From an uncultured Anaerolineales bacterium (GTDB lineage Bacteria; Chloroflexota; Anaerolineae; B4-G1), in the NCBI GenBank assembly GCA_964421785.1, contig CAYQZG010000001.1, positions 73,853-137,852 on the forward strand: a stretch of DNA of 64,000 bases, given 5' to 3'. How positions within the stretch are numbered: position 1 is the first letter of the stretch; every line of letters begins with the position of its first letter. The notes under the pieces were generated by a model. The model was not told the origin of the DNA. It saw nothing but the letters and a program-made list of their open reading frames with translations, and searched no databases. Shown in pieces: positions 1 through 64,000 of the stretch. The translations under genes and the position numbers were made by a program.

Positions 1-775
1 CGAGAACCTGCCGGAGGTGCCCGCCGGGGTCGCCGGCAAGGAGCAGGCGGAGGTGGTCTACTTCGTTGGTTGTGTGGCGTCTTTCTACCCGCGCTCCTAC
101 TCGGTACCGCAGAGCATGGTCGAGATCTTCGAGCAAGCAGGGGTCGACTACCTGACGCTGGGCGGCGAGGAATGGTGCTGTGGCTTCCCGCTCATCATCG
201 CGGGGATGGGCGGCGCCGCGGTCGACGCGATGCGTCACAATCTGGAAGCAGTGCGTAGCACGGGCGCGAAGCGACTGGTCGCGGCCTGTCCCTCCTGCTA
301 CCATACCTGGAAGCACGACTACCCGCGCATTCTCGGCGAGCCGCTGGGCTTCGAGGTTGTGCATGCCACTGAGGCGTTGGAGGAGATCGTCGACGCGGGG
401 CGCATTGAGCTCAAACCGTTTAAGCGCCCGGTGACGTACCACGATCCCTGCGACCTAGGGCGCACCAGCGGTGTCTACGACGCGCCGCGCAACGTCATCC
501 GCGCCATACCGGACATCACCTTCACGGAGATGGAGCACAATCGCGAGTATTCCCTCTGTTGCGGCGGTGGTGGCGACGTGGAGATGGCCGACAAGAATTT
601 GACGGCGGCTGTCGCTCAACGGCGTGTGGAAGAGGCCGCGGCCACGGAGGCCCAGGTGATTCTATCGGCCTGCCAGCAGTGCGAGCGCACCCTCGCCGGG
701 GCTGCCCGGAAAGCGCGCATCCGCGTGCGGGCCATGGACATCGCCGATCTGATCGCCAGGCAAATGGTGCGCTAA
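1..775 (+). CDS. CCG-domain (Fe-S)-binding oxidoreductase subunit (GlcF/HdrD/LutA-like), 5'-truncated at window edge
   Basis: ORF runs off the 5' end. Translation shows two cysteine-rich CCG-type motifs (CCGFP..., CPSCYH, HDPCDLGR, CCGGGGD, ACQQCE) typical of heterodisulfide-reductase-like/glycolate oxidase Fe-S subunits. Confidence 0.6.
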   Translation, partial: ENLPEVPAGVAGKEQAEVVYFVGCVASFYPRSYSVPQSMVEIFEQAGVDYLTLGGEEWCCGFPLIIAGMGGAAVDAMRHNLEAVRSTGAKRLVAACPSCYHTWKHDYPRILGEPLGFEVVHATEALEEIVDAGRIELKPFKRPVTYHDPCDLGRTSGVYDAPRNVIRAIPDITFTEMEHNREYSLCCGGGGDVEMADKNLTAAVAQRRVEEAAATEAQVILSACQQCERTLAGAARKARIRVRAMDIADLIARQMVR

Positions 776-842
776 TTCCCATGGTCCCCGGTGGGTTCTA
801 CCTGAGCCATCTAGTCATCTACTATCACAGCGGAGTACGACA

Positions 843-1889
843 ATGAAAGTCAACCTTCTTAAGAGTGTCCCATGGCAGGACTCTCAACTTCTTTATCACG
901 CTCAGCCTCGTCTGGGCCGCGAGGGGGTGAACCTGCTGGCTCCCGCGACGCCCTACATCTGCATTGGCTATTTTCAGGACGTCGAGCAGGAGGTGGACGT
1001 AGAGTACTGTCTTGAGAACGACATCCCCGTTTTTCGGCGTGAGGTCGGCGGGGGCGCCGTCTACCTCGATGGTGACCAGCTCTTCTTCCAATTGATCCTC
1101 CATCGTGACAACCCGCTGATCCCTGAGGGAGGAAAGCTGGCCTTCTATCGGAAGTTCCTGCAGGCGCCCATTGAGGCCTACCGCGCGCTGGGCATCCCCG
1201 CCCGGTATCGTGAGGTCAACGACATCGTTGCCAACGACCGCAAGGTCTCCGGCTGTGGTGCTGCGGAGATAGAGGACTATTATGTTCTGGTCGGCAATCT
1301 GATCATCGACTTCGACTATGAGATGATGGCTCGATTGTTGAAAGTCCCCGATGAGAAGTTCCGTGACAAGGTATATAAGACGATTCGTGAGAATCTCTCG
1401 ACCATCAAGCGCGAGCTTGGTTCCGCCCCGCCGCGGGAGGAGCTATGGTCCCTGATGGTTGGTAAGTTCGTGGACATGCTGGGGCCGTTAGAAATTGAAA
1501 CCGAGGTCGATGAGGTCTGGCGGTCCAAGGTCAACGAACTGGCTGAGGACTTCCTTTCCGACACCTGGCTTCATCGGAAGAGTCGTTCTCCGAGTGGCGA
1601 GCGAGACGTGAAGATACGCTCGGGGGTCGACTTGCGCCACCGCATGTACAAGGCCGCCGGTGGTCTCATTCGCGCTGCCTTCGAGGTTCGAGAGGACACC
1701 CTGGCGTCGGTCTCGTTTTCCGGGGACTTTTTCTTCTATCCGGAGGAGAAGCTGGTGGATCTGGAGGAGGCGCTGGTCGGCATGGCTATCGAGGATGTTG
1801 AACGTGCAGTGATCCGGTTCTACGACGAACATGGCATCGAGAGTCCTGGTGTCAAGGCGGAGGATCTCGCCAAGTTGCTTGCGAGGTGA
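843..1889 (+). CDS. lplA: lipoate-protein ligase A family protein (BPL/LPL catalytic domain + C-terminal domain)
   Basis: 348 aa. Global similarity by eye to LplA (FRREVGGGAVYLD, KVSGCGAAE); length and C-terminal domain fit LplA rather than LipB. Confidence 0.65.
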   Translation: MKVNLLKSVPWQDSQLLYHAQPRLGREGVNLLAPATPYICIGYFQDVEQEVDVEYCLENDIPVFRREVGGGAVYLDGDQLFFQLILHRDNPLIPEGGKLAFYRKFLQAPIEAYRALGIPARYREVNDIVANDRKVSGCGAAEIEDYYVLVGNLIIDFDYEMMARLLKVPDEKFRDKVYKTIRENLSTIKRELGSAPPREELWSLMVGKFVDMLGPLEIETEVDEVWRSKVNELAEDFLSDTWLHRKSRSPSGERDVKIRSGVDLRHRMYKAAGGLIRAAFEVREDTLASVSFSGDFFFYPEEKLVDLEEALVGMAIEDVERAVIRFYDEHGIESPGVKAEDLAKLLAR

Positions 1890-2101
1890 GATGTGGTTTC
1901 CCATCAGCATGCCTCATCCATCGAGGCTGACACCAACGCTAGACTGAGCGATTGACCATTGGCCTCAAAGATCGTCCTTTCCGGCCGAAGGTCTGGAGCC
2001 TCAGGAATCCTTGATGTCTTCCCTGTGTGGACGCATTTGCAGCCATGCGGTCATGCTGGTATAATAAACTAGAAGAAGATTAAGGAAAGGTTGGGCTTCA
2101 A

Positions 2102-3523
2102 GTGGTTTGGCTGCGAGATGCTTTCGCGTCTCATCAATTGGAATGGGCACTTTTGCATGGACAGGTCTTTTTTGTCCTTGGTATTTCCATTCTCTTCCTG
2201 ACCCGGGGTGGCACTCGGCTGGAACTTGCCCGTGAGCTAGCATCTCTGGCAGCTTTTGGGTTCTGTGAGGCCGTTGCGGCATGGTCTGGCGCGTGGTTGG
2301 GCTATTCAGGGTCATCGGGAACTTGGCTGGGCTGGCTCTGCCTCGTGGTGCTTGCCCTTGGCTACGCTTTTCTGCTCGCATTCGCGATACAGGTCATTAT
2401 GCTGCCCAGAAGGCAAGGTCGAGAGCGGTGGGTGATCGCGGGTGGAGTTTTTCTGTTGTGGGCCGGTGGCTTGCTACTTGTGCGGCTCTTTGGGGTTTCA
2501 GGAGCGCGTGTGAGGCTCTTGGGGGAGATCGCCGCTCGCTATGGGTTGGCTCTGCCGGGAGGGCTGTTAGGCGCATGGGGGCTCCGTCGCGAGACGTACC
2601 GCACGATTGAGCCTGACCGTTTGCCGTTGGTCAAGCCCCCCATGCGCGTCACCGAAGTGGCTCTGGGAGCCTTCGCCCTGTTTGGAGGGGCCATTGGTCC
2701 TACTGCTTCCTTCTTTCCTGCCAATCTGGTTAACGAGAGGCTGCTTCTGGCATATCTAGGCGTTCCGGTTTCATTGCTGCGAGGTCTGGCTGGCATTGGG
2801 ATCACCTTTGGCGTGGTCCGTGCATTAGGCATAGTTTTGAACGAGATTGAGATGTGGTTGGAGAGTGTGGAACAGATGCAGGCCCTGGTCGATGAACGAG
2901 AGCGTATAGGCCGCGAGTTACATGACGGTATCATTCAGTCCATCTATGCCTCGGGGCTGATCCTAGAAGGCGCGCGGCAGAGTGTTGTTAGTAACCCTGA
3001 AAAGACGCGCGAGCAGCTTACAATAGCTATCGAGAATCTTAACGAGACGATTCAGGATATCCGACGCTACATCTTCGATCTTCGCGGTGAGATGCCCCAG
3101 GAGGAGCTCGAGACAAGTTTGCGTAAGATACTGAAGGACTTCCGTGTTAATACCTTGCTTGAGACGGAGTTGATCATCTCCGGGGAGGAGACTAGACACC
3201 TAGATGCGGAACGGCGACAGCATGTCTTGCAGATCGCCCGCGAGGCGCTGACCAACGTGGCTCGACATGCATATGCTGAGAAGGTAGCAATTCGGTTGGA
3301 CTACAGGCCCGATGCTCTACGTTTGAGCTTCGCTGATGATGGCATTGGGCTTTCTTCGATTCCAAGCGGCAATGGCAATGGTTTGCGCAACATTCGAGAG
3401 CGGACTCGATTGCTGAACGCCAAGCTGGACATTGACACCGCTCCGGGCGAAGGGCTTAGGTTGGTCCTCACTGTGCCTTATCAACAGTGGATAACGTCCA
3501 ATCTCCAGGCGTGCACGGAGTAG
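2102..3523 (+). CDS. membrane sensor histidine kinase, HisKA_3 (NarX/DegS-type) + HATPase_c
   Basis: N-terminal multi-TM region; H-box 'LHDGIIQSIYASGL'; C-terminal G-boxes 'DDGIGL', 'GNGLRNIRER'; followed 38 nt downstream by a LuxR-type RR. Confidence 0.75.
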   Translation: MVWLRDAFASHQLEWALLHGQVFFVLGISILFLTRGGTRLELARELASLAAFGFCEAVAAWSGAWLGYSGSSGTWLGWLCLVVLALGYAFLLAFAIQVIMLPRRQGRERWVIAGGVFLLWAGGLLLVRLFGVSGARVRLLGEIAARYGLALPGGLLGAWGLRRETYRTIEPDRLPLVKPPMRVTEVALGAFALFGGAIGPTASFFPANLVNERLLLAYLGVPVSLLRGLAGIGITFGVVRALGIVLNEIEMWLESVEQMQALVDERERIGRELHDGIIQSIYASGLILEGARQSVVSNPEKTREQLTIAIENLNETIQDIRRYIFDLRGEMPQEELETSLRKILKDFRVNTLLETELIISGEETRHLDAERRQHVLQIAREALTNVARHAYAEKVAIRLDYRPDALRLSFADDGIGLSSIPSGNGNGLRNIRERTRLLNAKLDIDTAPGEGLRLVLTVPYQQWITSNLQACTE

Positions 3524-3560
3524 AGAGATGGCTAGATCGTGGATTGGGTGAAGTCGTATT

Positions 3561-4211
3561 ATGTCACTCGAGATACTTATCGCAGATGACCATGAAGTCG
3601 TGCGTCTTGGCCTACGCACGCTGGTTGATAATCATCCTGATTTCTCGGTCGTAGCTGAGGCTGCCACGGTCAAGGATGCTGTGCGCAAGGCACTGCTTCT
3701 TCATCCTGACGTCGTTGTGATGGACATTCGGCTGCTGGGAGGTAGCGGCATTGATGCCTGCGAGCAAATCGTGGAGCGAGTGCCGGATACGAAAGTCATT
3801 ATGCTCACCTCCTACGCGGAGGACGAGATGCTGTTCGATGCCATTGCTGCCGGAGCATGTGGCTATGTCCTCAAGCAGATTGGCAATGATGATTTGATAC
3901 GTGCTTTGGAGACGGTGGCGAGGGGTGAGGCGCTTCTCGATCCAGCATTGACTCAGCGCGTGTTTGATCGGGTGCGCGAGGCAGCTCGGAAGGAGCACGG
4001 AGAGGCTTTTGCTAATCTGACGGATCAGGAGATGCGTGTCTTGGCTCAGGTGGCGGAGGGGAAGACAAATCGTGAGATCGCTGGCGAGCTTTACTTGGGT
4101 GAAGGGACAGTGCGCAACTACGTGAGCAGCATTCTTAGCAAGCTCGACCTTTCGAACCGCACTGAGGCTGCAGCGTATGCTGTCAAACACGACCTGAATG
4201 GGTTCCTCTAG
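3561..4211 (+). CDS. two-component response regulator, NarL/FixJ (LuxR HTH) family
   Basis: REC domain (ADDH, D at ~54 'VVMDIRL', K box) + C-terminal LuxR HTH ([26 protein letters not shown]). Confidence 0.85.
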
Positions 4212-4352
4212 ACTTGCCTTCGCAGTCATTTCGCCGAGCACTTGACAACCTGACCGGTCTACAAGCAGCCCCACATTTTGTGGGGATACCCCTTGCAGAG
4301 TAGTTGGCTATCAAGGTTGAGGGCTGGGAGGCCGTGTCGAGAGGTTGGAAGA

Positions 4353-4382
4353 AGGGGCCAGGCATCTGCCTGGCCCCTTTTT
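4353..4382 (+). terminator. rho-independent terminator (GC stem GGGGCCAGG/CCTGGCCCC + TTTTT) between convergent RR and lepB
   Basis: Perfect 9-bp GC-rich inverted repeat with 6-nt loop followed by T-run, read directly from sequence. An A-run precedes it on the other strand, so it may act bidirectionally. Confidence 0.5.
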
Positions 4383-4409
4383 GTCGGTTATCAGTCGACT
4401 ACTCTAACT

Positions 4410-5009
4410 CTACTCCACGAAGCCAATGTCCTCAGGAGGCCAGTAGGATATCCAAGCATGGCCTACGATATCCTCTATCGCCACGGGACCAAAACTGCGC
4501 GAGTCGTTGGAAGCGCCTCGATTGTCACCGAGGACAAAGACGTGGAGCGGAGGAATGGTTTGAGGACTGTAGTTTCCTCCACCTTTCTTCACGGTCCAGC
4601 CTTCTTCGAGGCGTTCGCCGTTGACGTAGACGCGTCCGTTTCTTACCTCTATGGTCTCACCAGGCAGGCCGACCACGCGCTTGATCAACATCTCGCTCTG
4701 GTTTGAAGAGTCGATGACGACGATATCTCCTCGGCGAGGGCCGTGAAAGCGATAGGTGATCTTCTCGATCACCACCCGCTGTGAGCTGTGCAGGGTTGGT
4801 TCCATGCTCTGACCCAACACTTGGGTGGCTTGAGCTAGGAAGAGATTGATGAATAGGGCAATGACCACCGCCGGGATGACGGTCTCACCGATTTCGCGCA
4901 ATGTCCGCAGCAGCCACCCTAGCGCGTTAGGCCTTGGGCTGCTCGGTGTCGGTTCGTCAGTGCCTGGGCTGACGAGGTCCGTGGTCTCTTCGTTGATCTC
5001 TTCCATAGC
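4410..5009 (-). CDS. lepB: signal peptidase I
   Basis: Catalytic boxes GQSMEPTL (Ser), KRVVGLPGE (Lys), GDNRGASNDSR. Start placed at internal Met (MEEINEE) because the longer ORF would overlap pnp. Confidence 0.8.
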   Translation of the reverse strand, partial: AMEEINEETTDLVSPGTDEPTPSSPRPNALGWLLRTLREIGETVIPAVVIALFINLFLAQATQVLGQSMEPTLHSSQRVVIEKITYRFHGPRRGDIVVIDSSNQSEMLIKRVVGLPGETIEVRNGRVYVNGERLEEGWTVKKGGGNYSPQTIPPLHVFVLGDNRGASNDSRSFGPVAIEDIVGHAWISYWPPEDIGFVE

Positions 5010-5032
5010 TTGCTCTTGACCTCTCACCTTAT

Positions 5033-7165
5033 CTATCGTCGCCCGCCGCCAGGTCTGTCCGCGGCGCGGGCTTCTTGGGGGGTCCATCCCTCGAGCACGG
5101 CCTGACGGGAGAGGCGAACTTTCCCTTCCCGGTCGATGTTGGTCACCATAACCATGATCTCGTCCCCGACTTGCACGACATCTTCGACGCTGTCGATGTA
5201 CTCGTTGGAAAGCTGAGAGATGTGGACCATGCCATCGGTGCCAGGTAAGATTTCGACGAAAGCCCCAAAGCTCGTGGTTCTCGCCACCCGCCCGGTGTAG
5301 ATCTGGCCGACCTCTGGCTCCTCCGTCAGTGCCTCAATCATCGCCTGTGCTTTCTCGGCACAGGGGCCGCTGGTCGCAGCGACGTAGATGGTGCCGTCGT
5401 CCTCAATGTCGACGCTCACATCACACTGTTCCTCGATCGAGCGCACTGTCTCGCCGCCGGAGCCGATCACGGCACCTAGCTTGTCCGGATTGACGTGCAT
5501 GATGGTCATCCGCGGCGCATAAGGCGAGAAGTCCTCGCGTGGCTCCGGGATAGCATCTGTCATCACGTCTAGGATCTGAAGTCGTGCCTTGCGGGCCTGC
5601 TCCAGCGCCTCGTCCAGAAGCTCGTAGGAGATGCCTCCAAGCTTGATGTCCATCTGGAGGGCCGTGACCCCCTCGCGGGTGCCAGCGACCTTGAAATCCA
5701 TATCTCCGATGTGATCCTCTAGCCCCTGAATATCGGTGATGATCTGGTGGCGATCACCATCCTTCATCATACCCATAGCGATGCCGGCGACCGGTGCCTT
5801 GATAGGGACCCCGGCATCCATCAGGGACAAGGTGCTGCCGCAGATGCTGGCCTGCGACGTTGATCCGTTAGAGCTGAGCACGTCACTCACCACGCGGATC
5901 GTATAGGCGAAGTCATCCTCCTCAGGCAGCACAGGACGCAGCGCGTGCTCGCCTAGGACGCCATGTCCGATCTCCCGTCGTTTGGGACCGCGCAGCGGCC
6001 ACGTCTCGCCGGTGGAGAAGGGCGGGAAGTTATAGTGATGCATATACCGCTTCTTCTCGCGAGGAGATAGATCGTCGATGATCTGCTCTTCTCGGGGAGT
6101 GCCCAACGTGGCAACAGACAGAACCTGGGTCTCACCCCGGGTGAAAAGCCCGGATCCGTGAGCTCGGGGCAGCAATCCCACCTCGGCCGAGAGAGGGCGA
6201 ATCTCCTCTGACTTCCGACCGTCGACCCTCCAATCGTCATAGATGGTCCGCCCTCTTATGATCTCGCGTGCGATATCATCAAGGGCTTCTTTGATCACGT
6301 TGTCGTCCCAACTCTCTCCGAAGTGTGTCACCATATCGTTTTGGAGCGCTCGGACGCGGTTGTCACGGTCTTTCTTGTCTGCAGCGCCATAGAATGCATC
6401 TGCGATCCGATCACTTGCCTCGTGCCGCATGGTGTTAACGAGTTCATCCGGGACCACGCCGTGGAGCGTATAGGCTCGCTTTGGCTTTCCGACAGCTTCC
6501 CGCATCTCATGCTGGGTGTTGATCGTGTCCTGGATAGCATCATGGCCCGAGCGAAGTGCTTCAACCAGGATGCTTTCGTTGACACCCTCGGCGCTTGCCT
6601 CTACCATCAGGAGAGCGTCTCTGGAGCCAGCTAGTTTCAGGTCGAGTGCGCTCTCCTCCATTTGCTGAAGCGTCGGGTTGATGACGAATTCGCCATTGAT
6701 GTAGCCTATCCGGGCAGCGCCAATCGGGCCATCGAAAGGGACATCCGAGATCGTGAGGGCTGCCGATGCGCCAATGATGGACAAGATGTCCGCTTGGTGC
6801 TTCTCATCCTGTGAAAGTGGCGTGATGATGACCTGCACATCATTGCGCATCTTCTTCGGGAAGAGGGGCCGAATGGGGCGATCGGTCAGCCGCGCGATCA
6901 AGATTGCTGACTCGGGTGGTCGCCCCTCGCGGCGGAAGAAAGACCCGGGGATACGGCCTGCTGCGTAGAGCCTTTCCTCAAAATCGACGGTAAGGGGGAA
7001 GAAGCTGATTCCCTCGCGCACGTCGCGTGACATCGTCGCTGTTACCAGCAACTCGGTGTCACCGGACTGTATGGTTATTGCACCGCCTGCTTGCGGAGCG
7101 AGCTTGCCCGTTTCAAACGTAAGGGTTTGCTCTCCTAACGTTGCGGTGAACGAATGGTTATTCAC
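5033..7165 (-). CDS. pnp: polyribonucleotide nucleotidyltransferase (PNPase)
   Basis: 710 aa; two RNase PH domains, KH and C-terminal S1 domain; classic position downstream of rpsO. Confidence 0.95.
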   Translation of the reverse strand: MNNHSFTATLGEQTLTFETGKLAPQAGGAITIQSGDTELLVTATMSRDVREGISFFPLTVDFEERLYAAGRIPGSFFRREGRPPESAILIARLTDRPIRPLFPKKMRNDVQVIITPLSQDEKHQADILSIIGASAALTISDVPFDGPIGAARIGYINGEFVINPTLQQMEESALDLKLAGSRDALLMVEASAEGVNESILVEALRSGHDAIQDTINTQHEMREAVGKPKRAYTLHGVVPDELVNTMRHEASDRIADAFYGAADKKDRDNRVRALQNDMVTHFGESWDDNVIKEALDDIAREIIRGRTIYDDWRVDGRKSEEIRPLSAEVGLLPRAHGSGLFTRGETQVLSVATLGTPREEQIIDDLSPREKKRYMHHYNFPPFSTGETWPLRGPKRREIGHGVLGEHALRPVLPEEDDFAYTIRVVSDVLSSNGSTSQASICGSTLSLMDAGVPIKAPVAGIAMGMMKDGDRHQIITDIQGLEDHIGDMDFKVAGTREGVTALQMDIKLGGISYELLDEALEQARKARLQILDVMTDAIPEPREDFSPYAPRMTIMHVNPDKLGAVIGSGGETVRSIEEQCDVSVDIEDDGTIYVAATSGPCAEKAQAMIEALTEEPEVGQIYTGRVARTTSFGAFVEILPGTDGMVHISQLSNEYIDSVEDVVQVGDEIMVMVTNIDREGKVRLSRQAVLEGWTPQEARAADRPGGGRR

Positions 7166-7209
7166 TTTGTACCTCCATGTCTACGACCAGACACAGAGGT
7201 TCAGGGACT

Positions 7210-7254
7210 GGGGGGTGACTCGTAGTCCAACCTCAAGACTACGTTTCACCCCCC
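7210..7254 (-). promoter_or_regulatory. long imperfect hairpin in rpsO-pnp intergenic region (rpsO attenuator/terminator and likely RNase III-type processing site for pnp leader)
   Basis: GGGGGGTGACTCGTAGTC ... GACTACGTTTCACCCCCC inverted repeat, about 16 bp paired with a small internal loop, seen directly. Position is analogous to the E. coli rpsO-pnp hairpin. Confidence 0.5.
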
Positions 7255-7367
7255 AATTCCTGGCCTTGCGTCCGGTCTCAGTTGTCATACATACCAAACG
7301 AGCAGATCACTGAACCACGTTCAGATCTACTCGCCTGACTCACGTGGACCTTCTATACTAGATTCAC

Positions 7368-7640
7368 CTATCTGCGCAATCCAAGTCGCTTGATGATTTC
7401 CTTATAGCGATCGGGGTCTTTGCGACTAAGGTAGTTCAAATGGCGCCGCCGCTGGCCTACCATCTTGATCAACCCTCGGCGGGAGTGTTCGTCGTGCTTG
7501 TGTTCCTTCAAATGCTCCGTCAACTGGCTGATGCGGGTGGTCAGCAACGCGACCTGTACTTCAGGGGAGCCTGTGTCATTCTCTGTACGACCGTACTCCT
7601 CAATGATTGTCTGTTTTTCGCTCTTGCTCAGCGACACCAT
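7368..7640 (-). CDS. rpsO: 30S ribosomal protein S15
   Basis: 90 aa, conserved S15 sequence ([31 protein letters not shown]). Confidence 0.95.
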
Positions 7641-7846
7641 GTCCTCCTTGGCTATCTCTATTCAAACGACATTGGGATTTTACCATATTCCGGCCTTCCG
7701 CGCAAGCTAGGCACCCGAGACTTTCCCGGTGGTAGTTTGTAGGGCTGGCTGAATCGCGGTAGAATGAGTTTTCTATCACGGCGGTCGATTGGCTCGGATT
7801 CTCACCTTAGTGGCCCGCGCTGTTGAGGCAAGGGAGGAGGTACGAT

Positions 7847-9412
7847 TTGGCAGAAGCGGACAATGCACGATCGCACCAAAGCATCGGAGTTGCTCAGGCG
7901 GCGGGCATCATCGCCATCGGGAACGTGCTCAGCCGTGTGATGGGCCTGATACGCGAGATTGTCAAGGCAGACCTGTTCGGGGCGGGGGGGCATGTGAGCG
8001 CGTTGGACACAGCGATGGCGCTCCCCAAGATCATCTATGCCCTCGTCATCGGCGGGATGATCAACTCGGCGCTGATTCCTGTCTTCTCAGACTACACAGC
8101 TCCTGAGCGACGGGACGAGCTTTGGCGCTTGCTCAGCTTGCTGCTGGTCGCTGTGACCGTCATCGTGTGTGGCTTCGTTCTGATAGGCGAAGCTCTTGCC
8201 CCCCAGTTGGTCAAGCTTTCTGCAGGGGGATTGCCGCTGGCCGACCAGCAGCTGGCGATTGGCTTGCTCCGTGTAATGCTGCCGGGGATCCTCTTCTTGA
8301 GCTTGGCCGGCGTCCTCTCTGGTGCTCTCTATGCTCTCAAACGCTTCACGCTTCCTGCCTTCACTGCTGTTGTCTTCAACATGGCCATCGTCGTCCTTGC
8401 GGTGGCATTCGGCGGCCGATGGGGTGTGTACAGCATGGCAGTCGGTCTGGTCGTTGGCTCGCTTCTCCAGGTAGTCCTGCAATTGGTAGGCTTGCGCGGT
8501 GCACGCCTTCGTATCGGTCGCGCCTTTCGCCATCCAGCCTTCCGTCGTATTGGGCGCCTCTATCTGCCCATCCTCGCGGGTCTGGTGGTAGACAAGCTAG
8601 CGGAGCTGCTCAGCTACCGCCTGGCCTCTCACACTGGTCCTTCCTCCACTTCTCTGATGACGTACTCTGCGACAATCATCCAGTTCCCCCTCGGTTTGGT
8701 CGGCACGGCCATATCCATCGCCATCTTGCCTACGCTCTCTCGGCAGACGACCAGGAGGCAACTCGGACAGTTCAAGTCGACGCTGGCACAGGGCCTACGC
8801 CTGGTGCTTGCCCTGATGGTGCCAGCAACCGTGGGGCTTTGGGTACTGTCAGCGCCGCTCGTGGGGTTGGTCTTTGGGCACGGACGTTTCACATCCGTCG
8901 ACACGCTTGCGACGGTTGCCGCGCTGCGCTTCCATCTCTTGGGGTTGGTCTTCGCCGCGGTGGACCAGCCACTCATCTTCTCCTTCTACGCCCGCCAGGA
9001 CACCTGGACGCCGGCCCTGGTAGGGGTGGCGACGGTGTTCCTCTACGTCATCGTGGCCTTGGCCCCGACGCTGTTTGCCCCGTTGACACTGAATGGACTG
9101 ATCCTGGCTAACTCGCTCAAGTGGGCTGCCCACGCGCTGTTGATGCTCTTCTTGCTGCGGAGAAGGATGGGCGGCTTGGCGGGAGAGGGGCTGTGGAAGA
9201 CCTTGTTCACAGCCGTTCCGCTGTCCGCTGTGATGGGCTTGGCTGTATGGCTTGTCGTGATGGGCCTGTCCCGGATCGCGCCGGTGAGTACGATGGGCGA
9301 GTTGCTGGTGGTCGGAGGCTCTGGGTTGGTGGGGGTCGGCGTCTACGGCTCGCTAGCCCTCTTGGTGGGCATGGAGGAGATTCAACTGCTGCGACGTACT
9401 GTCGCGGGTTGA
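7847..9412 (+). CDS. murJ: lipid II flippase MurJ (MviN family)
   Basis: about 520 aa polytopic membrane protein with MurJ N-terminal signature (IGNVLSRVMGLIREIV..FGAG). Start moved to TTG at 7847 because the GGGAGGAGG RBS lies inside the longer ORF. Confidence 0.8.
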   Translation: MAEADNARSHQSIGVAQAAGIIAIGNVLSRVMGLIREIVKADLFGAGGHVSALDTAMALPKIIYALVIGGMINSALIPVFSDYTAPERRDELWRLLSLLLVAVTVIVCGFVLIGEALAPQLVKLSAGGLPLADQQLAIGLLRVMLPGILFLSLAGVLSGALYALKRFTLPAFTAVVFNMAIVVLAVAFGGRWGVYSMAVGLVVGSLLQVVLQLVGLRGARLRIGRAFRHPAFRRIGRLYLPILAGLVVDKLAELLSYRLASHTGPSSTSLMTYSATIIQFPLGLVGTAISIAILPTLSRQTTRRQLGQFKSTLAQGLRLVLALMVPATVGLWVLSAPLVGLVFGHGRFTSVDTLATVAALRFHLLGLVFAAVDQPLIFSFYARQDTWTPALVGVATVFLYVIVALAPTLFAPLTLNGLILANSLKWAAHALLMLFLLRRRMGGLAGEGLWKTLFTAVPLSAVMGLAVWLVVMGLSRIAPVSTMGELLVVGGSGLVGVGVYGSLALLVGMEEIQLLRRTVAG

Positions 9413-9528
9413 TGGCTCATTTCCCTCGATTCTGCTAGGCTCTCTCCTTCTTTGGTCCGCGCGGACCGCATTCCTATTAGCAGTACTCGTAGGAGACAAG
9501 AAGAGGGTGGCGCAGTAGAGAAAGGTAA

Positions 9529-9555
9529 AGGCACCACCTGAAGGGTGGTGCCTTA
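9529..9555. terminator. hairpin (AAGGCACCACC/GGTGGTGCCTT) between convergent murJ and oxidoreductase operon; possible bidirectional terminator
   Basis: 11-bp perfect inverted repeat, 5-nt loop. Weak U-tracts. Confidence 0.35.
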
Positions 9556-9600
9556 ATGCTAGAACGCAGCTGCGTCGGCCCTTGTTGGTGGGACGCAACT

Positions 9601-11697
9601 TCAGGGAACGGCGGTGTCCATCTCTTCTTGTTCTGAGGCCTCGCGGGCAACGAGTGCCCCTGTTGGGCAGACTTCAACGCACTTGAGGCAACCATCGCAA
9701 ACCGTCTCGCCTAGTGGCAGCCCCAGATAGGGTGTGACACGGGCGTCCAGGCCCCGACCAGAGAAGTTGAAGACGCGAAGCTCCTTCACGTCGCGGCATA
9801 CCTGGACGCATTGTCCACATAGGATGCATTTGCCCGGTTCTCGAGTCAGATCAGCGTGCGAGTCGTCCAGCGAGTAGTCACGCTTCTTGCCGTCGAAGCG
9901 GTCGGGATCGGCTCCGTACGCCATGCCGTATTCGCGAAGCAGGCAATCACCGACTGCTGAACAATCGCATTCCAGGCAGCGTTTGGCCTCTTCCACCGCC
10001 GCCGGCTCTGAGAAGCACAGTTCCACCTCTTTGAAGGTGCACACGCGCTCGTTCATCCCCAATTCAGGTTGTTCGTGGCGCTTGATCTTCTCTTCGCCAG
10101 CGAAGCGGGCCTCTGGTACTTCCTCCAGGGCTCCCATCGAGACGCTCCAAAGCTCTGGTAATCCGACGACATCCTCGCCGTTCAGGTACTGATTGATGCT
10201 GGCGGCTGCCCGGCGTCCGGCTGCCACGGCTTCCACGGCGATGTTGGCGCCGGTAACACTATCACCGCCGGAGAAGAGCCATGGTTCAGAGGTCTGCATT
10301 GTCTGCTCATCGACGGCGATGGTGTCCCAGCGCGTGAGCTCTACACTGCAGTCTCTCACGCAGTTCGGGTTCACTACCTGGCCAATCGCCATGACAGCCG
10401 TGTCGCATTCGAGCGTGAACTCGGATCCCTCGATGGGGATCGGGCGCCGCCGACCGCTCTCGTCGGGTGGGCCCAACTCCATTCGGATGCTGGTTACTCT
10501 GAGCTCTTCATCGGTCTCCTCGAAGCCGACTGGTGAGGCCAGGAAATGAAACTCGACACCTTCCTCTGCGGCGGCCTCGACCTCTACATCCAGTGCCGGC
10601 ATCTCCTCGCGGGAGCGGCGATAGAGGACAGTGACGTGCTCTGCACCCAGGCGGATGGCGGTGCGGGAGACGTCAATCGCTGTGTTGCCCCCACCGACGA
10701 CGATGACCCGATTGCCGATGGTCACCTTATGACCGCGCGTCAGGCTTTCCAGTAGCTCCACGCCGCCCCAGACTCGGGTACTGTCGATGCCGGGGATGTC
10801 TATCATACGCGAGCGCTGGGCGCCGATGGCCAGGAATACGGCGTCGTAGTCGTCTCTGAGATCCTCCAATCTGATATCCTTACCGAGCTTAGTACTGCAT
10901 CGCAACTCGATGTCCAGATCGGTGATGGTCTTGATCTCGGCATCCAGCATCTCGTAGGGCAGACGATAGGCCGGGATGCCGTAGCGGAGCATACCGCCTG
11001 GTTTCTCTTGCGCTTCGTAGATGGTCACGTGATGCCCCATCTGGCGCGCGTAGTAGGCCGCTGTGAGCCCGGCTGGCCCGGCGCCAACGACGGCGACCTT
11101 GTTACCTGTATCGGGCGCGACGTCGGGCAGATAAGGGTTTTCCTTCTCAAGATCTTGTTCCCCGGCAAATCGTTTGAGCACGCATATCGCCGTGGCGTCA
11201 TCGACGCGGTGACGCCGGCAGGCATCTTCGCATGGAGCAGGACAGATCGAGCCCAAGGCTACAGGGAAAGGAATAGTCTCTTTGATGATCCGAATGGCCT
11301 CATCGTAGTCTCTATCTCCAATGGCAGCGATGAAGCCCGGGATGTCGCAGCCGGCCGGGCAATTTAGCTGACAGGGGCCCAGACAATCGCCACAGTGCTC
11401 GGAAAGCAGCAGTTCCAGTGCGAGGCGCCGCGTGTGGCGGATTTGATCGCTGTTTGTGGTGACGACCATGCCATCTCGCACCTGTGTTCCGCACGACAGA
11501 ACCGGTTTGTCTATGCCTTCCACCTCCACCACACAGAGCAGACAGGAGTTGAAGGGCTCTAGGTCGGGATGATTGCACAGTGTCGGGATGTCAATGCCCG
11601 CCTGTCGTGCCGCTTCAAGAATCGTCCAATCCTTCGCAACGGACATGACCTGTCCGTCGATTGTTATTCGCGCTCTTTCGTTATCGTTCATCGTCAT
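9601..11697 (-). CDS. 2Fe-2S ferredoxin + GltD-like (NADPH-dependent glutamate synthase beta / pyridine-nucleotide-disulfide oxidoreductase) + C-terminal 4Fe-4S domains fusion protein; catalytic subunit of NuoEF-associated complex
   Basis: N-terminal NuoG-like 2Fe-2S cysteine pattern; GltD Fe-S region (CGDCLGPCQLNCPAGC); FAD/NAD(P) Rossmann motifs (VAVVGAGPAGL, VIVVGGGNTAID); C-terminal CxxCxxC ferredoxin motifs. Start trimmed to internal Met to remove overlap with upstream gene. Confidence 0.7.
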   Translation of the reverse strand: MTMNDNERARITIDGQVMSVAKDWTILEAARQAGIDIPTLCNHPDLEPFNSCLLCVVEVEGIDKPVLSCGTQVRDGMVVTTNSDQIRHTRRLALELLLSEHCGDCLGPCQLNCPAGCDIPGFIAAIGDRDYDEAIRIIKETIPFPVALGSICPAPCEDACRRHRVDDATAICVLKRFAGEQDLEKENPYLPDVAPDTGNKVAVVGAGPAGLTAAYYARQMGHHVTIYEAQEKPGGMLRYGIPAYRLPYEMLDAEIKTITDLDIELRCSTKLGKDIRLEDLRDDYDAVFLAIGAQRSRMIDIPGIDSTRVWGGVELLESLTRGHKVTIGNRVIVVGGGNTAIDVSRTAIRLGAEHVTVLYRRSREEMPALDVEVEAAAEEGVEFHFLASPVGFEETDEELRVTSIRMELGPPDESGRRRPIPIEGSEFTLECDTAVMAIGQVVNPNCVRDCSVELTRWDTIAVDEQTMQTSEPWLFSGGDSVTGANIAVEAVAAGRRAAASINQYLNGEDVVGLPELWSVSMGALEEVPEARFAGEEKIKRHEQPELGMNERVCTFKEVELCFSEPAAVEEAKRCLECDCSAVGDCLLREYGMAYGADPDRFDGKKRDYSLDDSHADLTREPGKCILCGQCVQVCRDVKELRVFNFSGRGLDARVTPYLGLPLGETVCDGCLKCVEVCPTGALVAREASEQEEMDTAVP

Positions 11698-11702
11698 ACC
11701 TC

Positions 11703-13478
11703 TTACTCTACGCAGATCGCATCGAAGGCGCAAACCTCATCGCACGAGCCGCACCTGGTGCACAGATCCGGGTCGATTTTATGGGGTTCTTTTCGCTCGC
11801 CCGTAATTGCGTTGACTGGGCAGGCACGCACGCAAGCGCCGCAGCCGGTACATGCCTCGGCATCGATGAAGTAGGTGATAAGGCTCCTACAGACTTTGGC
11901 CGGGCAGGTCTTGTCCTTCACGTGAGCCACGTACTCATCGCGGAAATACTGCAGCGTCGTCAGGACCGGGTTAGGGGCTGTGTTGCCCAACCCACATAGT
12001 GCGGTGTTCTTGACTCTCTCGGCCAGCTCTTCTAGCGTGTCGAGATCCTCCATAGTGCCTTTGCCGTCACAGATGCGGGTGAGGATCTCCAGCATCCGGC
12101 GAGTGCCGACACGACAGTACGTGCATTTGCCACAGGACTCTGTTTGGGTGAAGTTGAGGAAGAAGCGGGCGATGTCGACCATACAGGTCTCTTCGTCCAT
12201 CACGACTGCGCCCCCGGAGCCCATAATAGCCCCGGTGCTGGTCAGTTCCTCATAGTCCACTCGCGTGTCGAAGAGAGACGCCGGCACACACCCACCGGAG
12301 GGGCCTCCCATCTGCACCGCTTTGACCGGCTTCCCGGTATTGGACCCACCACCGATGTCCTGGATCATCTCCTCGAGGGTGATGCCCATCGGCACCTCCA
12401 CCGAGCCGCCGCGTGCGACCTTGCCGGCCAGGGAGAAGACCTTGGTGCCCTTGCTGGTCTCCGTGCCATACTTGTTCAGTGCTTCGGCCCCGTTGACGAT
12501 GATCCAGGGCACATTGGTGAGCGTATTGACATTGTTGATGATGGTGGGCTTACCGAAGAGACCGGACGTGGCGGGGTATGGGGGGCGCAGCTTAGGCATC
12601 CCCCGCTTACCTTCGATGGATGCAATAAGCGCTGTCTCCTCACCGCAGACGAAGGCCCCTGCGCCCTGGCGAATCTCGATGTCAAACGAGAAGTCGCTGC
12701 CAAGGAGGTTATTGCCGAGGTAACCGTGTTCATGGGCCTGGGCGATGGCGATTCGCAATCGTTTGAGCGCCAGCGGATACTCAGCGCGGCAGTATATGAA
12801 GCCTTGTTGGGCGCCGATGGCGTATCCTCCGATCATCAGGCCCTCGAGCATACTGTGAGGATCGCTCTCCAACACCGTGCGGTTCATGAAGGCACCGGGG
12901 TCACCCTCGTCGGCATTGCAGATGATGTACTTGGTATCGTTGGAGGCGTCATAGGCGAACTGCCACTTACGACCGGTTGGAAAGCCCGCGCCTCCACGGC
13001 CGCGCAATCCCGATTTCGTTATCTCATCGATCACCTCTTGGCGCGTCATCGATGTTACGGCCTTCTCGATAGCCTCATAGCCACCGCGGGCCAGATATTC
13101 ATCGATGTGCTCCGGGTTGATCTCGCCACAATTCCGCATCACGATGCGCACTTGCTTATCGGTGAAGGATTTGAAGGCTTCGGCGTAGTCACCTTCTTCG
13201 AAGGTCCACTCGGTGAGGGGTATTCCTCTGACAACGTGCTGATCGACAATAGCCTCGGCACGTTTTGGTGTCACCTCTCCGTAGGTCCACTCGGTGCCGT
13301 CTTGTCCGATAACCTTGACGATAGGCTCGAGAAAGCAGACGCCGAGACATCCAGAGATGCCGAGTTGAGCTTCAGCGTCTGCCCTGCTGAGGGCCTCACT
13401 CAGTGCGTCATACGTCTCTTGTGCTCCTGCTGCCAGGCCGCACGAGGCCATTCCCACAATAACTTCTGCTTGGTTCAT
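11703..13478 (-). CDS. NuoF-like NADH-binding flavoprotein subunit (51-kDa family, HoxF/HndC/BfuB-like) with extra ferredoxin domains
   Basis: 591 aa; Complex-I 51 kDa signature regions (GRGGAGFPTG, SLAGKV, ESCGKCTYCR) and C-terminal 2x[4Fe-4S] Cys motifs; 4-nt overlap (ATGA) with upstream NuoE-like gene. Confidence 0.85.
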   Translation of the reverse strand: MNQAEVIVGMASCGLAAGAQETYDALSEALSRADAEAQLGISGCLGVCFLEPIVKVIGQDGTEWTYGEVTPKRAEAIVDQHVVRGIPLTEWTFEEGDYAEAFKSFTDKQVRIVMRNCGEINPEHIDEYLARGGYEAIEKAVTSMTRQEVIDEITKSGLRGRGGAGFPTGRKWQFAYDASNDTKYIICNADEGDPGAFMNRTVLESDPHSMLEGLMIGGYAIGAQQGFIYCRAEYPLALKRLRIAIAQAHEHGYLGNNLLGSDFSFDIEIRQGAGAFVCGEETALIASIEGKRGMPKLRPPYPATSGLFGKPTIINNVNTLTNVPWIIVNGAEALNKYGTETSKGTKVFSLAGKVARGGSVEVPMGITLEEMIQDIGGGSNTGKPVKAVQMGGPSGGCVPASLFDTRVDYEELTSTGAIMGSGGAVVMDEETCMVDIARFFLNFTQTESCGKCTYCRVGTRRMLEILTRICDGKGTMEDLDTLEELAERVKNTALCGLGNTAPNPVLTTLQYFRDEYVAHVKDKTCPAKVCRSLITYFIDAEACTGCGACVRACPVNAITGERKEPHKIDPDLCTRCGSCDEVCAFDAICVE

Positions 13479-13972
13479 CGCTCCGTTCCCTCTCGCTTAA
13501 ACTTCTTGAGGATCCTCTTCGCCTTCTTGCGGGTTAGGCTGCCAAATACTTTGTCATCTATCATCATGACAGGTGACAAACTGCAGCATCCCAGACAGGC
13601 TACCTTCTCCAAGGTGAACTCTCGATCATCCGTTGTTCCTTCACCGTCGAGGTCGAGAAGATCACAGATTGTGTCGGTGATGCCGACAATGCCTCGCACG
13701 TGGCACGATGTGCCGTGACAGACCCGGATGATGTGTTTCCCGAGGGGCTCAAGCCGGAACTGAGCGTAGAAGGTTGCAACCCCATAGATCTGATCCGGGG
13801 TGATGTCTGTTTTCTCTGTGACCTGTCTCATAACTTCAACGGGCAAGTATCCGAAAGCATCCTGCAATTCCAACAGGATGGGGATGACGGCATCTTTGCC
13901 CGTGCCGTAGTGCTCGATCGTGTCATTGACGACGGATGGATCCAGGTCGCTAACCGCCGCTCGTTGATTCAT
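13475..13972 (-). CDS. NuoE-like 24-kDa 2Fe-2S thioredoxin-like subunit (HoxE/HndA/BfuC-like)
   Basis: 165 aa; conserved CHGTSC ... CLGCC 2Fe-2S motif. Confidence 0.85.
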   Translation of the reverse strand: MNQRAAVSDLDPSVVNDTIEHYGTGKDAVIPILLELQDAFGYLPVEVMRQVTEKTDITPDQIYGVATFYAQFRLEPLGKHIIRVCHGTSCHVRGIVGITDTICDLLDLDGEGTTDDREFTLEKVACLGCCSLSPVMMIDDKVFGSLTRKKAKRILKKFKREGTER

Positions 13973-14939
13973 GGTTTACACTCTCCTCATATAAGCTTAA
14001 CTTGGCCTGTCGAACCATGGCCGAAGAGAAAGCAAATACCCGGCCTGTCTGGGATGAGGCAGTCTCTTGCACTTGCTCCCAAAGCCGGGTATTGAGTCAT
14101 AGCAATGACGGGCGCCTTGACTTCTGAGGTTGTTTCACGGATGCGTATGATACTCCCACCTGATTTATAACTCGTTTTGCTGATTCGGTCAAGTTACATT
14201 CATCATATCTTGACAATGGCATCGTTCCCACTTGGCCTTGATCATTCTGTACGTGGTTCTATCCAGTCGCAGCTCCCCCCTCGTCGACTTGATCGTTTCA
14301 ATGTCCGTGGGTATTTGCACCTTCCTTCATCTGGTGCTAGAATTGGATTGAGGCTGAGCATGTACCCAAGTGTCAGGCATCTTTACGGTGGAAAGCCTAG
14401 TACACGATGGCGGAAGTCCTTTACCATTGCACGCTCGCCATAGGTCAGTTGACCCGATTTGCAGATCTGGGGTCTTCAGCGGCGAAGGTGACTGCGTCGA
14501 CCAAGGATCCTTTCGGCACCGCGGACGGGTATGCCGCTGCGCTTAGAGCGATCCCCTTTGAGCGGGCAAACTGCATAGCAGCAGCCGGGATTTCCACCGG
14601 AATGTACTAGTCGCCTTTGTTATGGCCGGCAGTCAGGTTGTAGGTGTGGTTCTTGAACTTCAACTGTTCAGCGCATGGATTTCTTCGAGCTTGGGCGTTG
14701 GTCCTATGATTGGCGTGGCGCTCATAGGCAGCGTCGCAATGGAATTGGCCCATATCGAGCATCATACCTCGAATGGGTCTTTTTTTGTTGGTCATACCGC
14801 ATAGAGGTCTTTAGAGGCTGTTCCTGTGGTGGAGGCACAGAATAGACTCCCTGAAGTGCGGAACACCTCTTGTGAGTTGTCTTTGGTGTTTTCTAAGACG
14901 ATCGGGCAATGCCCGACCACTAGTCTATGGAGGTAAACG

Positions 14940-16187
14940 ATGGATCTGAATGTTGACTTGGACCGCGATATACCGGTGTTGGACTGGGAACCTTATCTTG
15001 CCTCGCGCACGGAGCGCATGAAGAGCTCTGCTATCCGTGAACTTCTCAAATTGACGCAGAAACCGGATATTATCTCCTTCGCTGGGGGACTGCCTGCTCC
15101 GGATTTCTTTCCTCTTCGTGAAGTTGAGGAGGCTTGTCGGTACATCGTCCAGCAGGATGGTGCAGAGGCCTTGCAGTACAGTGCGACGGAAGGCTATCCT
15201 CCTCTCAAGGAGTATCTATCCAACTCAATGCACAGGTATGGCGTTCCCGCCAAGCGGGACAATGTTCTGCTGACGAATGGATCCCAACAGGCACTGGATT
15301 TGATCGGCAAGATATTCATCGATCCGGGCGATTACGTGCTCACCGGTCGCCCCACGTACTTGGGTGCTATTCAGGCGTGGAATGCGTATCAGGCGCGGTA
15401 CCACACAGTGAGCCTCGATGGAGGTGGCATGATTGTGGATGAGGTTGAGCACGCCTATGAGAAGGCCGTAGCTGATTCTGGAAGACCGCCAAGGTTCATC
15501 TACGTGCTTCCCAATTTCCACAATCCGGCCGGAACGACGCTCTCCCGGGAGCGTCGAGAACAGCTAGCTGAGGTCGCTACGCGACTGTGTCTTCCGGTGG
15601 TCGAGGATGATCCCTATGGTCAGTTGCGATACGAAGGTGAGGACCTCCCTCCTATCTGCACATATATTCCTGAGCGTACGATATACCTAGGAACATTCTC
15701 CAAGACGTTGGCTCCAGGTCTTCGGCTTGGCTGGATCGTCTGTCCGGAAGCGTTGATGAATCGCTTCGTGCAGGCGAAGCAGGGCGCTGATCTGCACACC
15801 GGGACGTTCACCCAGCACGTCGCCAACGACATCTGCCAGCGCGGCTTTCTCAGACAACATGTTAAGAGATTGTGCGGAGTTTACAGAGAACGTCGCGATA
15901 CAATGCTTGATACGATGATTGAGTTCTGGCCCGATACGTGCAGTTGGACGCATCCCGAAGGTGGGCTTTTCCTTTGGGCTCAGGTGCCAGAGAGGATCAA
16001 CACCACGGATTTCCTGAAGCAGGCCTTGGAGGAGAAGGTGGCGTACGTTCCCGGTGTGAACTTCTATCCGAATGAGGATGGCGGATTCCACGCGATGCGG
16101 CTCAACTTCTCTTACTCCTCACCGGAGAACATTGTTGAGGGCATTCACCGGCTGGGGGTGGCGCTGAAGAAGACTCTGGACAACTGA
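14940..16187 (+). CDS. PLP-dependent aminotransferase, class I/II fold (2-aminoadipate/aromatic aminotransferase-like)
   Basis: 415 aa; GGGLPAPDFFP, typical fold-type I layout with SKT lysine region (TFSKTLAPGLRLGW); GGAGG RBS upstream. Confidence 0.8.
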   Translation: MDLNVDLDRDIPVLDWEPYLASRTERMKSSAIRELLKLTQKPDIISFAGGLPAPDFFPLREVEEACRYIVQQDGAEALQYSATEGYPPLKEYLSNSMHRYGVPAKRDNVLLTNGSQQALDLIGKIFIDPGDYVLTGRPTYLGAIQAWNAYQARYHTVSLDGGGMIVDEVEHAYEKAVADSGRPPRFIYVLPNFHNPAGTTLSRERREQLAEVATRLCLPVVEDDPYGQLRYEGEDLPPICTYIPERTIYLGTFSKTLAPGLRLGWIVCPEALMNRFVQAKQGADLHTGTFTQHVANDICQRGFLRQHVKRLCGVYRERRDTMLDTMIEFWPDTCSWTHPEGGLFLWAQVPERINTTDFLKQALEEKVAYVPGVNFYPNEDGGFHAMRLNFSYSSPENIVEGIHRLGVALKKTLDN

Positions 16188-16221
16188 AAGAAGCGAGACG
16201 GTCAAAGGCGATTCTAGAGCA

Positions 16222-19200
16222 TTGAGCGATTTGGGTCCTACTCTCATCCGATCCAAGCTGCAGGTGCCAGTTCCTTCCGGCCTTCTTCACCGGTCGCGGC
16301 TCTGTGATGCCATCGAACAAGGCCTTGAGCGCAAGTTGACGCTTATCTCTGCCCCAGCGGGTTACGGCAAGACGTCCGCCTTAGTTGATTTTGCTTGGCA
16401 CACCTCTGTCCCTGTCTGCTGGTACACGATTGATGAGCGAAATCGAGACCTGATTTCGTTCATCAGATATATCGTCGGTGCCATCCGCGAGCAGTTCCCA
16501 GGGTTTGGTGAACGGGTACATGAGGCCTTGGCCTCTCGAGGCAGCGAGCTCTTCCGTGATCCAACCATCGCCGTCGGCGATTTGGTCAACGAGATACTCG
16601 ATCTGGGTACAGAGTTCGTCTTGGTGCTGGACAACTTCGAGTCAGTGGAGGGAGCCTTTGGCATCCGTGAGTTTGTTCACCGATTGCTCGAAGTTCTTCC
16701 CTCCGCTTGTCACTTGATGATGGGCAGTCGTGTGCTGCCCGATGTGCCGATTACACAGCTTGTCGCCAAGCGTCAGCTTGTTGGTCTCACGGAGCAGGAT
16801 CTACGCTTCAAGCCAGAAGAGGTCGTTGAACTACTTCGAGACTCAAAGATTAGGATCTCCGAGAGACAGGCAGAGGCCGTTGCCAGGAATGCAGAGGGCT
16901 GGATCACCGGCATTCTGCTTATATCAGACTTGCTGCGCGAGGATATGGGAGCCATTATCAGTGACACTCGCAAAGCCACGTCTCAGACGTACAGATATCT
17001 GGCATCAGAAGTACTGAGTCGACAGCCTTGGGATCTCAGGCGCTTCTTGCACGCCTCTTCTATCCTGCGCGAGATGTCGGCACGGCTGTGTCGAGAGGTT
17101 CTTGGTATAGAAGGGGCCCACTTCCTTCTAGCCGAAGTCGAAAGGCGCAATCTCTTTGTGACTCGATTTGGCGATGACCGCAGGGCGGCCTATCGTTACC
17201 ATAATCTCTTCAGAGGTTTTCTGCAGGAACGGATGCGGCAGCGAGAACCGACTCGCTACGCCGAGCTTCATCAGCGGGCAGCTGCCTGGTTCGAACAGGA
17301 ACACCAAGTGGAAGAGGCGGTGCATCATTACCTTGCCGCTGAGGCCTACCCTCAGGCGACAACGCTGATGGAACGAGTGGCGTTGGAGTGGTTCACCCGA
17401 GGACGCGTTGAGACGTTGCTCCGCTGGGCAGAAGCGCTACCGGAGAAGATCAGAAGTCAGGCACCACGGCTCTTTCTCTATCATAGCAAAGTACTTACCG
17501 ATCGTTACGAGCATGAGCCGGCAAAGCAGGCCCTGGCCTACGCTGAGGCCGGCTTTGCTGATGAGGGGCTGTTGGCCTGTCTGGCGAGAGTGCACCTTCA
17601 GCATGCAACGTTGGACTTGTTTGGGGGTCGATACGAGGAGGTCATTGCGGAGGCAGAGAAAGCGCTTGAGATGCTGGGTCAGCAGGAGGTCGCGGAAAGA
17701 GCTCAAGCACAACGGCTGATCGGGAGGGCGCATCTCGGGCGCGGATGCTTCGATGCAGGGATCAGTGAACTGGAGGAAGCCCTCGGATCGTATCGGGAGA
17801 TTGGTGGTCTCTACAACGTGGTCAACTTGCTGCAGGACTTGGCCTTCGCTTTTGCCTCCCAGGGACGCTTTGAGAGGGCAGCCCGGTGCTTGAACGAGGC
17901 CTTGCCGATCGCCCGTCGGCTAGAATCGCCGGCCTTGCTGGCCGGAGTGTTGAATAGCTTGGGTTGGATCGACTATGCCTGCGGAAGGTATCGAGAAGCA
18001 CTTTCTCTGTATGAGGAGGGCCTTGCGGAGGCGCGCCGGGGGGGGGATCTCCGTGGACGGGCCAACATTCTGGACGGAATGGCAAGTATCTATCGAGATG
18101 TCGGCGCCTATCGAAGGGCGGAGTCTCTCTACAGCGCCGCTTGGCGGATCTCGCGTGAAAGCAGGCCCCGCCAAGCTGTTCTGATTCTGGTGGCGCGTGC
18201 CGATATGCATCGCTGGCAGGGACAGCATAGCCGAGCTCTTACCTTGCTGGAGGAGGCTAGGCGATTGGCTGAGGAGAAGGAGCTAGTGGTTGAACGCTGT
18301 GGACCATTGGCTATGGCGGAAGGCATAGCCCTGTCTGAAAGCGGCGAACTCGATGCAGGCCTTCGAAGGCTGTCTGAGGCCGTTAGCTTTCTGGAGCAGC
18401 AGAAAGCGAAGCGCAATCTGGCTCGAGGCTGCTTCTTGCTTGCCAAGGCGCGTCTGATGGCCGAAGAGAAGCGGCAAGCTGTCGCAGAGCTCCGCCGGGC
18501 AGTGGAGCTGGCCAGAGAGATTGGCACGGATCAATTCGCTGTCGTGGAGGCGCAGCATGCGGAGGGCCTGGTCGAGGTGGGCATTAGGGAAGGGGTGGAG
18601 GGCTGTAAGACCATCCTCGATGGCGTGCAGAAACTGGAAGCATTTAGAAAAGAGTTGATGTACGATATCGTGGGGCCGGATCGGGTGTCGGAAAGGCGAC
18701 TCAAGATCTACGCTCTTGGGCAATCTCGCGTCGTGGCTCATGGAGAGCCGATCCCTGATTCCGCCTGGCAGGCAGCGATGGCAAGAGAGCTATTCTTCTA
18801 CATTCTACTGCACGGCCCCGTAGAACGGGATACTGTTGGTCTTGTCTTCTGGCCCGATCTACCATCTGACAAGATGATAAACAACTTCCACAGCACGCTC
18901 TATCGTGCGCGTCATGCTGTTGGGAGTGATGGCATAGTGCTGGAGAATGACAAGTACAGCCTGGGCGTGGACTACTGGTTCGACGTCGAGGCATTCGAAT
19001 CCCTGGTTGAGCGCGCACGTCTCTTGCCGCCTCATGATTGGCAGGTTGAGGATCTGTGGCGGCAAGTGGTAGAGCTGTACCAGGGCGATCTGCTCCCCAA
19101 TGTGGACCGGCCGTGGTGTATATCGAGGCGCGAAGCGTTGCGGGCTGGGTATGTCGAGGCGCTGAGAGAGCTGGGGCGATGTCACGAGAGTCGAGGTGCG

Positions 19201-19425
19201 TTCCAGGGCGCCATTACCTGGTACCGCCAGGCACTGAAGGTGGACGAATTGCGTGAGGATCTCCATCGATCCGTGATGCGCGCGTATGCTCAGATCGGTC
19301 GTCGCTCCGACGCAGTAGCTCACTACCGTCAATGCCAGGAGACCTTGCGTCAAGAGTTGGGCGTCGAACCTTCTTGGGAGACGAGAAACCTATACGAAAA
19401 GCTCAGTGGCGGAGTAGCTGACTGA
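16222..19425 (+). CDS. STAND-type NTPase/TPR transcriptional regulator with C-terminal SARP-like winged-helix + BTAD domain
   Basis: Walker A (SAPAGYGKTS) at N-terminus, long helical/TPR middle, C-terminal OmpR-type wHTH (LKIYALGQSRV...LFFYILLHG...LVFWPD) followed by BTAD-like region (VDYWFDVEAFESLV..., ...GVEPSWETRNLYEKL). Confidence 0.7.
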   Translation: MSDLGPTLIRSKLQVPVPSGLLHRSRLCDAIEQGLERKLTLISAPAGYGKTSALVDFAWHTSVPVCWYTIDERNRDLISFIRYIVGAIREQFPGFGERVHEALASRGSELFRDPTIAVGDLVNEILDLGTEFVLVLDNFESVEGAFGIREFVHRLLEVLPSACHLMMGSRVLPDVPITQLVAKRQLVGLTEQDLRFKPEEVVELLRDSKIRISERQAEAVARNAEGWITGILLISDLLREDMGAIISDTRKATSQTYRYLASEVLSRQPWDLRRFLHASSILREMSARLCREVLGIEGAHFLLAEVERRNLFVTRFGDDRRAAYRYHNLFRGFLQERMRQREPTRYAELHQRAAAWFEQEHQVEEAVHHYLAAEAYPQATTLMERVALEWFTRGRVETLLRWAEALPEKIRSQAPRLFLYHSKVLTDRYEHEPAKQALAYAEAGFADEGLLACLARVHLQHATLDLFGGRYEEVIAEAEKALEMLGQQEVAERAQAQRLIGRAHLGRGCFDAGISELEEALGSYREIGGLYNVVNLLQDLAFAFASQGRFERAARCLNEALPIARRLESPALLAGVLNSLGWIDYACGRYREALSLYEEGLAEARRGGDLRGRANILDGMASIYRDVGAYRRAESLYSAAWRISRESRPRQAVLILVARADMHRWQGQHSRALTLLEEARRLAEEKELVVERCGPLAMAEGIALSESGELDAGLRRLSEAVSFLEQQKAKRNLARGCFLLAKARLMAEEKRQAVAELRRAVELAREIGTDQFAVVEAQHAEGLVEVGIREGVEGCKTILDGVQKLEAFRKELMYDIVGPDRVSERRLKIYALGQSRVVAHGEPIPDSAWQAAMARELFFYILLHGPVERDTVGLVFWPDLPSDKMINNFHSTLYRARHAVGSDGIVLENDKYSLGVDYWFDVEAFESLVERARLLPPHDWQVEDLWRQVVELYQGDLLPNVDRPWCISRREALRAGYVEALRELGRCHESRGAFQGAITWYRQALKVDELREDLHRSVMRAYAQIGRRSDAVAHYRQCQETLRQELGVEPSWETRNLYEKLSGGVAD

Positions 19426-19461
19426 GCCTTTGAGCTGCTCGTTCTCCAATCTCGAAACTCG

Positions 19462-19500
19462 ATAAGAGACTGCCTCCGCGGCAGTCTCTTATTCTTTTTT
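19462..19500 (+). terminator. strong rho-independent terminator after the STAND-SARP regulator gene
   Basis: 13-bp perfect stem ATAAGAGACTGCC/GGCAGTCTCTTAT with 5-nt loop followed by TTCTTTTTT. Confidence 0.7.
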
Positions 19501-19601
19501 GAGCTTCCTCCTGTTGCCACTTCGCTGTTTGTCACCTAGCTTCTCTCCGGAAAGAAGCATCCCACTGACGGATCCTTTCGCCATCTCCTTTATTCAACTC
19601 A

Positions 19602-19642
19602 GTTTCGTTTAGAGGTTTGTTTAGAGGCCTATGCTAGTATTG
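19602..19642 (+). promoter_or_regulatory. candidate activator-dependent promoter: tandem direct repeats GTTTAGAGG (12-nt period) about 7 nt upstream of a TAGTAT -10-like hexamer
   Basis: Repeats at 19607-19615 and 19619-19627; -10-like TAGTAT 19635-19640. Layout resembles SARP box promoters, where the direct repeats replace the -35. Confidence 0.4.
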
Positions 19643-19682
19643 TTGCGTATCCGGAGCAGAACAAGATTAGCGAGAAGGGGGG

Positions 19683-19871
19683 ATGACTATGAGGCAAAGA
19701 ATACTTCAGGTGTTAGCAGGTCTAGCCATGGTATCTGTGCTCTTCCTCGGTCCAGTCGGGCCTGAGCTTGCAGCACGGTCGTTGGGACAAAGGCTCTATG
19801 CAACTGACCCTGCTAGATCAGCTGGCCCGATGTCGCTATGCGGTATCGATGGCGGTGGTAGTGGGGCCTAA
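19683..19871 (+). CDS. small hypothetical protein with N-terminal hydrophobic (signal/TM-like) segment; coding status uncertain
   Basis: 62-aa ORF preceded by strong RBS GAAGGGGGG; hydrophobic N-terminus ILQVLAGLAMVSVLFLG; codon usage (GC3) atypical for this genome. Confidence 0.25.
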   Translation: MTMRQRILQVLAGLAMVSVLFLGPVGPELAARSLGQRLYATDPARSAGPMSLCGIDGGGSGA

Positions 19872-19882
19872 GGGGGAATGAC

Positions 19883-20110
19883 GTGCCACGAAAAGTTGAC
19901 GAACTGATGTGGCGTGCATTGACTGATGCTGCCTTCCGGGAAGGGCTCATGAACGGCCAACGACGGGAATTGGTCGATGCTATGGGGTTGACCGGAGCGG
20001 AGCGAGAGGCAGTGCTGACGGTGGAGGCCGAGTCGCTTGAGGACTTCGCCGGTGCGCTTTGTCAATCCTGTGCCAAGTCATCAATTATACAGGGGGGCAG
20101 TGTCATTTGA
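19883..20110 (+). CDS. small peptide with NHLP/Nif11-type leader-like domain (candidate RiPP-type precursor or small regulatory protein)
   Basis: 75 aa, GTG start 7 nt after AGGGGG RBS; motif ALTDAAFREGLMNGQRRELVDAMGLTGAEREAVL matches the NHLP leader consensus (AWxDxxFKxxLLxNPKxALxxxGVxLPxGVEI) position by position; Cys/Ser-containing C-terminus (CQSCAKSSIIQGGSVI). Confidence 0.4.
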   Translation: MPRKVDELMWRALTDAAFREGLMNGQRRELVDAMGLTGAEREAVLTVEAESLEDFAGALCQSCAKSSIIQGGSVI

Positions 20111-20142
20111 GCGTACATACGGGAAGCACTGTGTCCCATACA

Positions 20143-20382
20143 ATGCTTAGACAACTGGTTGGCCTGGCCTTGGTCGATAGAGCGTTCTGCGACGACTTGA
20201 TGAACGGTAAGCGGCTTGCACTCCTGGCCGAATTCGATCTTACCGACGAGGAACGAGAGATCGTGGCGTCCTTTGAGACGGGGTCGGTGCGGGAGCTTGC
20301 CATAACTGTACACAACTGGCTCAAGAAGCAGGACAGCCCGGCCTCTCCTCACGTAGACTGCAGCACGACTCAAGTTCTGTAG
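20143..20382 (+). CDS. second, paralogous NHLP/Nif11-leader-like small peptide
   Basis: Aligns with upstream peptide (ALVDRAFCDDLMNGKRLALLAEFDLTDEEREIV); alternative starts GTG 20131 / TTG 20059. Distinct C-terminus (HNWLKKQDSPASPHVDCSTTQVL). Confidence 0.4.
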   Translation: MLRQLVGLALVDRAFCDDLMNGKRLALLAEFDLTDEEREIVASFETGSVRELAITVHNWLKKQDSPASPHVDCSTTQVL

Positions 20383-20389
20383 GAATTCT

Positions 20390-20935
20390 GTGTCTGAGTC
20401 ACGTTATCTGTATGAGGGGAACGGACGGGCATATCTTGGCGAGGTGCCCTTATGTTTGGAGGGATTCCTAGTCGAGAGCTTGGCCTATGGCTTGCTGCAG
20501 GTTTTTGGTGTCAAGGGGCCACCTGTGCCTGTGCGAGATATGGTACGGGATCCTCACCCGGTCTTTGAGCGCTTGAGCCTGTTGGAGCTCAATATCGGTC
20601 TGTACGATGCCGTCTATCGATCGTTGGTCAATGGCTCGCGTCTGATCGCGGTCGATCTGGGCCATCCACTCGCCGTTCAGCGCTTTGCAATGGCCAGGGA
20701 GCTTTACGTGGCTTTCTGTTGTTCCCATCGCGCGGTTGAGTTGGATTGGCCTGATCGGGATCACCCACGAATGCACAGTAGTTTCTTCGCTCGTTGTCTG
20801 CTGATGCCAGCAGCGTGGGTGAAACACGTCGGTGCCAGGACTGGCTCTCTGGCAGAGCTGGCTGCTGTTTTCGGCGTTTCAACCAAGATGATGACCCTTA
20901 GGATGCAGGAAACAGACACAGAGCTTACAGCGTAG
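20390..20935 (+). CDS. ImmA/IrrE (DUF955)-like domain protein, apparently lacking the HEXXH catalytic motif
   Basis: C-terminal region SFFARCLLMPAAWV...LAELAAVFGVSTKMMTLRMQE resembles ImmA/IrrE family (ANxFAaeLLMP...fgVS); position of HEXXH occupied by 'AMARELY...CCSH'. Confidence 0.4.
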   Translation: MSESRYLYEGNGRAYLGEVPLCLEGFLVESLAYGLLQVFGVKGPPVPVRDMVRDPHPVFERLSLLELNIGLYDAVYRSLVNGSRLIAVDLGHPLAVQRFAMARELYVAFCCSHRAVELDWPDRDHPRMHSSFFARCLLMPAAWVKHVGARTGSLAELAAVFGVSTKMMTLRMQETDTELTA

Positions 20936-21070
20936 AGTCGATTCTGCCCATCTATCGAAACCATGAAGCGGGCGGCGGCCCCTGGCGGTCTGAGACAGAC
21001 TTAAGGGGAGCTGCGGCTCGCTTCTCTGTCGATAGCTTGAGGCCAAGGGTTTACGGGTCACCAGCGATTC

Positions 21071-21916
21071 GTGACCGATCATACTATGATAGATGGATTG
21101 GGCTTTTCGCGGGTGGGGCATCTAGCACTCGCCGGTGCTCTGATAGCCTGTGTTCTCATTGCGTGTTCCTCTCCCACTGATCCCACTTGGGATCGTGTGC
21201 GGGAGACAAGAACACTCCGCGTGGGCATGGACGCGAGTTTTCCACCCTTTGAGAGCATTGCTGCGGACGGCTCTCTGGTAGGGTTCGACGTGGATCTAGC
21301 CCGAGAGCTAAGTAGGCGTTTGGACGTGGAACCTCGCTTCGTAGCCAATCTGCCCTATGATGGCCTCTACGATGCGCTAACGGCCGGGCGCGTCGATATT
21401 GTGATCTCTGCATTGGTTGTCGATCCGTCCCGCATGGGCGACTACGCGTATTCGAGGATCTACTTCGATGCCGGTCAGGTTCTCGTGTCACGCACTGAAC
21501 AGAGAGCCAGCGACTCTATGGCGGATCTTGGTGGGCATCGTCTGGGTGTCGTTCTTGGGACAGAAGGGGATCGAGAGGGACGGCGGTGGGCACGGCGCTT
21601 GGAAGGCCTAGTTGTCGTGCAGTATCGAACGCCGGCTCGGGCTTTGAGTGCGCTCGAGGAGGGAGAGACAGATGTTGTTTTGGTCGATCACGTCTCAGCG
21701 CTGCAGGCGATGGGTGAGGGAAAGGATCTGGTCATCATTGGAAAGCCGGTGGTTGAGGTCCCCTATGCTTGTGCCATGCGACGCGACAGCGTGCAACTGC
21801 TCCGGGCAGTCAACGAGGCATTGGTGGCTATGGAGGACGATGGTACGATGGACGCGTTGATATCCAAGTGGCTCAGATGGACAGCCGGTACAGCCAATCT
21901 ACGGTTGGGAAGGTAG
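21071..21916 (+). CDS. ABC transporter substrate-binding lipoprotein, family 3 (amino-acid type), orphan (no adjacent permease/ATPase)
   Basis: Lipobox LIACSS; PBPb-like motifs (LRVGMDASFPPFE, GFDVDLARELSRRL, ...DIVISALVV). Confidence 0.7.
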   Translation: MTDHTMIDGLGFSRVGHLALAGALIACVLIACSSPTDPTWDRVRETRTLRVGMDASFPPFESIAADGSLVGFDVDLARELSRRLDVEPRFVANLPYDGLYDALTAGRVDIVISALVVDPSRMGDYAYSRIYFDAGQVLVSRTEQRASDSMADLGGHRLGVVLGTEGDREGRRWARRLEGLVVVQYRTPARALSALEEGETDVVLVDHVSALQAMGEGKDLVIIGKPVVEVPYACAMRRDSVQLLRAVNEALVAMEDDGTMDALISKWLRWTAGTANLRLGR

Positions 21917-21941
21917 GTCGGGACTGGCTCCCGATCCGGCC

Positions 21942-24900
21942 TTAGGGGAGTGTGATGTTGCTCGGCAGGAGCAGGCGATTGTCTGATAGCGGTGCACCCT
22001 CGCTGTCTACGGCTTGGAGTCGCTGCTTTGTGTCGGGATCGTACCAGCCGACGGCGAGGTCGTAGCTCCCGGGCGCCACGTCCTTCGTTGGGAGGTCGAC
22101 TTCGTCTGAGACCACCTCACCCGCGGTCCATTGACCGGTTGGATAGCTGAATCCTCGAGGCATCGTATCCACTTGGGAAGCAGGTTCACCGGTCTCTGGA
22201 TCGGCCAGGTGAACGAAGAACATGTAGTGGCGGTCCGGTGTTTTAAGCGCCTGCCAATAGAGTGTCAGATGGAGGCTCTCCCTACCCTGTGTCAGATCAT
22301 ATCCTGCCAGCTCGATCATATCGCCGAAACGGGCTTCCACGTTTCTGTCCATCTCAGGCAACTTCCAAACGCGCTCTCGTTCTCGGATCCTCACGGAAGC
22401 GGGGTGGGTATAGGAGCCGATTGATGCTCCACCTTTCGGTTCTCTGAGCGTGAGAGAGAGCGTGTAGTCGCCCGGTGGGGACGTTGGAGGGATTGTCAGG
22501 GATGCGCGCCCAGCGACCCAGGCATCGGCTGGCCATTTCTTCGGGGAGGATCCAGGAGCCATTGGTTGTGTGCTGGAGATGCTTCGTTCAGATCCCTCCA
22601 ATTGCCATTCGACCATATAGTCCTGCGAGGGTTTCTTCACGGTCGACCAGTGGGCGGTTGCCTCCAGTTTTTCTCCCTGCCAGACACTTGGTGGTATCTC
22701 GACCCGGTTGAGCACAAGCTCCTCCCCGAACCGAGCCGCAGGGGGCACGTCAGGTCGTCCTGCGGTCCGTGTCAGGCTAATGGGGGTTGCGTACTGCCCG
22801 ATGCTTTCCCAAGTTGCTACGCGGTAAAGGTCGATGGTGAGCGTGTAGGTGTCGCCGGGCGGTACTCCGGGCAGCACGGCCGGGATGTGACGATCCTCGA
22901 TGACGTTATGGAGGGGCCAGAGACTGGTGGGCAGAAAGCCATAACCTGGTTGGGTATCGTAGCCCGGCCGGTCGCCTTGATGCAACCACTCGTTATTTGC
23001 GGCATCGGTCAGGCTCAGGCTGAGGCCGTAGTTGGCGGCGATGGGTTTCACGGCGGACCAGTCGAGTTGGACGTGGAGTCGATCAGGGGCAGGTTGTGTG
23101 GTTTGGACGTCGTGCAAGCGCACGGTGCCATTGGCAAACGTGGCGCGCACAGGCTCTTCTGCGCATGTCCGATCGCGCTTTATCCATATTGGCCGTAAGT
23201 AGACCGGGGACGTGTCGTTGATCTGGAGCAGGTAGATACCCGGTGCTGTTCCCTGCGGAACCGAGAGGGTTATGGTGGTGCTGCCCCTGACGCCAGGGTC
23301 AGACTGCTGCCGATTGAGAGCGATCGGTGCCTCTGCTGTGGCTGGTACCTCGTCTCTTCGTATTGCCGCTGGCGAGAGCAGACGTAACTCTGCAGGAGAT
23401 ATCGCGGAGACGACTGCTGGGTTGTCTTTGTCCCTCCTCCAGTTGAGAGTCACTGCGAAGTCTTTCCCCGGGGTGATTCCTTCGTCAGGGGGAGATTCAA
23501 GGCTTCCGTAGCTGTAGCCGGTCAGTCGCCACCCTTCGAAGGGCACACCGTCTGGATTGTGATGGAGATATGGCTTCTCCTCAAAATCCATTGTCAGATC
23601 GTGGCTAGAGGTGGAGGTAACGCGAGGGTGAAAAGCCGTCACCAGTGACAAGATCACGACGAAGGGCAGATAAGGAGCTGTAGCGTGTCGATTACAGGTT
23701 GCCAATCCCGATATTTCACGTCCATTCTGTCTTCTTTTTCCCTCTTCTTCTTGGTTCCATGGCTCAACACAGAGGACAAGGATCATCAGCATGGCGATAA
23801 GGGATGCGATTTCGGCTCCGAGGCGTAGCGGTGTGCGGCCTAAGCGAATCTTGACTATGTGTGATCCTGGAGGAATGTACAGACTGAGGTAACCTGAGCC
23901 AATGGCCGGCTCTACCTCCATGCGCTTTCCATCCACGACGGCTTGCCAGCCGGGCCAGTAGTAGAGGGGGAAAGCGACCTTCGAGCCCTCGCTTCCTGTC
24001 TCCACGTGCCAGATCCGGCGTGTTGGTTTGCGATCGAGCCTCTTTGCACCGAGGAGCGTTCCATTGATGGGCATGGCACGGGGCCGGGCATCGGGCGAGA
24101 CTTGCTCTGGTCCGATGTAGGGGCGAGGTTTTACCCACTTGGGCAGATACTCATGCCGGATGGTTGAGCCGATATTGCCGGTGAAAAGCTCATACAAATG
24201 CAGTCGCTCAGGGTTTACGTCGTCGGCGCTGATGGGCAGGTAGTCAGGCTGGAGGCCGACCAGCACTGCTGTCGTCAGCAGGATCCCCAACGCAAGAGCG
24301 CAAGCCCAGGCAAGATAGCGGTGTTGGAATCTGATATGGGAGACGGCAGCGCCGGTCAGCAGCGCGGTGAAGAGGGCTTGAATGGAGAGGAAACGCCACG
24401 GGAATTGGGCCATTGACAGCAGGGGAAGGTGGTCCCAAACCGACTGCGAAAGAGGCGTAATCAACCAGGTGCTGAGAAGGAGGCCCAGAAGACTGAAGCC
24501 CAGCTTCATTATGTCCGGATGGTGTGCCTGGAGCTGAGAGTCGAGCTCTTTGGGCTTACCGTGCCGGGTGACGAGTTGTGAGCTAATCCCTCTGAACGAT
24601 ACAATGAGGGCGCCAGCCACTGCCAGTATGGCCTGCAGCAATCCCATTGCGAAGGGGGAAGTGGCACTTTGTCCTGTGGCGTAATCGAACAGGACCTTCC
24701 ACTGCACGAGATCAGTTCCCCGGAAGTGATTGCCATAGAAGAAGTAACCGGTGGTTTGAGCACTGAGTTGGACGTACTTGGTCTCCGCCAGGGCCGGCAG
24801 CCAGAACCAGGCTGAGAGCAGCAGGGCTAGCAACAAGGGGGATGTGAGGAGTGAGCAACGGGCGATGGCCCTCCCGAACGGGTAATCTGGCCCTGAGCTC

Positions 24901-25568
24901 GTCGTACGCGTGATGTGAAGCGTCACATAAAGGAGGATGAAGGGCGAAAAGATGAGGGCGGAGACGTTGTGGGTGACGATGAGGCCAGCGTAAGCCAGGG
25001 CTGGGAATAGGGCCCTCCGTGCAGATGGCTGCAAAGCGAGCCGATCGAATCCCCAGAGGATGAGGGGATAGAAGGCGAAAGCCGCGAATTCAGAGAGGGA
25101 GTCTCCGCGTACGTAGATGTTGATGAGGTGGAACGGGGCTGATATGTAGGCCACAGCGGCAAGCCAGGCTCCAGGACGGCTGCGGAGGACCTTTTTGGTC
25201 CAGTGGTACATCGCTAGGGCCGATACTGCCAGGAAGAGGGTCTGCGTCAGTTTGATTGCCGTGAGGATATCCAGGCCGAGGACCGCAAAGCCTGCAGCGA
25301 GGTAGTATGGCAGGGCTGCGTAATAGCTGAAGAAGGGGTAGCCAAACCCATAGGCTGCATCGGGCATCCATCGAACCGGAAATACACCGGCGCGCAGATT
25401 GGCTGCAAGCTGATGCGTGCGAAGCAACAGGAAAGGGCTATCACCGCCTCCGCGCGTGTTCAGCAGGCCAGCGCCCCATACTGGACCTGCCGCAAGCAGT
25501 GACAAAAGCAGGAGCGTCGCCGGGGGAATGATCCGTTCCCAGGCGACGCTCCGTGAAGCGGTCTTCAT
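21942..25568 (-). CDS. large (1208 aa) polytopic membrane protein with big extracytoplasmic C-terminal domain; putative GT-C-type glycosyltransferase/YfhO-like
   Basis: About 14 predicted TM helices in N-terminal 600 aa by hydrophobicity, then long soluble region; family assignment tentative. Confidence 0.45.
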   Translation of the reverse strand: MKTASRSVAWERIIPPATLLLLSLLAAGPVWGAGLLNTRGGGDSPFLLLRTHQLAANLRAGVFPVRWMPDAAYGFGYPFFSYYAALPYYLAAGFAVLGLDILTAIKLTQTLFLAVSALAMYHWTKKVLRSRPGAWLAAVAYISAPFHLINIYVRGDSLSEFAAFAFYPLILWGFDRLALQPSARRALFPALAYAGLIVTHNVSALIFSPFILLYVTLHITRTTSSGPDYPFGRAIARCSLLTSPLLLALLLSAWFWLPALAETKYVQLSAQTTGYFFYGNHFRGTDLVQWKVLFDYATGQSATSPFAMGLLQAILAVAGALIVSFRGISSQLVTRHGKPKELDSQLQAHHPDIMKLGFSLLGLLLSTWLITPLSQSVWDHLPLLSMAQFPWRFLSIQALFTALLTGAAVSHIRFQHRYLAWACALALGILLTTAVLVGLQPDYLPISADDVNPERLHLYELFTGNIGSTIRHEYLPKWVKPRPYIGPEQVSPDARPRAMPINGTLLGAKRLDRKPTRRIWHVETGSEGSKVAFPLYYWPGWQAVVDGKRMEVEPAIGSGYLSLYIPPGSHIVKIRLGRTPLRLGAEIASLIAMLMILVLCVEPWNQEEEGKRRQNGREISGLATCNRHATAPYLPFVVILSLVTAFHPRVTSTSSHDLTMDFEEKPYLHHNPDGVPFEGWRLTGYSYGSLESPPDEGITPGKDFAVTLNWRRDKDNPAVVSAISPAELRLLSPAAIRRDEVPATAEAPIALNRQQSDPGVRGSTTITLSVPQGTAPGIYLLQINDTSPVYLRPIWIKRDRTCAEEPVRATFANGTVRLHDVQTTQPAPDRLHVQLDWSAVKPIAANYGLSLSLTDAANNEWLHQGDRPGYDTQPGYGFLPTSLWPLHNVIEDRHIPAVLPGVPPGDTYTLTIDLYRVATWESIGQYATPISLTRTAGRPDVPPAARFGEELVLNRVEIPPSVWQGEKLEATAHWSTVKKPSQDYMVEWQLEGSERSISSTQPMAPGSSPKKWPADAWVAGRASLTIPPTSPPGDYTLSLTLREPKGGASIGSYTHPASVRIRERERVWKLPEMDRNVEARFGDMIELAGYDLTQGRESLHLTLYWQALKTPDRHYMFFVHLADPETGEPASQVDTMPRGFSYPTGQWTAGEVVSDEVDLPTKDVAPGSYDLAVGWYDPDTKQRLQAVDSEGAPLSDNRLLLPSNITLP

Positions 25569-25614
25569 CTCTGAGTCTGCCTCCGAGTTGAGGCGAACTC
25601 AAGGAGCATAGCAA

Positions 25615-27189
25615 CTAATAGCGGCGGCGTCGGGTCAAAAAGAAGAGCACAGCGATAGCTCCAGCCAAGATCAGGACGAGAACGCCCGCTACTCTCGCCA
25701 CGTTGGTCAGGACGTTGCCCAACCAGCCATTGCCATTGGTGTCAGCTACGCTCTCATCGCCCGATGAGGTCGCACCGCTGGTCTCCTGGTTTGCTTCTTC
25801 TGAGCTTGCCGCCGCTGTGGTTCGCGTGTTGCCGAACTGGAGGTCGAAGCTTGTACCTTCTGCCAGGGCGACGTTTTGTTCGGGCAAGCCGGTCGGCTGA
25901 TAGCCGGCGGGAGCTTGTTGAATCACTCGATAGGAGCCAGGAGCCAATCCGGTGAAGCAGTAGGGCTCATTGACCCCGTCTGATGTGTACTCTGCCACGA
26001 CACCGGCGGTGGTGGCGAGGGTGAAGTCGACGTTGGGCAGTAGTTCTTCGTTATCGGGATCTCGCACTGTGTCGCCATTCCGGTCGTGAAAGGCGAGCAC
26101 GCAGACCGAAGCTCCCTCCTGCGCCGGGGTAGGTGATGGCACGGTCTCTCCCTCAGATTGCGGTGTGGCTGTCGGGGGTTGGGGAAGCGGTGTTGCGGTT
26201 GGTGCCTCGCTCGGGACTGAGATGACCAGTTCTTGTCCCACGCGGATCAGATTGTTAGGGCCAATCGAGCCGGCGTTAAGCTGCTGGAGCATGTCCACCG
26301 ACATATCATACTGGTAAGCAATGCTGCTTAGTGTCTCTCCGCTCTGAACAACATGGACAATCGATCCATCTGGGCGCGGGGTTGGGGTGGGAAGGGGCGT
26401 GGGTGAGGGGCCCGGTGTCGCCGTGGGCGGAGGTGGCAATGGCGTAGGGGTGGGTGTCTGCGCCATGCCGAGCGGCTCCAACCTCAGGGCATCCATGAAG
26501 ATGCCGTTGTTATCAAGTCCCCACTTTGAGGCATACTCAACAAAGACGGTCATGTCCGCAGCCGTAGCGACGAAATTGAACTGTAGTGTGGTGCGACCGA
26601 GGTAGAACGGCGAAGTGTTCGTGGGGTCTGCCCAGTTGCTGAAGTTGATAGCGCCCTCATCCTGCCAGTTGGCGCCGACCGGTCCCGCGCCAAGACGAAC
26701 TTGAGCTGAAAAGGGATCGCTCGGGGCAACCTTCTGCCCGTCCCACTCGAACGTATCTACAAACACCGGCACCACAAAGCGATACTCCCGGCCAACTTCC
26801 AGGCCACTCACGTCTTGGGATATTCCCACGTGTATGGGAGCCTTAGCCCAGAACATCTTCAGGGTGTAGTCGCCATCCCAGAAGAAGATATCGTGCTCAT
26901 CCGGGGGAACCTGGGTCCTCGGCAAGACGCGGCTTTCCGGGCGGACAGTGACGTTATTGGCGTCGCCCATAGATTCGCCTTCTGTCCAGTGCATCTCCCA
27001 TTCATTGGGTGCTTGCTGCGTGCCACTTACATCGTACCAACCTTGCTCAAAGCCACCGTTCCTGAGAAGGTTCTGTTGCTCTTGGGCCTGGGTCCCCTGC
27101 GGAAACGCGGCAAGCACCACTGTCGCGACCATGTTCAAGACCAGGATACCCCTCAGAATGGGGCACATGCTGTTCTTAGCCACCTTCAT
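25615..27189 (-). CDS. secreted LysM domain protein with PT-rich linker, CnaB/SdrD-B-like domain and C-terminal TM anchor
   Basis: Signal peptide after internal Met (MKVAKNS...AFPQGTQAQ); LysM (VHVVQSGETLSSIAYQYDMSVDMLQQLN); SdrD-B-like segment (HDRNGDTVRDPDNEELLPNVDFTL...GSYRV); terminal hydrophobic helix + RRRRY. Confidence 0.6.
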   Translation of the reverse strand: MKVAKNSMCPILRGILVLNMVATVVLAAFPQGTQAQEQQNLLRNGGFEQGWYDVSGTQQAPNEWEMHWTEGESMGDANNVTVRPESRVLPRTQVPPDEHDIFFWDGDYTLKMFWAKAPIHVGISQDVSGLEVGREYRFVVPVFVDTFEWDGQKVAPSDPFSAQVRLGAGPVGANWQDEGAINFSNWADPTNTSPFYLGRTTLQFNFVATAADMTVFVEYASKWGLDNNGIFMDALRLEPLGMAQTPTPTPLPPPPTATPGPSPTPLPTPTPRPDGSIVHVVQSGETLSSIAYQYDMSVDMLQQLNAGSIGPNNLIRVGQELVISVPSEAPTATPLPQPPTATPQSEGETVPSPTPAQEGASVCVLAFHDRNGDTVRDPDNEELLPNVDFTLATTAGVVAEYTSDGVNEPYCFTGLAPGSYRVIQQAPAGYQPTGLPEQNVALAEGTSFDLQFGNTRTTAAASSEEANQETSGATSSGDESVADTNGNGWLGNVLTNVARVAGVLVLILAGAIAVLFFLTRRRRY

Positions 27190-27356
27190 CCTCCCTCGAT
27201 CAATACACCTTTCTGGGAAATCCACGAATGGTTGTTCTGACACTCTACGCGGGCTATGGCGCATCAGAGATGACACCTGCTGCCTAGCTCCAACGCTCCA
27301 GCTTGTTCCAGCTGGGGAATGATTTTAGCACATTTGACCAAAAGCACAAAGCGGGT

Positions 27357-28793
27357 CTATGATCGGCCGGTTAACCATCTGCCTGCACCCTGTGCTAGGA
27401 GCACAAGTCCCTCTAAGAGCCAGAGTAGTGGGAGATTTCCCACGTTGCGGAAGATCTGACCGAGGAGATAGGACCAATTTCCTGGCTTGGCGATCATTGG
27501 ATTGAGCTGGGCAAGATCCAGATCGTAGTTGTACGATAGACCAATGTGCAGGAAGATGTTGCGTACGGACAGGAAAAGCACCCCGTATAGGATCAAGTAG
27601 GCGACGGCCAGCCATGCCGGACGTTCGCTCCAACCTTGGATCTCTTCGATGCAGAATGCGAGAGGAATGCACCAGAGGGCCAGGAAAGGCGCCAGATAGC
27701 GCCCATCAGCGGTGAACCCATGGAACGTGCGATGCTTGGCGAACAGCATCAGGTAGACCAGGAAGAGCCCCAGCGTCAGGGTGGCTTCGCGCCTTGCGCG
27801 ACGGACATACGACCCCATCCCGAGAACCGATAGGAGGAGCACCGGCGAGAGGAGGAAGAGCCCTTGGTTGTAGCAGGTGGGATCGCACCATCCACCTCCT
27901 TCTCCCCAGACGAGCATGGCCCGCAGGCCTTTACCCAAAGGAAAATTGAACGTCTCTAAGAACTTCCCAGCCCAAGGGTAGTTGATCGCGTAGTCGTAGG
28001 ACAAAGCGAAAGGGGAACCGAAATTGCTCGTGTTGTAGAAGGCCAAGAACGCGGCCGGGAGAAGGCCCCCGCCGATGAAGAGGGCTAGGTATGCAAACCT
28101 GCTTGTGGACGGGGACGATGAAACCGTGAGCAACAGATAGAGCCCAACAGCAGCCACCAGGATGACGTTGGAGTACTCGACGAGTACGGCGCAGCCGACG
28201 AGACCCCCTAATGCCAGTGGCACTATCCGATGGAGGTTGGACGCACGGCCTGCGCGGATGGCCAGGTAGACTGACCCCATCACCAGCAGCGCCGAAGGAG
28301 CGTGTGAAAACAGCACGCTGCTGTACTTCCAGTGTATCGTGCCCAGGCCGAGGGTCAAGCTGGTCGTCAGGGCACTGAAGACGGATAAGTTTGACTCGCG
28401 AAGCAGAACGTAGAGGAGCAAAACAACACCTGTTCCAGCCCATATGGGAACCAGCATCACGTAGAGCAGACGCGGATTATGGGGATCGTGGCGCGAATCC
28501 AGTGGCGATAGCGGGGGGGGCAACACGTTGCCGATCTTGTAGAACGCGCTGGCGATCAGGGCCGTGCCCGGGGGCCGATCGCTGAATAGCTTTCCCTCTC
28601 GACGGGCGATATCGTTGCCCTCAGCATACTGATCGTAGCTCTCGATGGTGAATTGTCCTTCCTCCGCCAGAGCACGCGTTAAGGCATAATGGCTTCCATC
28701 GTTGCTGCACGTGATCCCCACCACAGTGGCGAAGTAGATCGACGAGACGACGAGGAAGAGTGTTGTGCAAAGAATTCGATCAGTCTGCGTCAT
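27357..28793 (-). CDS. polytopic membrane protein, putative GT-C fold glycosyltransferase
   Basis: 478 aa, about 12 TM helices, short loops; overlaps next gene start by 14 nt (operon). Confidence 0.45.
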   Translation of the reverse strand: MTQTDRILCTTLFLVVSSIYFATVVGITCSNDGSHYALTRALAEEGQFTIESYDQYAEGNDIARREGKLFSDRPPGTALIASAFYKIGNVLPPPLSPLDSRHDPHNPRLLYVMLVPIWAGTGVVLLLYVLLRESNLSVFSALTTSLTLGLGTIHWKYSSVLFSHAPSALLVMGSVYLAIRAGRASNLHRIVPLALGGLVGCAVLVEYSNVILVAAVGLYLLLTVSSSPSTSRFAYLALFIGGGLLPAAFLAFYNTSNFGSPFALSYDYAINYPWAGKFLETFNFPLGKGLRAMLVWGEGGGWCDPTCYNQGLFLLSPVLLLSVLGMGSYVRRARREATLTLGLFLVYLMLFAKHRTFHGFTADGRYLAPFLALWCIPLAFCIEEIQGWSERPAWLAVAYLILYGVLFLSVRNIFLHIGLSYNYDLDLAQLNPMIAKPGNWSYLLGQIFRNVGNLPLLWLLEGLVLLAQGAGRWLTGRS

Positions 28794-30825
28794 GTTTCCA
28801 GTTGTCTACAGGTAGGATGAGCATGTCCTCCAACGATGACCCTGAGGGGGTCGTGACCGGCAGTCGCTCCAAGGTGGGCCAGACGTACAATCCCACTGCG
28901 ATCTTGGGCGCGGTCAGTTCACCTGCCGGGACCTCCAAGGTGTGGACGTCCACGACGATGTCTCCAGGATGCCACAGGTGTGTGGGATAGTATCCTGTTC
29001 CAAGTTGAGCGTCGTCTTGAGCTGCTAGTTGGTCTCCCCTACATCGATCATCGCACACGTAGACGAAGGCTGTATAGTCCTCATCCAGTCTCGCCTGTAT
29101 GCTCCACGATAGACGCACGTCCCAGACGCGTCCCTTCTTCTCAATTTCGAGATCGGTGAGCTCAATGGAATCGCCGAAGCGGGCGCGGGGCGTGGGGCGC
29201 TGTTCTTTGAGCGGCTCGACATGGTAAGACGCGTAGGCCGGATAGGCCTTCTCCTCCAGATCCCCACGTGTCAGCGGCCCGGCGTGTACCTCGATTTGCG
29301 CGGGGTGGGGGAGGGCTGCCAGGTAGGGCTGTAGGTCATCGTAGGGCCAAAGAAGAAGCAGCATCTGGTCGGCGGGCGATAGGGAAGGCGTGCTGTTCGG
29401 TTGGAGCTTGATTAGAGATTGCTGCTCCGGTACCAGAAATGGAAGTCCCTTCCACGCCTGCCACAGCCGTTCGTCCACGTAGACGCGCCGCTCGTGGTCA
29501 ACGCGTTGGCTTGAAACGGTCATCCCCTGTCCATCCCAGCCGAGACCGGTGAAACGATTGATCTCTGCGGCTAGTTCGGTGGCAGCAGCCTCAAAGGCGT
29601 AGGTAGCTTGAGAACTAGAGCCGTAGCGGGCGAAGTAGTCACGCACAGTAGCCCCTAAGCTGAAGGATAGAACCAAGCAGAGTAAGATGGAACTCCATAG
29701 ATATCGACCCCGTCGAGCAGGCGCATGCAAGATCCCCTCCAGTCCCAATGCGGGGAGTACGACCAGGGGGGGCAGCACACCAACTGCACGCAGAAAGTGC
29801 GGGGCGTCGGCTGCAGCCAGGGTTGGCACGAGCATTGTTCCCACCCAGATCAAGACCAGAGCTGAACCGACATGTCGTCGCCTGGCCCGGGTTGCTGCTC
29901 GCACTACTCCCAGGATCATCGCCGCTCCCATTGGCGGGGTGAAGACCGGACGCCCAGGGACGTTATGGCGCGGTATGGTATCACCGCGAACGAAGAACAT
30001 ACCCGACGTGCGGATCAGCTGCTGTCCCAGTGTGCCCCAGAGATCACCCCGGTTAACCACTGAATTGAGCACCGATACCTGGGTGGGGCGTCCCATCACG
30101 ACATCCCAGTGGCGAACAGCATAGGTACCGAGCGGGACCATAGCGATAAGTGCTCCAATAACGAAGTAGAGTGCACCGGGCCACAGACGATCGGTCTGAC
30201 CAGTGAGTAGCAGGTAAGCGGCGAGGCCGAGCATGGCGACAGGCGTCAACCGTGCTGCCACGTAAGTGTAGAAAGTGATACCGTAGAGGATTCCAGTCAA
30301 CAGCCAGGTGTGGGCGCGGCGCGAGTGGAAGGCGCGTGAACCTGACCAGAATAGGCATGCGATCGCCAGCGGCAGCATCACGGCACGGAAGCCAACCCGG
30401 CTAAGTTGGACGTGCCACACGGTTGTCGAGATGATGGCTGCACTGAGCAGCGCCGTGCATCGATTGAACCAAGCGCGGGTCATGAGGTACGTGGCGGGGA
30501 CGGTCAGCGTACCACATATGGCAGCCACGATGCGGATTGCACCGGGTGTGCGGCCCAGAAGGCCAATCGTCGCAGCCACGAGGTAGATAAATAGGGGCTC
30601 GCGGCCGTGGTTGGCTGCGAAGTAGATGGGAAAGGTGCCTTCAAGGACCTTGAGCGCGTCCAGGCCGTTAAAGGCTTCATCATGATAGAGGCCTGGAGGA
30701 ATGTCGCCCAGACTGAGAAAGCGCAAGGCCCCCGCTAGCGCCGTCAATCCCACGATTGGGGCCCATATCCGACCGAAGCGACGCCAACGGCTTGATAGGA
30801 TCTCACCGTCTGCTGTATTCGCCAA
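28780..30825 (-). CDS. glycosyltransferase family 39 (ArnT/PMT_2-like) membrane protein with C-terminal periplasmic domain
   Basis: First-loop motif LGDIPPGLYHDEAFNG (DE motif of PMT/ArnT GT-C enzymes), multi-TM N-half, soluble C-half. Confidence 0.6.
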   Translation of the reverse strand: MANTADGEILSSRWRRFGRIWAPIVGLTALAGALRFLSLGDIPPGLYHDEAFNGLDALKVLEGTFPIYFAANHGREPLFIYLVAATIGLLGRTPGAIRIVAAICGTLTVPATYLMTRAWFNRCTALLSAAIISTTVWHVQLSRVGFRAVMLPLAIACLFWSGSRAFHSRRAHTWLLTGILYGITFYTYVAARLTPVAMLGLAAYLLLTGQTDRLWPGALYFVIGALIAMVPLGTYAVRHWDVVMGRPTQVSVLNSVVNRGDLWGTLGQQLIRTSGMFFVRGDTIPRHNVPGRPVFTPPMGAAMILGVVRAATRARRRHVGSALVLIWVGTMLVPTLAAADAPHFLRAVGVLPPLVVLPALGLEGILHAPARRGRYLWSSILLCLVLSFSLGATVRDYFARYGSSSQATYAFEAAATELAAEINRFTGLGWDGQGMTVSSQRVDHERRVYVDERLWQAWKGLPFLVPEQQSLIKLQPNSTPSLSPADQMLLLLWPYDDLQPYLAALPHPAQIEVHAGPLTRGDLEEKAYPAYASYHVEPLKEQRPTPRARFGDSIELTDLEIEKKGRVWDVRLSWSIQARLDEDYTAFVYVCDDRCRGDQLAAQDDAQLGTGYYPTHLWHPGDIVVDVHTLEVPAGELTAPKIAVGLYVWPTLERLPVTTPSGSSLEDMLILPVDNWKHDAD

Positions 30826-31017
30826 AGCGAGGGCATTATAGCACGCCGAGAAGAAGTGTCAAACGTGGTACGGCGAGTATCTCAACCATTCACGAACCCT
30901 AGTGCTGCAGAAGGCTCCCTGGCGCGCGCCAAGCAGGTCGGTCCTCAAGTAGCGGGTGAGTGATCGGAGATGGACTGCTTTTGACTGCTACTTTGCAGAA
31001 GAGGCGGTAACTTGCGT

Positions 31018-31046
31018 TTGCAATTTAACTGTACTCGTGGTAAAAT
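31018..31046 (+). promoter_or_regulatory. sigma70-like promoter candidate (TTGCAA-17 nt-TAAAAT) upstream of rpiR-family gene
   Basis: Sequence read directly; about 150 nt upstream of ATG at 31195. Confidence 0.3.
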
Positions 31047-31194
31047 AGGCGCAATTCGTAAGGGGGTGTCCAAAGACAGGCTCACTCTCTGGAAGTGATC
31101 TTACATTTCAGACGAGTGGTCTCGGCAGGCGCAGTTTAGAGAGGGAAGAGCACCTTGAGTGCTTTTCGGCTAGAGTTCAGAAGGAGATCCGACG

Positions 31195-32073
31195 ATGTTT
31201 CGTGAGAAGATACAAGAGAAATACGATGATTTGACGCCCAGTTTCCGTAAGCTTGCCGATTTCATATTGCAGAACCAGCTCGATGTTGCCTTTATGACCG
31301 CTACGGAGTTGGCCAATCGGTTGGGCGTGGATGCTGCTACCGTGGTTCGCTTTGCCCAGGAGCTTGGCTACACAGGGTTTCGAGAGCTGAGTAAAGAGAT
31401 ACAGGAGGTCGTTCGATTGGAGTTGAAGGCGTCCTATACCGCCGACCTGGACGCTGCAGAGGATCTTCAGCTATTCCGCAGTCTTTTGGGCAACGAGAAG
31501 CACAATCTGGAGCTTGCCCAGGACAGGCTGTCGGAACAGGTCGAATCGCTGCTTCCAGAGCTCTTGGATGCTGATCGGATTTGGGTTGTGGGACAAGGCC
31601 TATGTGTTCATTTGGCCGGTCTTTGCGCAGGCGCTCTGCGAGAGATTGGCTTGCCGGCCGTAGACATCGCGACAAATCCCTTGGAGGCAGCGACCAATCT
31701 CAAAGAGGTCGAGAGAGGCGATCTCCTTGTCGGGTTCTCTCTCTCTGGCATGGATCTGGATATGGCCAATGTGATCCGCTTCGCTCGTGGAAGAGGTGCA
31801 AGGACGTTTGTCTTCAGTGCGTCATCTGTCGCCGCAGCCGCTTTAGAGGCTGAGACGTCCATCATTTGCCCGGGACCTACCCAGACGGACGTTCCGTCGT
31901 TCACCGGATTGGCTGCCATGATTGTCGTAGTGATTGCAGCCTTTGCTGCTCGCTACCCTGAGGAAGCAGGTAAAATGACAGACGCGGTGCGACAGAGCTA
32001 TCAGGAGTTGCTGGAAATGCAAGTGGAGAGCGCTTCGGATCTGGACACTGAGGATTTGTGGCGCGAATTCTAG
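31195..32073 (+). CDS. MurR/RpiR family transcriptional regulator (HTH_6 + SIS domain)
   Basis: N-terminal HTH (MTATELANRLGVDAATVVRFAQELGYTGFREL), C-terminal SIS phosphosugar-binding fold. Confidence 0.8.
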   Translation: MFREKIQEKYDDLTPSFRKLADFILQNQLDVAFMTATELANRLGVDAATVVRFAQELGYTGFRELSKEIQEVVRLELKASYTADLDAAEDLQLFRSLLGNEKHNLELAQDRLSEQVESLLPELLDADRIWVVGQGLCVHLAGLCAGALREIGLPAVDIATNPLEAATNLKEVERGDLLVGFSLSGMDLDMANVIRFARGRGARTFVFSASSVAAAALEAETSIICPGPTQTDVPSFTGLAAMIVVVIAAFAARYPEEAGKMTDAVRQSYQELLEMQVESASDLDTEDLWREF

Positions 32074-32268
32074 CGTTGGCTTGAGTTGCGGTGCGTGCTG
32101 GTTGGATTGAGGTTGTCGGATGTCGAACTTGTGAAGGCCCGGTGTGAGCCGGGTCTTCTTACTGTGCGTTCTGGCAGACAGAGTGGTGTAGCGTCTTCAC
32201 GCTATTGAACTCAGGGCGAGATGGCTTCTTGGCATAATCGGCAGATGACAGAACCAGGGGAAAGAGAC

Positions 32269-33159
32269 ATGGTCATTCTTGTGGAGGATCTTGTCAAGCA
32301 TTACGATGATGTGGTTGCTGTCGACCAACTCTCATTCGAGGTGGAAAGGGGGGAGCTCTTTGGGCTCCTCGGTCCCAACGGCGCAGGTAAGACAACTACG
32401 ATCCGGATCGTGATGGATATTCTTCAGCCTGATGCAGGGCGTGTGAGGATCCTGGGGCAGCGCCCGGGCGAGGCCAAAGAGCGCGTCGGCTATCTGCCAG
32501 AGGAGAGAGGATTATACCGCGATGTCAAGGTGCTTGACATGTTGGTGTATCTGGCGGAGTTGAAGGGCGTATCGCGAGCAATGGCCCGTGATCGGGCACA
32601 AGGGTTGCTTGAGCGAATCCGCCTGGATGACTGGGCCGACCGCAAAGTGAAGGATCTGAGCAGGGGGATGCAGCAGCGGCTTCAGTTCATCGCCAGCCTG
32701 GTGCACGACCCAGATCTGCTCATCCTTGATGAGCCATTCCAAGGACTGGATCCGGTCAATACCGAGCGGCTCAAGGCGTTCGTCGACGATTTGCGTGGGG
32801 CAGGTAAGACTATCGTGCTCAGCACCCATCAGATGAACCTGGTGGAGGCATTGTGCGACCGGATTCTCCTGATCGATAGTGGGCGTGCGGTCCTCTACGG
32901 TCGTCTAGACGAGATCAAGGAGCAGAACGCTCCCAACACGATCCGGTTGCGTGCCGAAGAGGTGCCCGCCGAGCTGCCAGGAGTTCTGTCCGTAGAGCCG
33001 AGCGATGGTGCTTTCAATCTGACCCTGGCCGATGGAATGGATCCGCAAGAAGTGCTGCGGAGTCTGGTGGAGCTGGGTACTCGAGTTCGCGAGTTCGAGG
33101 TGGCTCCGGTGCCGTTGGAGGACATCTTTGTGGATGTTGTTGGTGGGGAGGAGGTCTAG
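32269..33159 (+). CDS. ABC transporter ATP-binding protein (ABC-2/DrrA-like exporter ATPase)
   Basis: Walker A GPNGAGKTT, signature LSRGMQQRL, Walker B LLILDEP; start set at MVILVEDLVKHYDD. Confidence 0.85.
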   Translation: MVILVEDLVKHYDDVVAVDQLSFEVERGELFGLLGPNGAGKTTTIRIVMDILQPDAGRVRILGQRPGEAKERVGYLPEERGLYRDVKVLDMLVYLAELKGVSRAMARDRAQGLLERIRLDDWADRKVKDLSRGMQQRLQFIASLVHDPDLLILDEPFQGLDPVNTERLKAFVDDLRGAGKTIVLSTHQMNLVEALCDRILLIDSGRAVLYGRLDEIKEQNAPNTIRLRAEEVPAELPGVLSVEPSDGAFNLTLADGMDPQEVLRSLVELGTRVREFEVAPVPLEDIFVDVVGGEEV

Positions 33160-33163
33160 TTCT

Positions 33164-34417
33164 ATGCATTGGCGCAAGATCTTGGTGATTGCCCGCCACG
33201 AATACTTGACCAACGTGAAGCGACTGGGGTTCATTATCATGACCGCGATCGTGCCTGCGCTTGGTATTCTAGGGCTCTTGGTAGCCACGATCCTCGGGGG
33301 GGAAGCTCGCAAGATTGGTGATTTCTTGGAGAGGCAGTTTACGGGTGACGAGAAGCCTTCCGCCGTTGTGGACAGTTCGGGAATCTTTGCCTCGATACAA
33401 CCCGAATACCAGGAGAATTTCGTTCTTTATCAGGGTGAGGATGCGGCGAAAGAGGCGCTTGAGGCTGAACAGATCTCCAAAGCGCTGTTGATCCCGGAGG
33501 ATTACTTAGAGACAGGGAGAGTCGTTGTGCTGACTCAGGGTAGTGGCTTCGGAGCGGTGGAAGCGAGCGATTCGTCTGAGGTGCAAGCGTTCTTTGTCGA
33601 CCACTTACTGTTGGGGCGGGTCGATCAGGCTGTTCGTGAACGGGCTGCCAGGCCGTTGAAGACGGAGGCAAAGGTGATATCAAAGGGAAAGACGCGCGGT
33701 GAGGGGCCTTTGAGCTTCGTCTTTACCTTTGTCATTCCCTACGTACTGTCGTTCTTTCTGATCATGACGATCTTTGTTTCATCGGGTTATCTTCTGCGCA
33801 GTGTCGCGGAGGAGAAGGAGACGCGAGTCGTTGAACTCGTCATCTCTTCGGTTCGCCCGATGGAGCTTATGGCGGGTAAGGTGGCCGGGCTGGGCGCTCT
33901 TGGCCTGACCCAGGTGTTGATCTGGCTGGTGAGCACCGTGGCATTCAGCGGCGGTCTGGTGGCACTGGTGGCAGCCGCGGGGGCCGTCTTGGTACCGGTC
34001 CGTGTGATGGTTCTGGGTGTTGTCTACTACCTGCTCGGCTATACGCTCTACGCGATCTTGATGGCAGGGATTGGTGCACTGGGCACCACGATGCAGGAGA
34101 GCCAGCAGCTGGCCGGCTTCTTCTCCTTCTTTGCTGCCATACCCTATATGCTAAGCGGATTCCTTTTCACCAATCCCAACGCTCTCTTGGCGCGAGTGCT
34201 TAGCTTCTTTCCCCTGACCGCGCCAACGATGATGATGCTACGTTTGCCCCTCGCCGAGTTGCCCTGGGTGGACGTGGTCGGCAGCGTGGTGGTTTTGGTC
34301 GTTTCTCTCCCGATAGCCCTGTGGTTGGGGGCGAAGCTGTTCCGTGTCGGGCTGCTCATCTACGGGAAGCGCCCTACGCTGAAGGAGATTTGGGGGATTG
34401 TGACGAGTAGTGGGTAG
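33164..34417 (+). CDS. ABC-2 family transporter permease
   Basis: Immediately downstream of ATPase; about 6 TM helices with large first extracellular loop typical of ABC-2 permeases; start at internal Met MHWRKILV. Confidence 0.7.
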   Translation: MHWRKILVIARHEYLTNVKRLGFIIMTAIVPALGILGLLVATILGGEARKIGDFLERQFTGDEKPSAVVDSSGIFASIQPEYQENFVLYQGEDAAKEALEAEQISKALLIPEDYLETGRVVVLTQGSGFGAVEASDSSEVQAFFVDHLLLGRVDQAVRERAARPLKTEAKVISKGKTRGEGPLSFVFTFVIPYVLSFFLIMTIFVSSGYLLRSVAEEKETRVVELVISSVRPMELMAGKVAGLGALGLTQVLIWLVSTVAFSGGLVALVAAAGAVLVPVRVMVLGVVYYLLGYTLYAILMAGIGALGTTMQESQQLAGFFSFFAAIPYMLSGFLFTNPNALLARVLSFFPLTAPTMMMLRLPLAELPWVDVVGSVVVLVVSLPIALWLGAKLFRVGLLIYGKRPTLKEIWGIVTSSG

Positions 34418-34563
34418 GGTTGGGCAGGTGCGTAAGAGCCCCGAAGCTTGTGGTGTGGATGGACTATACCCCGCTCTGCAGCCTGGAAGGGAGCTCGCGG
34501 AGCGGGGCCATGCTATGAGTTCTTCTGAACCAAGAAAAGAGCGGAAGGGCCTGCCAAGATAGC

Positions 34564-35829
34564 TCAGGCCCGTTCCTTCAGCCAAGTGACCAGCAGGTTC
34601 AAGTCAACGTCTATCTGATCCCCCGATGTCATGTCGCGCACGGTGGCCTTTCCGCTCTCCAGTTCGTTCTCTCCGAGGATGACGGTGTAACGCACCGCAC
34701 GCTTGTCAGCTTCGCGGAGCTGGCTCCTCAGTCCGCGGTTTCTTCCCATCGCCAGGTAGACCCCCACATCCGCACGGCGGAGTGCATCCATCAGCTTCAG
34801 AGATTCTTCGCGAGGCTTCTCACCCAGGTAGGCGAGGAAGATCTCGGGGGTCCTTGGGGCGGGAGGCCCCACTTCCAATGCTTTCATCGTGATGACGATC
34901 CGCTCCAGCCCTATGGCCACACCAACGCCCGGGGTCTCTGGACCACCCAGGAGATCGGTCAGTCCGTCGTACCGCCCCCCGCCGCACAGGGCGCTCTGCG
35001 CGCCGATCCCGGATGCCCAGACTTCGAAGACGGTTTTCGTATAGTAGTCCAGCCCGCGCACCAGCCGGTGGTTGAGCACGTATCGCCGGTTAAGCAGCTC
35101 TAGATATTCCCGCAGACGGGTAAAGTGTTCTCTACATTCATCGCATAGGTAGTCTACGATACGAGGTGCCTTTTCGATGATGGGCTGACACTGTTCATCC
35201 TTGCAGTCGAGCACGCGGAGAGGGCTTCGCTCCAGCCGTCGTCGGCAATCCTCGCAGACTTCATCATCGTGTCTGCGATAGTGATCCTCTAACGCTTCCA
35301 CGTACTTTGGGCGACAGCGGGGGCAGCCGGTGGAGTTCAGCTGGAACTCCAGGTCTGGGATACCGAGGCCGGCGTAGAGATCCCATACCAGCATCATAAT
35401 CTCTAGATCGGCAGCTGGGTCTTGTTCGCCAAGAATCTCGGCGTTGAACTGCGTGAACTGACGATAGCGACCGGCCTGAGGGCGATCGTAGCGAAAGGTT
35501 GGCCCTATGGAATAGAGTTTCTGCGGTTTGACTTCCACGTGGAGACCGTTCTCGATATAGGCCCGCACGACGCCAGCCGTAAACTCGGGGCGGAGCGTGA
35601 GGTCGCGCCCGCCTTTGTCGGTGAAGTTGTACATCTCCTTGTCTACAACGTCGGTGCCCTCGCCAATGCCGCGAGCGAATACCTCAGTGGCCTCGAAGAT
35701 GGGGATGTCGATACGTTCGAAGCCGGCCAGTTCGGCCAGATGCTTTGCGTGGCTGCGCAGGCGTGCCCAATAGGGCTGTTCCTCCGGCAGGATGTCTTGG
35801 GTTCCGGGTGGCCGCTGATAAGGTGGCAT
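34564..35829 (-). CDS. hisS: histidine--tRNA ligase
   Basis: Class II aaRS motifs and HisRS-specific signature; C-terminal anticodon-binding domain; 421 aa. Confidence 0.9.
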   Translation of the reverse strand: MPPYQRPPGTQDILPEEQPYWARLRSHAKHLAELAGFERIDIPIFEATEVFARGIGEGTDVVDKEMYNFTDKGGRDLTLRPEFTAGVVRAYIENGLHVEVKPQKLYSIGPTFRYDRPQAGRYRQFTQFNAEILGEQDPAADLEIMMLVWDLYAGLGIPDLEFQLNSTGCPRCRPKYVEALEDHYRRHDDEVCEDCRRRLERSPLRVLDCKDEQCQPIIEKAPRIVDYLCDECREHFTRLREYLELLNRRYVLNHRLVRGLDYYTKTVFEVWASGIGAQSALCGGGRYDGLTDLLGGPETPGVGVAIGLERIVITMKALEVGPPAPRTPEIFLAYLGEKPREESLKLMDALRRADVGVYLAMGRNRGLRSQLREADKRAVRYTVILGENELESGKATVRDMTSGDQIDVDLNLLVTWLKERA

Positions 35830-35999
35830 GAGTTTCTCCTTCCAGATCTATGCAAAGCTGAGCGGGCAATCTATCACGCCAGAGATGAAGGCGCATGCGC
35901 TCCTGAGATATACTGGCCAGTATTATAGTCGGACTCGAGGGTTTCGCCAGCCAAGCGAGTTGCCGGACTTCATGTTACGAAGGGGGAGGGGCGAAGATG

Positions 36000-36302
36000 T
36001 CACGCGCGCGCCCAGTCGGTGGCCCATTGAGGGCGATCAGGGATGTAGACGGTGATGGCGACGATCTCATCTCTGTCGGCGTATTCACAAACGACGTGAA
36101 TCTGGAGATCGAAACCAGTGTTAGGCCCGACGATGAGCACCCGGTGTCGCCTTGGATAGTGCTCAAGGATCTTGCCGTTGAAGATGGCGTGGAAGACATC
36201 CTTGGCTCGCAAACTCTCCTTGTAGGCTTCGTAAAGTGCATGTTCGGTGAGGCGCATCGTGTCGTGAGAGACTAGCAGATCATCGACCTCTGTGATAACC
36301 AT
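36000..36302 (-). CDS. DUF4258-like small protein (toxin-like fold), orphan
   Basis: 100 aa; C-terminal ...HVVCEYADRDEIVAITVYIPDRPQW resembles DUF4258 family endings (..VITVY.PD...W); no obvious partner gene. Confidence 0.4.
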   Translation of the reverse strand: MVITEVDDLLVSHDTMRLTEHALYEAYKESLRAKDVFHAIFNGKILEHYPRRHRVLIVGPNTGFDLQIHVVCEYADRDEIVAITVYIPDRPQWATDWARA

Positions 36303-36604
36303 CTATGCGCTCCTTTCGGCTCCCGTGTCAACAAGGAGGCGTTTGCTGGACCGTAGCTTGCGAAAAGCAACTGTTCCACGTCGTGTGGGGTGTTTAGTAT
36401 ACGTCGCTTTCTGGACATGAGCAAATTATCCGGTGGTGGTGTGCGATTGACGATAAGGGCAGGAAGGGTATAATCAGGGTGCGTTCGCCACTCGATATGC
36501 GACCGAGAGCTACCATACGGGGTGGGCCTTTCATTGCTTGTAAGAAATGGCCTTCAATGAGAATCCCGCTTCAGAATGAATCAAGGCATCGAAGGGAGAG
36601 AATC

Positions 36605-37162
36605 ATGATCGACGTCAATGAACTGCGCAAAGGTGTTACGTTTACAATGGATGGCGAGCTTTATCGAGTTCTTGAGTATGAGCATCACAAGCCAGGCCGA
36701 GGTAAAGCTTACATCCGTACCAAGCTGCGCAACATAAACACGGGCGCGACGATCAAGCATACGTTTATCTCCGGTGACAAGGTGGAGGATGTCTACGTCG
36801 AGCGGCGAGGTGTCCAGTACCTGTACACGGATGGTGACCTGTACCATTTCATGGACACTGAGACGTATGAGCAGCTGGCAGCACCCGCGTCTGTGCTGGG
36901 AGAGGGTGCCAAGTATCTCCTGGAGAACATGGAAATCGTTGTGGCGGTATACGGAGGCAGAATCATCGACGTCGATCTGCCAACAAAGGTCGACCTGGAG
37001 GTGGTGCACTCAGAGGTGGCGGTGGCCGGTGACCGCGCGACGGGGACGCTGAAGACCGTGACGACAGAGACCGGTTTGGACGTAGAGGTTCCTCTCTTCG
37101 TTGAAGTGGGGGATGTGATCCGAGTCGACACGCGAAATGGTGAATACGTGACACGCGTGTAG
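36605..37162 (+). CDS. efp: elongation factor P
   Basis: 185 aa from MIDVNELRKG; KPGKG loop (HHKPGRGKAYIRTKLRN), three OB-like domains. Confidence 0.92.
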   Translation: MIDVNELRKGVTFTMDGELYRVLEYEHHKPGRGKAYIRTKLRNINTGATIKHTFISGDKVEDVYVERRGVQYLYTDGDLYHFMDTETYEQLAAPASVLGEGAKYLLENMEIVVAVYGGRIIDVDLPTKVDLEVVHSEVAVAGDRATGTLKTVTTETGLDVEVPLFVEVGDVIRVDTRNGEYVTRV

Positions 37163-37191
37163 ACCTGTGTCCGCTGGCATCAAGGGGAGTT

Positions 37192-39894
37192 ATGAGTCAA
37201 AGAGCCAAGCGTCTTCTTATCGGTACGGTCGTTGGTTTTGCGGCACTTGTCCTTCTGCCGATCCTTTCTGGCAATGCCATCACTTTCTATACTGACTGGC
37301 TCTGGTTCGACAGTGTAGGGCATCTGGATGTGCTAAAGACCCGTATCCTCGCTCGAGTTGCGTTGTGGGCAGCCGGTGCTCTAGTTGTCGTTGGTTTTCT
37401 GGCGGTCAATTGGTTCTTCCTACCAAGGCGATTACTCGGGCGCATCCAGTTGAGGATCCAGGGACAAGGACGCGCATCAATCACCATTGGTGCGCGGCTT
37501 TTGACTGTTCTTCTCGGTGTGGTCGGTGCCCTGGTGGCTCTGACCATGGCGTCGGCAGCTGCTGATAAGTGGATGTCGGCCCTAAGGTTCAGTCATGCCG
37601 CATCGTTTGGGCTTAGCGATCCGATCTTTGGCCTCGATGCTGGTTTCTACGTATTCAAGCTCCCCTTCTATCGTTTCCTCGTCAGTTGGATGATGGGCTT
37701 GGTTGTGGTGACACTGATTGGTAATGCTCTGGTCTACGTTTTCGCCGGGCGCATTCGGGAGGCGGAAGCGACTGGGCATCTATCGGTGCTGGGGGCACTC
37801 TTCCTGGTTGGTCAGGCGGTGAGCTATCAACTGCAGCGATGGGCGCTGCTTGAGTCGTCGACTGGCGTCGTCTATGGTGCAGGTTACACCGACGTGAGGG
37901 CTCGCATGCCGCTCTTTTCTCTATTGGCGGGCGTTGTCGTGATCGGGGCCTTGCTGCTGTTGGTTAACATTCGTATTCGCCGATGGAAGCTACTCGTCTT
38001 TGTGGGGATCGCTTGGTTAGCCTTGAGTCTGATCGGGCAGTTCTATCCGGCAGCGGTGCAGCGATTCACGGTCGAACCCAATGAACTGGCATTGGAACGG
38101 GAGTTTATCGAGAACAACATCCGCTTCACCCGTTTTGCCTACGGAATCGATGAGATTGAGGAGTTTGACTATCAGCTCAATGGAGAGCTGACGCCCCAAG
38201 ATCTGGAGGAAAGCGCCGATACGCTTGATAACGTACGCCTATGGGATTGGAAGCCACTGCGGACGACCTATGAGCAGATTCAGGAGATCCGTACCTACTA
38301 TACGTTCGCTGACGTGGATATTGACCGGTATACACTCGACGGTCGGTTGCGCCAGGTCAATCTGGCCGTGCGCGAGCTGGACATCGAGCAGATGCGCGAG
38401 GATGCGCGAACCTGGATCAATCAGCATCTGATCTATACCCACGGCTACGGCCTTTGCATGAGCCCCGTGGGGGAGGTCAGCGAGGAGGGATTACCGCATC
38501 TCCTGGTTCGTAATATCCCACCCGAGACCGAACATCCGCGACTGGAGATCACACGGCCTGAGATCTACTTCGGCGAGAAGACATCCAACTACGTCGTCAT
38601 CAACGCGACCGAGGATGAGTTTGACTATCCCAGCGGCGATCAGAACGTCTACGCGCGCTATGAAGGAGGCGCTGGCGTGCCGGTGGGAGGCTTGCTGCGC
38701 CGTATCGCCTTCGCTCTGCGTTTCAGGAGCTCACCGATTTTGCTCTCGCGTGCGATCAATTCCGAGAGTCGCATTCTCTTTCACCGGGTCCTTTCCGAGC
38801 GAGTGGGGATGGTGGCTCCTATGCTCTGGTTCGATGCTGATCCTTATCCCGTCATCTTGGACGGGCGTGTCGTGTGGCTCTATGACGCCTACACCTGGAG
38901 TGACCGCTTTCCCTATTCGAGACCGACGCGAGGGCTTAACTACATACGCAATAGCGTCAAGATCGCCATTGATGCCTACACTGGCGAGATGGTTTTCTAT
39001 GTCGTCGATCCCGACGATCCGGTGATTCAGACGTATCGGTCCATCTTCCCGGAGCTGTTTACATCCGTTGAGGAGATGGATTCGGCACTCCGTGAGCATT
39101 GGCGCTACCCGGAACAGCTCTTTCGCATCCAGGCAGATCTCTATGGGGCCTACCACATGCAGGATCCGAGAGTCTTCTACAACCAAGAGGATTTGTGGCA
39201 GACGCCGACAGAGGTGCGGGAGTCCGAAAAGACGGAGATGTCCCCCTACTACGTCACGGTTCGCCTGCCCGACTCCGAGCAAGTCGAGTTCATGATGATC
39301 CGTCCCTATGTGCCGGCCGGCAAGCAGAATATGATTGCCTGGTTGTATGCTGATTCGGATGGCTCCGACTATGGACAGCTTGGTGTCTACAAGTTCTCGA
39401 AGGAAGCGTTGATCTACGGCCCGATGCAGGTGGAATCGCGCATCGACCAGGATCCAACCATCTCTCAGCAACTGACGCTGTGGAATCAGCGTGGTTCCTC
39501 GGTCAATCGTGGGAACCTGATTGTGATTCCGATTGACGGGACGTTGCTCTACATTGAGCCGCTCTACCTGCAGGCCGAGGCCAGCCGACTGCCCGAACTC
39601 AAGCGGGTGGTCGTCTCGTACCAGAATCGCGTGGCGATGGAGGGTACTCTTTCGGAGAGCCTGGCTAGGGTGCTTGGGGCCGCCGCGGCGGAGGGGCCCG
39701 ACCAGGTGCCCGAGACGGAGGAGGGACCGCCCCCACCGCCGTCCGGTGACGTGGTAGAGCTTGCACGCTCGGCGCAATCCCACTATGAGGCGGCCCAGCA
39801 ATGCCTGCAGGAAGGCGACTGGGCCTGCTACGGTGATGAGCTAGAGGCTTTGGAGCAGGACCTGCGGGCGTTGGTCAACGCCACTGAGGAATAG
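37192..39894 (+). CDS. UPF0182 family membrane protein
   Basis: 900 aa; N-terminal TM region with YTDWLWFDSVG motif characteristic of UPF0182, large soluble C-terminal region. Confidence 0.75.
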   Translation: MSQRAKRLLIGTVVGFAALVLLPILSGNAITFYTDWLWFDSVGHLDVLKTRILARVALWAAGALVVVGFLAVNWFFLPRRLLGRIQLRIQGQGRASITIGARLLTVLLGVVGALVALTMASAAADKWMSALRFSHAASFGLSDPIFGLDAGFYVFKLPFYRFLVSWMMGLVVVTLIGNALVYVFAGRIREAEATGHLSVLGALFLVGQAVSYQLQRWALLESSTGVVYGAGYTDVRARMPLFSLLAGVVVIGALLLLVNIRIRRWKLLVFVGIAWLALSLIGQFYPAAVQRFTVEPNELALEREFIENNIRFTRFAYGIDEIEEFDYQLNGELTPQDLEESADTLDNVRLWDWKPLRTTYEQIQEIRTYYTFADVDIDRYTLDGRLRQVNLAVRELDIEQMREDARTWINQHLIYTHGYGLCMSPVGEVSEEGLPHLLVRNIPPETEHPRLEITRPEIYFGEKTSNYVVINATEDEFDYPSGDQNVYARYEGGAGVPVGGLLRRIAFALRFRSSPILLSRAINSESRILFHRVLSERVGMVAPMLWFDADPYPVILDGRVVWLYDAYTWSDRFPYSRPTRGLNYIRNSVKIAIDAYTGEMVFYVVDPDDPVIQTYRSIFPELFTSVEEMDSALREHWRYPEQLFRIQADLYGAYHMQDPRVFYNQEDLWQTPTEVRESEKTEMSPYYVTVRLPDSEQVEFMMIRPYVPAGKQNMIAWLYADSDGSDYGQLGVYKFSKEALIYGPMQVESRIDQDPTISQQLTLWNQRGSSVNRGNLIVIPIDGTLLYIEPLYLQAEASRLPELKRVVVSYQNRVAMEGTLSESLARVLGAAAAEGPDQVPETEEGPPPPPSGDVVELARSAQSHYEAAQQCLQEGDWACYGDELEALEQDLRALVNATEE

Positions 39895-39912
39895 CACGAC
39901 GCGCGGCAGCTG

Positions 39913-40812
39913 ATGGTGCTGCATCAGGAGGCAATGACATTGGAGACTAGACCATTTGGCAGGACCGGAGAATCATTCCCCATCCTGAGCTTCGGAGGTC
40001 AACGGATCGTGGACGACCACGGTTGCACGGAGGAGGAGGCGATCGAGATCGTCAACACCGCCATAGATCGCGGTATCCGCTATTTCGACACTGCCTGGAT
40101 CTACTCTCAAGGGCAGGCAGAAACCCGCCTGGGCAAGGTGGTCAAGCATCGCCGTTCGGAGATGTGGATCGCCACCAAGACGTGGGACACTACCCGCGAT
40201 GGGGCGCTTCGCCAACTGGAGGAGAGCCTGACCCGTCTGCAGACCGATCACGTAGACGAGTGGCGACTGCACAATATCGAGGACTACGCACGGCTCGATG
40301 CGTTCACCGGGAAGGACGGCGCGCTGGAGGCGGCGATCCAGGCCCGCGACGAGGGTGTGGTGAGCTACATCAGCATCAGCGGTCACACTGACCCTCAGAT
40401 CCTCGTTGAGGCCCTCGATCGCTTCCCCTTTGACAGCGCCCTCATCGCTGTCTCGGCGTTGGATCATTTCATCCTCAGCTTTGCCGAGGAGTTTCTGCCG
40501 GTCGCGAATGCGAAAGGCATCGCCACGATAGGGATGAAGGTGCTGGGACTGGGTAGCCTGACCCACGAGGTGGAACGTTCCCTCCGCTACGCCTTTGGGT
40601 TGCCCGTCAGCACGGTGGTCGTGGGCATGGAGACGATGGCCCAGTTGGAGCAGAATCTATCCATCGCCGAGTCCTTTGAGCCTCTGAGCGACGAGGAGCG
40701 TCTTGCTTTCTTCAGGGACATCCTCCCCCTGGTCCGGCCGGAGAAGGTGCCTTGGAAGGCAAGCGACTGGAACGACCCGACCGAATGGGTCTCGCGTGGG
40801 CGAGGTCGGTAG
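39913..40812 (+). CDS. aldo/keto reductase family oxidoreductase
   Basis: AKR signatures (FGRTGE..., IRYFDTAWIYSQGQAETRLGK, ISISGH). Confidence 0.85.
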   Translation: MVLHQEAMTLETRPFGRTGESFPILSFGGQRIVDDHGCTEEEAIEIVNTAIDRGIRYFDTAWIYSQGQAETRLGKVVKHRRSEMWIATKTWDTTRDGALRQLEESLTRLQTDHVDEWRLHNIEDYARLDAFTGKDGALEAAIQARDEGVVSYISISGHTDPQILVEALDRFPFDSALIAVSALDHFILSFAEEFLPVANAKGIATIGMKVLGLGSLTHEVERSLRYAFGLPVSTVVVGMETMAQLEQNLSIAESFEPLSDEERLAFFRDILPLVRPEKVPWKASDWNDPTEWVSRGRGR

Positions 40813-41174
40813 TGCGCACACCGGCCGGCACCGAGTGTCCCTATTATTACGAGGACTTCTACCGTGGTCGCTCCAAGCAGGAGTGCCGGTTGATCAAGCG
40901 CAACCGACAGTCCGAGCCTTGGGAGCCGAAGCTGTGTGCTCGCTGCCCCGTGCCTGATATCCTGCGGGCGAACGCTTGCCCTAACATGGTTTTGGAGGCG
41001 AAGGTGGTGCGGCGCTGGTTTGGACTGGTCCACCGCGTCGAGGTCTATGCCGTCTGCACGGAGTATGAGGTCGAGGTGGATGATCCTTACGTTGGCTGCG
41101 GGCACTGTCATCCCGAGGCAAAGAAGCTTTTCGAGGCGGCGGAGGTGAAAGAGGACGGTCTTCCTTTGGGGTGA
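40812..41174 (+). CDS. small cysteine-rich hypothetical protein (8 Cys; CxxC and CGHCH motifs)
   Basis: GTG start overlapping AKR stop (GTAGTG); Cys spacing suggests zinc ribbon-like metal site; no family recognised. Confidence 0.3.
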   Translation: MRTPAGTECPYYYEDFYRGRSKQECRLIKRNRQSEPWEPKLCARCPVPDILRANACPNMVLEAKVVRRWFGLVHRVEVYAVCTEYEVEVDDPYVGCGHCHPEAKKLFEAAEVKEDGLPLG

Positions 41175-41224
41175 ATTATCGACACTGCTAATGATGAGCC
41201 CAGAGACGGGATGAGGAGATTTCT

Positions 41225-42391
41225 ATGGTATCAATAACCTCAGAGGGCACAACCACGATCGAGCGGTTGCGGCGCAAGCTCTTGTCTGAGATGAAGATTG
41301 AAGAGTATGAGATCGTTCGGCCGCCCAATGCCCTGATTGCCTTTCGGGGTCATGTCTTGGGAGACACAGGATCCGCCTTCAACCGCATTTCGAAAGCGTT
41401 TGAGAGGCAGGGGTACACGGCAATGCTGCGCAATTCGGACGATGGCAGGCACGAGGTCCTGGCGGTTCGAGGCGTTCAAGATGATGAACCCTCTAACCCT
41501 TGGGTCAATGTGGCTCTGTTTCTGGCGACGCTCGGCACGGTGCTCTTCATTGGTGCTGCGAGCGCACTCCAGTACGCGGAGCAGTTCCAGGGTATGGATG
41601 TTTCCTACGATTTGCTGACCATCTTGTCGAATCTGCATCGTGGGATTCCCTTTGCAGCTGCACTGATGGGCATCCTGCTGGCACATGAGTTGAGTCATTA
41701 CTTCGTGGCGCGGCGGTATGGATCTCCGGTCAGCCTGCCGTACTTCATTCCGATGCCTAACTTGCTCGGGACAATGGGTGCTGTGATCACGCAGAAAGCG
41801 CCGATGCGCAATCGGAAAGCCTTGTTCGACATCGGCATCGCGGGTCCATTGGGTGGTTTGTTTCTGGCTGTTCCTCTGTTGATCGTAGGGCTATCGCTTT
41901 CGACAGTGCAGGCGCCTCCTCCTGGCATTGATCAAGCTTATCAGGAGGGCAACTCGCTCCTATACATTGCCGCCAAGTATATAGTGTTCGGTGAGGTGCT
42001 CCCCAGCAACGGTCAGGACGTGTGGGTCCATCCGGTCGCCTTTGCTGCTTGGGCTGGGCTGCTGGTTACGATGATTAACTTGATCCCAGTTGGGCAGCTT
42101 GACGGCGGGCACGTTAGCTACGCCTTGCTGGGGCGCAAAGCCTGGTCCTTGGGCTACGTGCTTATCGCTGCAATGTTCGCATGGGGGGGATTCCTTCTGC
42201 TGAGAGGTAATCAGGCCGGCGGATTCTGGGTCCTTTGGGGCTTCATCAATATGGTGTTGAATCGGAAGCATCCGCCCCCTCTCAATGACGTCACGCCGGT
42301 CGGCCGAGGCCGGGTTGTGGTCGGCGTCCTGATGCTGGTGGTCTTCATCCTCACCTTCATGCCGTCGCCATTGCGCATAATCACCCTATAG
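41225..42391 (+). CDS. site-2 protease family (M50) intramembrane metalloprotease
   Basis: HELSH in TM helix (LLAHELSHYFVARRYG), LDGG motif (GQLDGGHV), multiple TM helices. Confidence 0.8.
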   Translation: MVSITSEGTTTIERLRRKLLSEMKIEEYEIVRPPNALIAFRGHVLGDTGSAFNRISKAFERQGYTAMLRNSDDGRHEVLAVRGVQDDEPSNPWVNVALFLATLGTVLFIGAASALQYAEQFQGMDVSYDLLTILSNLHRGIPFAAALMGILLAHELSHYFVARRYGSPVSLPYFIPMPNLLGTMGAVITQKAPMRNRKALFDIGIAGPLGGLFLAVPLLIVGLSLSTVQAPPPGIDQAYQEGNSLLYIAAKYIVFGEVLPSNGQDVWVHPVAFAAWAGLLVTMINLIPVGQLDGGHVSYALLGRKAWSLGYVLIAAMFAWGGFLLLRGNQAGGFWVLWGFINMVLNRKHPPPLNDVTPVGRGRVVVGVLMLVVFILTFMPSPLRIITL

Positions 42392-42404
42392 CGAGGAGCG
42401 TTCA

Positions 42405-42863
42405 ATGATTCAAGGCGTTGAGACAAAGGATCTCGTGACCCACACGGATGAGCGTGGATTCTTCCGCGAGGTAATTCGGGACAGTGACTCTATCTTCTCC
42501 GAAGGCTTCGGTCAGTGGAGCCATACGATGTCCTATCAGGGTGTCGCCAAGGCGTGGCACGTCCACCAGAAGCAGACCGACTGGTGGTACGTCGCCGTCG
42601 GCACCATCAAGGCGGCCCTGTACGACACGCGGGTCGATTCACCAACCTATGGAGAACTGCAAGAGCTTCTCTTGGGCGAGGGACAGCCGGCCCAGGTGCT
42701 CAAGATCCCACCCGGGGTGGCCCACGGCTATCGAGTTCTGCAAGGTCCGGCCCATGTCTTCTACATCGTCTCTCATGAGTACGACGGGACCGATGAAGGG
42801 CGGATTCGACACGACGATCCGGAGATTGGCTACGATTGGACAGCTGGCCCGGAGATCACCTAG
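42405..42863 (+). CDS. dTDP-4-dehydrorhamnose 3,5-epimerase-like cupin (RmlC family)
   Basis: 152 aa; DERGFF motif, conserved His/Tyr positions (WHVH, AHGYRVL, YIVSHEYD). Confidence 0.65.
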   Translation: MIQGVETKDLVTHTDERGFFREVIRDSDSIFSEGFGQWSHTMSYQGVAKAWHVHQKQTDWWYVAVGTIKAALYDTRVDSPTYGELQELLLGEGQPAQVLKIPPGVAHGYRVLQGPAHVFYIVSHEYDGTDEGRIRHDDPEIGYDWTAGPEIT

Positions 42864-42943
42864 TTGCTTGAGGGGCCTTGAGAGAGGCGGCAGTTTCGTG
42901 CTCCGCCGCCACAATCGCTTCGATCTGTATCGGAGGGACGGCT

Positions 42944-43360
42944 ATGAGTGGAGAACGATCGGTGACGTTCTTGTCACGGGAGCAGGCGCGCGATTTGGTT
43001 GCTCTGGCCGAAATGGCGAGGCAGGATCTGAGTCGGTTTTCGAGGCGAGAGGTTACCTTTGGTGGAGGGGCTGTACAGCTCCTTGATGAGTGGATTGAGG
43101 ATTATCTCGAGACAGTGCCTGACCCGCCAATGAACGTGCGTCTCTTATGGACTAGTTTCTTAGGCGAGGTATTCCGGCGTTTTCACGAGGGCTGGTGGGC
43201 TTTGCGAGATGGTAAGCTCGTCATTGTGTGCCCAACCGACGGGGGGGACAGGCGTGTGGTGGCGGTGCGAGAGCAGATTGACCGTCGTATTGTCTCCGGG
43301 ATGTCTGAATCGCTGACCTATTTCCACAACGTGATGCGTATTGAACTGAAACTAGGATGA
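42944..43360 (+). CDS. hypothetical protein
   Basis: ORF with genome-typical codon bias, no recognisable family; start uncertain (42878 or 42944). Confidence 0.3.
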   Translation: MSGERSVTFLSREQARDLVALAEMARQDLSRFSRREVTFGGGAVQLLDEWIEDYLETVPDPPMNVRLLWTSFLGEVFRRFHEGWWALRDGKLVIVCPTDGGDRRVVAVREQIDRRIVSGMSESLTYFHNVMRIELKLG

Positions 43361-43455
43361 GGCGTCCGTCTTGGCTTAAAGAATAGCCAAGGGCTGGCTC
43401 TCTGATGAGCTGGCCCTTGGCTATTCGGTTCTACCGCCGGTTCTGCTCTATGACA

Positions 43456-44952
43456 TCAATCGTCAAGCTCTGCGTCGGCAGCTGTCTCGCCTTTGACCAT
43501 GAAGTTGCTTATGTCTTTGTGGAACTCAGGGGCGTCGATATGCTTCTGAACCAGCTCGTGGGTGTCGACGGCGTTTAGCTGGTCGAAGAGGAAGGCGAAT
43601 TTCTCCCGCAATGCGTCTCGGATCTCCTGCCGGATCTCTGATGGGATATTCCAGACTTGCTGCTTGAAGGTTCCAAAGGCGCGCTTGCGGTTGTCATAGA
43701 TGAATTGCTCCTCAGTCTGGTCCTCCTTCCAGCGGTGGGCGTGCTCCTCTCTAAGGTGATCGTAGATGTGCTCACGCAGGTCATCTGGGAATGCTGGGTG
43801 TTCGTAGATTATGTTCTGGAAGCCTGTTGCCAGGTGAATCTCGAGGCAGCCCTCTTCGGGAAACTTGTGGAATGCTTCCTCTGGCAGGGTACTGGCGCCG
43901 TGCTGCACTGCGCCGCCCATGCCATACTCGTCCCGGGCGATGTTTGAAAGGCGCCGCATCACGTCGAAATCAATCTTGACCTGGGCCAGGGAGCCGTCAG
44001 GTAACACCACGCCGCCGTGAGACGTGCCGGTCTGGATGCTGATCTTGCTCAGTCCCACCATCCCCTCGGGCAATGTGTCGTTGTACCCGTCCATATATCC
44101 ACGTAGTTCCTCGGGGGTGCTGTTCTTCCCGCCCACCTCGCCGATCTCACCTCCTACCGAGATGGTGATCCCTTCTGGCTCTAACTCGCGGGTCACCTTG
44201 GTGAACCGCGCCGATAGCTCGAAATTCTCTCGCTGCTGCTCGGCAATCGTTGGCGGGGTCAGGTCGACCAGCGTCGAGGTGTCGATGTCGATATTATAGA
44301 AGCCGGCCTGGATACTCTCTTCGATCAGATCTTCCAGCGCGTCAAGTTCGGTGTCGATGCTCTCGGTGTATTTACCCGGGTTAACCTGGAAGTGATCGCC
44401 CTGGAGGAAGATCGGGCCACGGTGGCCCTCGCGGATTGCCGCGGCGAGTATGACGCTGGCGTACTCGGCCGGCGGCTGGCCCGTGTATCCCATCTCCGAG
44501 CGGGCGATTTCGAAGATCATTGCTCCTACACTGCGGGGCAGTGCAGCCTGGAAGACGGCGCGTGCCATATCGTACGCCATGCCGCGGAGATTCATCGCCG
44601 GGACTGTCCACTGCCCCTTGGTCTCACCTCGACCACGTGCACGATAGAGGTCGTTGATGCTCGCCGGCCGGATGCCTAGCGCTTGGCCCATTTCCCAAAT
44701 CAGCCAGCGGGCCGTGGCCTTCACATCATCGTCTGCGAAGACGGCGTTGTGGATCAGTTCGTCGATCGCCAATCCTTGAAGCTTCGTCTCGTCCTTGATG
44801 ACCACGGTTTCATCCTCTACGCGGACGATCTCCTCAATACTGCTCAGCAGTTCTTGCTTGCTTTGGTGAATCGTCACAATTCCCTCCCTGATAACGCAGC
44901 TGCTTCCTGGTGCTATGGCATCATTTGATATGAGAACGTGTGTTCTCGTCAC
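43456..44952 (-). CDS. class II (metal-dependent) fructose/tagatose-bisphosphate aldolase family protein, long form
   Basis: Collinear resemblance to FbaA-type class II aldolases (TVPAMNLRG, PIFLQGDHF, YNIDIDTS, ISVGGEIGEVGG) with N- and C-terminal extensions. Confidence 0.5.
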   Translation of the reverse strand: MTRTHVLISNDAIAPGSSCVIREGIVTIHQSKQELLSSIEEIVRVEDETVVIKDETKLQGLAIDELIHNAVFADDDVKATARWLIWEMGQALGIRPASINDLYRARGRGETKGQWTVPAMNLRGMAYDMARAVFQAALPRSVGAMIFEIARSEMGYTGQPPAEYASVILAAAIREGHRGPIFLQGDHFQVNPGKYTESIDTELDALEDLIEESIQAGFYNIDIDTSTLVDLTPPTIAEQQRENFELSARFTKVTRELEPEGITISVGGEIGEVGGKNSTPEELRGYMDGYNDTLPEGMVGLSKISIQTGTSHGGVVLPDGSLAQVKIDFDVMRRLSNIARDEYGMGGAVQHGASTLPEEAFHKFPEEGCLEIHLATGFQNIIYEHPAFPDDLREHIYDHLREEHAHRWKEDQTEEQFIYDNRKRAFGTFKQQVWNIPSEIRQEIRDALREKFAFLFDQLNAVDTHELVQKHIDAPEFHKDISNFMVKGETAADAELDD

Positions 44953-44991
44953 TACTCTTTCAGGTCTTCAATTACCGACCCGCCGTCTGCG

Positions 44992-45489
44992 TCATGCTGT
45001 GCTTCGTAGACGCCGAACGAGGATCAAGAGGAAGGCCAGGCCTCCTGCGAGCGCGGCTCCCCCTAGGATACCAATGCCTGTATCCGGCATGCCATCCGAG
45101 TTGTTATCCTGGTCCGTCTCTGGTGTCTCTAGGCCGAGGGTGGCCGTGGATTCTGGGGTCTCTGGTTCTGGGGTAGCGGTCGGCGGTGGTGGTGGCGGTG
45201 TTGGGGTATCGGTTGGAATTGGCGTGTCTGTTGGAACAGGAGTGTCGGTCGGTGTTGGCGTGACGGCAGCCGTCTCCGTCGCCGACTGCGCAATTGCCAC
45301 CGCTGTGTTCGTCGCAGAGATAGCCTCATTCTGTGACTCGATATCTGCTCTCATTCTCGGTGCTATGAGGAGTGCCCAGGCTACGAAGGCGCCGATACTC
45401 AGCACGAGCAGTCCCCCCAACACCGCGACGAGGATGACGAAACTTCGGTTGGTCCCTTCTTCCTGGATGACTTCTTCTTGGTTCTCCAT
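44992..45489 (-). CDS. small surface protein: N-terminal TM, PT-rich linker, C-terminal sortase-type sorting signal (MPDTG + hydrophobic + RRLR)
   Basis: 165 aa; TPTPTDTPVPTDTPIPTDTP linker; C-terminal tripartite signal read directly. Confidence 0.4.
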   Translation of the reverse strand: MENQEEVIQEEGTNRSFVILVAVLGGLLVLSIGAFVAWALLIAPRMRADIESQNEAISATNTAVAIAQSATETAAVTPTPTDTPVPTDTPIPTDTPTPPPPPPTATPEPETPESTATLGLETPETDQDNNSDGMPDTGIGILGGAALAGGLAFLLILVRRLRSTA

Positions 45490-45542
45490 GTCTCTCCTCC
45501 AATGATAGACTTCTTCTTGTGACGCAGCGGCTTACTGGATCG

Positions 45543-46604
45543 CTAGCGTAGGATCTCCAAGTTGACCAGTGGGACAAAGACAGGTTCGTCTTGGCCGATA
45601 TTCACCTCCGCGCAGTAGGCTCGGGCGCCTGTCGCTATGCGACGCGCATACCGGGGGATGTCGATGACCGTTCCCACCGAGCCCAGGTACGGGGCGCGGA
45701 CAACTCTTACTCGTGCTCCCTGTGTGAGCTCTCCATGCCTTTCCATCTCATCTGCTGATAGCTTCCTGTTCGGCATAGGTATGATGAGCTCTGGTCGCTT
45801 TGAGCCCCACCGCATCTCGGTCTGACCGCTGACTGATACTTCTCTTTCTTCGTTGTCCTTGAGCAAGTTGAAGATGTCCTTCATCATCGGAAGGTCTCCA
45901 AAGCCATCGGTGACAATGATGGGGAAGGGCAGTCGCTCGGCGGTAGGAATCAGCTCTGGAGAAAGACCGCCAGTCACGATGCCTCGCACCTCGACCTCCT
46001 GTGCTCGCGCGAGGGTTTCCCGATCCAAGATTGTACCAGCGACGAGAACGCTGCCGTGGCAGGATGGGTCAATGGCGCGGGCCTGCAATGACTCGCTAGA
46101 TCGCCTCGTTATGCCTTTCAGCGCGCCGACGCTCTCCTCTCCCGAACCCCAAGCACCTTGGATGAGAGCGCCCGTTGTCTCAATGGAGACGACCTGGTCG
46201 TCTCTGATATTCAATACGGTCCCTGGGATGTGGGCGTGTAGCTCAAAAGGCGTGGGTTGAGCCTCGATAAGCGCTCGTCCTCCCCCTGTGGCGGTCATAA
46301 TGCCATCAATGGGGGACTCGACCGAACGGCCGAGAAGGCCAACTCTTCTGGCAATTATATCTCCCCGATGGACTATGTCTCCCAATTTGACCCTCAGGCA
46401 GTCCTCAGCCTCCGACGCCGAAACATCCAACAGGCGCGCAACAGCCACGATTCGAAAGTCGCTGGGCAAGTTGGTACGGGCCACGACCTGCGTGGATTCG
46501 ACGCGGTCACCGGGGTGGACCAGCACTTCCCCTGGTTTTGGCAGAACCCGTTCGCGATGAATTCTCGTCAGAGATGATACCCTAGTTTCGAAAGCGTAGT
46601 ACAT
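45543..46604 (-). CDS. hypothetical protein with barrel-sandwich/lipoyl-like hybrid motif; last gene of 7-gene operon
   Basis: 353 aa; segment VESTQVVARTNLPSD...KLGDIVHRGDIIARRVG resembles biotinyl/lipoyl-like hybrid domains of HlyD/M23 N-termini; no family assigned. Confidence 0.35.
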   Translation of the reverse strand: MYYAFETRVSSLTRIHRERVLPKPGEVLVHPGDRVESTQVVARTNLPSDFRIVAVARLLDVSASEAEDCLRVKLGDIVHRGDIIARRVGLLGRSVESPIDGIMTATGGGRALIEAQPTPFELHAHIPGTVLNIRDDQVVSIETTGALIQGAWGSGEESVGALKGITRRSSESLQARAIDPSCHGSVLVAGTILDRETLARAQEVEVRGIVTGGLSPELIPTAERLPFPIIVTDGFGDLPMMKDIFNLLKDNEEREVSVSGQTEMRWGSKRPELIIPMPNRKLSADEMERHGELTQGARVRVVRAPYLGSVGTVIDIPRYARRIATGARAYCAEVNIGQDEPVFVPLVNLEILR

Positions 46605-46651
46605 TGTTGCTAAGAACCACCTATTCCATGACGGTGTGCCAATCCATCAGC

Positions 46652-48412
46652 TTAACCGCCGACATCATATAACCATTGCCGCATCTGCTCGCGACGTTGT
46701 TCAGGCTCGGCTGGCAGAGACAACGGACGACCTCGGGCATCAATAATGAGGCCAGTCAATCCTCCGCTCACGCGTCGCTTGCCGGTTTTTCCCTGTCCTC
46801 CAAGCCCGACATCGAAACCACGTTTTGGGCGCAGCTCCAGAACTGCCTCTTGCCCAAGAGGTAATGGTAAGACCTCCAAGTCTCCATGACGGACCTCGAT
46901 ATCCAATTCGCTTCCATCGTCGTATGAGACACTGACTCTCAGGATGGTGTCGCCCAGTTTAGCATCTCCTCCGACTGGTGTGACCACAGTAGCAAGATTG
47001 GTGAATACTCCGGCATCCAGGGCCTCCACTGCCGCTAGCGGCTTGACTGCCGCGACATTCCCCAGCGCTGGTGCAAGTCCATATGTATCCAACACGAGCG
47101 TGCTCACGCCGATCGGCTGCAGTGCGTTGAGCACGGCTAGAGCGGCTTGTCCAGGTCGGGGGGCTTGAGTCAGAGGAGCTCCGCTGATGAGAATGGTGTC
47201 GCACAGGGGCGTAAGGTCAGGGTAGGGTTGGGCAGTGCCAGGCTTCCAGCCCGGACGGGCTGTCTCGAGTGTGGTGCATATTGTCGCGCAAGTTAGTGCT
47301 TGTTCCACCCAGAGATCACGGTTCACCTGAGGGATGCTAGTCGGGTGCATTCTCTTGTTGATCAGCAATGCCTGGACTTGGTGATAGGGTATCGATTCAG
47401 GAAGCCAGCGGGCGATGGCCTCAAAGCCTTCTTCCTCTAGCAGACGCTCCCCTCCGAAGGCCGCGCCCAGGCCACCGTGGATAGTCGTGTAAAGCTGTTC
47501 GTCGAAGACGGCAGCTACTGTGGTATTGGCCCCTCCAGCGTCGATGCCCAGAACGCCCCTGGTTGGATCGCCCAGGTGCCATAGATACTGGATCAGTTGG
47601 CCAAATGCCTGCGCAGTCGGGGCAATGCGTACCGGGCTCCAGTCTGCCAGGGTAGCAAAGCCTGGAAGCTGTCGCATCTTCTGCTGTCTGAAGATGTTCT
47701 GGAGTTCCTGTTGGGCATCCTGTAGTTGCTCGACTTCGAGTATCGGGCGAACGTTGTCGACGACACGCAGCTTCGTCTCGTCACCGACGATTTCGGTAAC
47801 CTGCTGGCGCAGTCGTGAGTTGCCTGCGTAGAGAAGGGTGGGACGCTTTCTACGATCCATCATCGCGCACGCCAGTGTCGCGGCTTTCACAGCGTCCAGC
47901 ACAGGTCGCTCGGCACCCCCGTCAATTCCGCCGGTAAGGCAGATGACATCCGGTGTGGCGGCGCGGAGCAAACGAACGCGGTCTTCGTCGGTTAAGGTGA
48001 TTTCCTGGCCTTCGTCCAGAACAGCTATCACCCGAGAGTAGGTACCCGCAGCTGCGCGTTTGGCGCTCGCGATGCTGAGGCTCTCCACCAGACCGCTGAG
48101 CACGATTCCTAGCGGTTCGCTGGCGCTGACGGTGGCCGTAAAGGCGTCTACACCTCGTCGGCTCGTTGCCTGAGGGGAGATGAGATCGCCCGTCTCATCG
48201 AAGAATTTTCGGCCCGTTATTCGCGAAATGCGCTCCACAGCATGCCGTATACCATCTATGACGGTGGCTGGGGATGCCCCGAACGTAGTGGGCGCTTCTC
48301 CAGATGCTACAAAGCGATACTCGCCACCTATCCGATCAAGCAACATAGCTTTGGTCATCACGGTGCCGCAGTCGACGACGAGAATCGAACCGATACTTTC
48401 GTTTGCCACCAT
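46652..48412 (-). CDS. ASKHA (actin/Hsp70/sugar kinase) superfamily ATPase-like protein (MutL/EutA/FtsA-PilM-like)
   Basis: 586 aa; two phosphate-binding-type motifs at the start of each half (ILVVDCGTVMTKAML and LGIDAGGANTTVAAV), characteristic duplicated actin fold. Confidence 0.45.
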   Translation of the reverse strand: MVANESIGSILVVDCGTVMTKAMLLDRIGGEYRFVASGEAPTTFGASPATVIDGIRHAVERISRITGRKFFDETGDLISPQATSRRGVDAFTATVSASEPLGIVLSGLVESLSIASAKRAAAGTYSRVIAVLDEGQEITLTDEDRVRLLRAATPDVICLTGGIDGGAERPVLDAVKAATLACAMMDRRKRPTLLYAGNSRLRQQVTEIVGDETKLRVVDNVRPILEVEQLQDAQQELQNIFRQQKMRQLPGFATLADWSPVRIAPTAQAFGQLIQYLWHLGDPTRGVLGIDAGGANTTVAAVFDEQLYTTIHGGLGAAFGGERLLEEEGFEAIARWLPESIPYHQVQALLINKRMHPTSIPQVNRDLWVEQALTCATICTTLETARPGWKPGTAQPYPDLTPLCDTILISGAPLTQAPRPGQAALAVLNALQPIGVSTLVLDTYGLAPALGNVAAVKPLAAVEALDAGVFTNLATVVTPVGGDAKLGDTILRVSVSYDDGSELDIEVRHGDLEVLPLPLGQEAVLELRPKRGFDVGLGGQGKTGKRRVSGGLTGLIIDARGRPLSLPAEPEQRREQMRQWLYDVGG

Positions 48413-48423
48413 CGTGTTTCTCG

Positions 48424-49083
48424 CTAGAGTCCCATTGCCCTGAGGGCCAGATCGATGAAGTGCTCCATACGACCAACGAATATCGAAAGCGAAGCTGTGA
48501 GTGCTCCGGCAAAGGCCACGCCGAAGGTGAAGATCAGGAACACGCGGCCAACCCAGGCCGCTCCATCTACGATACTTCGCCAGACGAAGCTCCCTGCATG
48601 ACCTTCAGGCTTTGTGAAGGTGAAGGCCAGCAATGTGCATACCGTCCCTACGACGATCATCAGGCCATCTAGTGGGCCGAAGCGGTAGGATTTCAGGGAG
48701 GCTGGGCTAAGTGCCTGTCCCGTTGCTTCCACTTGAGGGGCGAGCGTTCCCAGCAGGGCCCCGGCGAGGGTGACGGCCGTTCCGACGCCGATGAGATAGG
48801 CGATGGAGAAGTTCCCAACAAATGCTTGTCTAGGGAATCCTTTGAAAAGCAATAGGATGCCGAGCACGAGCGGTATCAAGACGGCGGATGGGTTGGATAT
48901 CAGCTTTGGGAACGCCATCCGGATCAGTACCTCGCGCACGGTCACGCCAAGGGAATAGCCAACCACTACGCCGACAAAGATGTGTAGGGCCAGTCGATAG
49001 AGCGGGTTGTCGCCTACCAGATAGCTCAATATGAGCAGCATTAGTACTGCCCCCAGGATGGTGCCGACCAACTCGGGTATCAT
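48424..49083 (-). CDS. integral membrane protein, hypothetical
   Basis: 219 aa, about 6 TM helices; 4-nt overlap with upstream gene. Confidence 0.4.
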   Translation of the reverse strand: MIPELVGTILGAVLMLLILSYLVGDNPLYRLALHIFVGVVVGYSLGVTVREVLIRMAFPKLISNPSAVLIPLVLGILLLFKGFPRQAFVGNFSIAYLIGVGTAVTLAGALLGTLAPQVEATGQALSPASLKSYRFGPLDGLMIVVGTVCTLLAFTFTKPEGHAGSFVWRSIVDGAAWVGRVFLIFTFGVAFAGALTASLSIFVGRMEHFIDLALRAMGL

Positions 49084-51275
49084 GTCTCTTCCCCTTTGGT
49101 CCTCCCCAAAGCATGGACGAGGGCGCCAACGATCATCAGTACGACAATGGCGATGTGACCTGCTGCTAGCGCGTCGAGCCGCTGTGTGGCACTACCGACT
49201 GTTCCGCGGCGGGCCTCGTAAGCAGCGGCTCCTTTGAGGCCGTGAATGGCTCCTTCCAACTGCCCGGCGTTGGCGTCAAGGTAGGGGCTCGCAACAGGTT
49301 CCAAAGCTGCACTGCCAACGGCGACCACCGGTAGTTGGTCTCCATACCGCGCATTGGCTTGTTCAATCCAGAGGCGGAGCGGCGTCGGCCTACTGGTCAA
49401 TATGAGAAGCAGCCTAGGTGATCCGTCAGCAGTGCCCAATAACTGGGAGACGGCAGTTGCTGTTCCTGGTCGATAGCCGATGAACGTGTATTGGTCTCTG
49501 GAGTCGGCGATCTTGGCCATCATGGCCCGCGCCACCAGTGGACCATCGGGGCGGGTACTGGCGATTGAGATCTGTGCTCCGCGCTCAAGCACGTGCGTCA
49601 GAACTGGCTGTGCCACAGCACTAAGCTCGTCGGCTTCCGGTGGCCCATAGTCAAAGGCTACGAGGACGTGATCACCCACGTCAAGCTCATCGACAACACG
49701 ATGGAGATTTGTGACTCCTGGAGTCGTCAGTGGTTGGGTTAGAATGGTCCCCATGCCCGTCACCAGGGGGGCCAGGAGCATACTTAACACAGCGAGAATC
49801 AGGAAGCCCGCTACTAGCCAACGTTCAGCCAAGCTCGCAGTGTCGGTTGCTTTCCTTCTTACCCCACGTTTGGGCCTAATCGTTGGTTGAATCGCTGGTT
49901 GACCTAGCAGGCTCTGAAGCAGCTCGGCTCGGGCTAGGTTCGCCTCGCTGGTCTGAGGCGCTGGTGGACCTGCGAAAGTGTCGGGCGCGCCAATAGCGTG
50001 GGCCGCGGGAATCAGACCGCGCAATCCTCTCAACAGCCCTTCGGTCTCTAGGGGCCCTTGGACAGGCTCTTCGCCCTCATCCTGGCTTGGTCTCAGTTCC
50101 TGCAGCCAGTCGGGAATATCTGCACGTTCCAGATCCGCACTCCAATCCTCTTCTGTGACGTCTAGCTCCGCTGGGAACGGCGAAGCATCGTCATCCTCCT
50201 GGGTTGGCGTCATAAGCTCGGTCAACCAATCCGGCGTTTCGATAGTCTCAGGAGGTGCCTCTGTGAAGGGGGAAACAGGTTCTTCAGACGTTTCCTCTGG
50301 CTGAGCTTCGGCCTCTTGAAGCCAGGCGGGAATCTCAGCCGGTTCAGGAGGGGGTATCTCTGCTGCTGCCTCCGTCCGTTCAGGTTCATCAGGCACTAGA
50401 AGTTCTTTTCCTGCTGTAAGCTCTTCAGAAGGCTGTGGGCCCGCGCTGGCTTGTGCCTCCTTGAGCCAGTCGGGGATTTCGATGGCCGCGGATTCTGCAT
50501 CGCCGATTTCCGATTCCCTTTCTGCAGCTTCGCTCAACTCCGACGGCGCTGTTGTTTCTTCATCCAAAGGTGAGATATCTTGCAACCACCTTGGCATTTC
50601 CTCCAGATCAGGTTCCTCAGTCTCGGATCGGTCCGTCTCCCTTTCGTCGCCAAAGGGCTCCTGCATCCTCGGTGGTTCGTCCTCTGGAATGGGGGATGTT
50701 TCCTCGCTGATTGGGCCCAAGTCACGAAGCCAGTCCGGGATCTCGGCTGGTTCTGGAGTTGCTTCTTCGGGAGTTCTATCTGGCGGTGAAGCCTCCATGC
50801 TGGTCTGACGTGGGGACTCTTCGCTGATCGATCCCAGGTCACTCAGCCAATCGGGGATGTTGGCTGGCTCCAATGGCTCTTCATCATCTTCGATATGCTC
50901 GTCGTCTTCGACGATCTCAGGTTGTTGGTTTGTAGACTCTCGGAGCTCATCCAGCCAGTCTTCTGATGTCGATTCCTCTTGCTCGATCGATTCGACGGTG
51001 GGCTTCTCCTGTTCTCCTGCCGTCTCATCCAATGGAATAGTTGGCAGCGAGAACCCTTTGATCGGCCTTGTCTTCTCCTCTGATTCCTCCTCTTCAGGTT
51101 CAGATGACATTGGCACGAGGCGCGCATTACATTTCTGGCAGTAGACGTTGCCGACGGCGTTGATGGTGTCACACATGGGGCAGCGCATGCCGGTACTTGG
51201 CAGTGGCTCGCCGCACTCATTGCAGAAGCGGCTGCCTTTTCGATTGGATGTTCCGCAGTTGGGGCAATAGATCAT
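49080..51275 (-). CDS. double zinc-ribbon membrane protein with acidic region carrying 7 tandem 'IPDWL' repeats and a C-terminal extracytoplasmic domain
   Basis: N-terminus CPNCG...CNECG and CPMCD...CQKCN; repeats ANIPDWLSDLG / AEIPDWLRDLG / EEMPRWLQDIS / IEIPDWLKEAQ / AEIPAWLQEAE / IETPDWLTELM / ADIPDWLQELR; TM helix then about 250-aa domain and terminal TM. Confidence 0.55.
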   Translation of the reverse strand: MIYCPNCGTSNRKGSRFCNECGEPLPSTGMRCPMCDTINAVGNVYCQKCNARLVPMSSEPEEEESEEKTRPIKGFSLPTIPLDETAGEQEKPTVESIEQEESTSEDWLDELRESTNQQPEIVEDDEHIEDDEEPLEPANIPDWLSDLGSISEESPRQTSMEASPPDRTPEEATPEPAEIPDWLRDLGPISEETSPIPEDEPPRMQEPFGDERETDRSETEEPDLEEMPRWLQDISPLDEETTAPSELSEAAERESEIGDAESAAIEIPDWLKEAQASAGPQPSEELTAGKELLVPDEPERTEAAAEIPPPEPAEIPAWLQEAEAQPEETSEEPVSPFTEAPPETIETPDWLTELMTPTQEDDDASPFPAELDVTEEDWSADLERADIPDWLQELRPSQDEGEEPVQGPLETEGLLRGLRGLIPAAHAIGAPDTFAGPPAPQTSEANLARAELLQSLLGQPAIQPTIRPKRGVRRKATDTASLAERWLVAGFLILAVLSMLLAPLVTGMGTILTQPLTTPGVTNLHRVVDELDVGDHVLVAFDYGPPEADELSAVAQPVLTHVLERGAQISIASTRPDGPLVARAMMAKIADSRDQYTFIGYRPGTATAVSQLLGTADGSPRLLLILTSRPTPLRLWIEQANARYGDQLPVVAVGSAALEPVASPYLDANAGQLEGAIHGLKGAAAYEARRGTVGSATQRLDALAAGHIAIVVLMIVGALVHALGRTKGEET

Positions 51276-51285
51276 CAGATCACCA

Positions 51286-51909
51286 TCAGAACTCGCTGTG
51301 GGGACGCTCGATACCCAGCAGGACTCTCACGCCCGTGATCACCGTGCCAAGCGCGACACCAAGGAGTAGGCCTCGGATCCCAGCCATCCCAGGCACGTGA
51401 ATCAGCCAGTGGCGAACTTCGCTCAGCCACTCGAAGCCTAGGAGGGGAGTCGTGCCCAGGAGAGACAAAGCCACAACCAAGACGAAGAGTAGGGAAGCTG
51501 GGGTCGGTCGATGTCGCAGCAATCGAACAGCAGACAGCGTCAGGGTGAAGACCACAAGCGCGGCAAGCGATCCCCCGAGCGGGGTGATGACGTAATCTAG
51601 CATCGCCTGTGTCATCTCACCGGAGGGGCCATAGAAGAGTGGGGGAATCCAGGATAGCAGGGCGGCCAAGAGCAGGACCAAACTGTGCAATCGCTCTTCT
51701 CCGGAGCCAAGTATCCGCTGACCATGGACTCGGAGAATGTTGAATATACCGAGGATGAGGGCGAAGGCACCGATGATCACGGCCCACTCGATGAGTTGAT
51801 CGCGGCAGGTGGACAGTATCGTTCCCGGAAACAGGTAGCCAGCCAGCGTGAGAAGCCCACTGACGGTTGCGAAGAAGATGGGTATCCACTTCCTAGTGAT
51901 ACGTCTCAT
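51286..51909 (-). CDS. integral membrane protein, hypothetical
   Basis: 207 aa, multi-TM. Confidence 0.4.
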   Translation of the reverse strand: MRRITRKWIPIFFATVSGLLTLAGYLFPGTILSTCRDQLIEWAVIIGAFALILGIFNILRVHGQRILGSGEERLHSLVLLLAALLSWIPPLFYGPSGEMTQAMLDYVITPLGGSLAALVVFTLTLSAVRLLRHRPTPASLLFVLVVALSLLGTTPLLGFEWLSEVRHWLIHVPGMAGIRGLLLGVALGTVITGVRVLLGIERPHSEF

Positions 51910-51954
51910 GGCCTTTGCCTTCCGTGGATCAACTGCTGTGAGACTTGACGCGCA

Positions 51955-52713
51955 CTAGCTTCCGATGAGGGCCAGAACTGCTGTTCCCAGGATAGCTAGT
52001 GCCAAGATGAATCTTAGGATGTCCTCGCTGATCAAGCTCGTTATATATTCCTTCTTCTCGGTGATCTGGGCCCCGGCGGCGTACAGTTCCTCTCCCACAG
52101 CGAGACGGTCGACGGCGGCGTACAGGGCGCCGGTCGCCTGCGCGGTATCGACGGCAGCCATCTTTGGCTTGCTGCGCCGATCACTCATGTCTGCAATAAG
52201 GGATACTTCAGATCCAAAAGCACCTGCCAGTATGTTGGCGGTCGCATCCTCTGGTGCTCCTACAGGGATGGCTCCGGCAGAGTATGCGAGGGAAGAAGGG
52301 GCGACAAAGCGAACTTGGCTCGCATCGTAGAACTCGGCAATCTGCCTACGCTCATAGGCTCGGCGCAGCACGTCTTGAGCCAAAGGGAGAAGCGTGGCAT
52401 CGCCAACTGTGATGATTGGCGCAACGTCGTACGAAACCGCTGCGTCGACCAATCCTTCCAACACCTGAAGTCCTGCTAAGGAGGAGATTGAATTCTCGCT
52501 GCTCAGTCCTCCGCTTCCCAGAGCGATGTGGAGCGGCCTACCGCTCTCGGCCGCTCGCCCAAGCTCGTCCTGCAGATCCTTGAAGGCAGGGATCTGCCGT
52601 AGGTGGGGATTCTCCTCTCTTCGACGATGAAGAATCGTGAGCACGATCAACACGAGCGCGCTGAGAAGCAGGAAAACAAGGGCCCACGCTGTAGGACTAA
52701 GGAAATCACTCAT
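51955..52713 (-). CDS. bitopic/membrane-anchored hypothetical protein
   Basis: 252 aa, N- and C-terminal TM helices flanking soluble domain. Confidence 0.4.
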   Translation of the reverse strand: MSDFLSPTAWALVFLLLSALVLIVLTILHRRREENPHLRQIPAFKDLQDELGRAAESGRPLHIALGSGGLSSENSISSLAGLQVLEGLVDAAVSYDVAPIITVGDATLLPLAQDVLRRAYERRQIAEFYDASQVRFVAPSSLAYSAGAIPVGAPEDATANILAGAFGSEVSLIADMSDRRSKPKMAAVDTAQATGALYAAVDRLAVGEELYAAGAQITEKKEYITSLISEDILRFILALAILGTAVLALIGS

Positions 52714-52984
52714 CGCTGCTATGTCCTCGGATCAGTCGGTTTCTCAAGTGCGCCCGCACTTCGGAGTTACCCCATAGATGTGCGGCCTGCTCAATCTGCT
52801 TGTTAGATACATCTCTCACCAGTGGCTCTAGAGCTAAGAGAGCCTGATGGCCCAAGAAACCAAAGGTATCGACAATCTCGAGAAGAGACAAAGCCACTGA
52901 AGATAGGCCATTTGACTCGATCAACTCCGCCCATCGATCAGCTTGTGTCTGTTTTTCTTGCTTACCATTCACATTTAGATTCAA
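52706..52984 (-). CDS. small hypothetical protein, first gene of operon (coding status uncertain)
   Basis: 92 aa; 8-nt overlap (ATGAGTGA) with next gene suggests translational coupling, but GC3 is low. Confidence 0.25.
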   Translation of the reverse strand: MNLNVNGKQEKQTQADRWAELIESNGLSSVALSLLEIVDTFGFLGHQALLALEPLVRDVSNKQIEQAAHLWGNSEVRAHLRNRLIRGHSSDE

Positions 52985-53109
52985 GGTGAGTATATTCGAG
53001 ATATCGAAGTGCCAGCCATGTAGTCTCAGTATAGCACGATTTCGGGGGGGTGTAAAGTGCGCTGGAAGATTGTCTCTGCGTGTGGTTTGTCAATTCTTGC
53101 TTCTATGCT

Positions 53110-54288
53110 ATGATATCCATCGATACTAAGACTATGACTGAGGAATCTGATATCTCTCTTCCGTCTCAAGAGCCTCGCCACTGTCCTGTCTGTGGCATTC
53201 GAGTGGCTGCCAAGGCATCAGAGTGTCTGATGTGTGGGGCTTCTCTTGTAGAGGAAGAGCCTGAGCAAGACGAGGAGAAAGAACGTACGATACCGAGCTG
53301 GGTTGGGTCTGTTGCTGTGGTTGTGTTGGCCCTAGTCATCCTGGGTGCCGGCGGTTTTGGTCTCTATACGATGCTGGCCGTCGAACCCGAGCCAGAGCCG
53401 GTGGTGGTAGCAGTCACCCCCTCTCCAACATCCACGCCCGTAGCGAGCCCCAAGCCTAGTGACACGCCAGTGCCTACTTCCACTCCCACGCCTCTCCCCC
53501 CACGCGCTTATGATGTGCGAGAGGGGGAGACGTTGAGCGATATCGCCGATCTGTATGCGTTGACGGTTGAAGAAATCCTGGCTTTGAATCCCGATGTGGA
53601 TCCGGAGCTCATCCAGCCGGGACAGGTGTTGCTTATTCCAGCGCCCACGCCGACAGCGGACACCTCGCTTTCCGGTGAAGGGGATGGCTTGGAGTCGGCG
53701 CCAGGTGAGTTTGTGGTTCACGTCGTCAGTTCAGGCGAGACGTTGAGCTCTATTGCCGAGGAATACGGTGTGCCTGTGTCCATCATCCGTACTGCCAATG
53801 ACATATCGCCGGATGATGAGACGATCCGCGCTGAGCAATCCCTCGTCATTCCCTTGAGCACCCATACTCCGACTTCAACACCGACCGTCGATCCAAATGC
53901 CACGATGACACCGGTGCCATCCTACACATCACCTCCGCTGCTCTACCCGCCCGACGGAGCGGTCTTGACAGATGTAGTTCCTGTGCTGTTGCAGTGGGCT
54001 TCGATAAGCGTACTCGAGGGTGATGAGTGGTATGAGCTCTATGTGTGGCAACCGGCGGATGACGTGGTGTCGAGTACTGTCCGCACGCGCGCCACAGCTT
54101 GGCGTGTGCCGTTTGACTTGCTACAGAAGGCCGATGGCGATGCGCCGGAGTTCCATTGGCGGGTCCAAGTGGTGCGGGAATCCGCAGATCAGGTCTATGA
54201 GGAGGCTGGTGCTCCCAGTGCAGCGTATTCGTTTGTGTGGCAAGGGCCGGCGCCGACTCAGCTGACTCCTACGATATCCGCCCCTTAG
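53110..54288 (+). CDS. zinc-ribbon + TM + two LysM domains + C-terminal domain envelope protein
   Basis: CPVCG...CLMCG zinc ribbon; TM (VAVVVLALVILGAGGFGL); PT linkers; two LysM motifs (YDVREGETLSDIADLY..., HVVSSGETLSSIAEEY...). Confidence 0.6.
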   Translation: MISIDTKTMTEESDISLPSQEPRHCPVCGIRVAAKASECLMCGASLVEEEPEQDEEKERTIPSWVGSVAVVVLALVILGAGGFGLYTMLAVEPEPEPVVVAVTPSPTSTPVASPKPSDTPVPTSTPTPLPPRAYDVREGETLSDIADLYALTVEEILALNPDVDPELIQPGQVLLIPAPTPTADTSLSGEGDGLESAPGEFVVHVVSSGETLSSIAEEYGVPVSIIRTANDISPDDETIRAEQSLVIPLSTHTPTSTPTVDPNATMTPVPSYTSPPLLYPPDGAVLTDVVPVLLQWASISVLEGDEWYELYVWQPADDVVSSTVRTRATAWRVPFDLLQKADGDAPEFHWRVQVVRESADQVYEEAGAPSAAYSFVWQGPAPTQLTPTISAP

Positions 54289-54500
54289 GTCTCCTTCGAG
54301 CTTATCGATCGCGACGTTTGGCACTCAAGAGTGTCGGCAATCCTGTTGGACCTACTGGGTTTTCCTCCCTTCGATGGCCTGGATGAGTTCCGCAGCAGCG
54401 GCCCGCTGCAAGAGGGTGTCGAAGGCTTGCTTGACGCAGGCTGGGCCACAGACTATAATCCTCATTGTCATCATGCTGACCTGTGAATTGTGAGGCCTGA

Positions 54501-55322
54501 TTGGACACTGATCGACAACAACGCTCCGTGAATCCCGACCGTTATGATGAAGCTTATTTCCTGAGCGCTTGTGAAGGGTACGAAGAGTTCGTATCCAGTG
54601 AGGGGCGGTGCCTGTCACACCGATTGGAGCAGGCTTTCGCTGCGGCGGAGGTGACCCCCGGCATGAAGGTGCTGGATATTGGCTGTGGTCGGGGGGAGAT
54701 TCTCCGTCGTTGCCTCCGCCTCGGAGCGGAGGCCTATGGCATCGACTATTCGGCTGTTGCTGCTCGAATGGCGTTTGAACTCGCCAAGGATGGTGAAGAG
54801 GCGAGGATCAGCTTGGCCGATGCCAAGATCCTGCCATTTCGGAGTGGTTCTTTTGATAGAGTATTGATGTTTGACTTGGTTGAGCACCTGTACCCATGGG
54901 AGCTGCGTCAAGCTTTGTCAGAGGCGCGACGTGTATTGCGATCCAAAGGGCGGTTGATCGTTCACACCGCTCCTAATGTCTGGTATGATCGGTATGCCTA
55001 TCCTGTGGTGCGGTGGGTGCGGATTCTGATGGGAGAGGGTCACAACTATCCTCGAGACCCACGTGCCATCATCCCTGTCAACCTAGATGTTCACGTCAAT
55101 GAGCAGAGCGCTTTAAGTCTGCAGCGCGCGCTGAGCGAGGCTGATTTCCGTGCCCGCGTGTGGTTAGACACGCCCCCACAAGATCGAGATGAGAGTTTCT
55201 TGTTCCAGCTTGCTCGCCACGTCTTGTTCAATTGGCCCCCTTTTCGCTGGTTCTTTGAACGGGAAGTGTTTGCGGTGGCGAGTGTCCACGATAAGAGAGA
55301 TGAAAGACCGCCGTACGGTTGA
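54501..55322 (+). CDS. class I SAM-dependent methyltransferase
   Basis: Motif I VLDIGCGRGE, motif II/III (RVLMFDLVEHL, GRLIVHT). Confidence 0.8.
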   Translation: MDTDRQQRSVNPDRYDEAYFLSACEGYEEFVSSEGRCLSHRLEQAFAAAEVTPGMKVLDIGCGRGEILRRCLRLGAEAYGIDYSAVAARMAFELAKDGEEARISLADAKILPFRSGSFDRVLMFDLVEHLYPWELRQALSEARRVLRSKGRLIVHTAPNVWYDRYAYPVVRWVRILMGEGHNYPRDPRAIIPVNLDVHVNEQSALSLQRALSEADFRARVWLDTPPQDRDESFLFQLARHVLFNWPPFRWFFEREVFAVASVHDKRDERPPYG

Positions 55323-56271
55323 TGAACTATCTATAGAGGAGCTGGAGGAGCTTCTGCGCCTCCGCAAACGACAGGAGCGTTTGCGGCGTCTGCGCGAGCG
55401 TGACAAGGAGGCAGCTTCCCTGGATCCGCTGGCCCAAGCAAGACCAGGCGGCCCTTCTAGTCCCTCGCTACCCAAGGCACACCGACGGTTCCAGGACACC
55501 GGCGCTACGATGCAGTATCGGGCTCGTACCGTGTCCGACCCGGCCGAGGGCAGATGCGCGGAGGGAGCTCCAGAGCAGCGTAGTTTCCGCATTCACTGGA
55601 GCTGGCTGCGCGATAAGGGCTTGCTTGTGGTTGAGTTAGGGGTATTGACAGCGTTGATCCTTGTCCTGGTCGGTTCGCTGGCAACCTTGCGCGAGATCAA
55701 CCAAACATCCAGTCGCGCACAGGTGTTGCCGACCCTGACACCAACCCCGCCGATTCAGGTGGTGTTGCCGGGCGGTCATACCCCACCGGACTCGCCAGGG
55801 GGGCCTGCTCCGGCGGAGATCCCGGCTCACCTGCAGGATCTGGTGGGTGCTATTACGCCATTGCCCGTTCCAACAGCTGGGCCGGAGCAGGCGACTCGTA
55901 TTCAGATCCCGGTTATCGGCGTGGATGCGCCCGTGGTGGAGGGGGATGACTGGGAGACGCTCAAGCGGGGGGCGGGGCATCACCTCGGTAGTGCAAATCC
56001 TGGCGAACGAGGCAACTGTGTTATATCAGCTCATAATGATATCTTCGGCGAGATCTTCCGTGATTTGCCGGACCTTAGTTTGGGTGACGAGGTAATCGTT
56101 CACACAGCAAGCCGGCCTTATCGCTACGTTGTCACGCAGAAGCGCATCATTGAGCCGACCGAGGTAGATGTGATGGAGCCTACATCTTCTTCAATTCTGA
56201 CGCTTGTCTCGTGTTATCCGTACGGTATTGATACGCATCGTATTGTTGTCGTTGGAGAGTTGAAACCATAA
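55300..56271 (+). CDS. sortase (class E-like transpeptidase) with N-terminal membrane anchor
   Basis: Catalytic His region (ISAHNDIFGEIF), TLXTC motif (LTLVSCYP), conserved Arg downstream; N-terminal TM. Start overlaps methyltransferase stop by 23 nt. Confidence 0.75.
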   Translation: MKDRRTVDELSIEELEELLRLRKRQERLRRLRERDKEAASLDPLAQARPGGPSSPSLPKAHRRFQDTGATMQYRARTVSDPAEGRCAEGAPEQRSFRIHWSWLRDKGLLVVELGVLTALILVLVGSLATLREINQTSSRAQVLPTLTPTPPIQVVLPGGHTPPDSPGGPAPAEIPAHLQDLVGAITPLPVPTAGPEQATRIQIPVIGVDAPVVEGDDWETLKRGAGHHLGSANPGERGNCVISAHNDIFGEIFRDLPDLSLGDEVIVHTASRPYRYVVTQKRIIEPTEVDVMEPTSSSILTLVSCYPYGIDTHRIVVVGELKP

Positions 56272-56284
56272 AGGAGGAGTAGTA

Positions 56285-56527
56285 ATGGCCAGAGATTCAC
56301 GTCAAAGTAAGGAGAAAGACATCCGGCTTTCGGAGGCTCAGATGAGGCGTCCAGGGATGGAGAATACCGCTAGCTCCAAATCTGTTGACGCTTCGAGTTC
56401 GTCTCCCGCGCAGATGTCCGAGCTGGCGCAGGAGTATCACTACGTCTTGGCGGATCTCAGGCGTATCGGCGTCATAGCGGTCGTGATGCTGGGGGCGCTT
56501 ATTGCCCTGGCGCTCTTGTTGCCTTGA
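56285..56527 (+). CDS. small C-tail-anchored membrane protein, hypothetical
   Basis: 80 aa, strong RBS AAGGAGGAG, C-terminal TM helix. Confidence 0.3.
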   Translation: MARDSRQSKEKDIRLSEAQMRRPGMENTASSKSVDASSSSPAQMSELAQEYHYVLADLRRIGVIAVVMLGALIALALLLP

Positions 56528-56549
56528 CGTGTGTGCCTGGACGGCAGTT

Positions 56550-57374
56550 TCATTCTGAGGCGGCGTCAGGTGGAACGAGCGAAGGCGCTACGTACACCAT
56601 CTCTAATGTCCACGAGATTCCCCAGTGGAGCACAAGAGCCAACCAGAGGTTCTGTGTGTGAAGGAAAAGCATACTGCTGACCACGGCAAGCGCCCCTCGT
56701 GACAGCTGGGACCAAGCCTGACCCGGGTGGCGCAAGCCCTCGCGCCACGCTGGGTTGACTGTCGCCTCCAGCGTGATCAGAGCTAACCCCATCCAGGTTC
56801 CCCAGTACGGGCCAAGGGCTACGATGGGTGCGTTGCGGTAGAACGCCCAATGTACTTCGCGATAGATTGCCTCTCGTGCGGTTTTCCACCCTCGTCCCTC
56901 GGCGCCTCGCCCCCCATTGTTGGTCTTGGAGATGGCTTGACGGTGGGTGAAGGTAGCTAGAAGGAGCAGACCCCCAGAACTGAGGCCCAGCAATGCAGCC
57001 CATCCCAGATCATGGGCCCAGTCAGACCAATTTGCGCCCAGCGATGTGCTTCTGCTCGTGCCCGCCGGGGGCGGCAATGCCAGCCGCTGTAGGCCAAGAA
57101 GACGGCTGACGACGGCGTCATGCCCCCAGAAGAGGGCGGCGGAAGGCAGTCCCACGTAGTAAAGCAACCGAAGCCCTTGAAAGAGAGAGGGTGCGAAACG
57201 CCAATTGGCAAGTCCAAAGACGATCCTCTCCGCCAAGCTCTTGACCGTCTTAGGTTCCTCTGCATCAACCCAAGGAGAGAACAACCATGCGAGGTTGGTC
57301 CAAAGTATCGCCAGAAGTAAGGATCCCCCTAGCCAGAGCCAGGCTTCTTGCACAATCGTGTCGGGAGAGGACAC
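56550..57374 (-). CDS. polytopic membrane protein, possible CPBP/CAAX-protease-like (weak)
   Basis: 274 aa multi-TM; weak EE..R / H...N-like motifs. Confidence 0.3.
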   Translation of the reverse strand: MSSPDTIVQEAWLWLGGSLLLAILWTNLAWLFSPWVDAEEPKTVKSLAERIVFGLANWRFAPSLFQGLRLLYYVGLPSAALFWGHDAVVSRLLGLQRLALPPPAGTSRSTSLGANWSDWAHDLGWAALLGLSSGGLLLLATFTHRQAISKTNNGGRGAEGRGWKTAREAIYREVHWAFYRNAPIVALGPYWGTWMGLALITLEATVNPAWREGLRHPGQAWSQLSRGALAVVSSMLFLHTQNLWLALVLHWGISWTLEMVYVAPSLVPPDAASE

Positions 57375-59237
57375 TTACGTTCCTTCACTCAGTGGGACAG
57401 TCAGCCTGACTTTTGTGCCCTCGTCAAGCCCTGAGGCTATCGATAGCTCTCCATTCGTCATCTCAGCCCGCTCGTGCATATTGACCAGGCCTAAGCTGCC
57501 TCGCCTATCATACGTCATCTGCACGGCATCAACGTCGAATCCTATTCCGTCATCCTCAACCTCGGCGACGAAAGCCTGTTCTCCCCGAAGATAGAGCCGC
57601 ACCCAGATGCTCTCTGCTTGTGAGTGTTTGCGCGCATTGGAGATAGCCTCCTCGACAATGTAGAAGACAATGCCTTGCGTTTCTTGATCGAGTGTCCCCT
57701 CCGCTGCGGATTCGGCCTCCAGCCTTATGACTGTGTCATCTGTCTCCGCCAGTTTGCTGATATACTGTTCCAGAGCTGCCCTAAGTCCTTGGGTTTCCAG
57801 AATAAGGGGGCGCAGTGTAAAGAGCATATGGCGAATCTGCTTCGTCGTCCGGCGAGCCAGATCCTCGATCTTTTGCAGTTCTTCGGAGACCTGATCTGTC
57901 CTACTGCCATTCTCTATCAACTTCCGAACGAAGCTGACCTGCATAGCGATTGATGCGATGCTCTGTGTTGGGCCGTCGTGGAGGTTTCGGGCCAGTTTCT
58001 TGCGGGCATCCTCCTCGACTGCTACGATGCGTTCTTTTTCTTCACGTAGGTCCTGATACAGCTGGGCGTTCTGAAGTGCGACAATGGCCTGGTTGCAGAT
58101 GGCAGTGAGAAGATTGACCAAGTTCTCTGTATAAATGTCTGGTTCGGAGTTGCCGAAGATCACGACTCCGAAGCTCTCAAACCCAGCGCGCAGCGGCACA
58201 ACGATGGCTTGCTTGCAGCTGTGTATGCCAATGAGCTTGCTCAACTCGGGATCATCGGTAGGGTCGTTGACGACAACGGCTTCCGCCGTCGTCAGCGCGT
58301 CGGCCAGTGCACCTTCCTTTCCCTGGAGGACGATGTTACGGTCCCGCGTTGGTAGATGTCTTGAAGCGACAATGCGCAGGTCACTGTGGGCGAAGAGAAG
58401 CACTGCGCCCATCTGGCTTGCCTTATCTCGGCCTAGTTCCTGCATGCCTTTCTCACCTACCTCAAGGACGGCCCTCAAGACCTTGCTGTAGTTCAGCGTT
58501 GCACTGAGCGTGCTTGCCAGTTCAAACGTGAGCCGTGAGTGCTCACGGGCAGCACGGAGCTTGCGACGTTCGCTATCTATCTTGTCTTGCTGACTCCGGG
58601 CTGCGCTCTTCTTCGTCTCCTCGGATACGAAGCTGCTGACGACGGCAGCTAACAGCAGTATCAGGGAGAAGACGATAAAGGAAAGGATATTTGACCATGA
58701 GCTGGGGAGCGAGACGAAATAGACGCCGCTAACGAAGCTGGCAATGACGGCGAGAGCAATGATCAAGCTGATAGGTTGCGAGAAGCGGTGTACCGCCGTG
58801 AGGACGGGGAAGAGAGCGAAGAACAACAGCGGGCTGGCAAGACCCCCTGAGCTAAGAATCAGCCCCAGGGTTAGAAGTGTATCCAGTACGAGTGTCAACA
58901 GCGGTAGGACGTGCGAGGCGGAGCTGTGCGAAAGGAAGAACAGAACGGCGGCATTGTAGAGTACCGCAGTGCCGAGGAGTAGAACCTGTGGGAGCAGTCT
59001 GTCGGCTTTGGGGATGCCTCTTGGCGACGCAAAGACATCCAAAAAGACCACGAGAGCAGCACCGATGAGCAGCAACCAACGCAAGTTGCTAATCACCCAG
59101 CCTACCTGAAACCAACGTTTGGTCGTCTCTTGCGCGGGCATAAGGGCCTTCCATATAGTGCCACGTGTCATCAGGGTGGCGATGGTGCCCAAACACCAAC
59201 GAAGCCGCGGCCTTCGAATGGGTTTTTCCCCCTCCAA
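57375..59237 (-). CDS. membrane GAF-domain sensor histidine kinase, HisKA_3 type
   Basis: N-terminal multi-TM, central GAF-like region, H-box NLHDGPTQSIASIAMQ, HATPase_c (DDGIGFD, GSLGLVNMHERAE). Confidence 0.8.
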   Translation of the reverse strand: MEGEKPIRRPRLRWCLGTIATLMTRGTIWKALMPAQETTKRWFQVGWVISNLRWLLLIGAALVVFLDVFASPRGIPKADRLLPQVLLLGTAVLYNAAVLFFLSHSSASHVLPLLTLVLDTLLTLGLILSSGGLASPLLFFALFPVLTAVHRFSQPISLIIALAVIASFVSGVYFVSLPSSWSNILSFIVFSLILLLAAVVSSFVSEETKKSAARSQQDKIDSERRKLRAAREHSRLTFELASTLSATLNYSKVLRAVLEVGEKGMQELGRDKASQMGAVLLFAHSDLRIVASRHLPTRDRNIVLQGKEGALADALTTAEAVVVNDPTDDPELSKLIGIHSCKQAIVVPLRAGFESFGVVIFGNSEPDIYTENLVNLLTAICNQAIVALQNAQLYQDLREEKERIVAVEEDARKKLARNLHDGPTQSIASIAMQVSFVRKLIENGSRTDQVSEELQKIEDLARRTTKQIRHMLFTLRPLILETQGLRAALEQYISKLAETDDTVIRLEAESAAEGTLDQETQGIVFYIVEEAISNARKHSQAESIWVRLYLRGEQAFVAEVEDDGIGFDVDAVQMTYDRRGSLGLVNMHERAEMTNGELSIASGLDEGTKVRLTVPLSEGT

Positions 59238-59543
59238 GTAGCCACGGCTTTGAATCAGTGGGTGGGCTCAATAGGCCTTGGCTTTCTCGGAGCTCCTACG
59301 ACGTGAACGCAACACCGGCAAGAGAAATCGTCTCTTCGATCACAGCGCCCGCCCGAGCGCCCCACCGAGCCTCTGAGCACACGCGAATACCGCTACGTTG
59401 ACGGTGAGTGCGGTGGTTAACCACCGATGAGCACGGCTTTCCCGCACTCAAATCGCCAGACTCGCGGCTGGTTCCATCGACAAAGCTCCCCGTATACCAG
59501 CCGGCGAGCTTCAGGGCTCAGAAGCACCCAGCAAGTCAAGAAG

Positions 59544-59903
59544 TCAACTAGATGCCACACTCAGTTGCTCCTGTTCCTCCAAGAGCGTTCGCATGATCAG
59601 TAGGATGCGCCGGCGCTCATCCTCTGGTAGCTGATGAAATAGATAGAGGGCTTCTTTGATTCCAGGCGAATCCTCAGGGGCATGGGGCAGCAAACCAGCC
59701 TCGCGGAAGATCCTCTCCGGAGGGATGTGCAGTACCTCGCCCATTTTCCGACAGAGATCGGAGCTAGGATTACGTTTGCCGCTCACAACCCTGGAGATTG
59801 TAGATTCACTCACCTCGCAGCGCCGAGCGAACTCGCGCATCGACCAGCGTCTGTCGTCTAGTTCCTCCAACAACCACTTTCCAAAAGCAGATCTCTCTGT
59901 CAT
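59544..59903 (-). CDS. XRE-family helix-turn-helix transcriptional regulator
   Basis: HTH_3-like segment (SMREFARRCEVSESTISRVVSGKRNPS); start at internal Met MTERSAFGKW. Confidence 0.6.
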   Translation of the reverse strand: MTERSAFGKWLLEELDDRRWSMREFARRCEVSESTISRVVSGKRNPSSDLCRKMGEVLHIPPERIFREAGLLPHAPEDSPGIKEALYLFHQLPEDERRRILLIMRTLLEEQEQLSVASS

Positions 59904-60183
59904 CTCGGTGTCTCCGTTTGCATCTTGCAGACTATTTCTCTGCACTGCTCAAGGTCTGCGTGCATGTCATCAACGTTCATCGGCCTTCGGGCGATGGGTT
60001 CGAAAGGAAAGGGCTTGCCCATCTCGAGTGTACCCTATCAACCGAAGCACCAGTCAGCTCTAGAGCCTTTTTGGTCAGGCTCAGACATAGGCCGAGAATC
60101 GCAACAATCCTAGGTCAACCGTCACTATACAAGATTTCTCAGAACGTGTCAAGTTCCTCGACCACCAGACCAGCTGGTCAGCC

Positions 60184-61548
60184 TCACGTCGCTTCTTCTG
60201 GCGGGAAGATCTTCCCTGGATTCAGGATGTTTAACGGATCGAACGCTTGCTTGATACTTCGTTGTAGCTCAATCAGTTTCTCGTCCATCACCAACGGCAG
60301 GTAGTGTGCCCGCTTCGAACCGATACCGTGCTCACCGCTGATTGTGCCACCTAGCCTGGCGACTACCGCATATAGCTCCTCCAGAATCGCCGGCAGCTTT
60401 TCGTCCCACTCGTCCATAGGCGTCTCTGGTCGCTTGACGACGGTGGCGTGCAAATTGCCGTCTCCAGCGTGACCGTAGCAGGGAATCAGCACATCGTACG
60501 TCTCTGAAAGACGATCCAGCTCCGGCATCAAGTCGGGGATCTGAGCCATCGGTACCACGATGTCCTCCAGACTCTGCACCGGGCAGATCGCCTTCAGGGC
60601 TTCGGCCATCTCCTGGCGGGGGCGCCACATCCGACGCTCGTCACGGGGAGTGTTTCCCACGAATATGTCTAGCGCGCCCAGCTCCAGGCAGAGCTCAATG
60701 ATGCTGTTCATATCATGCTCGACATGATCCTCGCTTGTGCCATCGATTTCGATGAGGAGCATGGCGCCCACATCGGGGTGGGGGAGACGCTCGCCAGTGT
60801 AGTCATAGGCGGCCTGGATTGAGCGTTGATCCATGAACTCGACCGAGGTGGGGACGATGCGACCTTTGGTCATAACGCGAGGCACCGCGCCGATGGCAGT
60901 GCGCGTATCCGGGAAGGGGACCAGCAGCACTGCCCGGGCGGTAGGGCGGGGGAGCAGTCGCAGGGTGATCTTGGTGAAGATCCCCAGCGTCCCCTCGGAG
61001 CCAACCATCAGGTGGATCATATCGTAGCCGGTGACGTCCTTGACCCGTTTGCCTCCTAATTGAATGATCTCACCTGTCGGCAGCACCACCTCCAGGCCTA
61101 AAACGTACCGCCCGGTGACCCCGTACTTGATGGCCCGCCCGCCTCCGGCATTCTCCGCCACGTTGCCGCCCACGAAGCAGAGCTCCACGCTCATCGGGTA
61201 GCCGGCGTAGAAGAGCCCATATTCCTCGACAGCATTGTTGATGTCGTTCGTGACCACGCCGGGCTCGACCACCGCGACCATGTTCTCGCGGTCGATCTCC
61301 AGAATACGGTTCATCCGCTCAAGCGAGAGGACGATGCCCCCGTACACCGGCACGGCTCCGCAGGAGAGTCCCGACCCGGCGCCACGCGGCGTAACCGGTA
61401 CGCGCTCGCGGTTGGCGAGCTTCAGGATCTGCGAGACCTGCTGGGCGGTATCCGGCTTGACCACGACCTCCGGCATGTGGGCGTGCTCCTCGCCGGCTAC
61501 CTCGTCGTGGGCGTAGTCCTGCATGGCGCCGGGGTCGTCGGTGACCAC
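60184..61548 (-). CDS. FAD-linked oxidase (glycolate oxidase GlcD / D-lactate dehydrogenase family); N-terminus anomalous (see findings)
   Basis: FAD-binding PCMH domain (PRGAGSGLSCGAVP, VVEPGV) and C-terminal FAD-oxidase_C; only GTG start available. Confidence 0.8.
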   Translation of the reverse strand: MVTDDPGAMQDYAHDEVAGEEHAHMPEVVVKPDTAQQVSQILKLANRERVPVTPRGAGSGLSCGAVPVYGGIVLSLERMNRILEIDRENMVAVVEPGVVTNDINNAVEEYGLFYAGYPMSVELCFVGGNVAENAGGGRAIKYGVTGRYVLGLEVVLPTGEIIQLGGKRVKDVTGYDMIHLMVGSEGTLGIFTKITLRLLPRPTARAVLLVPFPDTRTAIGAVPRVMTKGRIVPTSVEFMDQRSIQAAYDYTGERLPHPDVGAMLLIEIDGTSEDHVEHDMNSIIELCLELGALDIFVGNTPRDERRMWRPRQEMAEALKAICPVQSLEDIVVPMAQIPDLMPELDRLSETYDVLIPCYGHAGDGNLHATVVKRPETPMDEWDEKLPAILEELYAVVARLGGTISGEHGIGSKRAHYLPLVMDEKLIELQRSIKQAFDPLNILNPGKIFPPEEAT

Positions 61549-61640
61549 GTGCGATTCTCCGACGATGTCACGCAGCCCGTCGATGAGGGGAGCGTTGACG
61601 GGGTTGTACGGCCCGGCATTTGGGATGGTTGGCTGGTAAC

Positions 61641-63263
61641 TCAGGACTTGCCTCCGCTGATCATATAGAGCTGACCACGTTTGAAGCCGCGCTCTCGATA
61701 ATAAGGTCGCGTGCCGATGGCGGCGATGACGGCCAGGCGCTCGTAGCCCGCCCGACGGGTGATGCGCTTGGTCTCATCGATCAGCTGCGTGCCCAGGCCC
61801 GCATGCTGAGGGGCTGTCTCAAGCTCCGAGCCCAACCCTAGCGCTGGGCCGTAGACGTGCACCTCCCGGATCATGGCACAGCCCCGTAGTTCACTGATGG
61901 GACGCCTGGCCTCCGGGAGCGAAAGACGCAGGAAACCGGCCAGATCTCCCTCCGGGGTGACGTACTGGAGGAAGCGCTCCTGTGTGGCGTCGGTTTCGTA
62001 GCTCACGCTCTCCAGCTGGAGCTCATCGGGGTCTATAGGCTCATCCCGTATCTCCCGACATCGAATGCAGCGACAGGTCTGGCCCTCCCGTGCCATATGC
62101 TGCTGGACGATCTGACGAAGGTTCGATTTCTTCACCCCGGCCACGATGTTGGGCGCGGGGATGTCGCGCATCAGCCGGTTGACGCGGCAGTAGGGCGGGA
62201 TGAGTGTCTTGCAGCGGGATAGCAGATGCACCATCGTCTCTTCATCGTATGGCTCGAATTCGCCGCGCTTCCACAGCTCGTACAGCTCCGTCTCCTCCAG
62301 AAGCGCCGTGGGATAGATCTTCAGCTCATCGGGCCGCATGGCCGGATCCCGCCACAGTCGCTTGAAGTCCTCCAGGTCACTCTCGGGGCTCGCGCCCAGG
62401 AGGTTGGGCATCCAGTGGACGACGATCTTGAAGCCGCCCAGGCGCAGCAGGCGCATCGCGCGACGCGTGTCGGCGACGGTGTGGCCCCGCTTGTTGAGGG
62501 CCAGGATCTCGTCGTCCAGACTCTGTACACCGAGCTGCACCTTCGTCGCCCCCAGCCGGCGCAGCCGCCGGATCTCCTCCGGGGTGATGAGGTCGGGGCG
62601 CGTCTCCACGACCAGGCCGACGTTGCGGCGCTCGGCGGTCTCGTTGAGCACCTGGGCCTCCTCCAGCGAGCCGGCCTCGACGCCGTTCATGGCGTCCAGG
62701 CAGCGACGAACGAACCACGTTTGGTACGACGCTGGATAGGCGGACCAGGATCCTCCCAGGATGAGCAGCTCGATCTTGTCCACGCTGTGGCCGATCTCGC
62801 GCAGCGTGGCGATGCGGCTGGCGGTCTGATCGTACGGGTCGAAGTGGTGCGTCGCGGCGCGCATGGCGCCGGGCTCGTCAGGCAGGTAGCTCTTGGGCAT
62901 GCCGGCCGGCTCCGGGCAGAAGATGCACTCGCCTGGGCAGGGATGCGGCTCGGTGAGCACCGCCACCGGCGCCACACCGGAGATCGTGCGCGTCGGCTTG
63001 ACCCGCAGCCGGCGCACGAGGGCGGGATCGGGCGAGCGGTTCTCACGCCTGCACAGCTCGCGGTAGCCCTTGATGATGCGATCCTTGGAGAGCATGTCGC
63101 CGTTGGGCAGCGTGTGGCTGCGCATAATCTGCGACAGCTCCTTCTGCGACAGATCGGGCCTCTCGCGAACCTCGTCCAGGATAGCCATCAGCACGTCGCC
63201 GTGTTCATCCAGGTCGAAGGACTGCCGATGTGCCTTTTGCCAACGCTCCTTATCTCTAGCCAC
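61641..63263 (-). CDS. elp3: Elp3-family radical SAM + GNAT protein (tRNA uridine(34) acetyltransferase homolog)
   Basis: 540 aa; radical SAM CxxxCxxC (CPGECIFCP), Elp3 collinearity, C-terminal GNAT. Confidence 0.8.
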   Translation of the reverse strand: MARDKERWQKAHRQSFDLDEHGDVLMAILDEVRERPDLSQKELSQIMRSHTLPNGDMLSKDRIIKGYRELCRRENRSPDPALVRRLRVKPTRTISGVAPVAVLTEPHPCPGECIFCPEPAGMPKSYLPDEPGAMRAATHHFDPYDQTASRIATLREIGHSVDKIELLILGGSWSAYPASYQTWFVRRCLDAMNGVEAGSLEEAQVLNETAERRNVGLVVETRPDLITPEEIRRLRRLGATKVQLGVQSLDDEILALNKRGHTVADTRRAMRLLRLGGFKIVVHWMPNLLGASPESDLEDFKRLWRDPAMRPDELKIYPTALLEETELYELWKRGEFEPYDEETMVHLLSRCKTLIPPYCRVNRLMRDIPAPNIVAGVKKSNLRQIVQQHMAREGQTCRCIRCREIRDEPIDPDELQLESVSYETDATQERFLQYVTPEGDLAGFLRLSLPEARRPISELRGCAMIREVHVYGPALGLGSELETAPQHAGLGTQLIDETKRITRRAGYERLAVIAAIGTRPYYRERGFKRGQLYMISGGKS

Positions 63264-63497
63264 GTTCCGCCTTGCTTCCTTCTGCTCTAACCGGCTCTCT
63301 CCTTGCTCCAGCAGGATCCGTGATCCGGCGATCTCTCCCTAACCCTGGCAACCGGCCTCACGTGACCGACCCCCGCTTGCTCCAACCCCCACTTGCTCCA
63401 AGGGGATCGCCAGATCCCCGCCCTCGGTCTGCCGCTTCGCGCCGAACGCCCGCCAATCCAGTTGCTATCTCCAGCCCGCTCAGCTATAATCCCTTGC

Positions 63498-64000
63498 ATG
63501 GACGACGCCATGATCGACAGACTGCTGGCGCTCAACCGCCAGTTCTATGCCGACTTCGCCGAGCACTTCGCCGCCACCCGGTCCGTCTCCGACCCGGCGC
63601 TCACATCTATTCTACCGTATCTACCCTCCCGGGCAAGGATACTGGACGTGGGCTGCGGCAATGGCCGCCTGGCCCTGTTGCTCGACCAGGAGCGACCCGG
63701 TTCGACCTACGTGGGGGTAGATGCTGTACCCGAGCTCATCGAGGAAGCCCGCGTTCATGCCCGCCAGCTCTCCAGCACAGAGGCGACGTTTCGAGTGGCG
63801 GATATCACGGAGAGGGGCTGGACCGAGAAACTTCCTCGTGTCCCCCCTGCGGTTGCGCCCGGCACCTGCTTCGATTGCGTCGTCGCCCTCGCCGTCCTAC
63901 ACCACATCCCCGGTTCCGACCTGCGAGCCCAGGTACTGGCCGATATGGCCGCTGTGCTGACGCCCCAGGGTTTCATCGCCCTCTCCACCTGGCGCTTCCT
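63498..64000 (+). CDS. class I SAM-dependent methyltransferase, 3'-truncated at window edge
   Basis: Motif I ILDVGCGNGRLAL, motif II (DCVVALAVLHHI); TATAAT 8 nt upstream of ATG; no stop before window end. Confidence 0.55.
   Translation, partial: MDDAMIDRLLALNRQFYADFAEHFAATRSVSDPALTSILPYLPSRARILDVGCGNGRLALLLDQERPGSTYVGVDAVPELIEEARVHARQLSSTEATFRVADITERGWTEKLPRVPPAVAPGTCFDCVVALAVLHHIPGSDLRAQVLADMAAVLTPQGFIALSTWRF

Follow-up and report, generated by a model that had tools for sequence, protein, structure and literature searches.

The short linear motifs by which protein networks are organised have been catalogued thoroughly for eukaryotes and hardly at all for bacteria. Tandem Trp motifs of eukaryotes include the DPW motifs of epsin/Eps15, which engage the AP-2 appendage, the GW/WG Ago hooks of GW182, and the W-acidic motifs bound by the TPR of kinesin light chain. 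Tandem WH2 arrays, as in Spire, Cobl and VopL/VopF, have actin as their target, and MamJ, an acidic repeat protein, pairs with the actin-like MamK. Binding of short helical peptides from membrane partners is common among ASKHA proteins. GlmL-family proteins are mutase accessory or reactivase-like proteins, and we know of no member of the GlmL/MutL branch that polymerises or forms filaments. The FtsZ C-terminal peptide (CCTP), with the consensus D/E-I/V-P-X-F/Y-L-R/K, follows a disordered linker and docks FtsA, ZipA and SepF (bioRxiv 10.1101/2023.08.29.555414).

Here, a 64,000-nt stretch of DNA from an uncultured Anaerolineales bacterium (the window) was analysed for a gene, g4, whose product carries a repeated Trp-containing motif in an acidic tail. 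The array is best read as a copy-number-variable string of one short linear motif, which we named the PDWL box. The box is new to every domain library searched, is about 10 residues long, and occurs in 3–27 copies in two unrelated protein families of a single class. That class, the Anaerolineae, comprises filamentous bacteria that abound in sediments and wastewater and have for the most part not been cultured.

Results

Domain organization of the g4 product

g4 belongs to a conserved eight-gene Anaerolineae operon, g1–g8 (Table 1). Its stop codon overlaps the start codon of g5 in the sequence ATGA (49080–49083), and its product has 930 homologues at E ≤ 1e-3. From the N- to the C-terminus, the product consists of a double zinc ribbon, about 370 acidic disordered residues, a transmembrane (TM) helix, a Rossmann-like domain and a second TM helix. 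The original prediction, made from the sequence alone, had proposed two consecutive C4 ribbons, and the eight cysteines were indeed placed at positions 4, 7, 18 and 21 and at positions 32, 35, 46 and 49. Both Pfam DZR (PF12773; 2.3e-8, 34.5 bits against a cut-off of 27.3) and Zn_Ribbon_1 (PF13240; 4.3e-9, 36.3 bits against a cut-off of 25) scored above their membership cut-offs. All eight cysteines are invariant among 66 homologues, and the ribbons were modelled by AlphaFold with a pLDDT of 81–88. The N-terminus of an NCBIfam Ser/Thr phosphatase family also matches the product, limited to residues 1–54.

The region described as extremely acidic is just that, with 22% Glu, 13.5% Pro and 8% Asp in residues 56–425 and 114 D/E against 20 K/R. 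Disorder prediction, one of the checks suggested with the original prediction, gave an AlphaFold pLDDT below 50 over residues 58–475, the boxes excepted, where short helices were modelled. In the juxtamembrane helix, residues R449, A450, L452, L453, Q454, L456 and L457 are conserved at ≥90%, and the sequence RPKRGVRRK precedes TM helix 1, in keeping with the positive-inside rule. Judged from the TM segments and their flanking charges, the tail is probably cytoplasmic and the Rossmann-like domain extracytoplasmic. Both TM helices had been predicted correctly; the domain between them is about 190 aa long and not about 250 aa.

Two assignments of the C-terminal domain were rejected. For an NAD(P)-binding Rossmann or SDR fold, the combination of a specific structural match and a glycine-rich dinucleotide loop was not found. 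For a relationship to DUF6754 (PF20539), despite the same TM-domain-TM layout, BLASTP gave no similarity to the neighbouring g2 product, and hhalign of the domain against DUF6754 returned P = 0.036 with a probability of 1.4%.

Table 1. Positions in the window of the features of g4 and of the other operon genes.
Feature	Coordinates	Strand	Basis or remark
g4 CDS, 731 aa, ATG start	49080..51275	-	ORF list
Double C4 zinc ribbon, aa 1-55 (CPNC..CNEC; CPMC..CQKC)	51111..51275	-	Pfam DZR, Zn_Ribbon_1
Acidic Pro-rich intrinsically disordered tail, aa 56-425	50001..51110	-	composition, pLDDT
Degenerate first box STSEDWLDELR (W107)	50940..50972	-	W107 and L111 invariant columns; helix 107-112
PDWL box 1 ANIPDWLSDLG (W143)	50832..50864	-	D142/W143/L144 conserved ≥90%
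PDWL box 2 AEIPDWLRDLG (W182)	50715..50747	-	helix 181-184; fits [DE][IV]P.[FYW]L[RK]
PDWL box 3 EEMPRWLQDIS (W230)	50571..50603	-	helix 229-232
PDWL box 4 IEIPDWLKEAQ (W270)	50451..50483	-	helix 269-275; fits strict CCTP-type pattern
PDWL box 5 AEIPAWLQEAE (W318)	50307..50339	-	helix 317-320
PDWL box 6 IETPDWLTELM (W350)	50211..50243	-	helix 349-355
Degenerate box VTEEDWSADLE (W378)	50127..50159	-	sequence
PDWL box 7, last, ADIPDWLQELR (W390)	50091..50123	-	P388, W390 invariant; helix 389-392
Juxtamembrane helix, aa 444-457 (SEANLARAELLQSLL)	49905..49946	-	conserved; AlphaFold helix 444-457
TM helix 1, aa 479-506	49758..49841	-	hydropathy peak 487-505; AlphaFold helix 479-506
Rossmann-like alpha/beta domain, aa 519-690	49206..49721	-	confident in AlphaFold
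TM helix 2, aa 695-724	49104..49193	-	hydropathy peak 702-720; AlphaFold helix 695-724
g1, 92-aa soluble protein, first gene of cluster	52706..52984	-	syntenic in L001, L002; 36/82 loci
g2, DUF6754 protein, TM helix at each end	51955..52713	-	Pfam PF20539 4e-32; 81/82 loci
g3, polytopic membrane protein, 207 aa, no known family	51286..51909	-	80/82 loci
g5, polytopic membrane protein, 219 aa, no known family	48424..49083	-	66/82 loci
g6, GlmL/MutL-family actin-fold (ASKHA) ATPase, 586 aa	46652..48412	-	Pfam MutL 7.9e-64
g7, 353-aa soluble protein, highly conserved, no known family	45543..46604	-	660 homologues
g8, 165 aa, N-terminal TM, Pro/Thr-rich stretch, MPDTG + TM + RRLR end	44992..45489	-	sequence

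Seven PDWL boxes in the acidic tail

Seven P-[DAR]-W-L motifs spaced by 32–48 aa were found in the tail, which is the number of IPDWL-type copies first counted, together with two degenerate copies, EDWL and EDWS (Table 1). Trp is followed by Leu at eight of the nine Trp residues of the acidic stretch, against a maximum of six WL in 200,000 shuffles. Two or more PxWL arose in only 722 of the 200,000 shuffles, compared with the seven observed. In the AlphaFold model, all but one of the seven canonical boxes, and also the degenerate EDWL, have a short helix (box pLDDT 50–67) in a tail that is otherwise unstructured, and no box is docked onto a folded part of the g4 chain.

The repeat had also been described as visible in the nucleotide sequence. 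This stands in so far as g4 contains a 23-nt family (five copies, 70–83% identity) and a 53-nt family (60–77%); TRF reported two trivial short repeats elsewhere in g4 but no tandem repeat running through the array. Since the DNA copies are only 60–83% identical, no tandem repeat spans them and codons differ synonymously between box copies, the repeat is maintained at the protein level.

Conservation of the box among orthologues

All of the 120 closest homologues (the best 120 of the 930) carry 3–18 PxWL motifs with a spacing of 18–177 aa; loss or lack of conservation in orthologues, the outcome named beforehand as counting against the motif, was thus not seen. Among 161 full-length family members, the number of boxes is 3–24 (median 9), the Trp residues of the tail are followed by L, M, I, V or F in 1890 of 2025 cases, and the median D+E and Pro contents of the tails are 23% and 16.5%, respectively. 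The box consensus is A-E-[IV]-P-[DE]-W-[LM]-[RQK]-[ED]-[LIM]-x-P, and a logo of 865 box instances showed a conserved core from -3 to +8 with unconserved flanks. The Trp is invariant (F or Y in 0/865), and Pro is present at W+6 in 65% of the boxes. A Trp-cage mini-fold of the exendin-4 type, in which a Trp-bearing helix is followed by G-G-P...P-P-P that packs back onto the Trp, was considered and rejected: the sole match to exendin-4 was weak (E = 0.35), the distal Pro run is not conserved, and AlphaFold gave a short helix only.

The first and last boxes form invariant alignment columns and the middle of the array is variable. The degenerate first box keeps its position among orthologues, as box 7 does in all of them, the latter with I387, R395 and P396 conserved at ≥90%. 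One orthologue contains a 162-nt unit repeated 6.9 times with 91% matches, indicating a recent expansion of its array. The motif is real and under purifying selection, and is not compositional drift. A core of about 10 residues is kept in every orthologue while linkers and copy number drift, which bears out the initial view of a short linear motif.

Two box-containing families in the Anaerolineae

No Pfam-A or NCBIfam family was matched beyond residue 56 of the g4 product at E ≤ 0.1, the homologues have no Pfam labels other than zinc-ribbon ones, and literature searches for 'PDWL' and 'DUF6754' found nothing relevant to the motif. The repeat had not been recognised as a named one, and it proved to be neither that nor a known annotated domain in these resources. 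A motif profile, used for the search of other proteomes that had been suggested, retrieved 396 proteins among 1.84 billion, and all named ones are from Anaerolineae. They make up two families, the g4 family and an unlinked TPR(-HhH) family. The C-terminal domain of the g4 type is present in 87 of the 135 new top matches and absent from 48, most of which come from Anaerolineae/Anaerolineales, contain TPRs and show the same core logo. Proteins of the TPR(-HhH) family contain up to 27 box copies each, and their genes adjoin ndk and rsfS, away from the g4 operon. In the one AlphaFold model of this family (fragment P0256), TPR residues 1–260 have a pLDDT >90 and two boxes 30–54; judged by pLDDT only, this single model gave no sign of boxes docking in the TPR groove in cis. 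Neither the strict nor the relaxed pattern occurred among background ORFs totalling 457,380 aa, taken from 83 related loci, and no other operon protein reached 8 bits with the core profile.

The conserved operon

The operon was found in at least 207 species-level Anaerolineae genomes. The loci without g5 among the 82 compared are mostly cut off by a contig end. g6 lies two genes downstream of g4 and is syntenic in 53/82 loci; the remainder are mostly truncated contigs. Eight loci of one clade, which has g2–g5, encode 4–11 boxes and contain no g6/g7 within 2–9 kb downstream of g5. The g6 product scored 216 bits against Pfam MutL (PF13941; cut-off 27) and 97 bits against NCBIfam GlmL (cut-off 475), and no mutase genes were found near g6; on these three grounds it is a member of the family and not a GlmL equivalog. 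The phosphate-binding motifs D-x-G and G-G-x-D-G-G are kept across orthologues, the C-terminal tail ..QQWLWDVGG is conserved, and a search of the PDB by sequence returned no relative. The best 120 of the 660 homologues of g7 are 52–100% identical to it, the named ones being Chloroflexota hypothetical proteins, and its Pfam matches (RnfC_N and KOW) are all sub-threshold. The C-terminal end of g8 resembles a sorting signal, with PdTG..RRlR conserved in orthologues. The products of g2–g5 (DUF6754 protein, polytopic protein, g4 product and polytopic protein) may constitute an Anaerolineae-specific conserved membrane module, which would be co-transcribed in most lineages with the g6 ATPase, g7 and the sortase-substrate-like surface protein g8.

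Discussion

The motif is conserved, lacks any annotation and turns up again in another protein family of the class, so its likeliest role is the recruitment of several partner copies. That the boxes form a multivalent docking array for several copies of one cytoplasmic partner is the reading we favour and hold to be somewhat probable. Each box would form a helix of two turns, with Pro and Asp as the cap, a hydrophobic face of Ile/Val, Trp, Leu and Leu/Ile/Met and an acidic polar face. Every box would dock the same cytoplasmic reader, so that avidity would recruit or cluster several reader molecules at the membrane complex. Acidic linkers would hold the tail stretched out and off the anionic membrane, and the array may grow or shrink through tandem duplication. 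The motif, its conservation, the predicted disorder and helices, the synteny and the second family are what the analysis showed; the protein topology, binding, avidity and the identity of the reader are what we infer. Since the unlinked TPR(-HhH) family carries up to 27 boxes, the reader is probably a lineage-wide hub and not a private partner of g4, and since the clade lacking adjacent g6/g7 keeps its boxes, the reader need not be encoded in the operon. The candidate readers were ranked with the soluble operon proteins at the top, g6 foremost among them, followed by FtsA/SepF and then by other proteins.

If g6, the partner suggested with the original prediction, were the reader, one protomer would bind per box, and the ATPase assembly would be tethered or nucleated at the membrane complex, by analogy with tandem WH2 on actin, FtsZ tail-FtsA, PilN-PilM and MamJ-MamK. 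The position and synteny of g6, its clear ASKHA membership with intact phosphate-binding motifs, its lack of a glutamate-mutase context, and the confinement of motif and g4 operon to the same class are consistent with this proposal; we nevertheless consider it unlikely, given the eight loci with boxes and no g6/g7 downstream of g5, the TPR family genomically unlinked to g6, the lack of a sequence relative of g6 in the PDB, and the fact that GlmL-family proteins are not known as filament formers. Mimicry of the CCTP, read by FtsA or a SepF-type FtsZ-tail receptor, would instead let the membrane complex and the TPR scaffold plug into, or compete for, the FtsZ anchors of the divisome. With W allowed as the aromatic residue, the strict CCTP pattern fits 230/865 boxes and the relaxed pattern 426/865, with no occurrence in the 457,380-aa background, and the g4 product contributes two strict and four relaxed matches; the original prediction had not noted this likeness. 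The box shares with the CCTP its place after a disordered linker and a short helix, predicted in the case of the box, and FtsA, like g6, has an actin fold. However, the Trp is never the F/Y of the CCTP consensus, the boxes are internal and repeated where the CCTP is C-terminal, the box profile retrieves no FtsZ chain from the PDB and its W-to-F version nothing at all, and an N-capped amphipathic helix could be convergent. No FtsZ, FtsA or SepF gene was found in the window or in 84 loci. This mimicry seems to us quite unlikely.

An array with no dedicated reader, in which the boxes act as homotypic stickers with acidic spacers or as weak membrane-binding amphipathic helices, is a poor prospect. 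A string of 3–24 aromatic mini-helices in an acidic, Pro-rich tail does have a sticker-and-spacer layout, the same array occurs in two unrelated families, and AlphaFold showed no docking in cis in either the g4 product or the TPR fragment; yet at least 10 conserved positions, including the non-hydrophobic E(-2), P(0), D(+1) and R/Q(+4), are excessive for generic stickers or anchors, and the strongly negative charge on and around the helix disfavours both anionic membrane binding and homotypic association. Functionless low-complexity drift would fit the strongly biased composition of the acidic region, but has a negligible probability: it is contradicted by the shuffle test, by conservation of the motif in the 120 top homologues and the 161 full-length members, by the invariant first and last boxes, by the synonymous codons, and by the retrieval of only 396 profile matches in 1.84e9 proteins.

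The box offers a handle on the conserved operon, both as a peptide for pull-down and through a Trp to mutate. If the reader is g6, the GlmL-like family would gain a role beyond coenzyme-B12 mutase maintenance, and should the likeness to the FtsZ tail have a function, a new layer of divisome/cytoskeleton organisation would be added.

Comparison with known systems

DZR and Zn_Ribbon_1 are modules of bacterial membrane and signalling proteins, of which residues 1–55 of the g4 product are a bona fide member; this likeness covers the first 55 residues only and is silent on the PDWL repeat. The box and the CCTP have in common the order acidic residue, Ile/Val, Pro, x, aromatic residue, Leu and Arg/Lys, and the CCTP docks an actin-fold protein among others. 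In contrast to the single C-terminal copy on a tubulin-fold GTPase, the boxes are present in 3–27 internal copies, continue with [ED]-[LIM]-x-P instead of the basic variable tail of the CCTP, and lie on a zinc-ribbon membrane protein and a TPR protein and not on a tubulin homologue. On pattern likeness, there is a slim chance that the PDWL box is a Trp-type FtsZ-tail mimic multiplied on the membrane complex and the TPR-HhH protein, engaging FtsA/SepF or an actin-fold reader such as g6. A multivalent 'FtsZ-tail array' would then couple envelope machinery to the division/septal apparatus of multicellular filaments, a previously undescribed wiring of the bacterial cytoskeleton in which scaffolds could engage, cluster or titrate FtsZ anchors. 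By analogy, the g4 array may also be compared with tandem WH2 and MamJ as a short amphipathic helix array or acidic repeat protein near or on an actin-fold ATPase, although it has neither an LKKT-type element nor sequence similarity to them. The pattern P-D-W-L-x-E-L, bacterial, helical and N-capped, differs from the eukaryotic tandem Trp motifs and is not homologous to them; what the two would share is the use of many Trp-centred copies in an acidic or disordered tail for the avidity-based recruitment of one folded reader.

The box array of g4

The repeat of g4, the fourth gene of an eight-gene operon, was found to be a short linear motif that is unannotated and under strong selection, arrayed in multiple copies as a multivalent display on a predicted-disordered and putatively cytoplasmic tether. 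Eight cysteines of g4 (residues 4, 7, 18 and 21; 32, 35, 46 and 49) form two consecutive C4 ribbons, which Pfam assigns to DZR and Zn_Ribbon_1, in agreement with the double zinc ribbon of the original prediction. The acidic stretch with seven Trp-Leu repeats was likewise recovered by counting: between residues 56 and 425, 114 Asp/Glu stand against 20 Lys/Arg (Glu, 22%; Pro, 13.5%), and nine Trp occur, of which eight are directly followed by Leu and seven stand in a P-x-W-L context (hereafter, boxes). When the stretch was shuffled (n = 200,000), seven WL were reached in none of the shuffles and at least two PxWL in just 0.36%. Two hydrophobic helices (479-506 and 695-724) lie on either side of a confidently predicted alpha/beta domain of ~190 aa. 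The repeat had been described as not a named one, and Pfam and NCBIfam indeed gave no match on g4 besides the zinc ribbons; in the literature, nothing relevant was found on 'PDWL', DUF6754, a GlmL-actin link or zinc-ribbon/tryptophan proteins of Anaerolineae.

Features of g4, its operon and related loci (nucleotide positions refer to the window unless a locus is named; W, tryptophan residue of g4)
Feature	Position	Strand	Description
g4 ORF	49080-51275	-	731 aa
g4 P-x-W-L boxes	W143, 182, 230, 270, 318, 350, 390		spacing 32-48 aa
g4 degenerate boxes	W107; W378		EDWL; EDWS
g1		-	92 aa
g2		-	DUF6754 protein
g3		-	polytopic membrane protein
g5		-	polytopic membrane protein
g6		-	GlmL/MutL-family actin-fold ATPase (Pfam, 7.9e-64)
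g6 C-terminus	46652-46700	-	conserved Trp-rich tail
g7		-	353 aa
g8	44992-45489	-	165 aa, small, Pro/Thr-rich, ends MPDTG-TM-RRLR
ORF antisense to g8	44915-45505	+	196 aa
ORFs antisense to the g4 acidic repeats	49978-51144		several, 95-115 aa, Ser/Gly-rich
Second zinc-ribbon protein	53080-54288	+	just upstream of the operon, opposite strand
Sortase-domain gene	55189-56271	+	Pfam Sortase, 10 kb from g8
Exception clade (L017, L030, L033, L037, L042, L050, L058, L079)	about 7500-12000 each		g2-g3-g4-g5 only
Tandem repeat in a g4 orthologue (L001)	10618-11737		162 nt x 6.9 copies, 91% matches
TPR-PDWL protein P0263 (L083)	6231-10040		three copies of a longer Trp repeat
Split TPR-PDWL gene (L084, 3.0-Mb contig)	6770-11252		TPR part, 415 aa; PDWL/HhH part, 1083 aa; 17-nt overlap

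Conservation of the box in the g4 family

Pure low-complexity drift, the alternative that the original prediction had set against its own reading, was ruled out as the source of the repeat because the boxes are conserved across homologues. Among 930 detectable homologues of g4, all of the best 120 contain PxWL motifs (3-18, spaced 18-177 aa), and 161 full-length members of the family carry 3-24 boxes with a median of 9. In the tails of these 161 members, Trp is followed by L, M, I, V or F in 1890 of 2025 cases, and the median composition is 23% D+E, 4.6% K+R and 16.5% Pro. The logo of 865 box instances reads A-E-[IV]-P-[DE]-W-L-[RQ]-[ED]-[LIM]-[AGR]-P with uninformative flanks. When 66 full-length homologues were aligned, the first box (EDWL) and the last (IPDWL) formed invariant columns; the central part of the array could not be aligned across these 66 sequences, which is compatible with turnover of repeat units.

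The claim that the repeat is also visible at the nucleotide level stood in part. Short repeat families do exist in g4 DNA (60-83% identity, with synonymous differences), but they are centred on motif codons and arise because these codons are conserved; TRF detected no tandem repeat across the box array, and recent DNA duplication behind the g4 repeat was thus rejected. A fresh tandem array was present in one g4 orthologue (locus L001), each unit encoding a 54-aa segment with one box, and further orthologues showed regular periods of 22, 25, 29, 34, 41 and 51 aa, indicating that box copy number is evolving quickly. The open reading frames antisense to g8 and to the g4 repeats are most likely artefacts of biased codon composition, not genes.

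The box on a second protein family

The search for the motif in other proteomes, proposed with the original prediction, was carried out with a box profile (30 columns, 80 boxes) against 1.84 billion representative proteins at E<=1e-3. It retrieved 396 proteins from two families of one bacterial class, a reach that was new with respect to the original prediction. The C-terminal domain of g4 was present in 87 and absent in 48 of the 135 new top matches, and most of the 48 start with a TPR domain of ~250 aa. These TPR-PDWL proteins carry up to 27 boxes, in some cases along with a helix-hairpin-helix domain and a TPR at the C-terminus, and the named ones are annotated as tetratricopeptide repeat proteins of an Anaerolineae or Anaerolineales bacterium. 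Their box logo, [ED]-[VLI]-P-[DE]-W-[LM]-x-[EGD]-[LMI], is the same as that of g4. Two of the genes adjoin ndk and rsfS, apart from the g4 operon; otherwise, no box beyond g4 was found in 1.26 Mb of related DNA. A class-specific module common to two unrelated scaffolds, the box argues for a common reader, that is, a protein that would bind the boxes.

A second, longer Trp repeat, roughly ..QEQDDA[LV]AWLESLAAK[HQ]GA.PEEL..ETPP[EA]W[VI].., was observed in the TPR-PDWL proteins, with three near-identical copies in P0263 and a single copy in P0160, P0207 and P0219. At locus L084, the TPR and PDWL/HhH parts were called as two overlapping genes, and a 1440-aa single-chain member falls in the same 90% cluster as this pair; a frameshift or an assembly error is the probable cause of the split.

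The operon around g4

The eight minus-strand genes are tightly packed or overlapping, and the conservation of this operon around g4 was a further new finding. The gene order is identical in two metagenomic contigs, whose flanks are unrelated, and across 80 species-representative genomes; the named genomes are all Anaerolineae or other Chloroflexota bins (Anaerolineales, Thermoflexales). g2 was present in 81 of 82 loci, g3 in 80 of 82, and g5, g6 and g7 wherever the contig reaches far enough, the one exception being a clade of eight loci. There, unrelated genes follow g5, no g6, g7 or g8 was found within 2-9 kb downstream of it, and g4 retains 4-11 boxes. In six or more of these loci, the first ORF past g5 has the same conserved N-terminus MYWVDVQTEGEWPL, which has a YbeY-like look. 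Profile comparison gave no support for g3 and g5 as mutual paralogues.

The actin-fold ATPase g6 scores far under the NCBIfam GlmL equivalog cut-off. Past the Pfam MutL model it has a mostly conserved C-terminal extension of ~120 aa, and its tail, which reads MRQWLYDVGG in the window, has the consensus ..qqWlWDvGg. There are 660 homologues of g7, the best 120 of which are 52-100% identical, none with an informative annotation; g7 is therefore much better conserved than g4. A PDB sequence search returned no relative of g6 or g7. g8 has a TM anchor at its N-terminus and a Pro/Thr-rich stretch, and its C-terminus carries MPDTG followed by a hydrophobic helix and RRLR; PdTG..RRlR is conserved among its orthologues, and this C-terminus resembles an LPXTG-type sortase sorting signal whose first residue is unusual.

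The second zinc-ribbon protein near the operon has a single N-terminal CxxC..CxxC ribbon, a TM helix, a Pro/Thr-rich linker, two LysM domains and, at the C-terminus, a domain that is unassigned; PDWL boxes are absent from this protein. Elsewhere the window holds ordinary chromosomal genes (PNPase, MurJ, Nuo-like subunits, HisRS, UPF0182, an M50 protease, a sortase and a histidine kinase). Neither tRNA genes nor Rfam matches were detected in the window.

Predicted structure and topology

An AlphaFold model of g4 was computed from the 66-sequence alignment. The zinc ribbons were confident (pLDDT 81-88), and a six-stranded alpha/beta domain between two long helices exceeded pLDDT 90. A check of disorder had been suggested earlier, and the tail from 58 to ~475 fell below pLDDT 50. 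Within it, short helices with locally raised confidence (107-112, 181-184, 229-232, 269-275, 317-320, 349-355 and 389-392) coincide with the degenerate EDWL and, among the seven canonical boxes, with all but box 1 (W143), at which no helix was called. With a conserved core and predicted helices in a disordered tail, the boxes behave as the short linear motif in an acidic context that had been proposed. Judged from the motif, the hydrophobic positions -1, +2, +3 and +6 from Pro would share one helix face, with Pro-Asp as N-cap. A conserved juxtamembrane helix spans 444-457. The basic stretch RPKRGVRRK precedes TM1 and the N-terminus is a zinc ribbon without signal peptide; therefore, the tail is probably cytoplasmic and the alpha/beta domain extracytoplasmic. 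The fold search with this C-terminal domain gave generic Rossmann-like matches only, with no specific assignment, and sequence and profile comparison gave no support for its being a paralogue of the neighbouring g2.

Candidate readers of the box

The first candidates for reading the boxes are the soluble proteins of the operon (g1, g6 and g7), g6 foremost. In most genomes these proteins show linkage to g4, they and the motif have a common taxonomic range, and short helical peptides of membrane partners are typical ligands of actin-fold proteins. An operon-encoded reader is, however, at odds with the eight-locus clade, which keeps its boxes without adjacent g6 and g7, and with the TPR family, whose boxes are unlinked to the operon. 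When the other operon proteins were searched with the box profile for a pseudo-ligand, none reached 8 bits, and the conserved g6 tail QQWLWDVGG misfits the profile. TPR domains recognise Trp-acidic motifs in eukaryotes, and the TPR domain of the second family was considered as a reader in cis; AlphaFold, in what is a weak test, modelled a natural fragment of TPR and two boxes without docking (boxes, pLDDT 30-54; TPR, >90), giving this candidate no support. Homotypic 'sticker' contacts or membrane binding by the boxes are possible, but the conservation of non-hydrophobic box positions and the strongly negative charge disfavour them.

The box profile gave chance-level matches only against PDB sequences, including a glycosyltransferase, the start of the human SAV1 SARAH domain (6ao5_B, TAEIPDWLQ, E = 0.27) and the exendin-4 Trp-cage (3c59_B, EWLKNGGPSSGAPPPS, E = 0.35); its W-to-F version gave no matches there. 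No ftsZ was found in the window or the 84 loci. The conserved C-terminal peptide of FtsZ, with the consensus D/E-I/V-P-X-F/Y-L-R/K, terminates a disordered linker and docks FtsA, SepF and ZipA (bioRxiv 10.1101/2023.08.29.555414). The box fits this consensus when W is taken as the aromatic residue, a likeness that the original prediction did not contain: the pattern then occurs in 230 of 865 boxes in its strict and 426 of 865 in its relaxed form, with 0 matches in 457,380 aa of background. That an FtsZ-tail receptor reads the boxes is a lead of low probability; against it, profile searches with the box retrieve no FtsZ chains and two features of the motif itself differ. A link of the box to division or cytoskeletal machinery would, if true, be of high interest, which at present is moderate. 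By kind, the g4 repeat belongs with the known tandem linear-motif arrays. Whereas the FtsZ peptide has F or Y as its aromatic residue and is followed by basic residues, the box has an invariant W, never F or Y, lies internally and is followed by acidic residues.

Follow-up and report, generated by a model that had tools for sequence, protein, structure and literature searches.

The window analysed here, a stretch of 64,000 nucleotides from an uncultured Anaerolineales bacterium, carries on its minus strand an elp3 gene followed by a gene for a GlcD-like FAD-linked oxidase. The features at this junction are the following.

61641 to 63263, minus strand: elp3, encoding a radical SAM/GNAT tRNA-modification enzyme, as given in the ORF listing, with its 5' end placed at the first canonical start (GTG)
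61651 to 61655, minus strand: GGAGG Shine-Dalgarno motif, 6 nt before the CTG and within the two adjoining Gly codons (GGA GGC) at the tail of Elp3
61642 to 61644, minus strand: CTG, the proposed start codon of the oxidase, overlapping the elp3 stop as CTGA (a -4 overlap)
60184 to 61644, minus strand: proposed full-length ORF of the GlcD-like FAD-linked oxidase, 486 codons plus stop
61549 to 61641, minus strand: residues 2-32 of that ORF (SYQPTIPNAGPYNPVNAPLIDGLRDIVGESH, 31 codons), a variable linker and the conserved N-terminal helix, lying before any canonical start
61617 to 61619, minus strand: out-of-frame ATG, in the elp3 frame, opening an unsupported 40-codon ORF and not conserved in relatives
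61546 to 61548, minus strand: GTG (Val33), the rival start, which is the first canonical one and the choice of standard ORF logic, with GGAG (61560..61557) 8 nt upstream

The Elp3 protein contains the Pfam domains Radical_SAM and Radical_SAM_C and scores 524.7 bits against NCBIfam TIGR01211 (ELP3), above the cut-off of 350, which places it in that family; a look-up in public assemblies returned no exact match to it. It ends in ...YMISGGKS, followed by a TGA stop at 61643..61641 of the minus strand, as a preliminary description of this DNA had stated and as the ORF listing and translation bear out. The oxidase comprises Pfam FAD_binding_4 and FAD-oxidase_C, both of which start past residue 57, and its best solved homologue is LctD (7qh2_C, E = 1.6e-106). 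Its scores against NCBIfam glcD TIGR00387 (424.8, cut-off 567.9) and NF008408 (308.5, cut-off 897) miss both equivalog cut-offs, and for this reason we call it GlcD-like and not GlcD. Neither glcE/glcF nor etfAB was seen adjoining it. Outside the N-terminal block purifying selection on the gene is strong (pN/pS 0.11-0.17), from which we conclude that it is in use.

Translation of the junction places the oxidase in the elp3 frame -1. The oxidase frame reads across the junction as ...RRQVLSYQPTIPNAGPYNPV..., and the elp3 TGA overlaps a CTG codon of that frame (C-TGA, 61644..61641). The preliminary description had put both genes in the same frame, parted by one TGA, which does not hold; the junction peptide that it gave is a splice, by a one-base slip, of 'VTSQPSQ' (elp3 frame) onto 'NAGPYNP...' (oxidase frame). 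The likeness of 'VTSQPSQ' to 'VTSQPTD' arises because the common string CAGCCAACC is read one base out of register, and the ATG at 61619..61617 had been misread as part of 'QNAG'. Past the TGA, the elp3 frame continues as VTSQPSQMPGRTTPSTLPSS..., includes this ATG and reaches a stop after 47 codons; it does not encode the oxidase. The statement that no start lies between the TGA and GTG 61548 is accordingly true of the oxidase frame and untrue of the elp3 frame. The first ATG, GTG or TTG of the oxidase ORF is GTG 61548, with no canonical start in its frame for 75 codons upstream, and both the ORF listing and the homologues agree with the earlier claim that this start lies past the conserved N-terminal motif.

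We compared the junction DNA of related Anaerolineae contigs (14 elp3-linked loci, and three added later), which align without any indel. In 12 lineages the junction is NTGA: GTGA in four (L002, L003, L119, L157), TTGA in two (L036, L118) and CTGA in six (WIN, which is the window's own sequence, L159, L001, L156, L081/L158 and L006). The window CTG at 61644..61642 falls in the same alignment columns as the GTG/TTG starts of the relatives, and the co-directional arrangement with its NTGA stop/start overlap is conserved in the clade, as coupling at a -4 overlap would lead one to expect. L081 and L158 are one lineage, known from independent JGI and ENA assemblies with 99.8% nucleotide identity; the five CTGA lineages other than the window come from different projects and show 80-90% protein identity. 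Only the pairing of L001 and L156 is supported in the phylogeny of the CTG lineages (89%), and monophyly of the five that were included received 2% bootstrap support. The first canonical start differs among the six (Val33 GTG in three, Met41/42 ATG without a Shine-Dalgarno motif in two, Val16 GTG in one), so that none is common to all. A window-wide scan for further CTGA-type starts gave one other candidate, at 34566, which is probably an antisense shadow of the gene at 33032..34417.

A Shine-Dalgarno motif accompanies the overlap. Although synonymous sites are saturated, almost every elp3-linked lineage has GGAG(G) 5-7 nt before the NTG. In the six CTG lineages it takes the form GGAGG/GGAGGG in four, GGAG in one and GGGGG in one, in every case 5-7 nt upstream; the motif before the CTG is stronger than that of most lineages with GTG or TTG. 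Only 11 of the 81 Gly codons in elp3 and the oxidase are GGA, a minor codon here. Strong Shine-Dalgarno motifs occur in about half of the window's long ORFs, against a background of 16%.

The peptide encoded ahead of Val33 is conserved at the protein level across relatives, and the coincidental match that the preliminary description had allowed for, with a GTG start and a non-conserved upstream peptide, is thus not what the orthologues show. Translation gives SYQPTIPNAGPYNPVNAPLIDGLR straight after the proposed start residue, and also DIVGESHVVTDDPGAMQDYAHDEVAGEEHAHMPEVVVK; PYNPVNAPLIDGLRDIVGESH, encoded just before GTG 61548, is the conserved N-terminus of the family, onto which solved homologues align from residues 4-15. 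A canonical start lies upstream of PYNPVNAPLIDGLRDIVGESH in 105 of 110 orthologous loci, and among about 111 such loci only the six CTGA lineages are without one upstream of Tyr13. In the AlphaFold2 model residues 11-40 have pLDDT 82-94, and the N-terminal helix (18-28) is a confidently predicted structural element. Between the CTG and the canonical start the oxidase frame is intact in all six CTG lineages, with no stops and with in-frame indels only. All six retain Tyr13, Val16 and Leu24, the first and last of which are invariant residues of the family, and five of the six retain Thr17, Ile27, Val28 and Glu30; Gly29, which all 79 distinct canonical N-termini share, is replaced in four.

Over the 20-codon helix block, pairs of CTG lineages show 8.1, 4.3 and 8.3 differences at first, second and third codon positions, respectively, against 7.0, 4.6 and 9.0 for canonical lineages; second positions vary least, and are as constrained in the one group as in the other. 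The N-terminal PSSM scores of the CTG lineages are 20.7-40.4 bits; under simulated neutral decay at p = 0.3 the mean is -6 and the 95th percentile 16. Relative to canonical N-termini these blocks score within the bottom 3-20%, a range similar to that of the canonical elp3-linked relatives. Across the 31 upstream codons, pN/pS is 0.76-1.8 within WIN, L001 and L156, on small counts and in a region that evolves fast in all lineages, and 0.38-0.81 in canonical pairs of similar divergence.

We suggest that the oxidase gene begins at CTG 61644..61642, overlapping the elp3 stop, and we regard this as the probable reading, if some way short of a firm one. CTG is listed among the allowed starts of translation table 11. 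Here a near-cognate codon occupies the start position of the orthologues, a Shine-Dalgarno motif lies within the 5-9 nt upstream at which one would look for it, and conserved in-frame protein precedes the canonical start, with the caveats of the lost Gly29 in four of six lineages and of upstream pN/pS values that rest on small counts. A rare start had been among the options of the preliminary description, and this was the right kind of answer; the CTG to which it pointed, at 'GLR' (61575..61573), encodes the invariant Leu24, and the supported codon is the one at 61644..61642.

In the mechanism that we envisage, the GGAGG in the last elp3 codons, 6 nt before the CTG, would position the ribosome, and initiator tRNA would read the near-cognate CUG as it does GUG or UUG in the sister lineages. 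Initiation would probably fall largely to ribosomes fresh from elp3 termination, by termination-reinitiation at the -4 overlap, and the product would be a 486-residue oxidase bearing the conserved N-terminal helix of its family; extra initiation at GTG 61548 may give a shorter isoform. CUG initiation amounts to 1-2% of that at AUG in E. coli (bioRxiv 10.1101/063800). Among annotated starts a switch from GUG to CUG is very rare (~2e-4), and weaker start codons tend to have the stronger Shine-Dalgarno motifs (PMC5622118). Genes coupled by termination-reinitiation typically share a -4 overlap (Huber et al. 2023, PMC10666635). We infer from sequence comparison that CUG is actually used and that coupling to elp3 termination assists it, and initiation is probably aided by both the Shine-Dalgarno motif and this coupling. 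So understood, the CTG start is an annotation-level curiosity and not a new mechanism.

The strongest rival, unlikely in our estimation but deserving of serious attention, holds that the last elp3 codon underwent a synonymous change which removed an ancestral GTG or TTG start, and that the oxidase is now made from GTG 61548. The protein would then lack 32 residues, in line with the N-terminally truncated oxidase of the preliminary description, and the upstream peptide would be a slowly decaying remnant. A GGAG is suitably spaced before GTG 61548, both Pfam domains lie beyond the missing stretch, and CUG is weak in E. coli; the replacement of the otherwise invariant Gly29, the low N-terminal PSSM scores of the CTG lineages, and a pN/pS of ~1 over the upstream codons of the closest CTG pairs, albeit on small counts, are also what decay would produce. 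However, the downstream start is not common to the lineages. The codon at the GTG33 position is GTG in L001 and L156, CTG in L081 and GTA in L159, so that L081 and L159 would need to start at Met41/42, with no Shine-Dalgarno motif and with the loss of a further conserved strand; and while a plausible GGAG or GAGG precedes GTG33 in WIN and L001, no such motif precedes it in L156. The upstream stretch also speaks against a remnant: the six lineages have accumulated no stops or frameshifts in it, though synonymous sites elsewhere in the gene differ by 42-65%, Tyr13, Val16 and Leu24 persist throughout, and second codon positions remain constrained as in canonical lineages. The Shine-Dalgarno motif before the CTG has been kept as well, and is stronger than that of most lineages with GTG or TTG.

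A -1 ribosomal frameshift, programmed or adventitious, towards the 3' end of elp3 would yield an Elp3-oxidase fusion protein, and we consider this highly improbable. The oxidase frame is exactly the elp3 frame -1, and that frame is open for at least 44 codons before the CTG in the five CTG lineages scanned, with about 31 seen, on an informal count, in L159; all GTG/TTG lineages, by comparison, have a stop 4-17 codons upstream, and no fewer than five distinct synonymous changes created these stops. The association with upstream stops was nevertheless noticed after the fact, and both phylogeny and the Gln/Asn versus Glu/Asp differences in the Elp3 tail confound it. Over the final 60 codons of elp3, read in its own frame, the five CTG lineages other than L159 contain no X XXY YYZ slippery heptamer, only weak partial matches that are not common to the five, and no stable or conserved RNA structure was found at the junction (minimum free energy against shuffled sequence, z = -0.2 to +1.5). 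The distance from the GGAGG to the last sense codon, 4 nt, is one that goes with +1 and not with -1 shifts (prfB, dnaX).

Loss of the start through an error of sequencing or assembly, or through a very recent point mutation, was a further option of the preliminary description; this, or a frameshift of the same origin, is very unlikely indeed. The out-of-frame ATG 61619..61617 stands beside a CCGGGCC tract and hinted at a 1-nt indel, since one added base would give MPGPYNPV. The idea was prompted by this ATG together with orthologue N-termini such as MSPYQPV and (V/M)TSQPTDPSAGSY; an indel in ATG-CCGGGCC-GTAC (61619..61606) is ruled out, the window DNA being co-linear with that of relatives in the oxidase frame. 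The junction aligns with them base for base, and CTGA recurs in five other lineages, one of them assembled twice independently; a tetranucleotide shared by six diverged lineages leaves very little room for error. Finally, TGA readthrough or selenocysteine insertion fusing Elp3 to the oxidase, which the preliminary description had also listed, is excluded because the two ORFs are in different frames: the oxidase does not continue the elp3 frame across the stop, where VTSQPSQMPGRTTPSTLPSS... runs for 47 codons and is not oxidase.

If the CTG is the start, gene models will be affected. Standard gene callers take only ATG, GTG and TTG, so that the oxidase would be truncated by 15-58 residues in every CTG lineage, and by about 32 in the window, where the CTG is missed. 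The public entries P0024, P0031, P0035, P0052 and P0066 are all truncated, and truncated models of the oxidase spread into protein databases and structure predictions. We note that G, T and C interchange freely at the first base of the start (six CTG, four GTG and two TTG lineages), and it is conceivable, although we hold the idea doubtful, that this base is nearly neutral at a -4 overlap, with ribosomes that have finished elp3 reinitiating on any NUG. Were such neutrality general, CTGA junctions would be a hidden and systematically mis-annotated class of bacterial starts. In a more exotic variant, ribosomes of the CTG lineages would enter the oxidase frame upstream of the CTG and make an Elp3-oxidase fusion, which would explain why the frame is open only in these lineages. 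The locus appears to offer a clean comparative case of a normally very weak CUG start persisting over long divergence, in just the kind of setting whose strong Shine-Dalgarno motif and stop/start overlap could offset the weakness, and it may serve as a simple system for asking if termination-reinitiation relaxes the demands on the start codon. The tight, conserved overlap also hints at an unrecognised functional link, in the Anaerolineae, between a tRNA-modifying radical SAM enzyme and a flavoprotein of the 2-hydroxy-acid type; we know of no complex between Elp3 and a GlcD-like oxidase.

The arrangement can be set beside three known systems. The oxidase shares its two-domain architecture (FAD_binding_4 and FAD-oxidase_C) with the 2-hydroxy-acid oxidoreductases of GlcD/LctD type (VAO/PCMH family), and is similar over its full length, N-terminal helix included, to LctD (7qh2_C) and to an actinobacterial glycolate oxidase (9qgz), while unlike the NCBIfam GlcD equivalogs it remains below their cut-offs. 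As in near-cognate CUG initiation in bacteria (Hecht et al., E. coli), the putative start is a NUG with a Shine-Dalgarno motif at canonical spacing, located where orthologues have GTG or TTG and followed by conserved protein sequence; CUG starts in E. coli have been measured, whereas usage here is proposed on comparative data. Of the 12 lineages whose start is still the -4 overlap, six have CTG at this site, against ~2e-4 switches to CUG among annotated starts. In coupling of the trpB-trpA type, -4 overlaps read ATGA, GTGA or TTGA. The overlapping start here is instead CTG, and coupling is proposed by analogy, but the junction resembles these systems in its same-strand neighbours, in a 4-nt stop/start overlap conserved throughout the clade, and in a Shine-Dalgarno motif placed inside the upstream gene.

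We lean, on the comparisons set out here, towards a start of the GlcD-like FAD-linked oxidase at CTG 61644..61642, as a Shine-Dalgarno motif followed by CTG at the overlap with the elp3 stop is the only initiation signal common to all lineages that carry CTG at this position (CTG lineages). The features concerned are as follows.

61641..63263, minus strand: elp3, its protein ending in ...LYMISGGKS, with stop TGA 61643..61641
60184..61644, minus strand: the oxidase, next gene after elp3 (Pfam FAD_binding_4 and FAD-oxidase_C); proposed frame of 486 codons plus stop
61655..61651, minus strand: Shine-Dalgarno motif GGAGG, then a 6-nt spacer and CTG
61560..61558, minus strand: codon of Gly29 (IVGE motif), Gly being retained in the window; residues are counted from the CTG, which makes GTG 61548 Val33

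Translation of all three frames of the junction puts the oxidase in the -1 frame of elp3. Past its TGA the elp3 frame reads VTSQPSQMPGRTTPSTLPSS... and contains ATG 61619..61617; the oxidase frame reads ...DQRRQVLSYQPTIPNAGPYNPVNAPLIDGLRDIVGESH-V(GTG)VTDD. The preliminary description had placed both genes in one frame, and its junction peptide contains a one-base slip between 'VTSQPSQ' and 'NAGPY'. Its central observation survives without the shared frame and the readthrough: GTG 61548 is indeed the first ATG, GTG or TTG of the oxidase ORF, none being found in the 75 codons of this frame upstream of it, and the conserved family N-terminus lies before it. A 1-nt indel, suspected from the out-of-frame ATG, was ruled out by an indel-free DNA alignment.

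Judged by homology, the peptide upstream of GTG 61548 belongs to the oxidase family. Solved homologues, of which LctD (7qh2_C, E = 1.6e-106) is the best, align onto it beginning at their residues 4-15, and nearly all of 120 close homologues (75-90% identity, Anaerolineae/Chloroflexota) start before the conserved block Y-x-P-V-T-x-x-I-x-x-x-L-R-x-I-V-G-E-x-H; the oxidase itself does not reach the NCBIfam GlcD cut-offs. All 79 distinct canonical N-termini have Leu24 and Gly29, and 78 of them have Tyr13. Mean pLDDT of the AlphaFold2 model is a mediocre 65.5, but residues 11-40 are confident (82-94), with a helix at 18-28. Oxidase orthologues of 67-80% identity also occur in MAGs of unrelated phyla (L021, L023-L029, L031, L032, L035 and L045, Syntrophales/'delta proteobacterium'; L060, 'Phycisphaerae'), which suggests horizontal transfer or mis-binning.

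The junction was compared across 155 related loci taken from collections of genomes and metagenomes, plus targeted contigs. Wherever elp3 immediately precedes the oxidase, the locus aligns to the window without indels in the oxidase frame. In such relatives the annotated oxidase start, NTG, shares bases with the elp3 stop (NTGA): GTGA in L002, L003, L119 and L157, TTGA in L036 and L118, and, in five further lineages (L159, L001, L156, L081, L006) as in the window, CTGA. L159 is the window's closest relative, with an identical Elp3 tail (ISGGKS*). Three loci (L082, L007, L083) have CTGA but also a TTG 8 nt downstream; in L076 and L077 the 3' end of elp3 carries 14 inserted nucleotides, about 14 nt before the aligned NTG, which give an earlier elp3 stop (ATGA) and separate the genes, and a TTG in the aligned column starts the oxidase. 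Only the six CTGA lineages have no canonical start before Tyr13 (110 orthologous loci evaluated; L159 added later). The last elp3 codon (TCC or CCC in CTG lineages, AGC in L159; CCG, CAG, GCG, CCT or CGT in others) contributes its wobble base as the first base of the oxidase start codon, so that a synonymous elp3 change toggles the oxidase start. In neighbour-joining trees of the oxidase, L001+L156 is the only grouping resolved (89% bootstrap), and monophyly of the five CTG lineages included has 2% support; by these sequences, CTG has persisted or recurred among lineages with 80-90% protein identity.

Nearly all lineages show GGAG(G) 5-7 nt before the NTG. Among the six CTG lineages the motif is GGAGG/GGAGGG (four), GGAG (one) or GGGGG (one), at least as strong as the motifs of GTG/TTG lineages. 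Because the motif includes a GGA codon, a minor Gly codon in elp3 and the oxidase (11/81), and synonymous sites elsewhere in the oxidase gene differ at 33-69% between lineages, its retention points to selection. The organism uses such motifs, strong ones standing at 19 of 39 long-ORF starts versus a 16% background.

The main alternative, a truncated oxidase made from GTG 61548, we consider unlikely, if worth keeping in view. Strong constraint on the rest of the gene (pN/pS 0.11-0.17) means that the oxidase is functional and that translation must begin somewhere. Truncation finds support in the weakness of CUG as a start, in the GGAG that precedes the GTG by 8 nt, and in the losses of Gly29, in place of which four of six CTG lineages (L159, L001, L156 and L081 together) have E, T, S and E. 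The first downstream canonical starts differ among the CTG lineages: the window, L001 and L156 have GTG (Val33); L081 and L159, whose Val33-equivalent codons are CTG and GTA, have ATG at Met41/42 with no Shine-Dalgarno motif before it; L006 has GTG at Val16. Protein-level constraint on the upstream segment appears mixed but mostly present. No stops or out-of-frame indels were found there in the six lineages, all indels being in-frame; Tyr13, Val16 and Leu24 are retained in 6/6, and Thr17, Ile27, Val28 and Glu30 in 5/6. Differences per pair at first, second and third positions of the 20-codon helix block are 8.1/4.3/8.3 in CTG and 7.0/4.6/9.0 in canonical lineages. N-terminal PSSM scores are 20.7-40.4 bits, compared with 17.7-48.2 in canonical elp3-linked relatives and a mean of -6 (95th percentile 16) in a neutral simulation with 30% substitutions. 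Against constraint, along with the Gly29 losses, all six PSSM scores lie within the bottom fifth of those of canonical N-termini overall. For the 31 upstream codons, pN/pS is 0.76-1.8 among the window, L001 and L156 versus 0.38-0.81 in canonical pairs of similar divergence, on small counts, the rise stemming from lower pS, not higher pN. Besides the favoured CTG, GTG 61548 may possibly see some use.

A -1 ribosomal frameshift yielding an Elp3-oxidase fusion is very improbable. In its favour, the five CTG lineages scanned have no stop in the oxidase frame over at least 44 codons before the CTG (about 31 open codons visible for L159), and in all GTG/TTG lineages a stop occurs 4-17 codons upstream, made by at least five different synonymous changes; however, this association is post hoc, with phylogeny a confounder, overall stop density in the frame is similar in both groups, and no slippery site was found in the last 60 elp3 codons of those five lineages, nor unusual RNA structure at the junction (z = -0.2 to +1.5, which fits an accessible initiation region). 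The region compared is window 61644..61780, minus strand (L001, L156, L081, L006 and L159 versus L002, L003, L036, L118, L119, L157 and L082); the upstream stops in canonical-start lineages are formed by differing synonymous T-ending elp3 codons. Sequencing error, raised earlier, is slighter still and not tenable, since CTGA occurs in independent JGI (L081) and ENA (L158) assemblies of the same organism (99.8% nucleotide identity), and TGA readthrough, also proposed then, is refuted, as the differing frames cannot yield a fusion.

The neighbourhood is kept across the clade (L001, L002, L156, L157, L158; window ~57375..63263 and beyond, minus strand) in the order divergent class I methyltransferase, elp3, oxidase, small HTH_3/XRE regulator and GAF/HisKA_3 histidine kinase. 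From how closely the two genes overlap, Elp3 and the oxidase may be linked in function, a connection not so far described. A second CTGA in the window (34566, minus strand), where a long-ORF stop overlaps CTG, opens a 109-codon frame lacking a canonical start (GC3 0.58), probably an antisense shadow of the plus-strand gene 33032..34417.

The chief value of these results lies in annotation. Because gene callers reject CTG as a start, public oxidase entries from CTG lineages (P0024, P0031, P0035, P0052 and P0066, from L001, L156, L006, L159 and L158) are N-terminally truncated, at 427-477 aa versus ~481-486 aa, the cut codon differing each time. The junction also offers a neat system in which to ask how far stop/start overlaps tolerate other start codons. 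Published work lends support to the CTG start. In E. coli, CUG does initiate translation, though weakly, reaching 1-2% of AUG (bioRxiv 10.1101/063800); among annotated starts, switches to it are very rare (1/5,080 GUG starts; PMC5622118). Weaker start codons go with stronger Shine-Dalgarno motifs (PMC5622118), and -4 overlaps are the characteristic geometry of termination-reinitiation coupling (PMC10666635). We infer that such coupling may offset the weak codon here. We note that elp3 and the oxidase are an ordinary gene pair, with a start signal that is unusual but of a known type.
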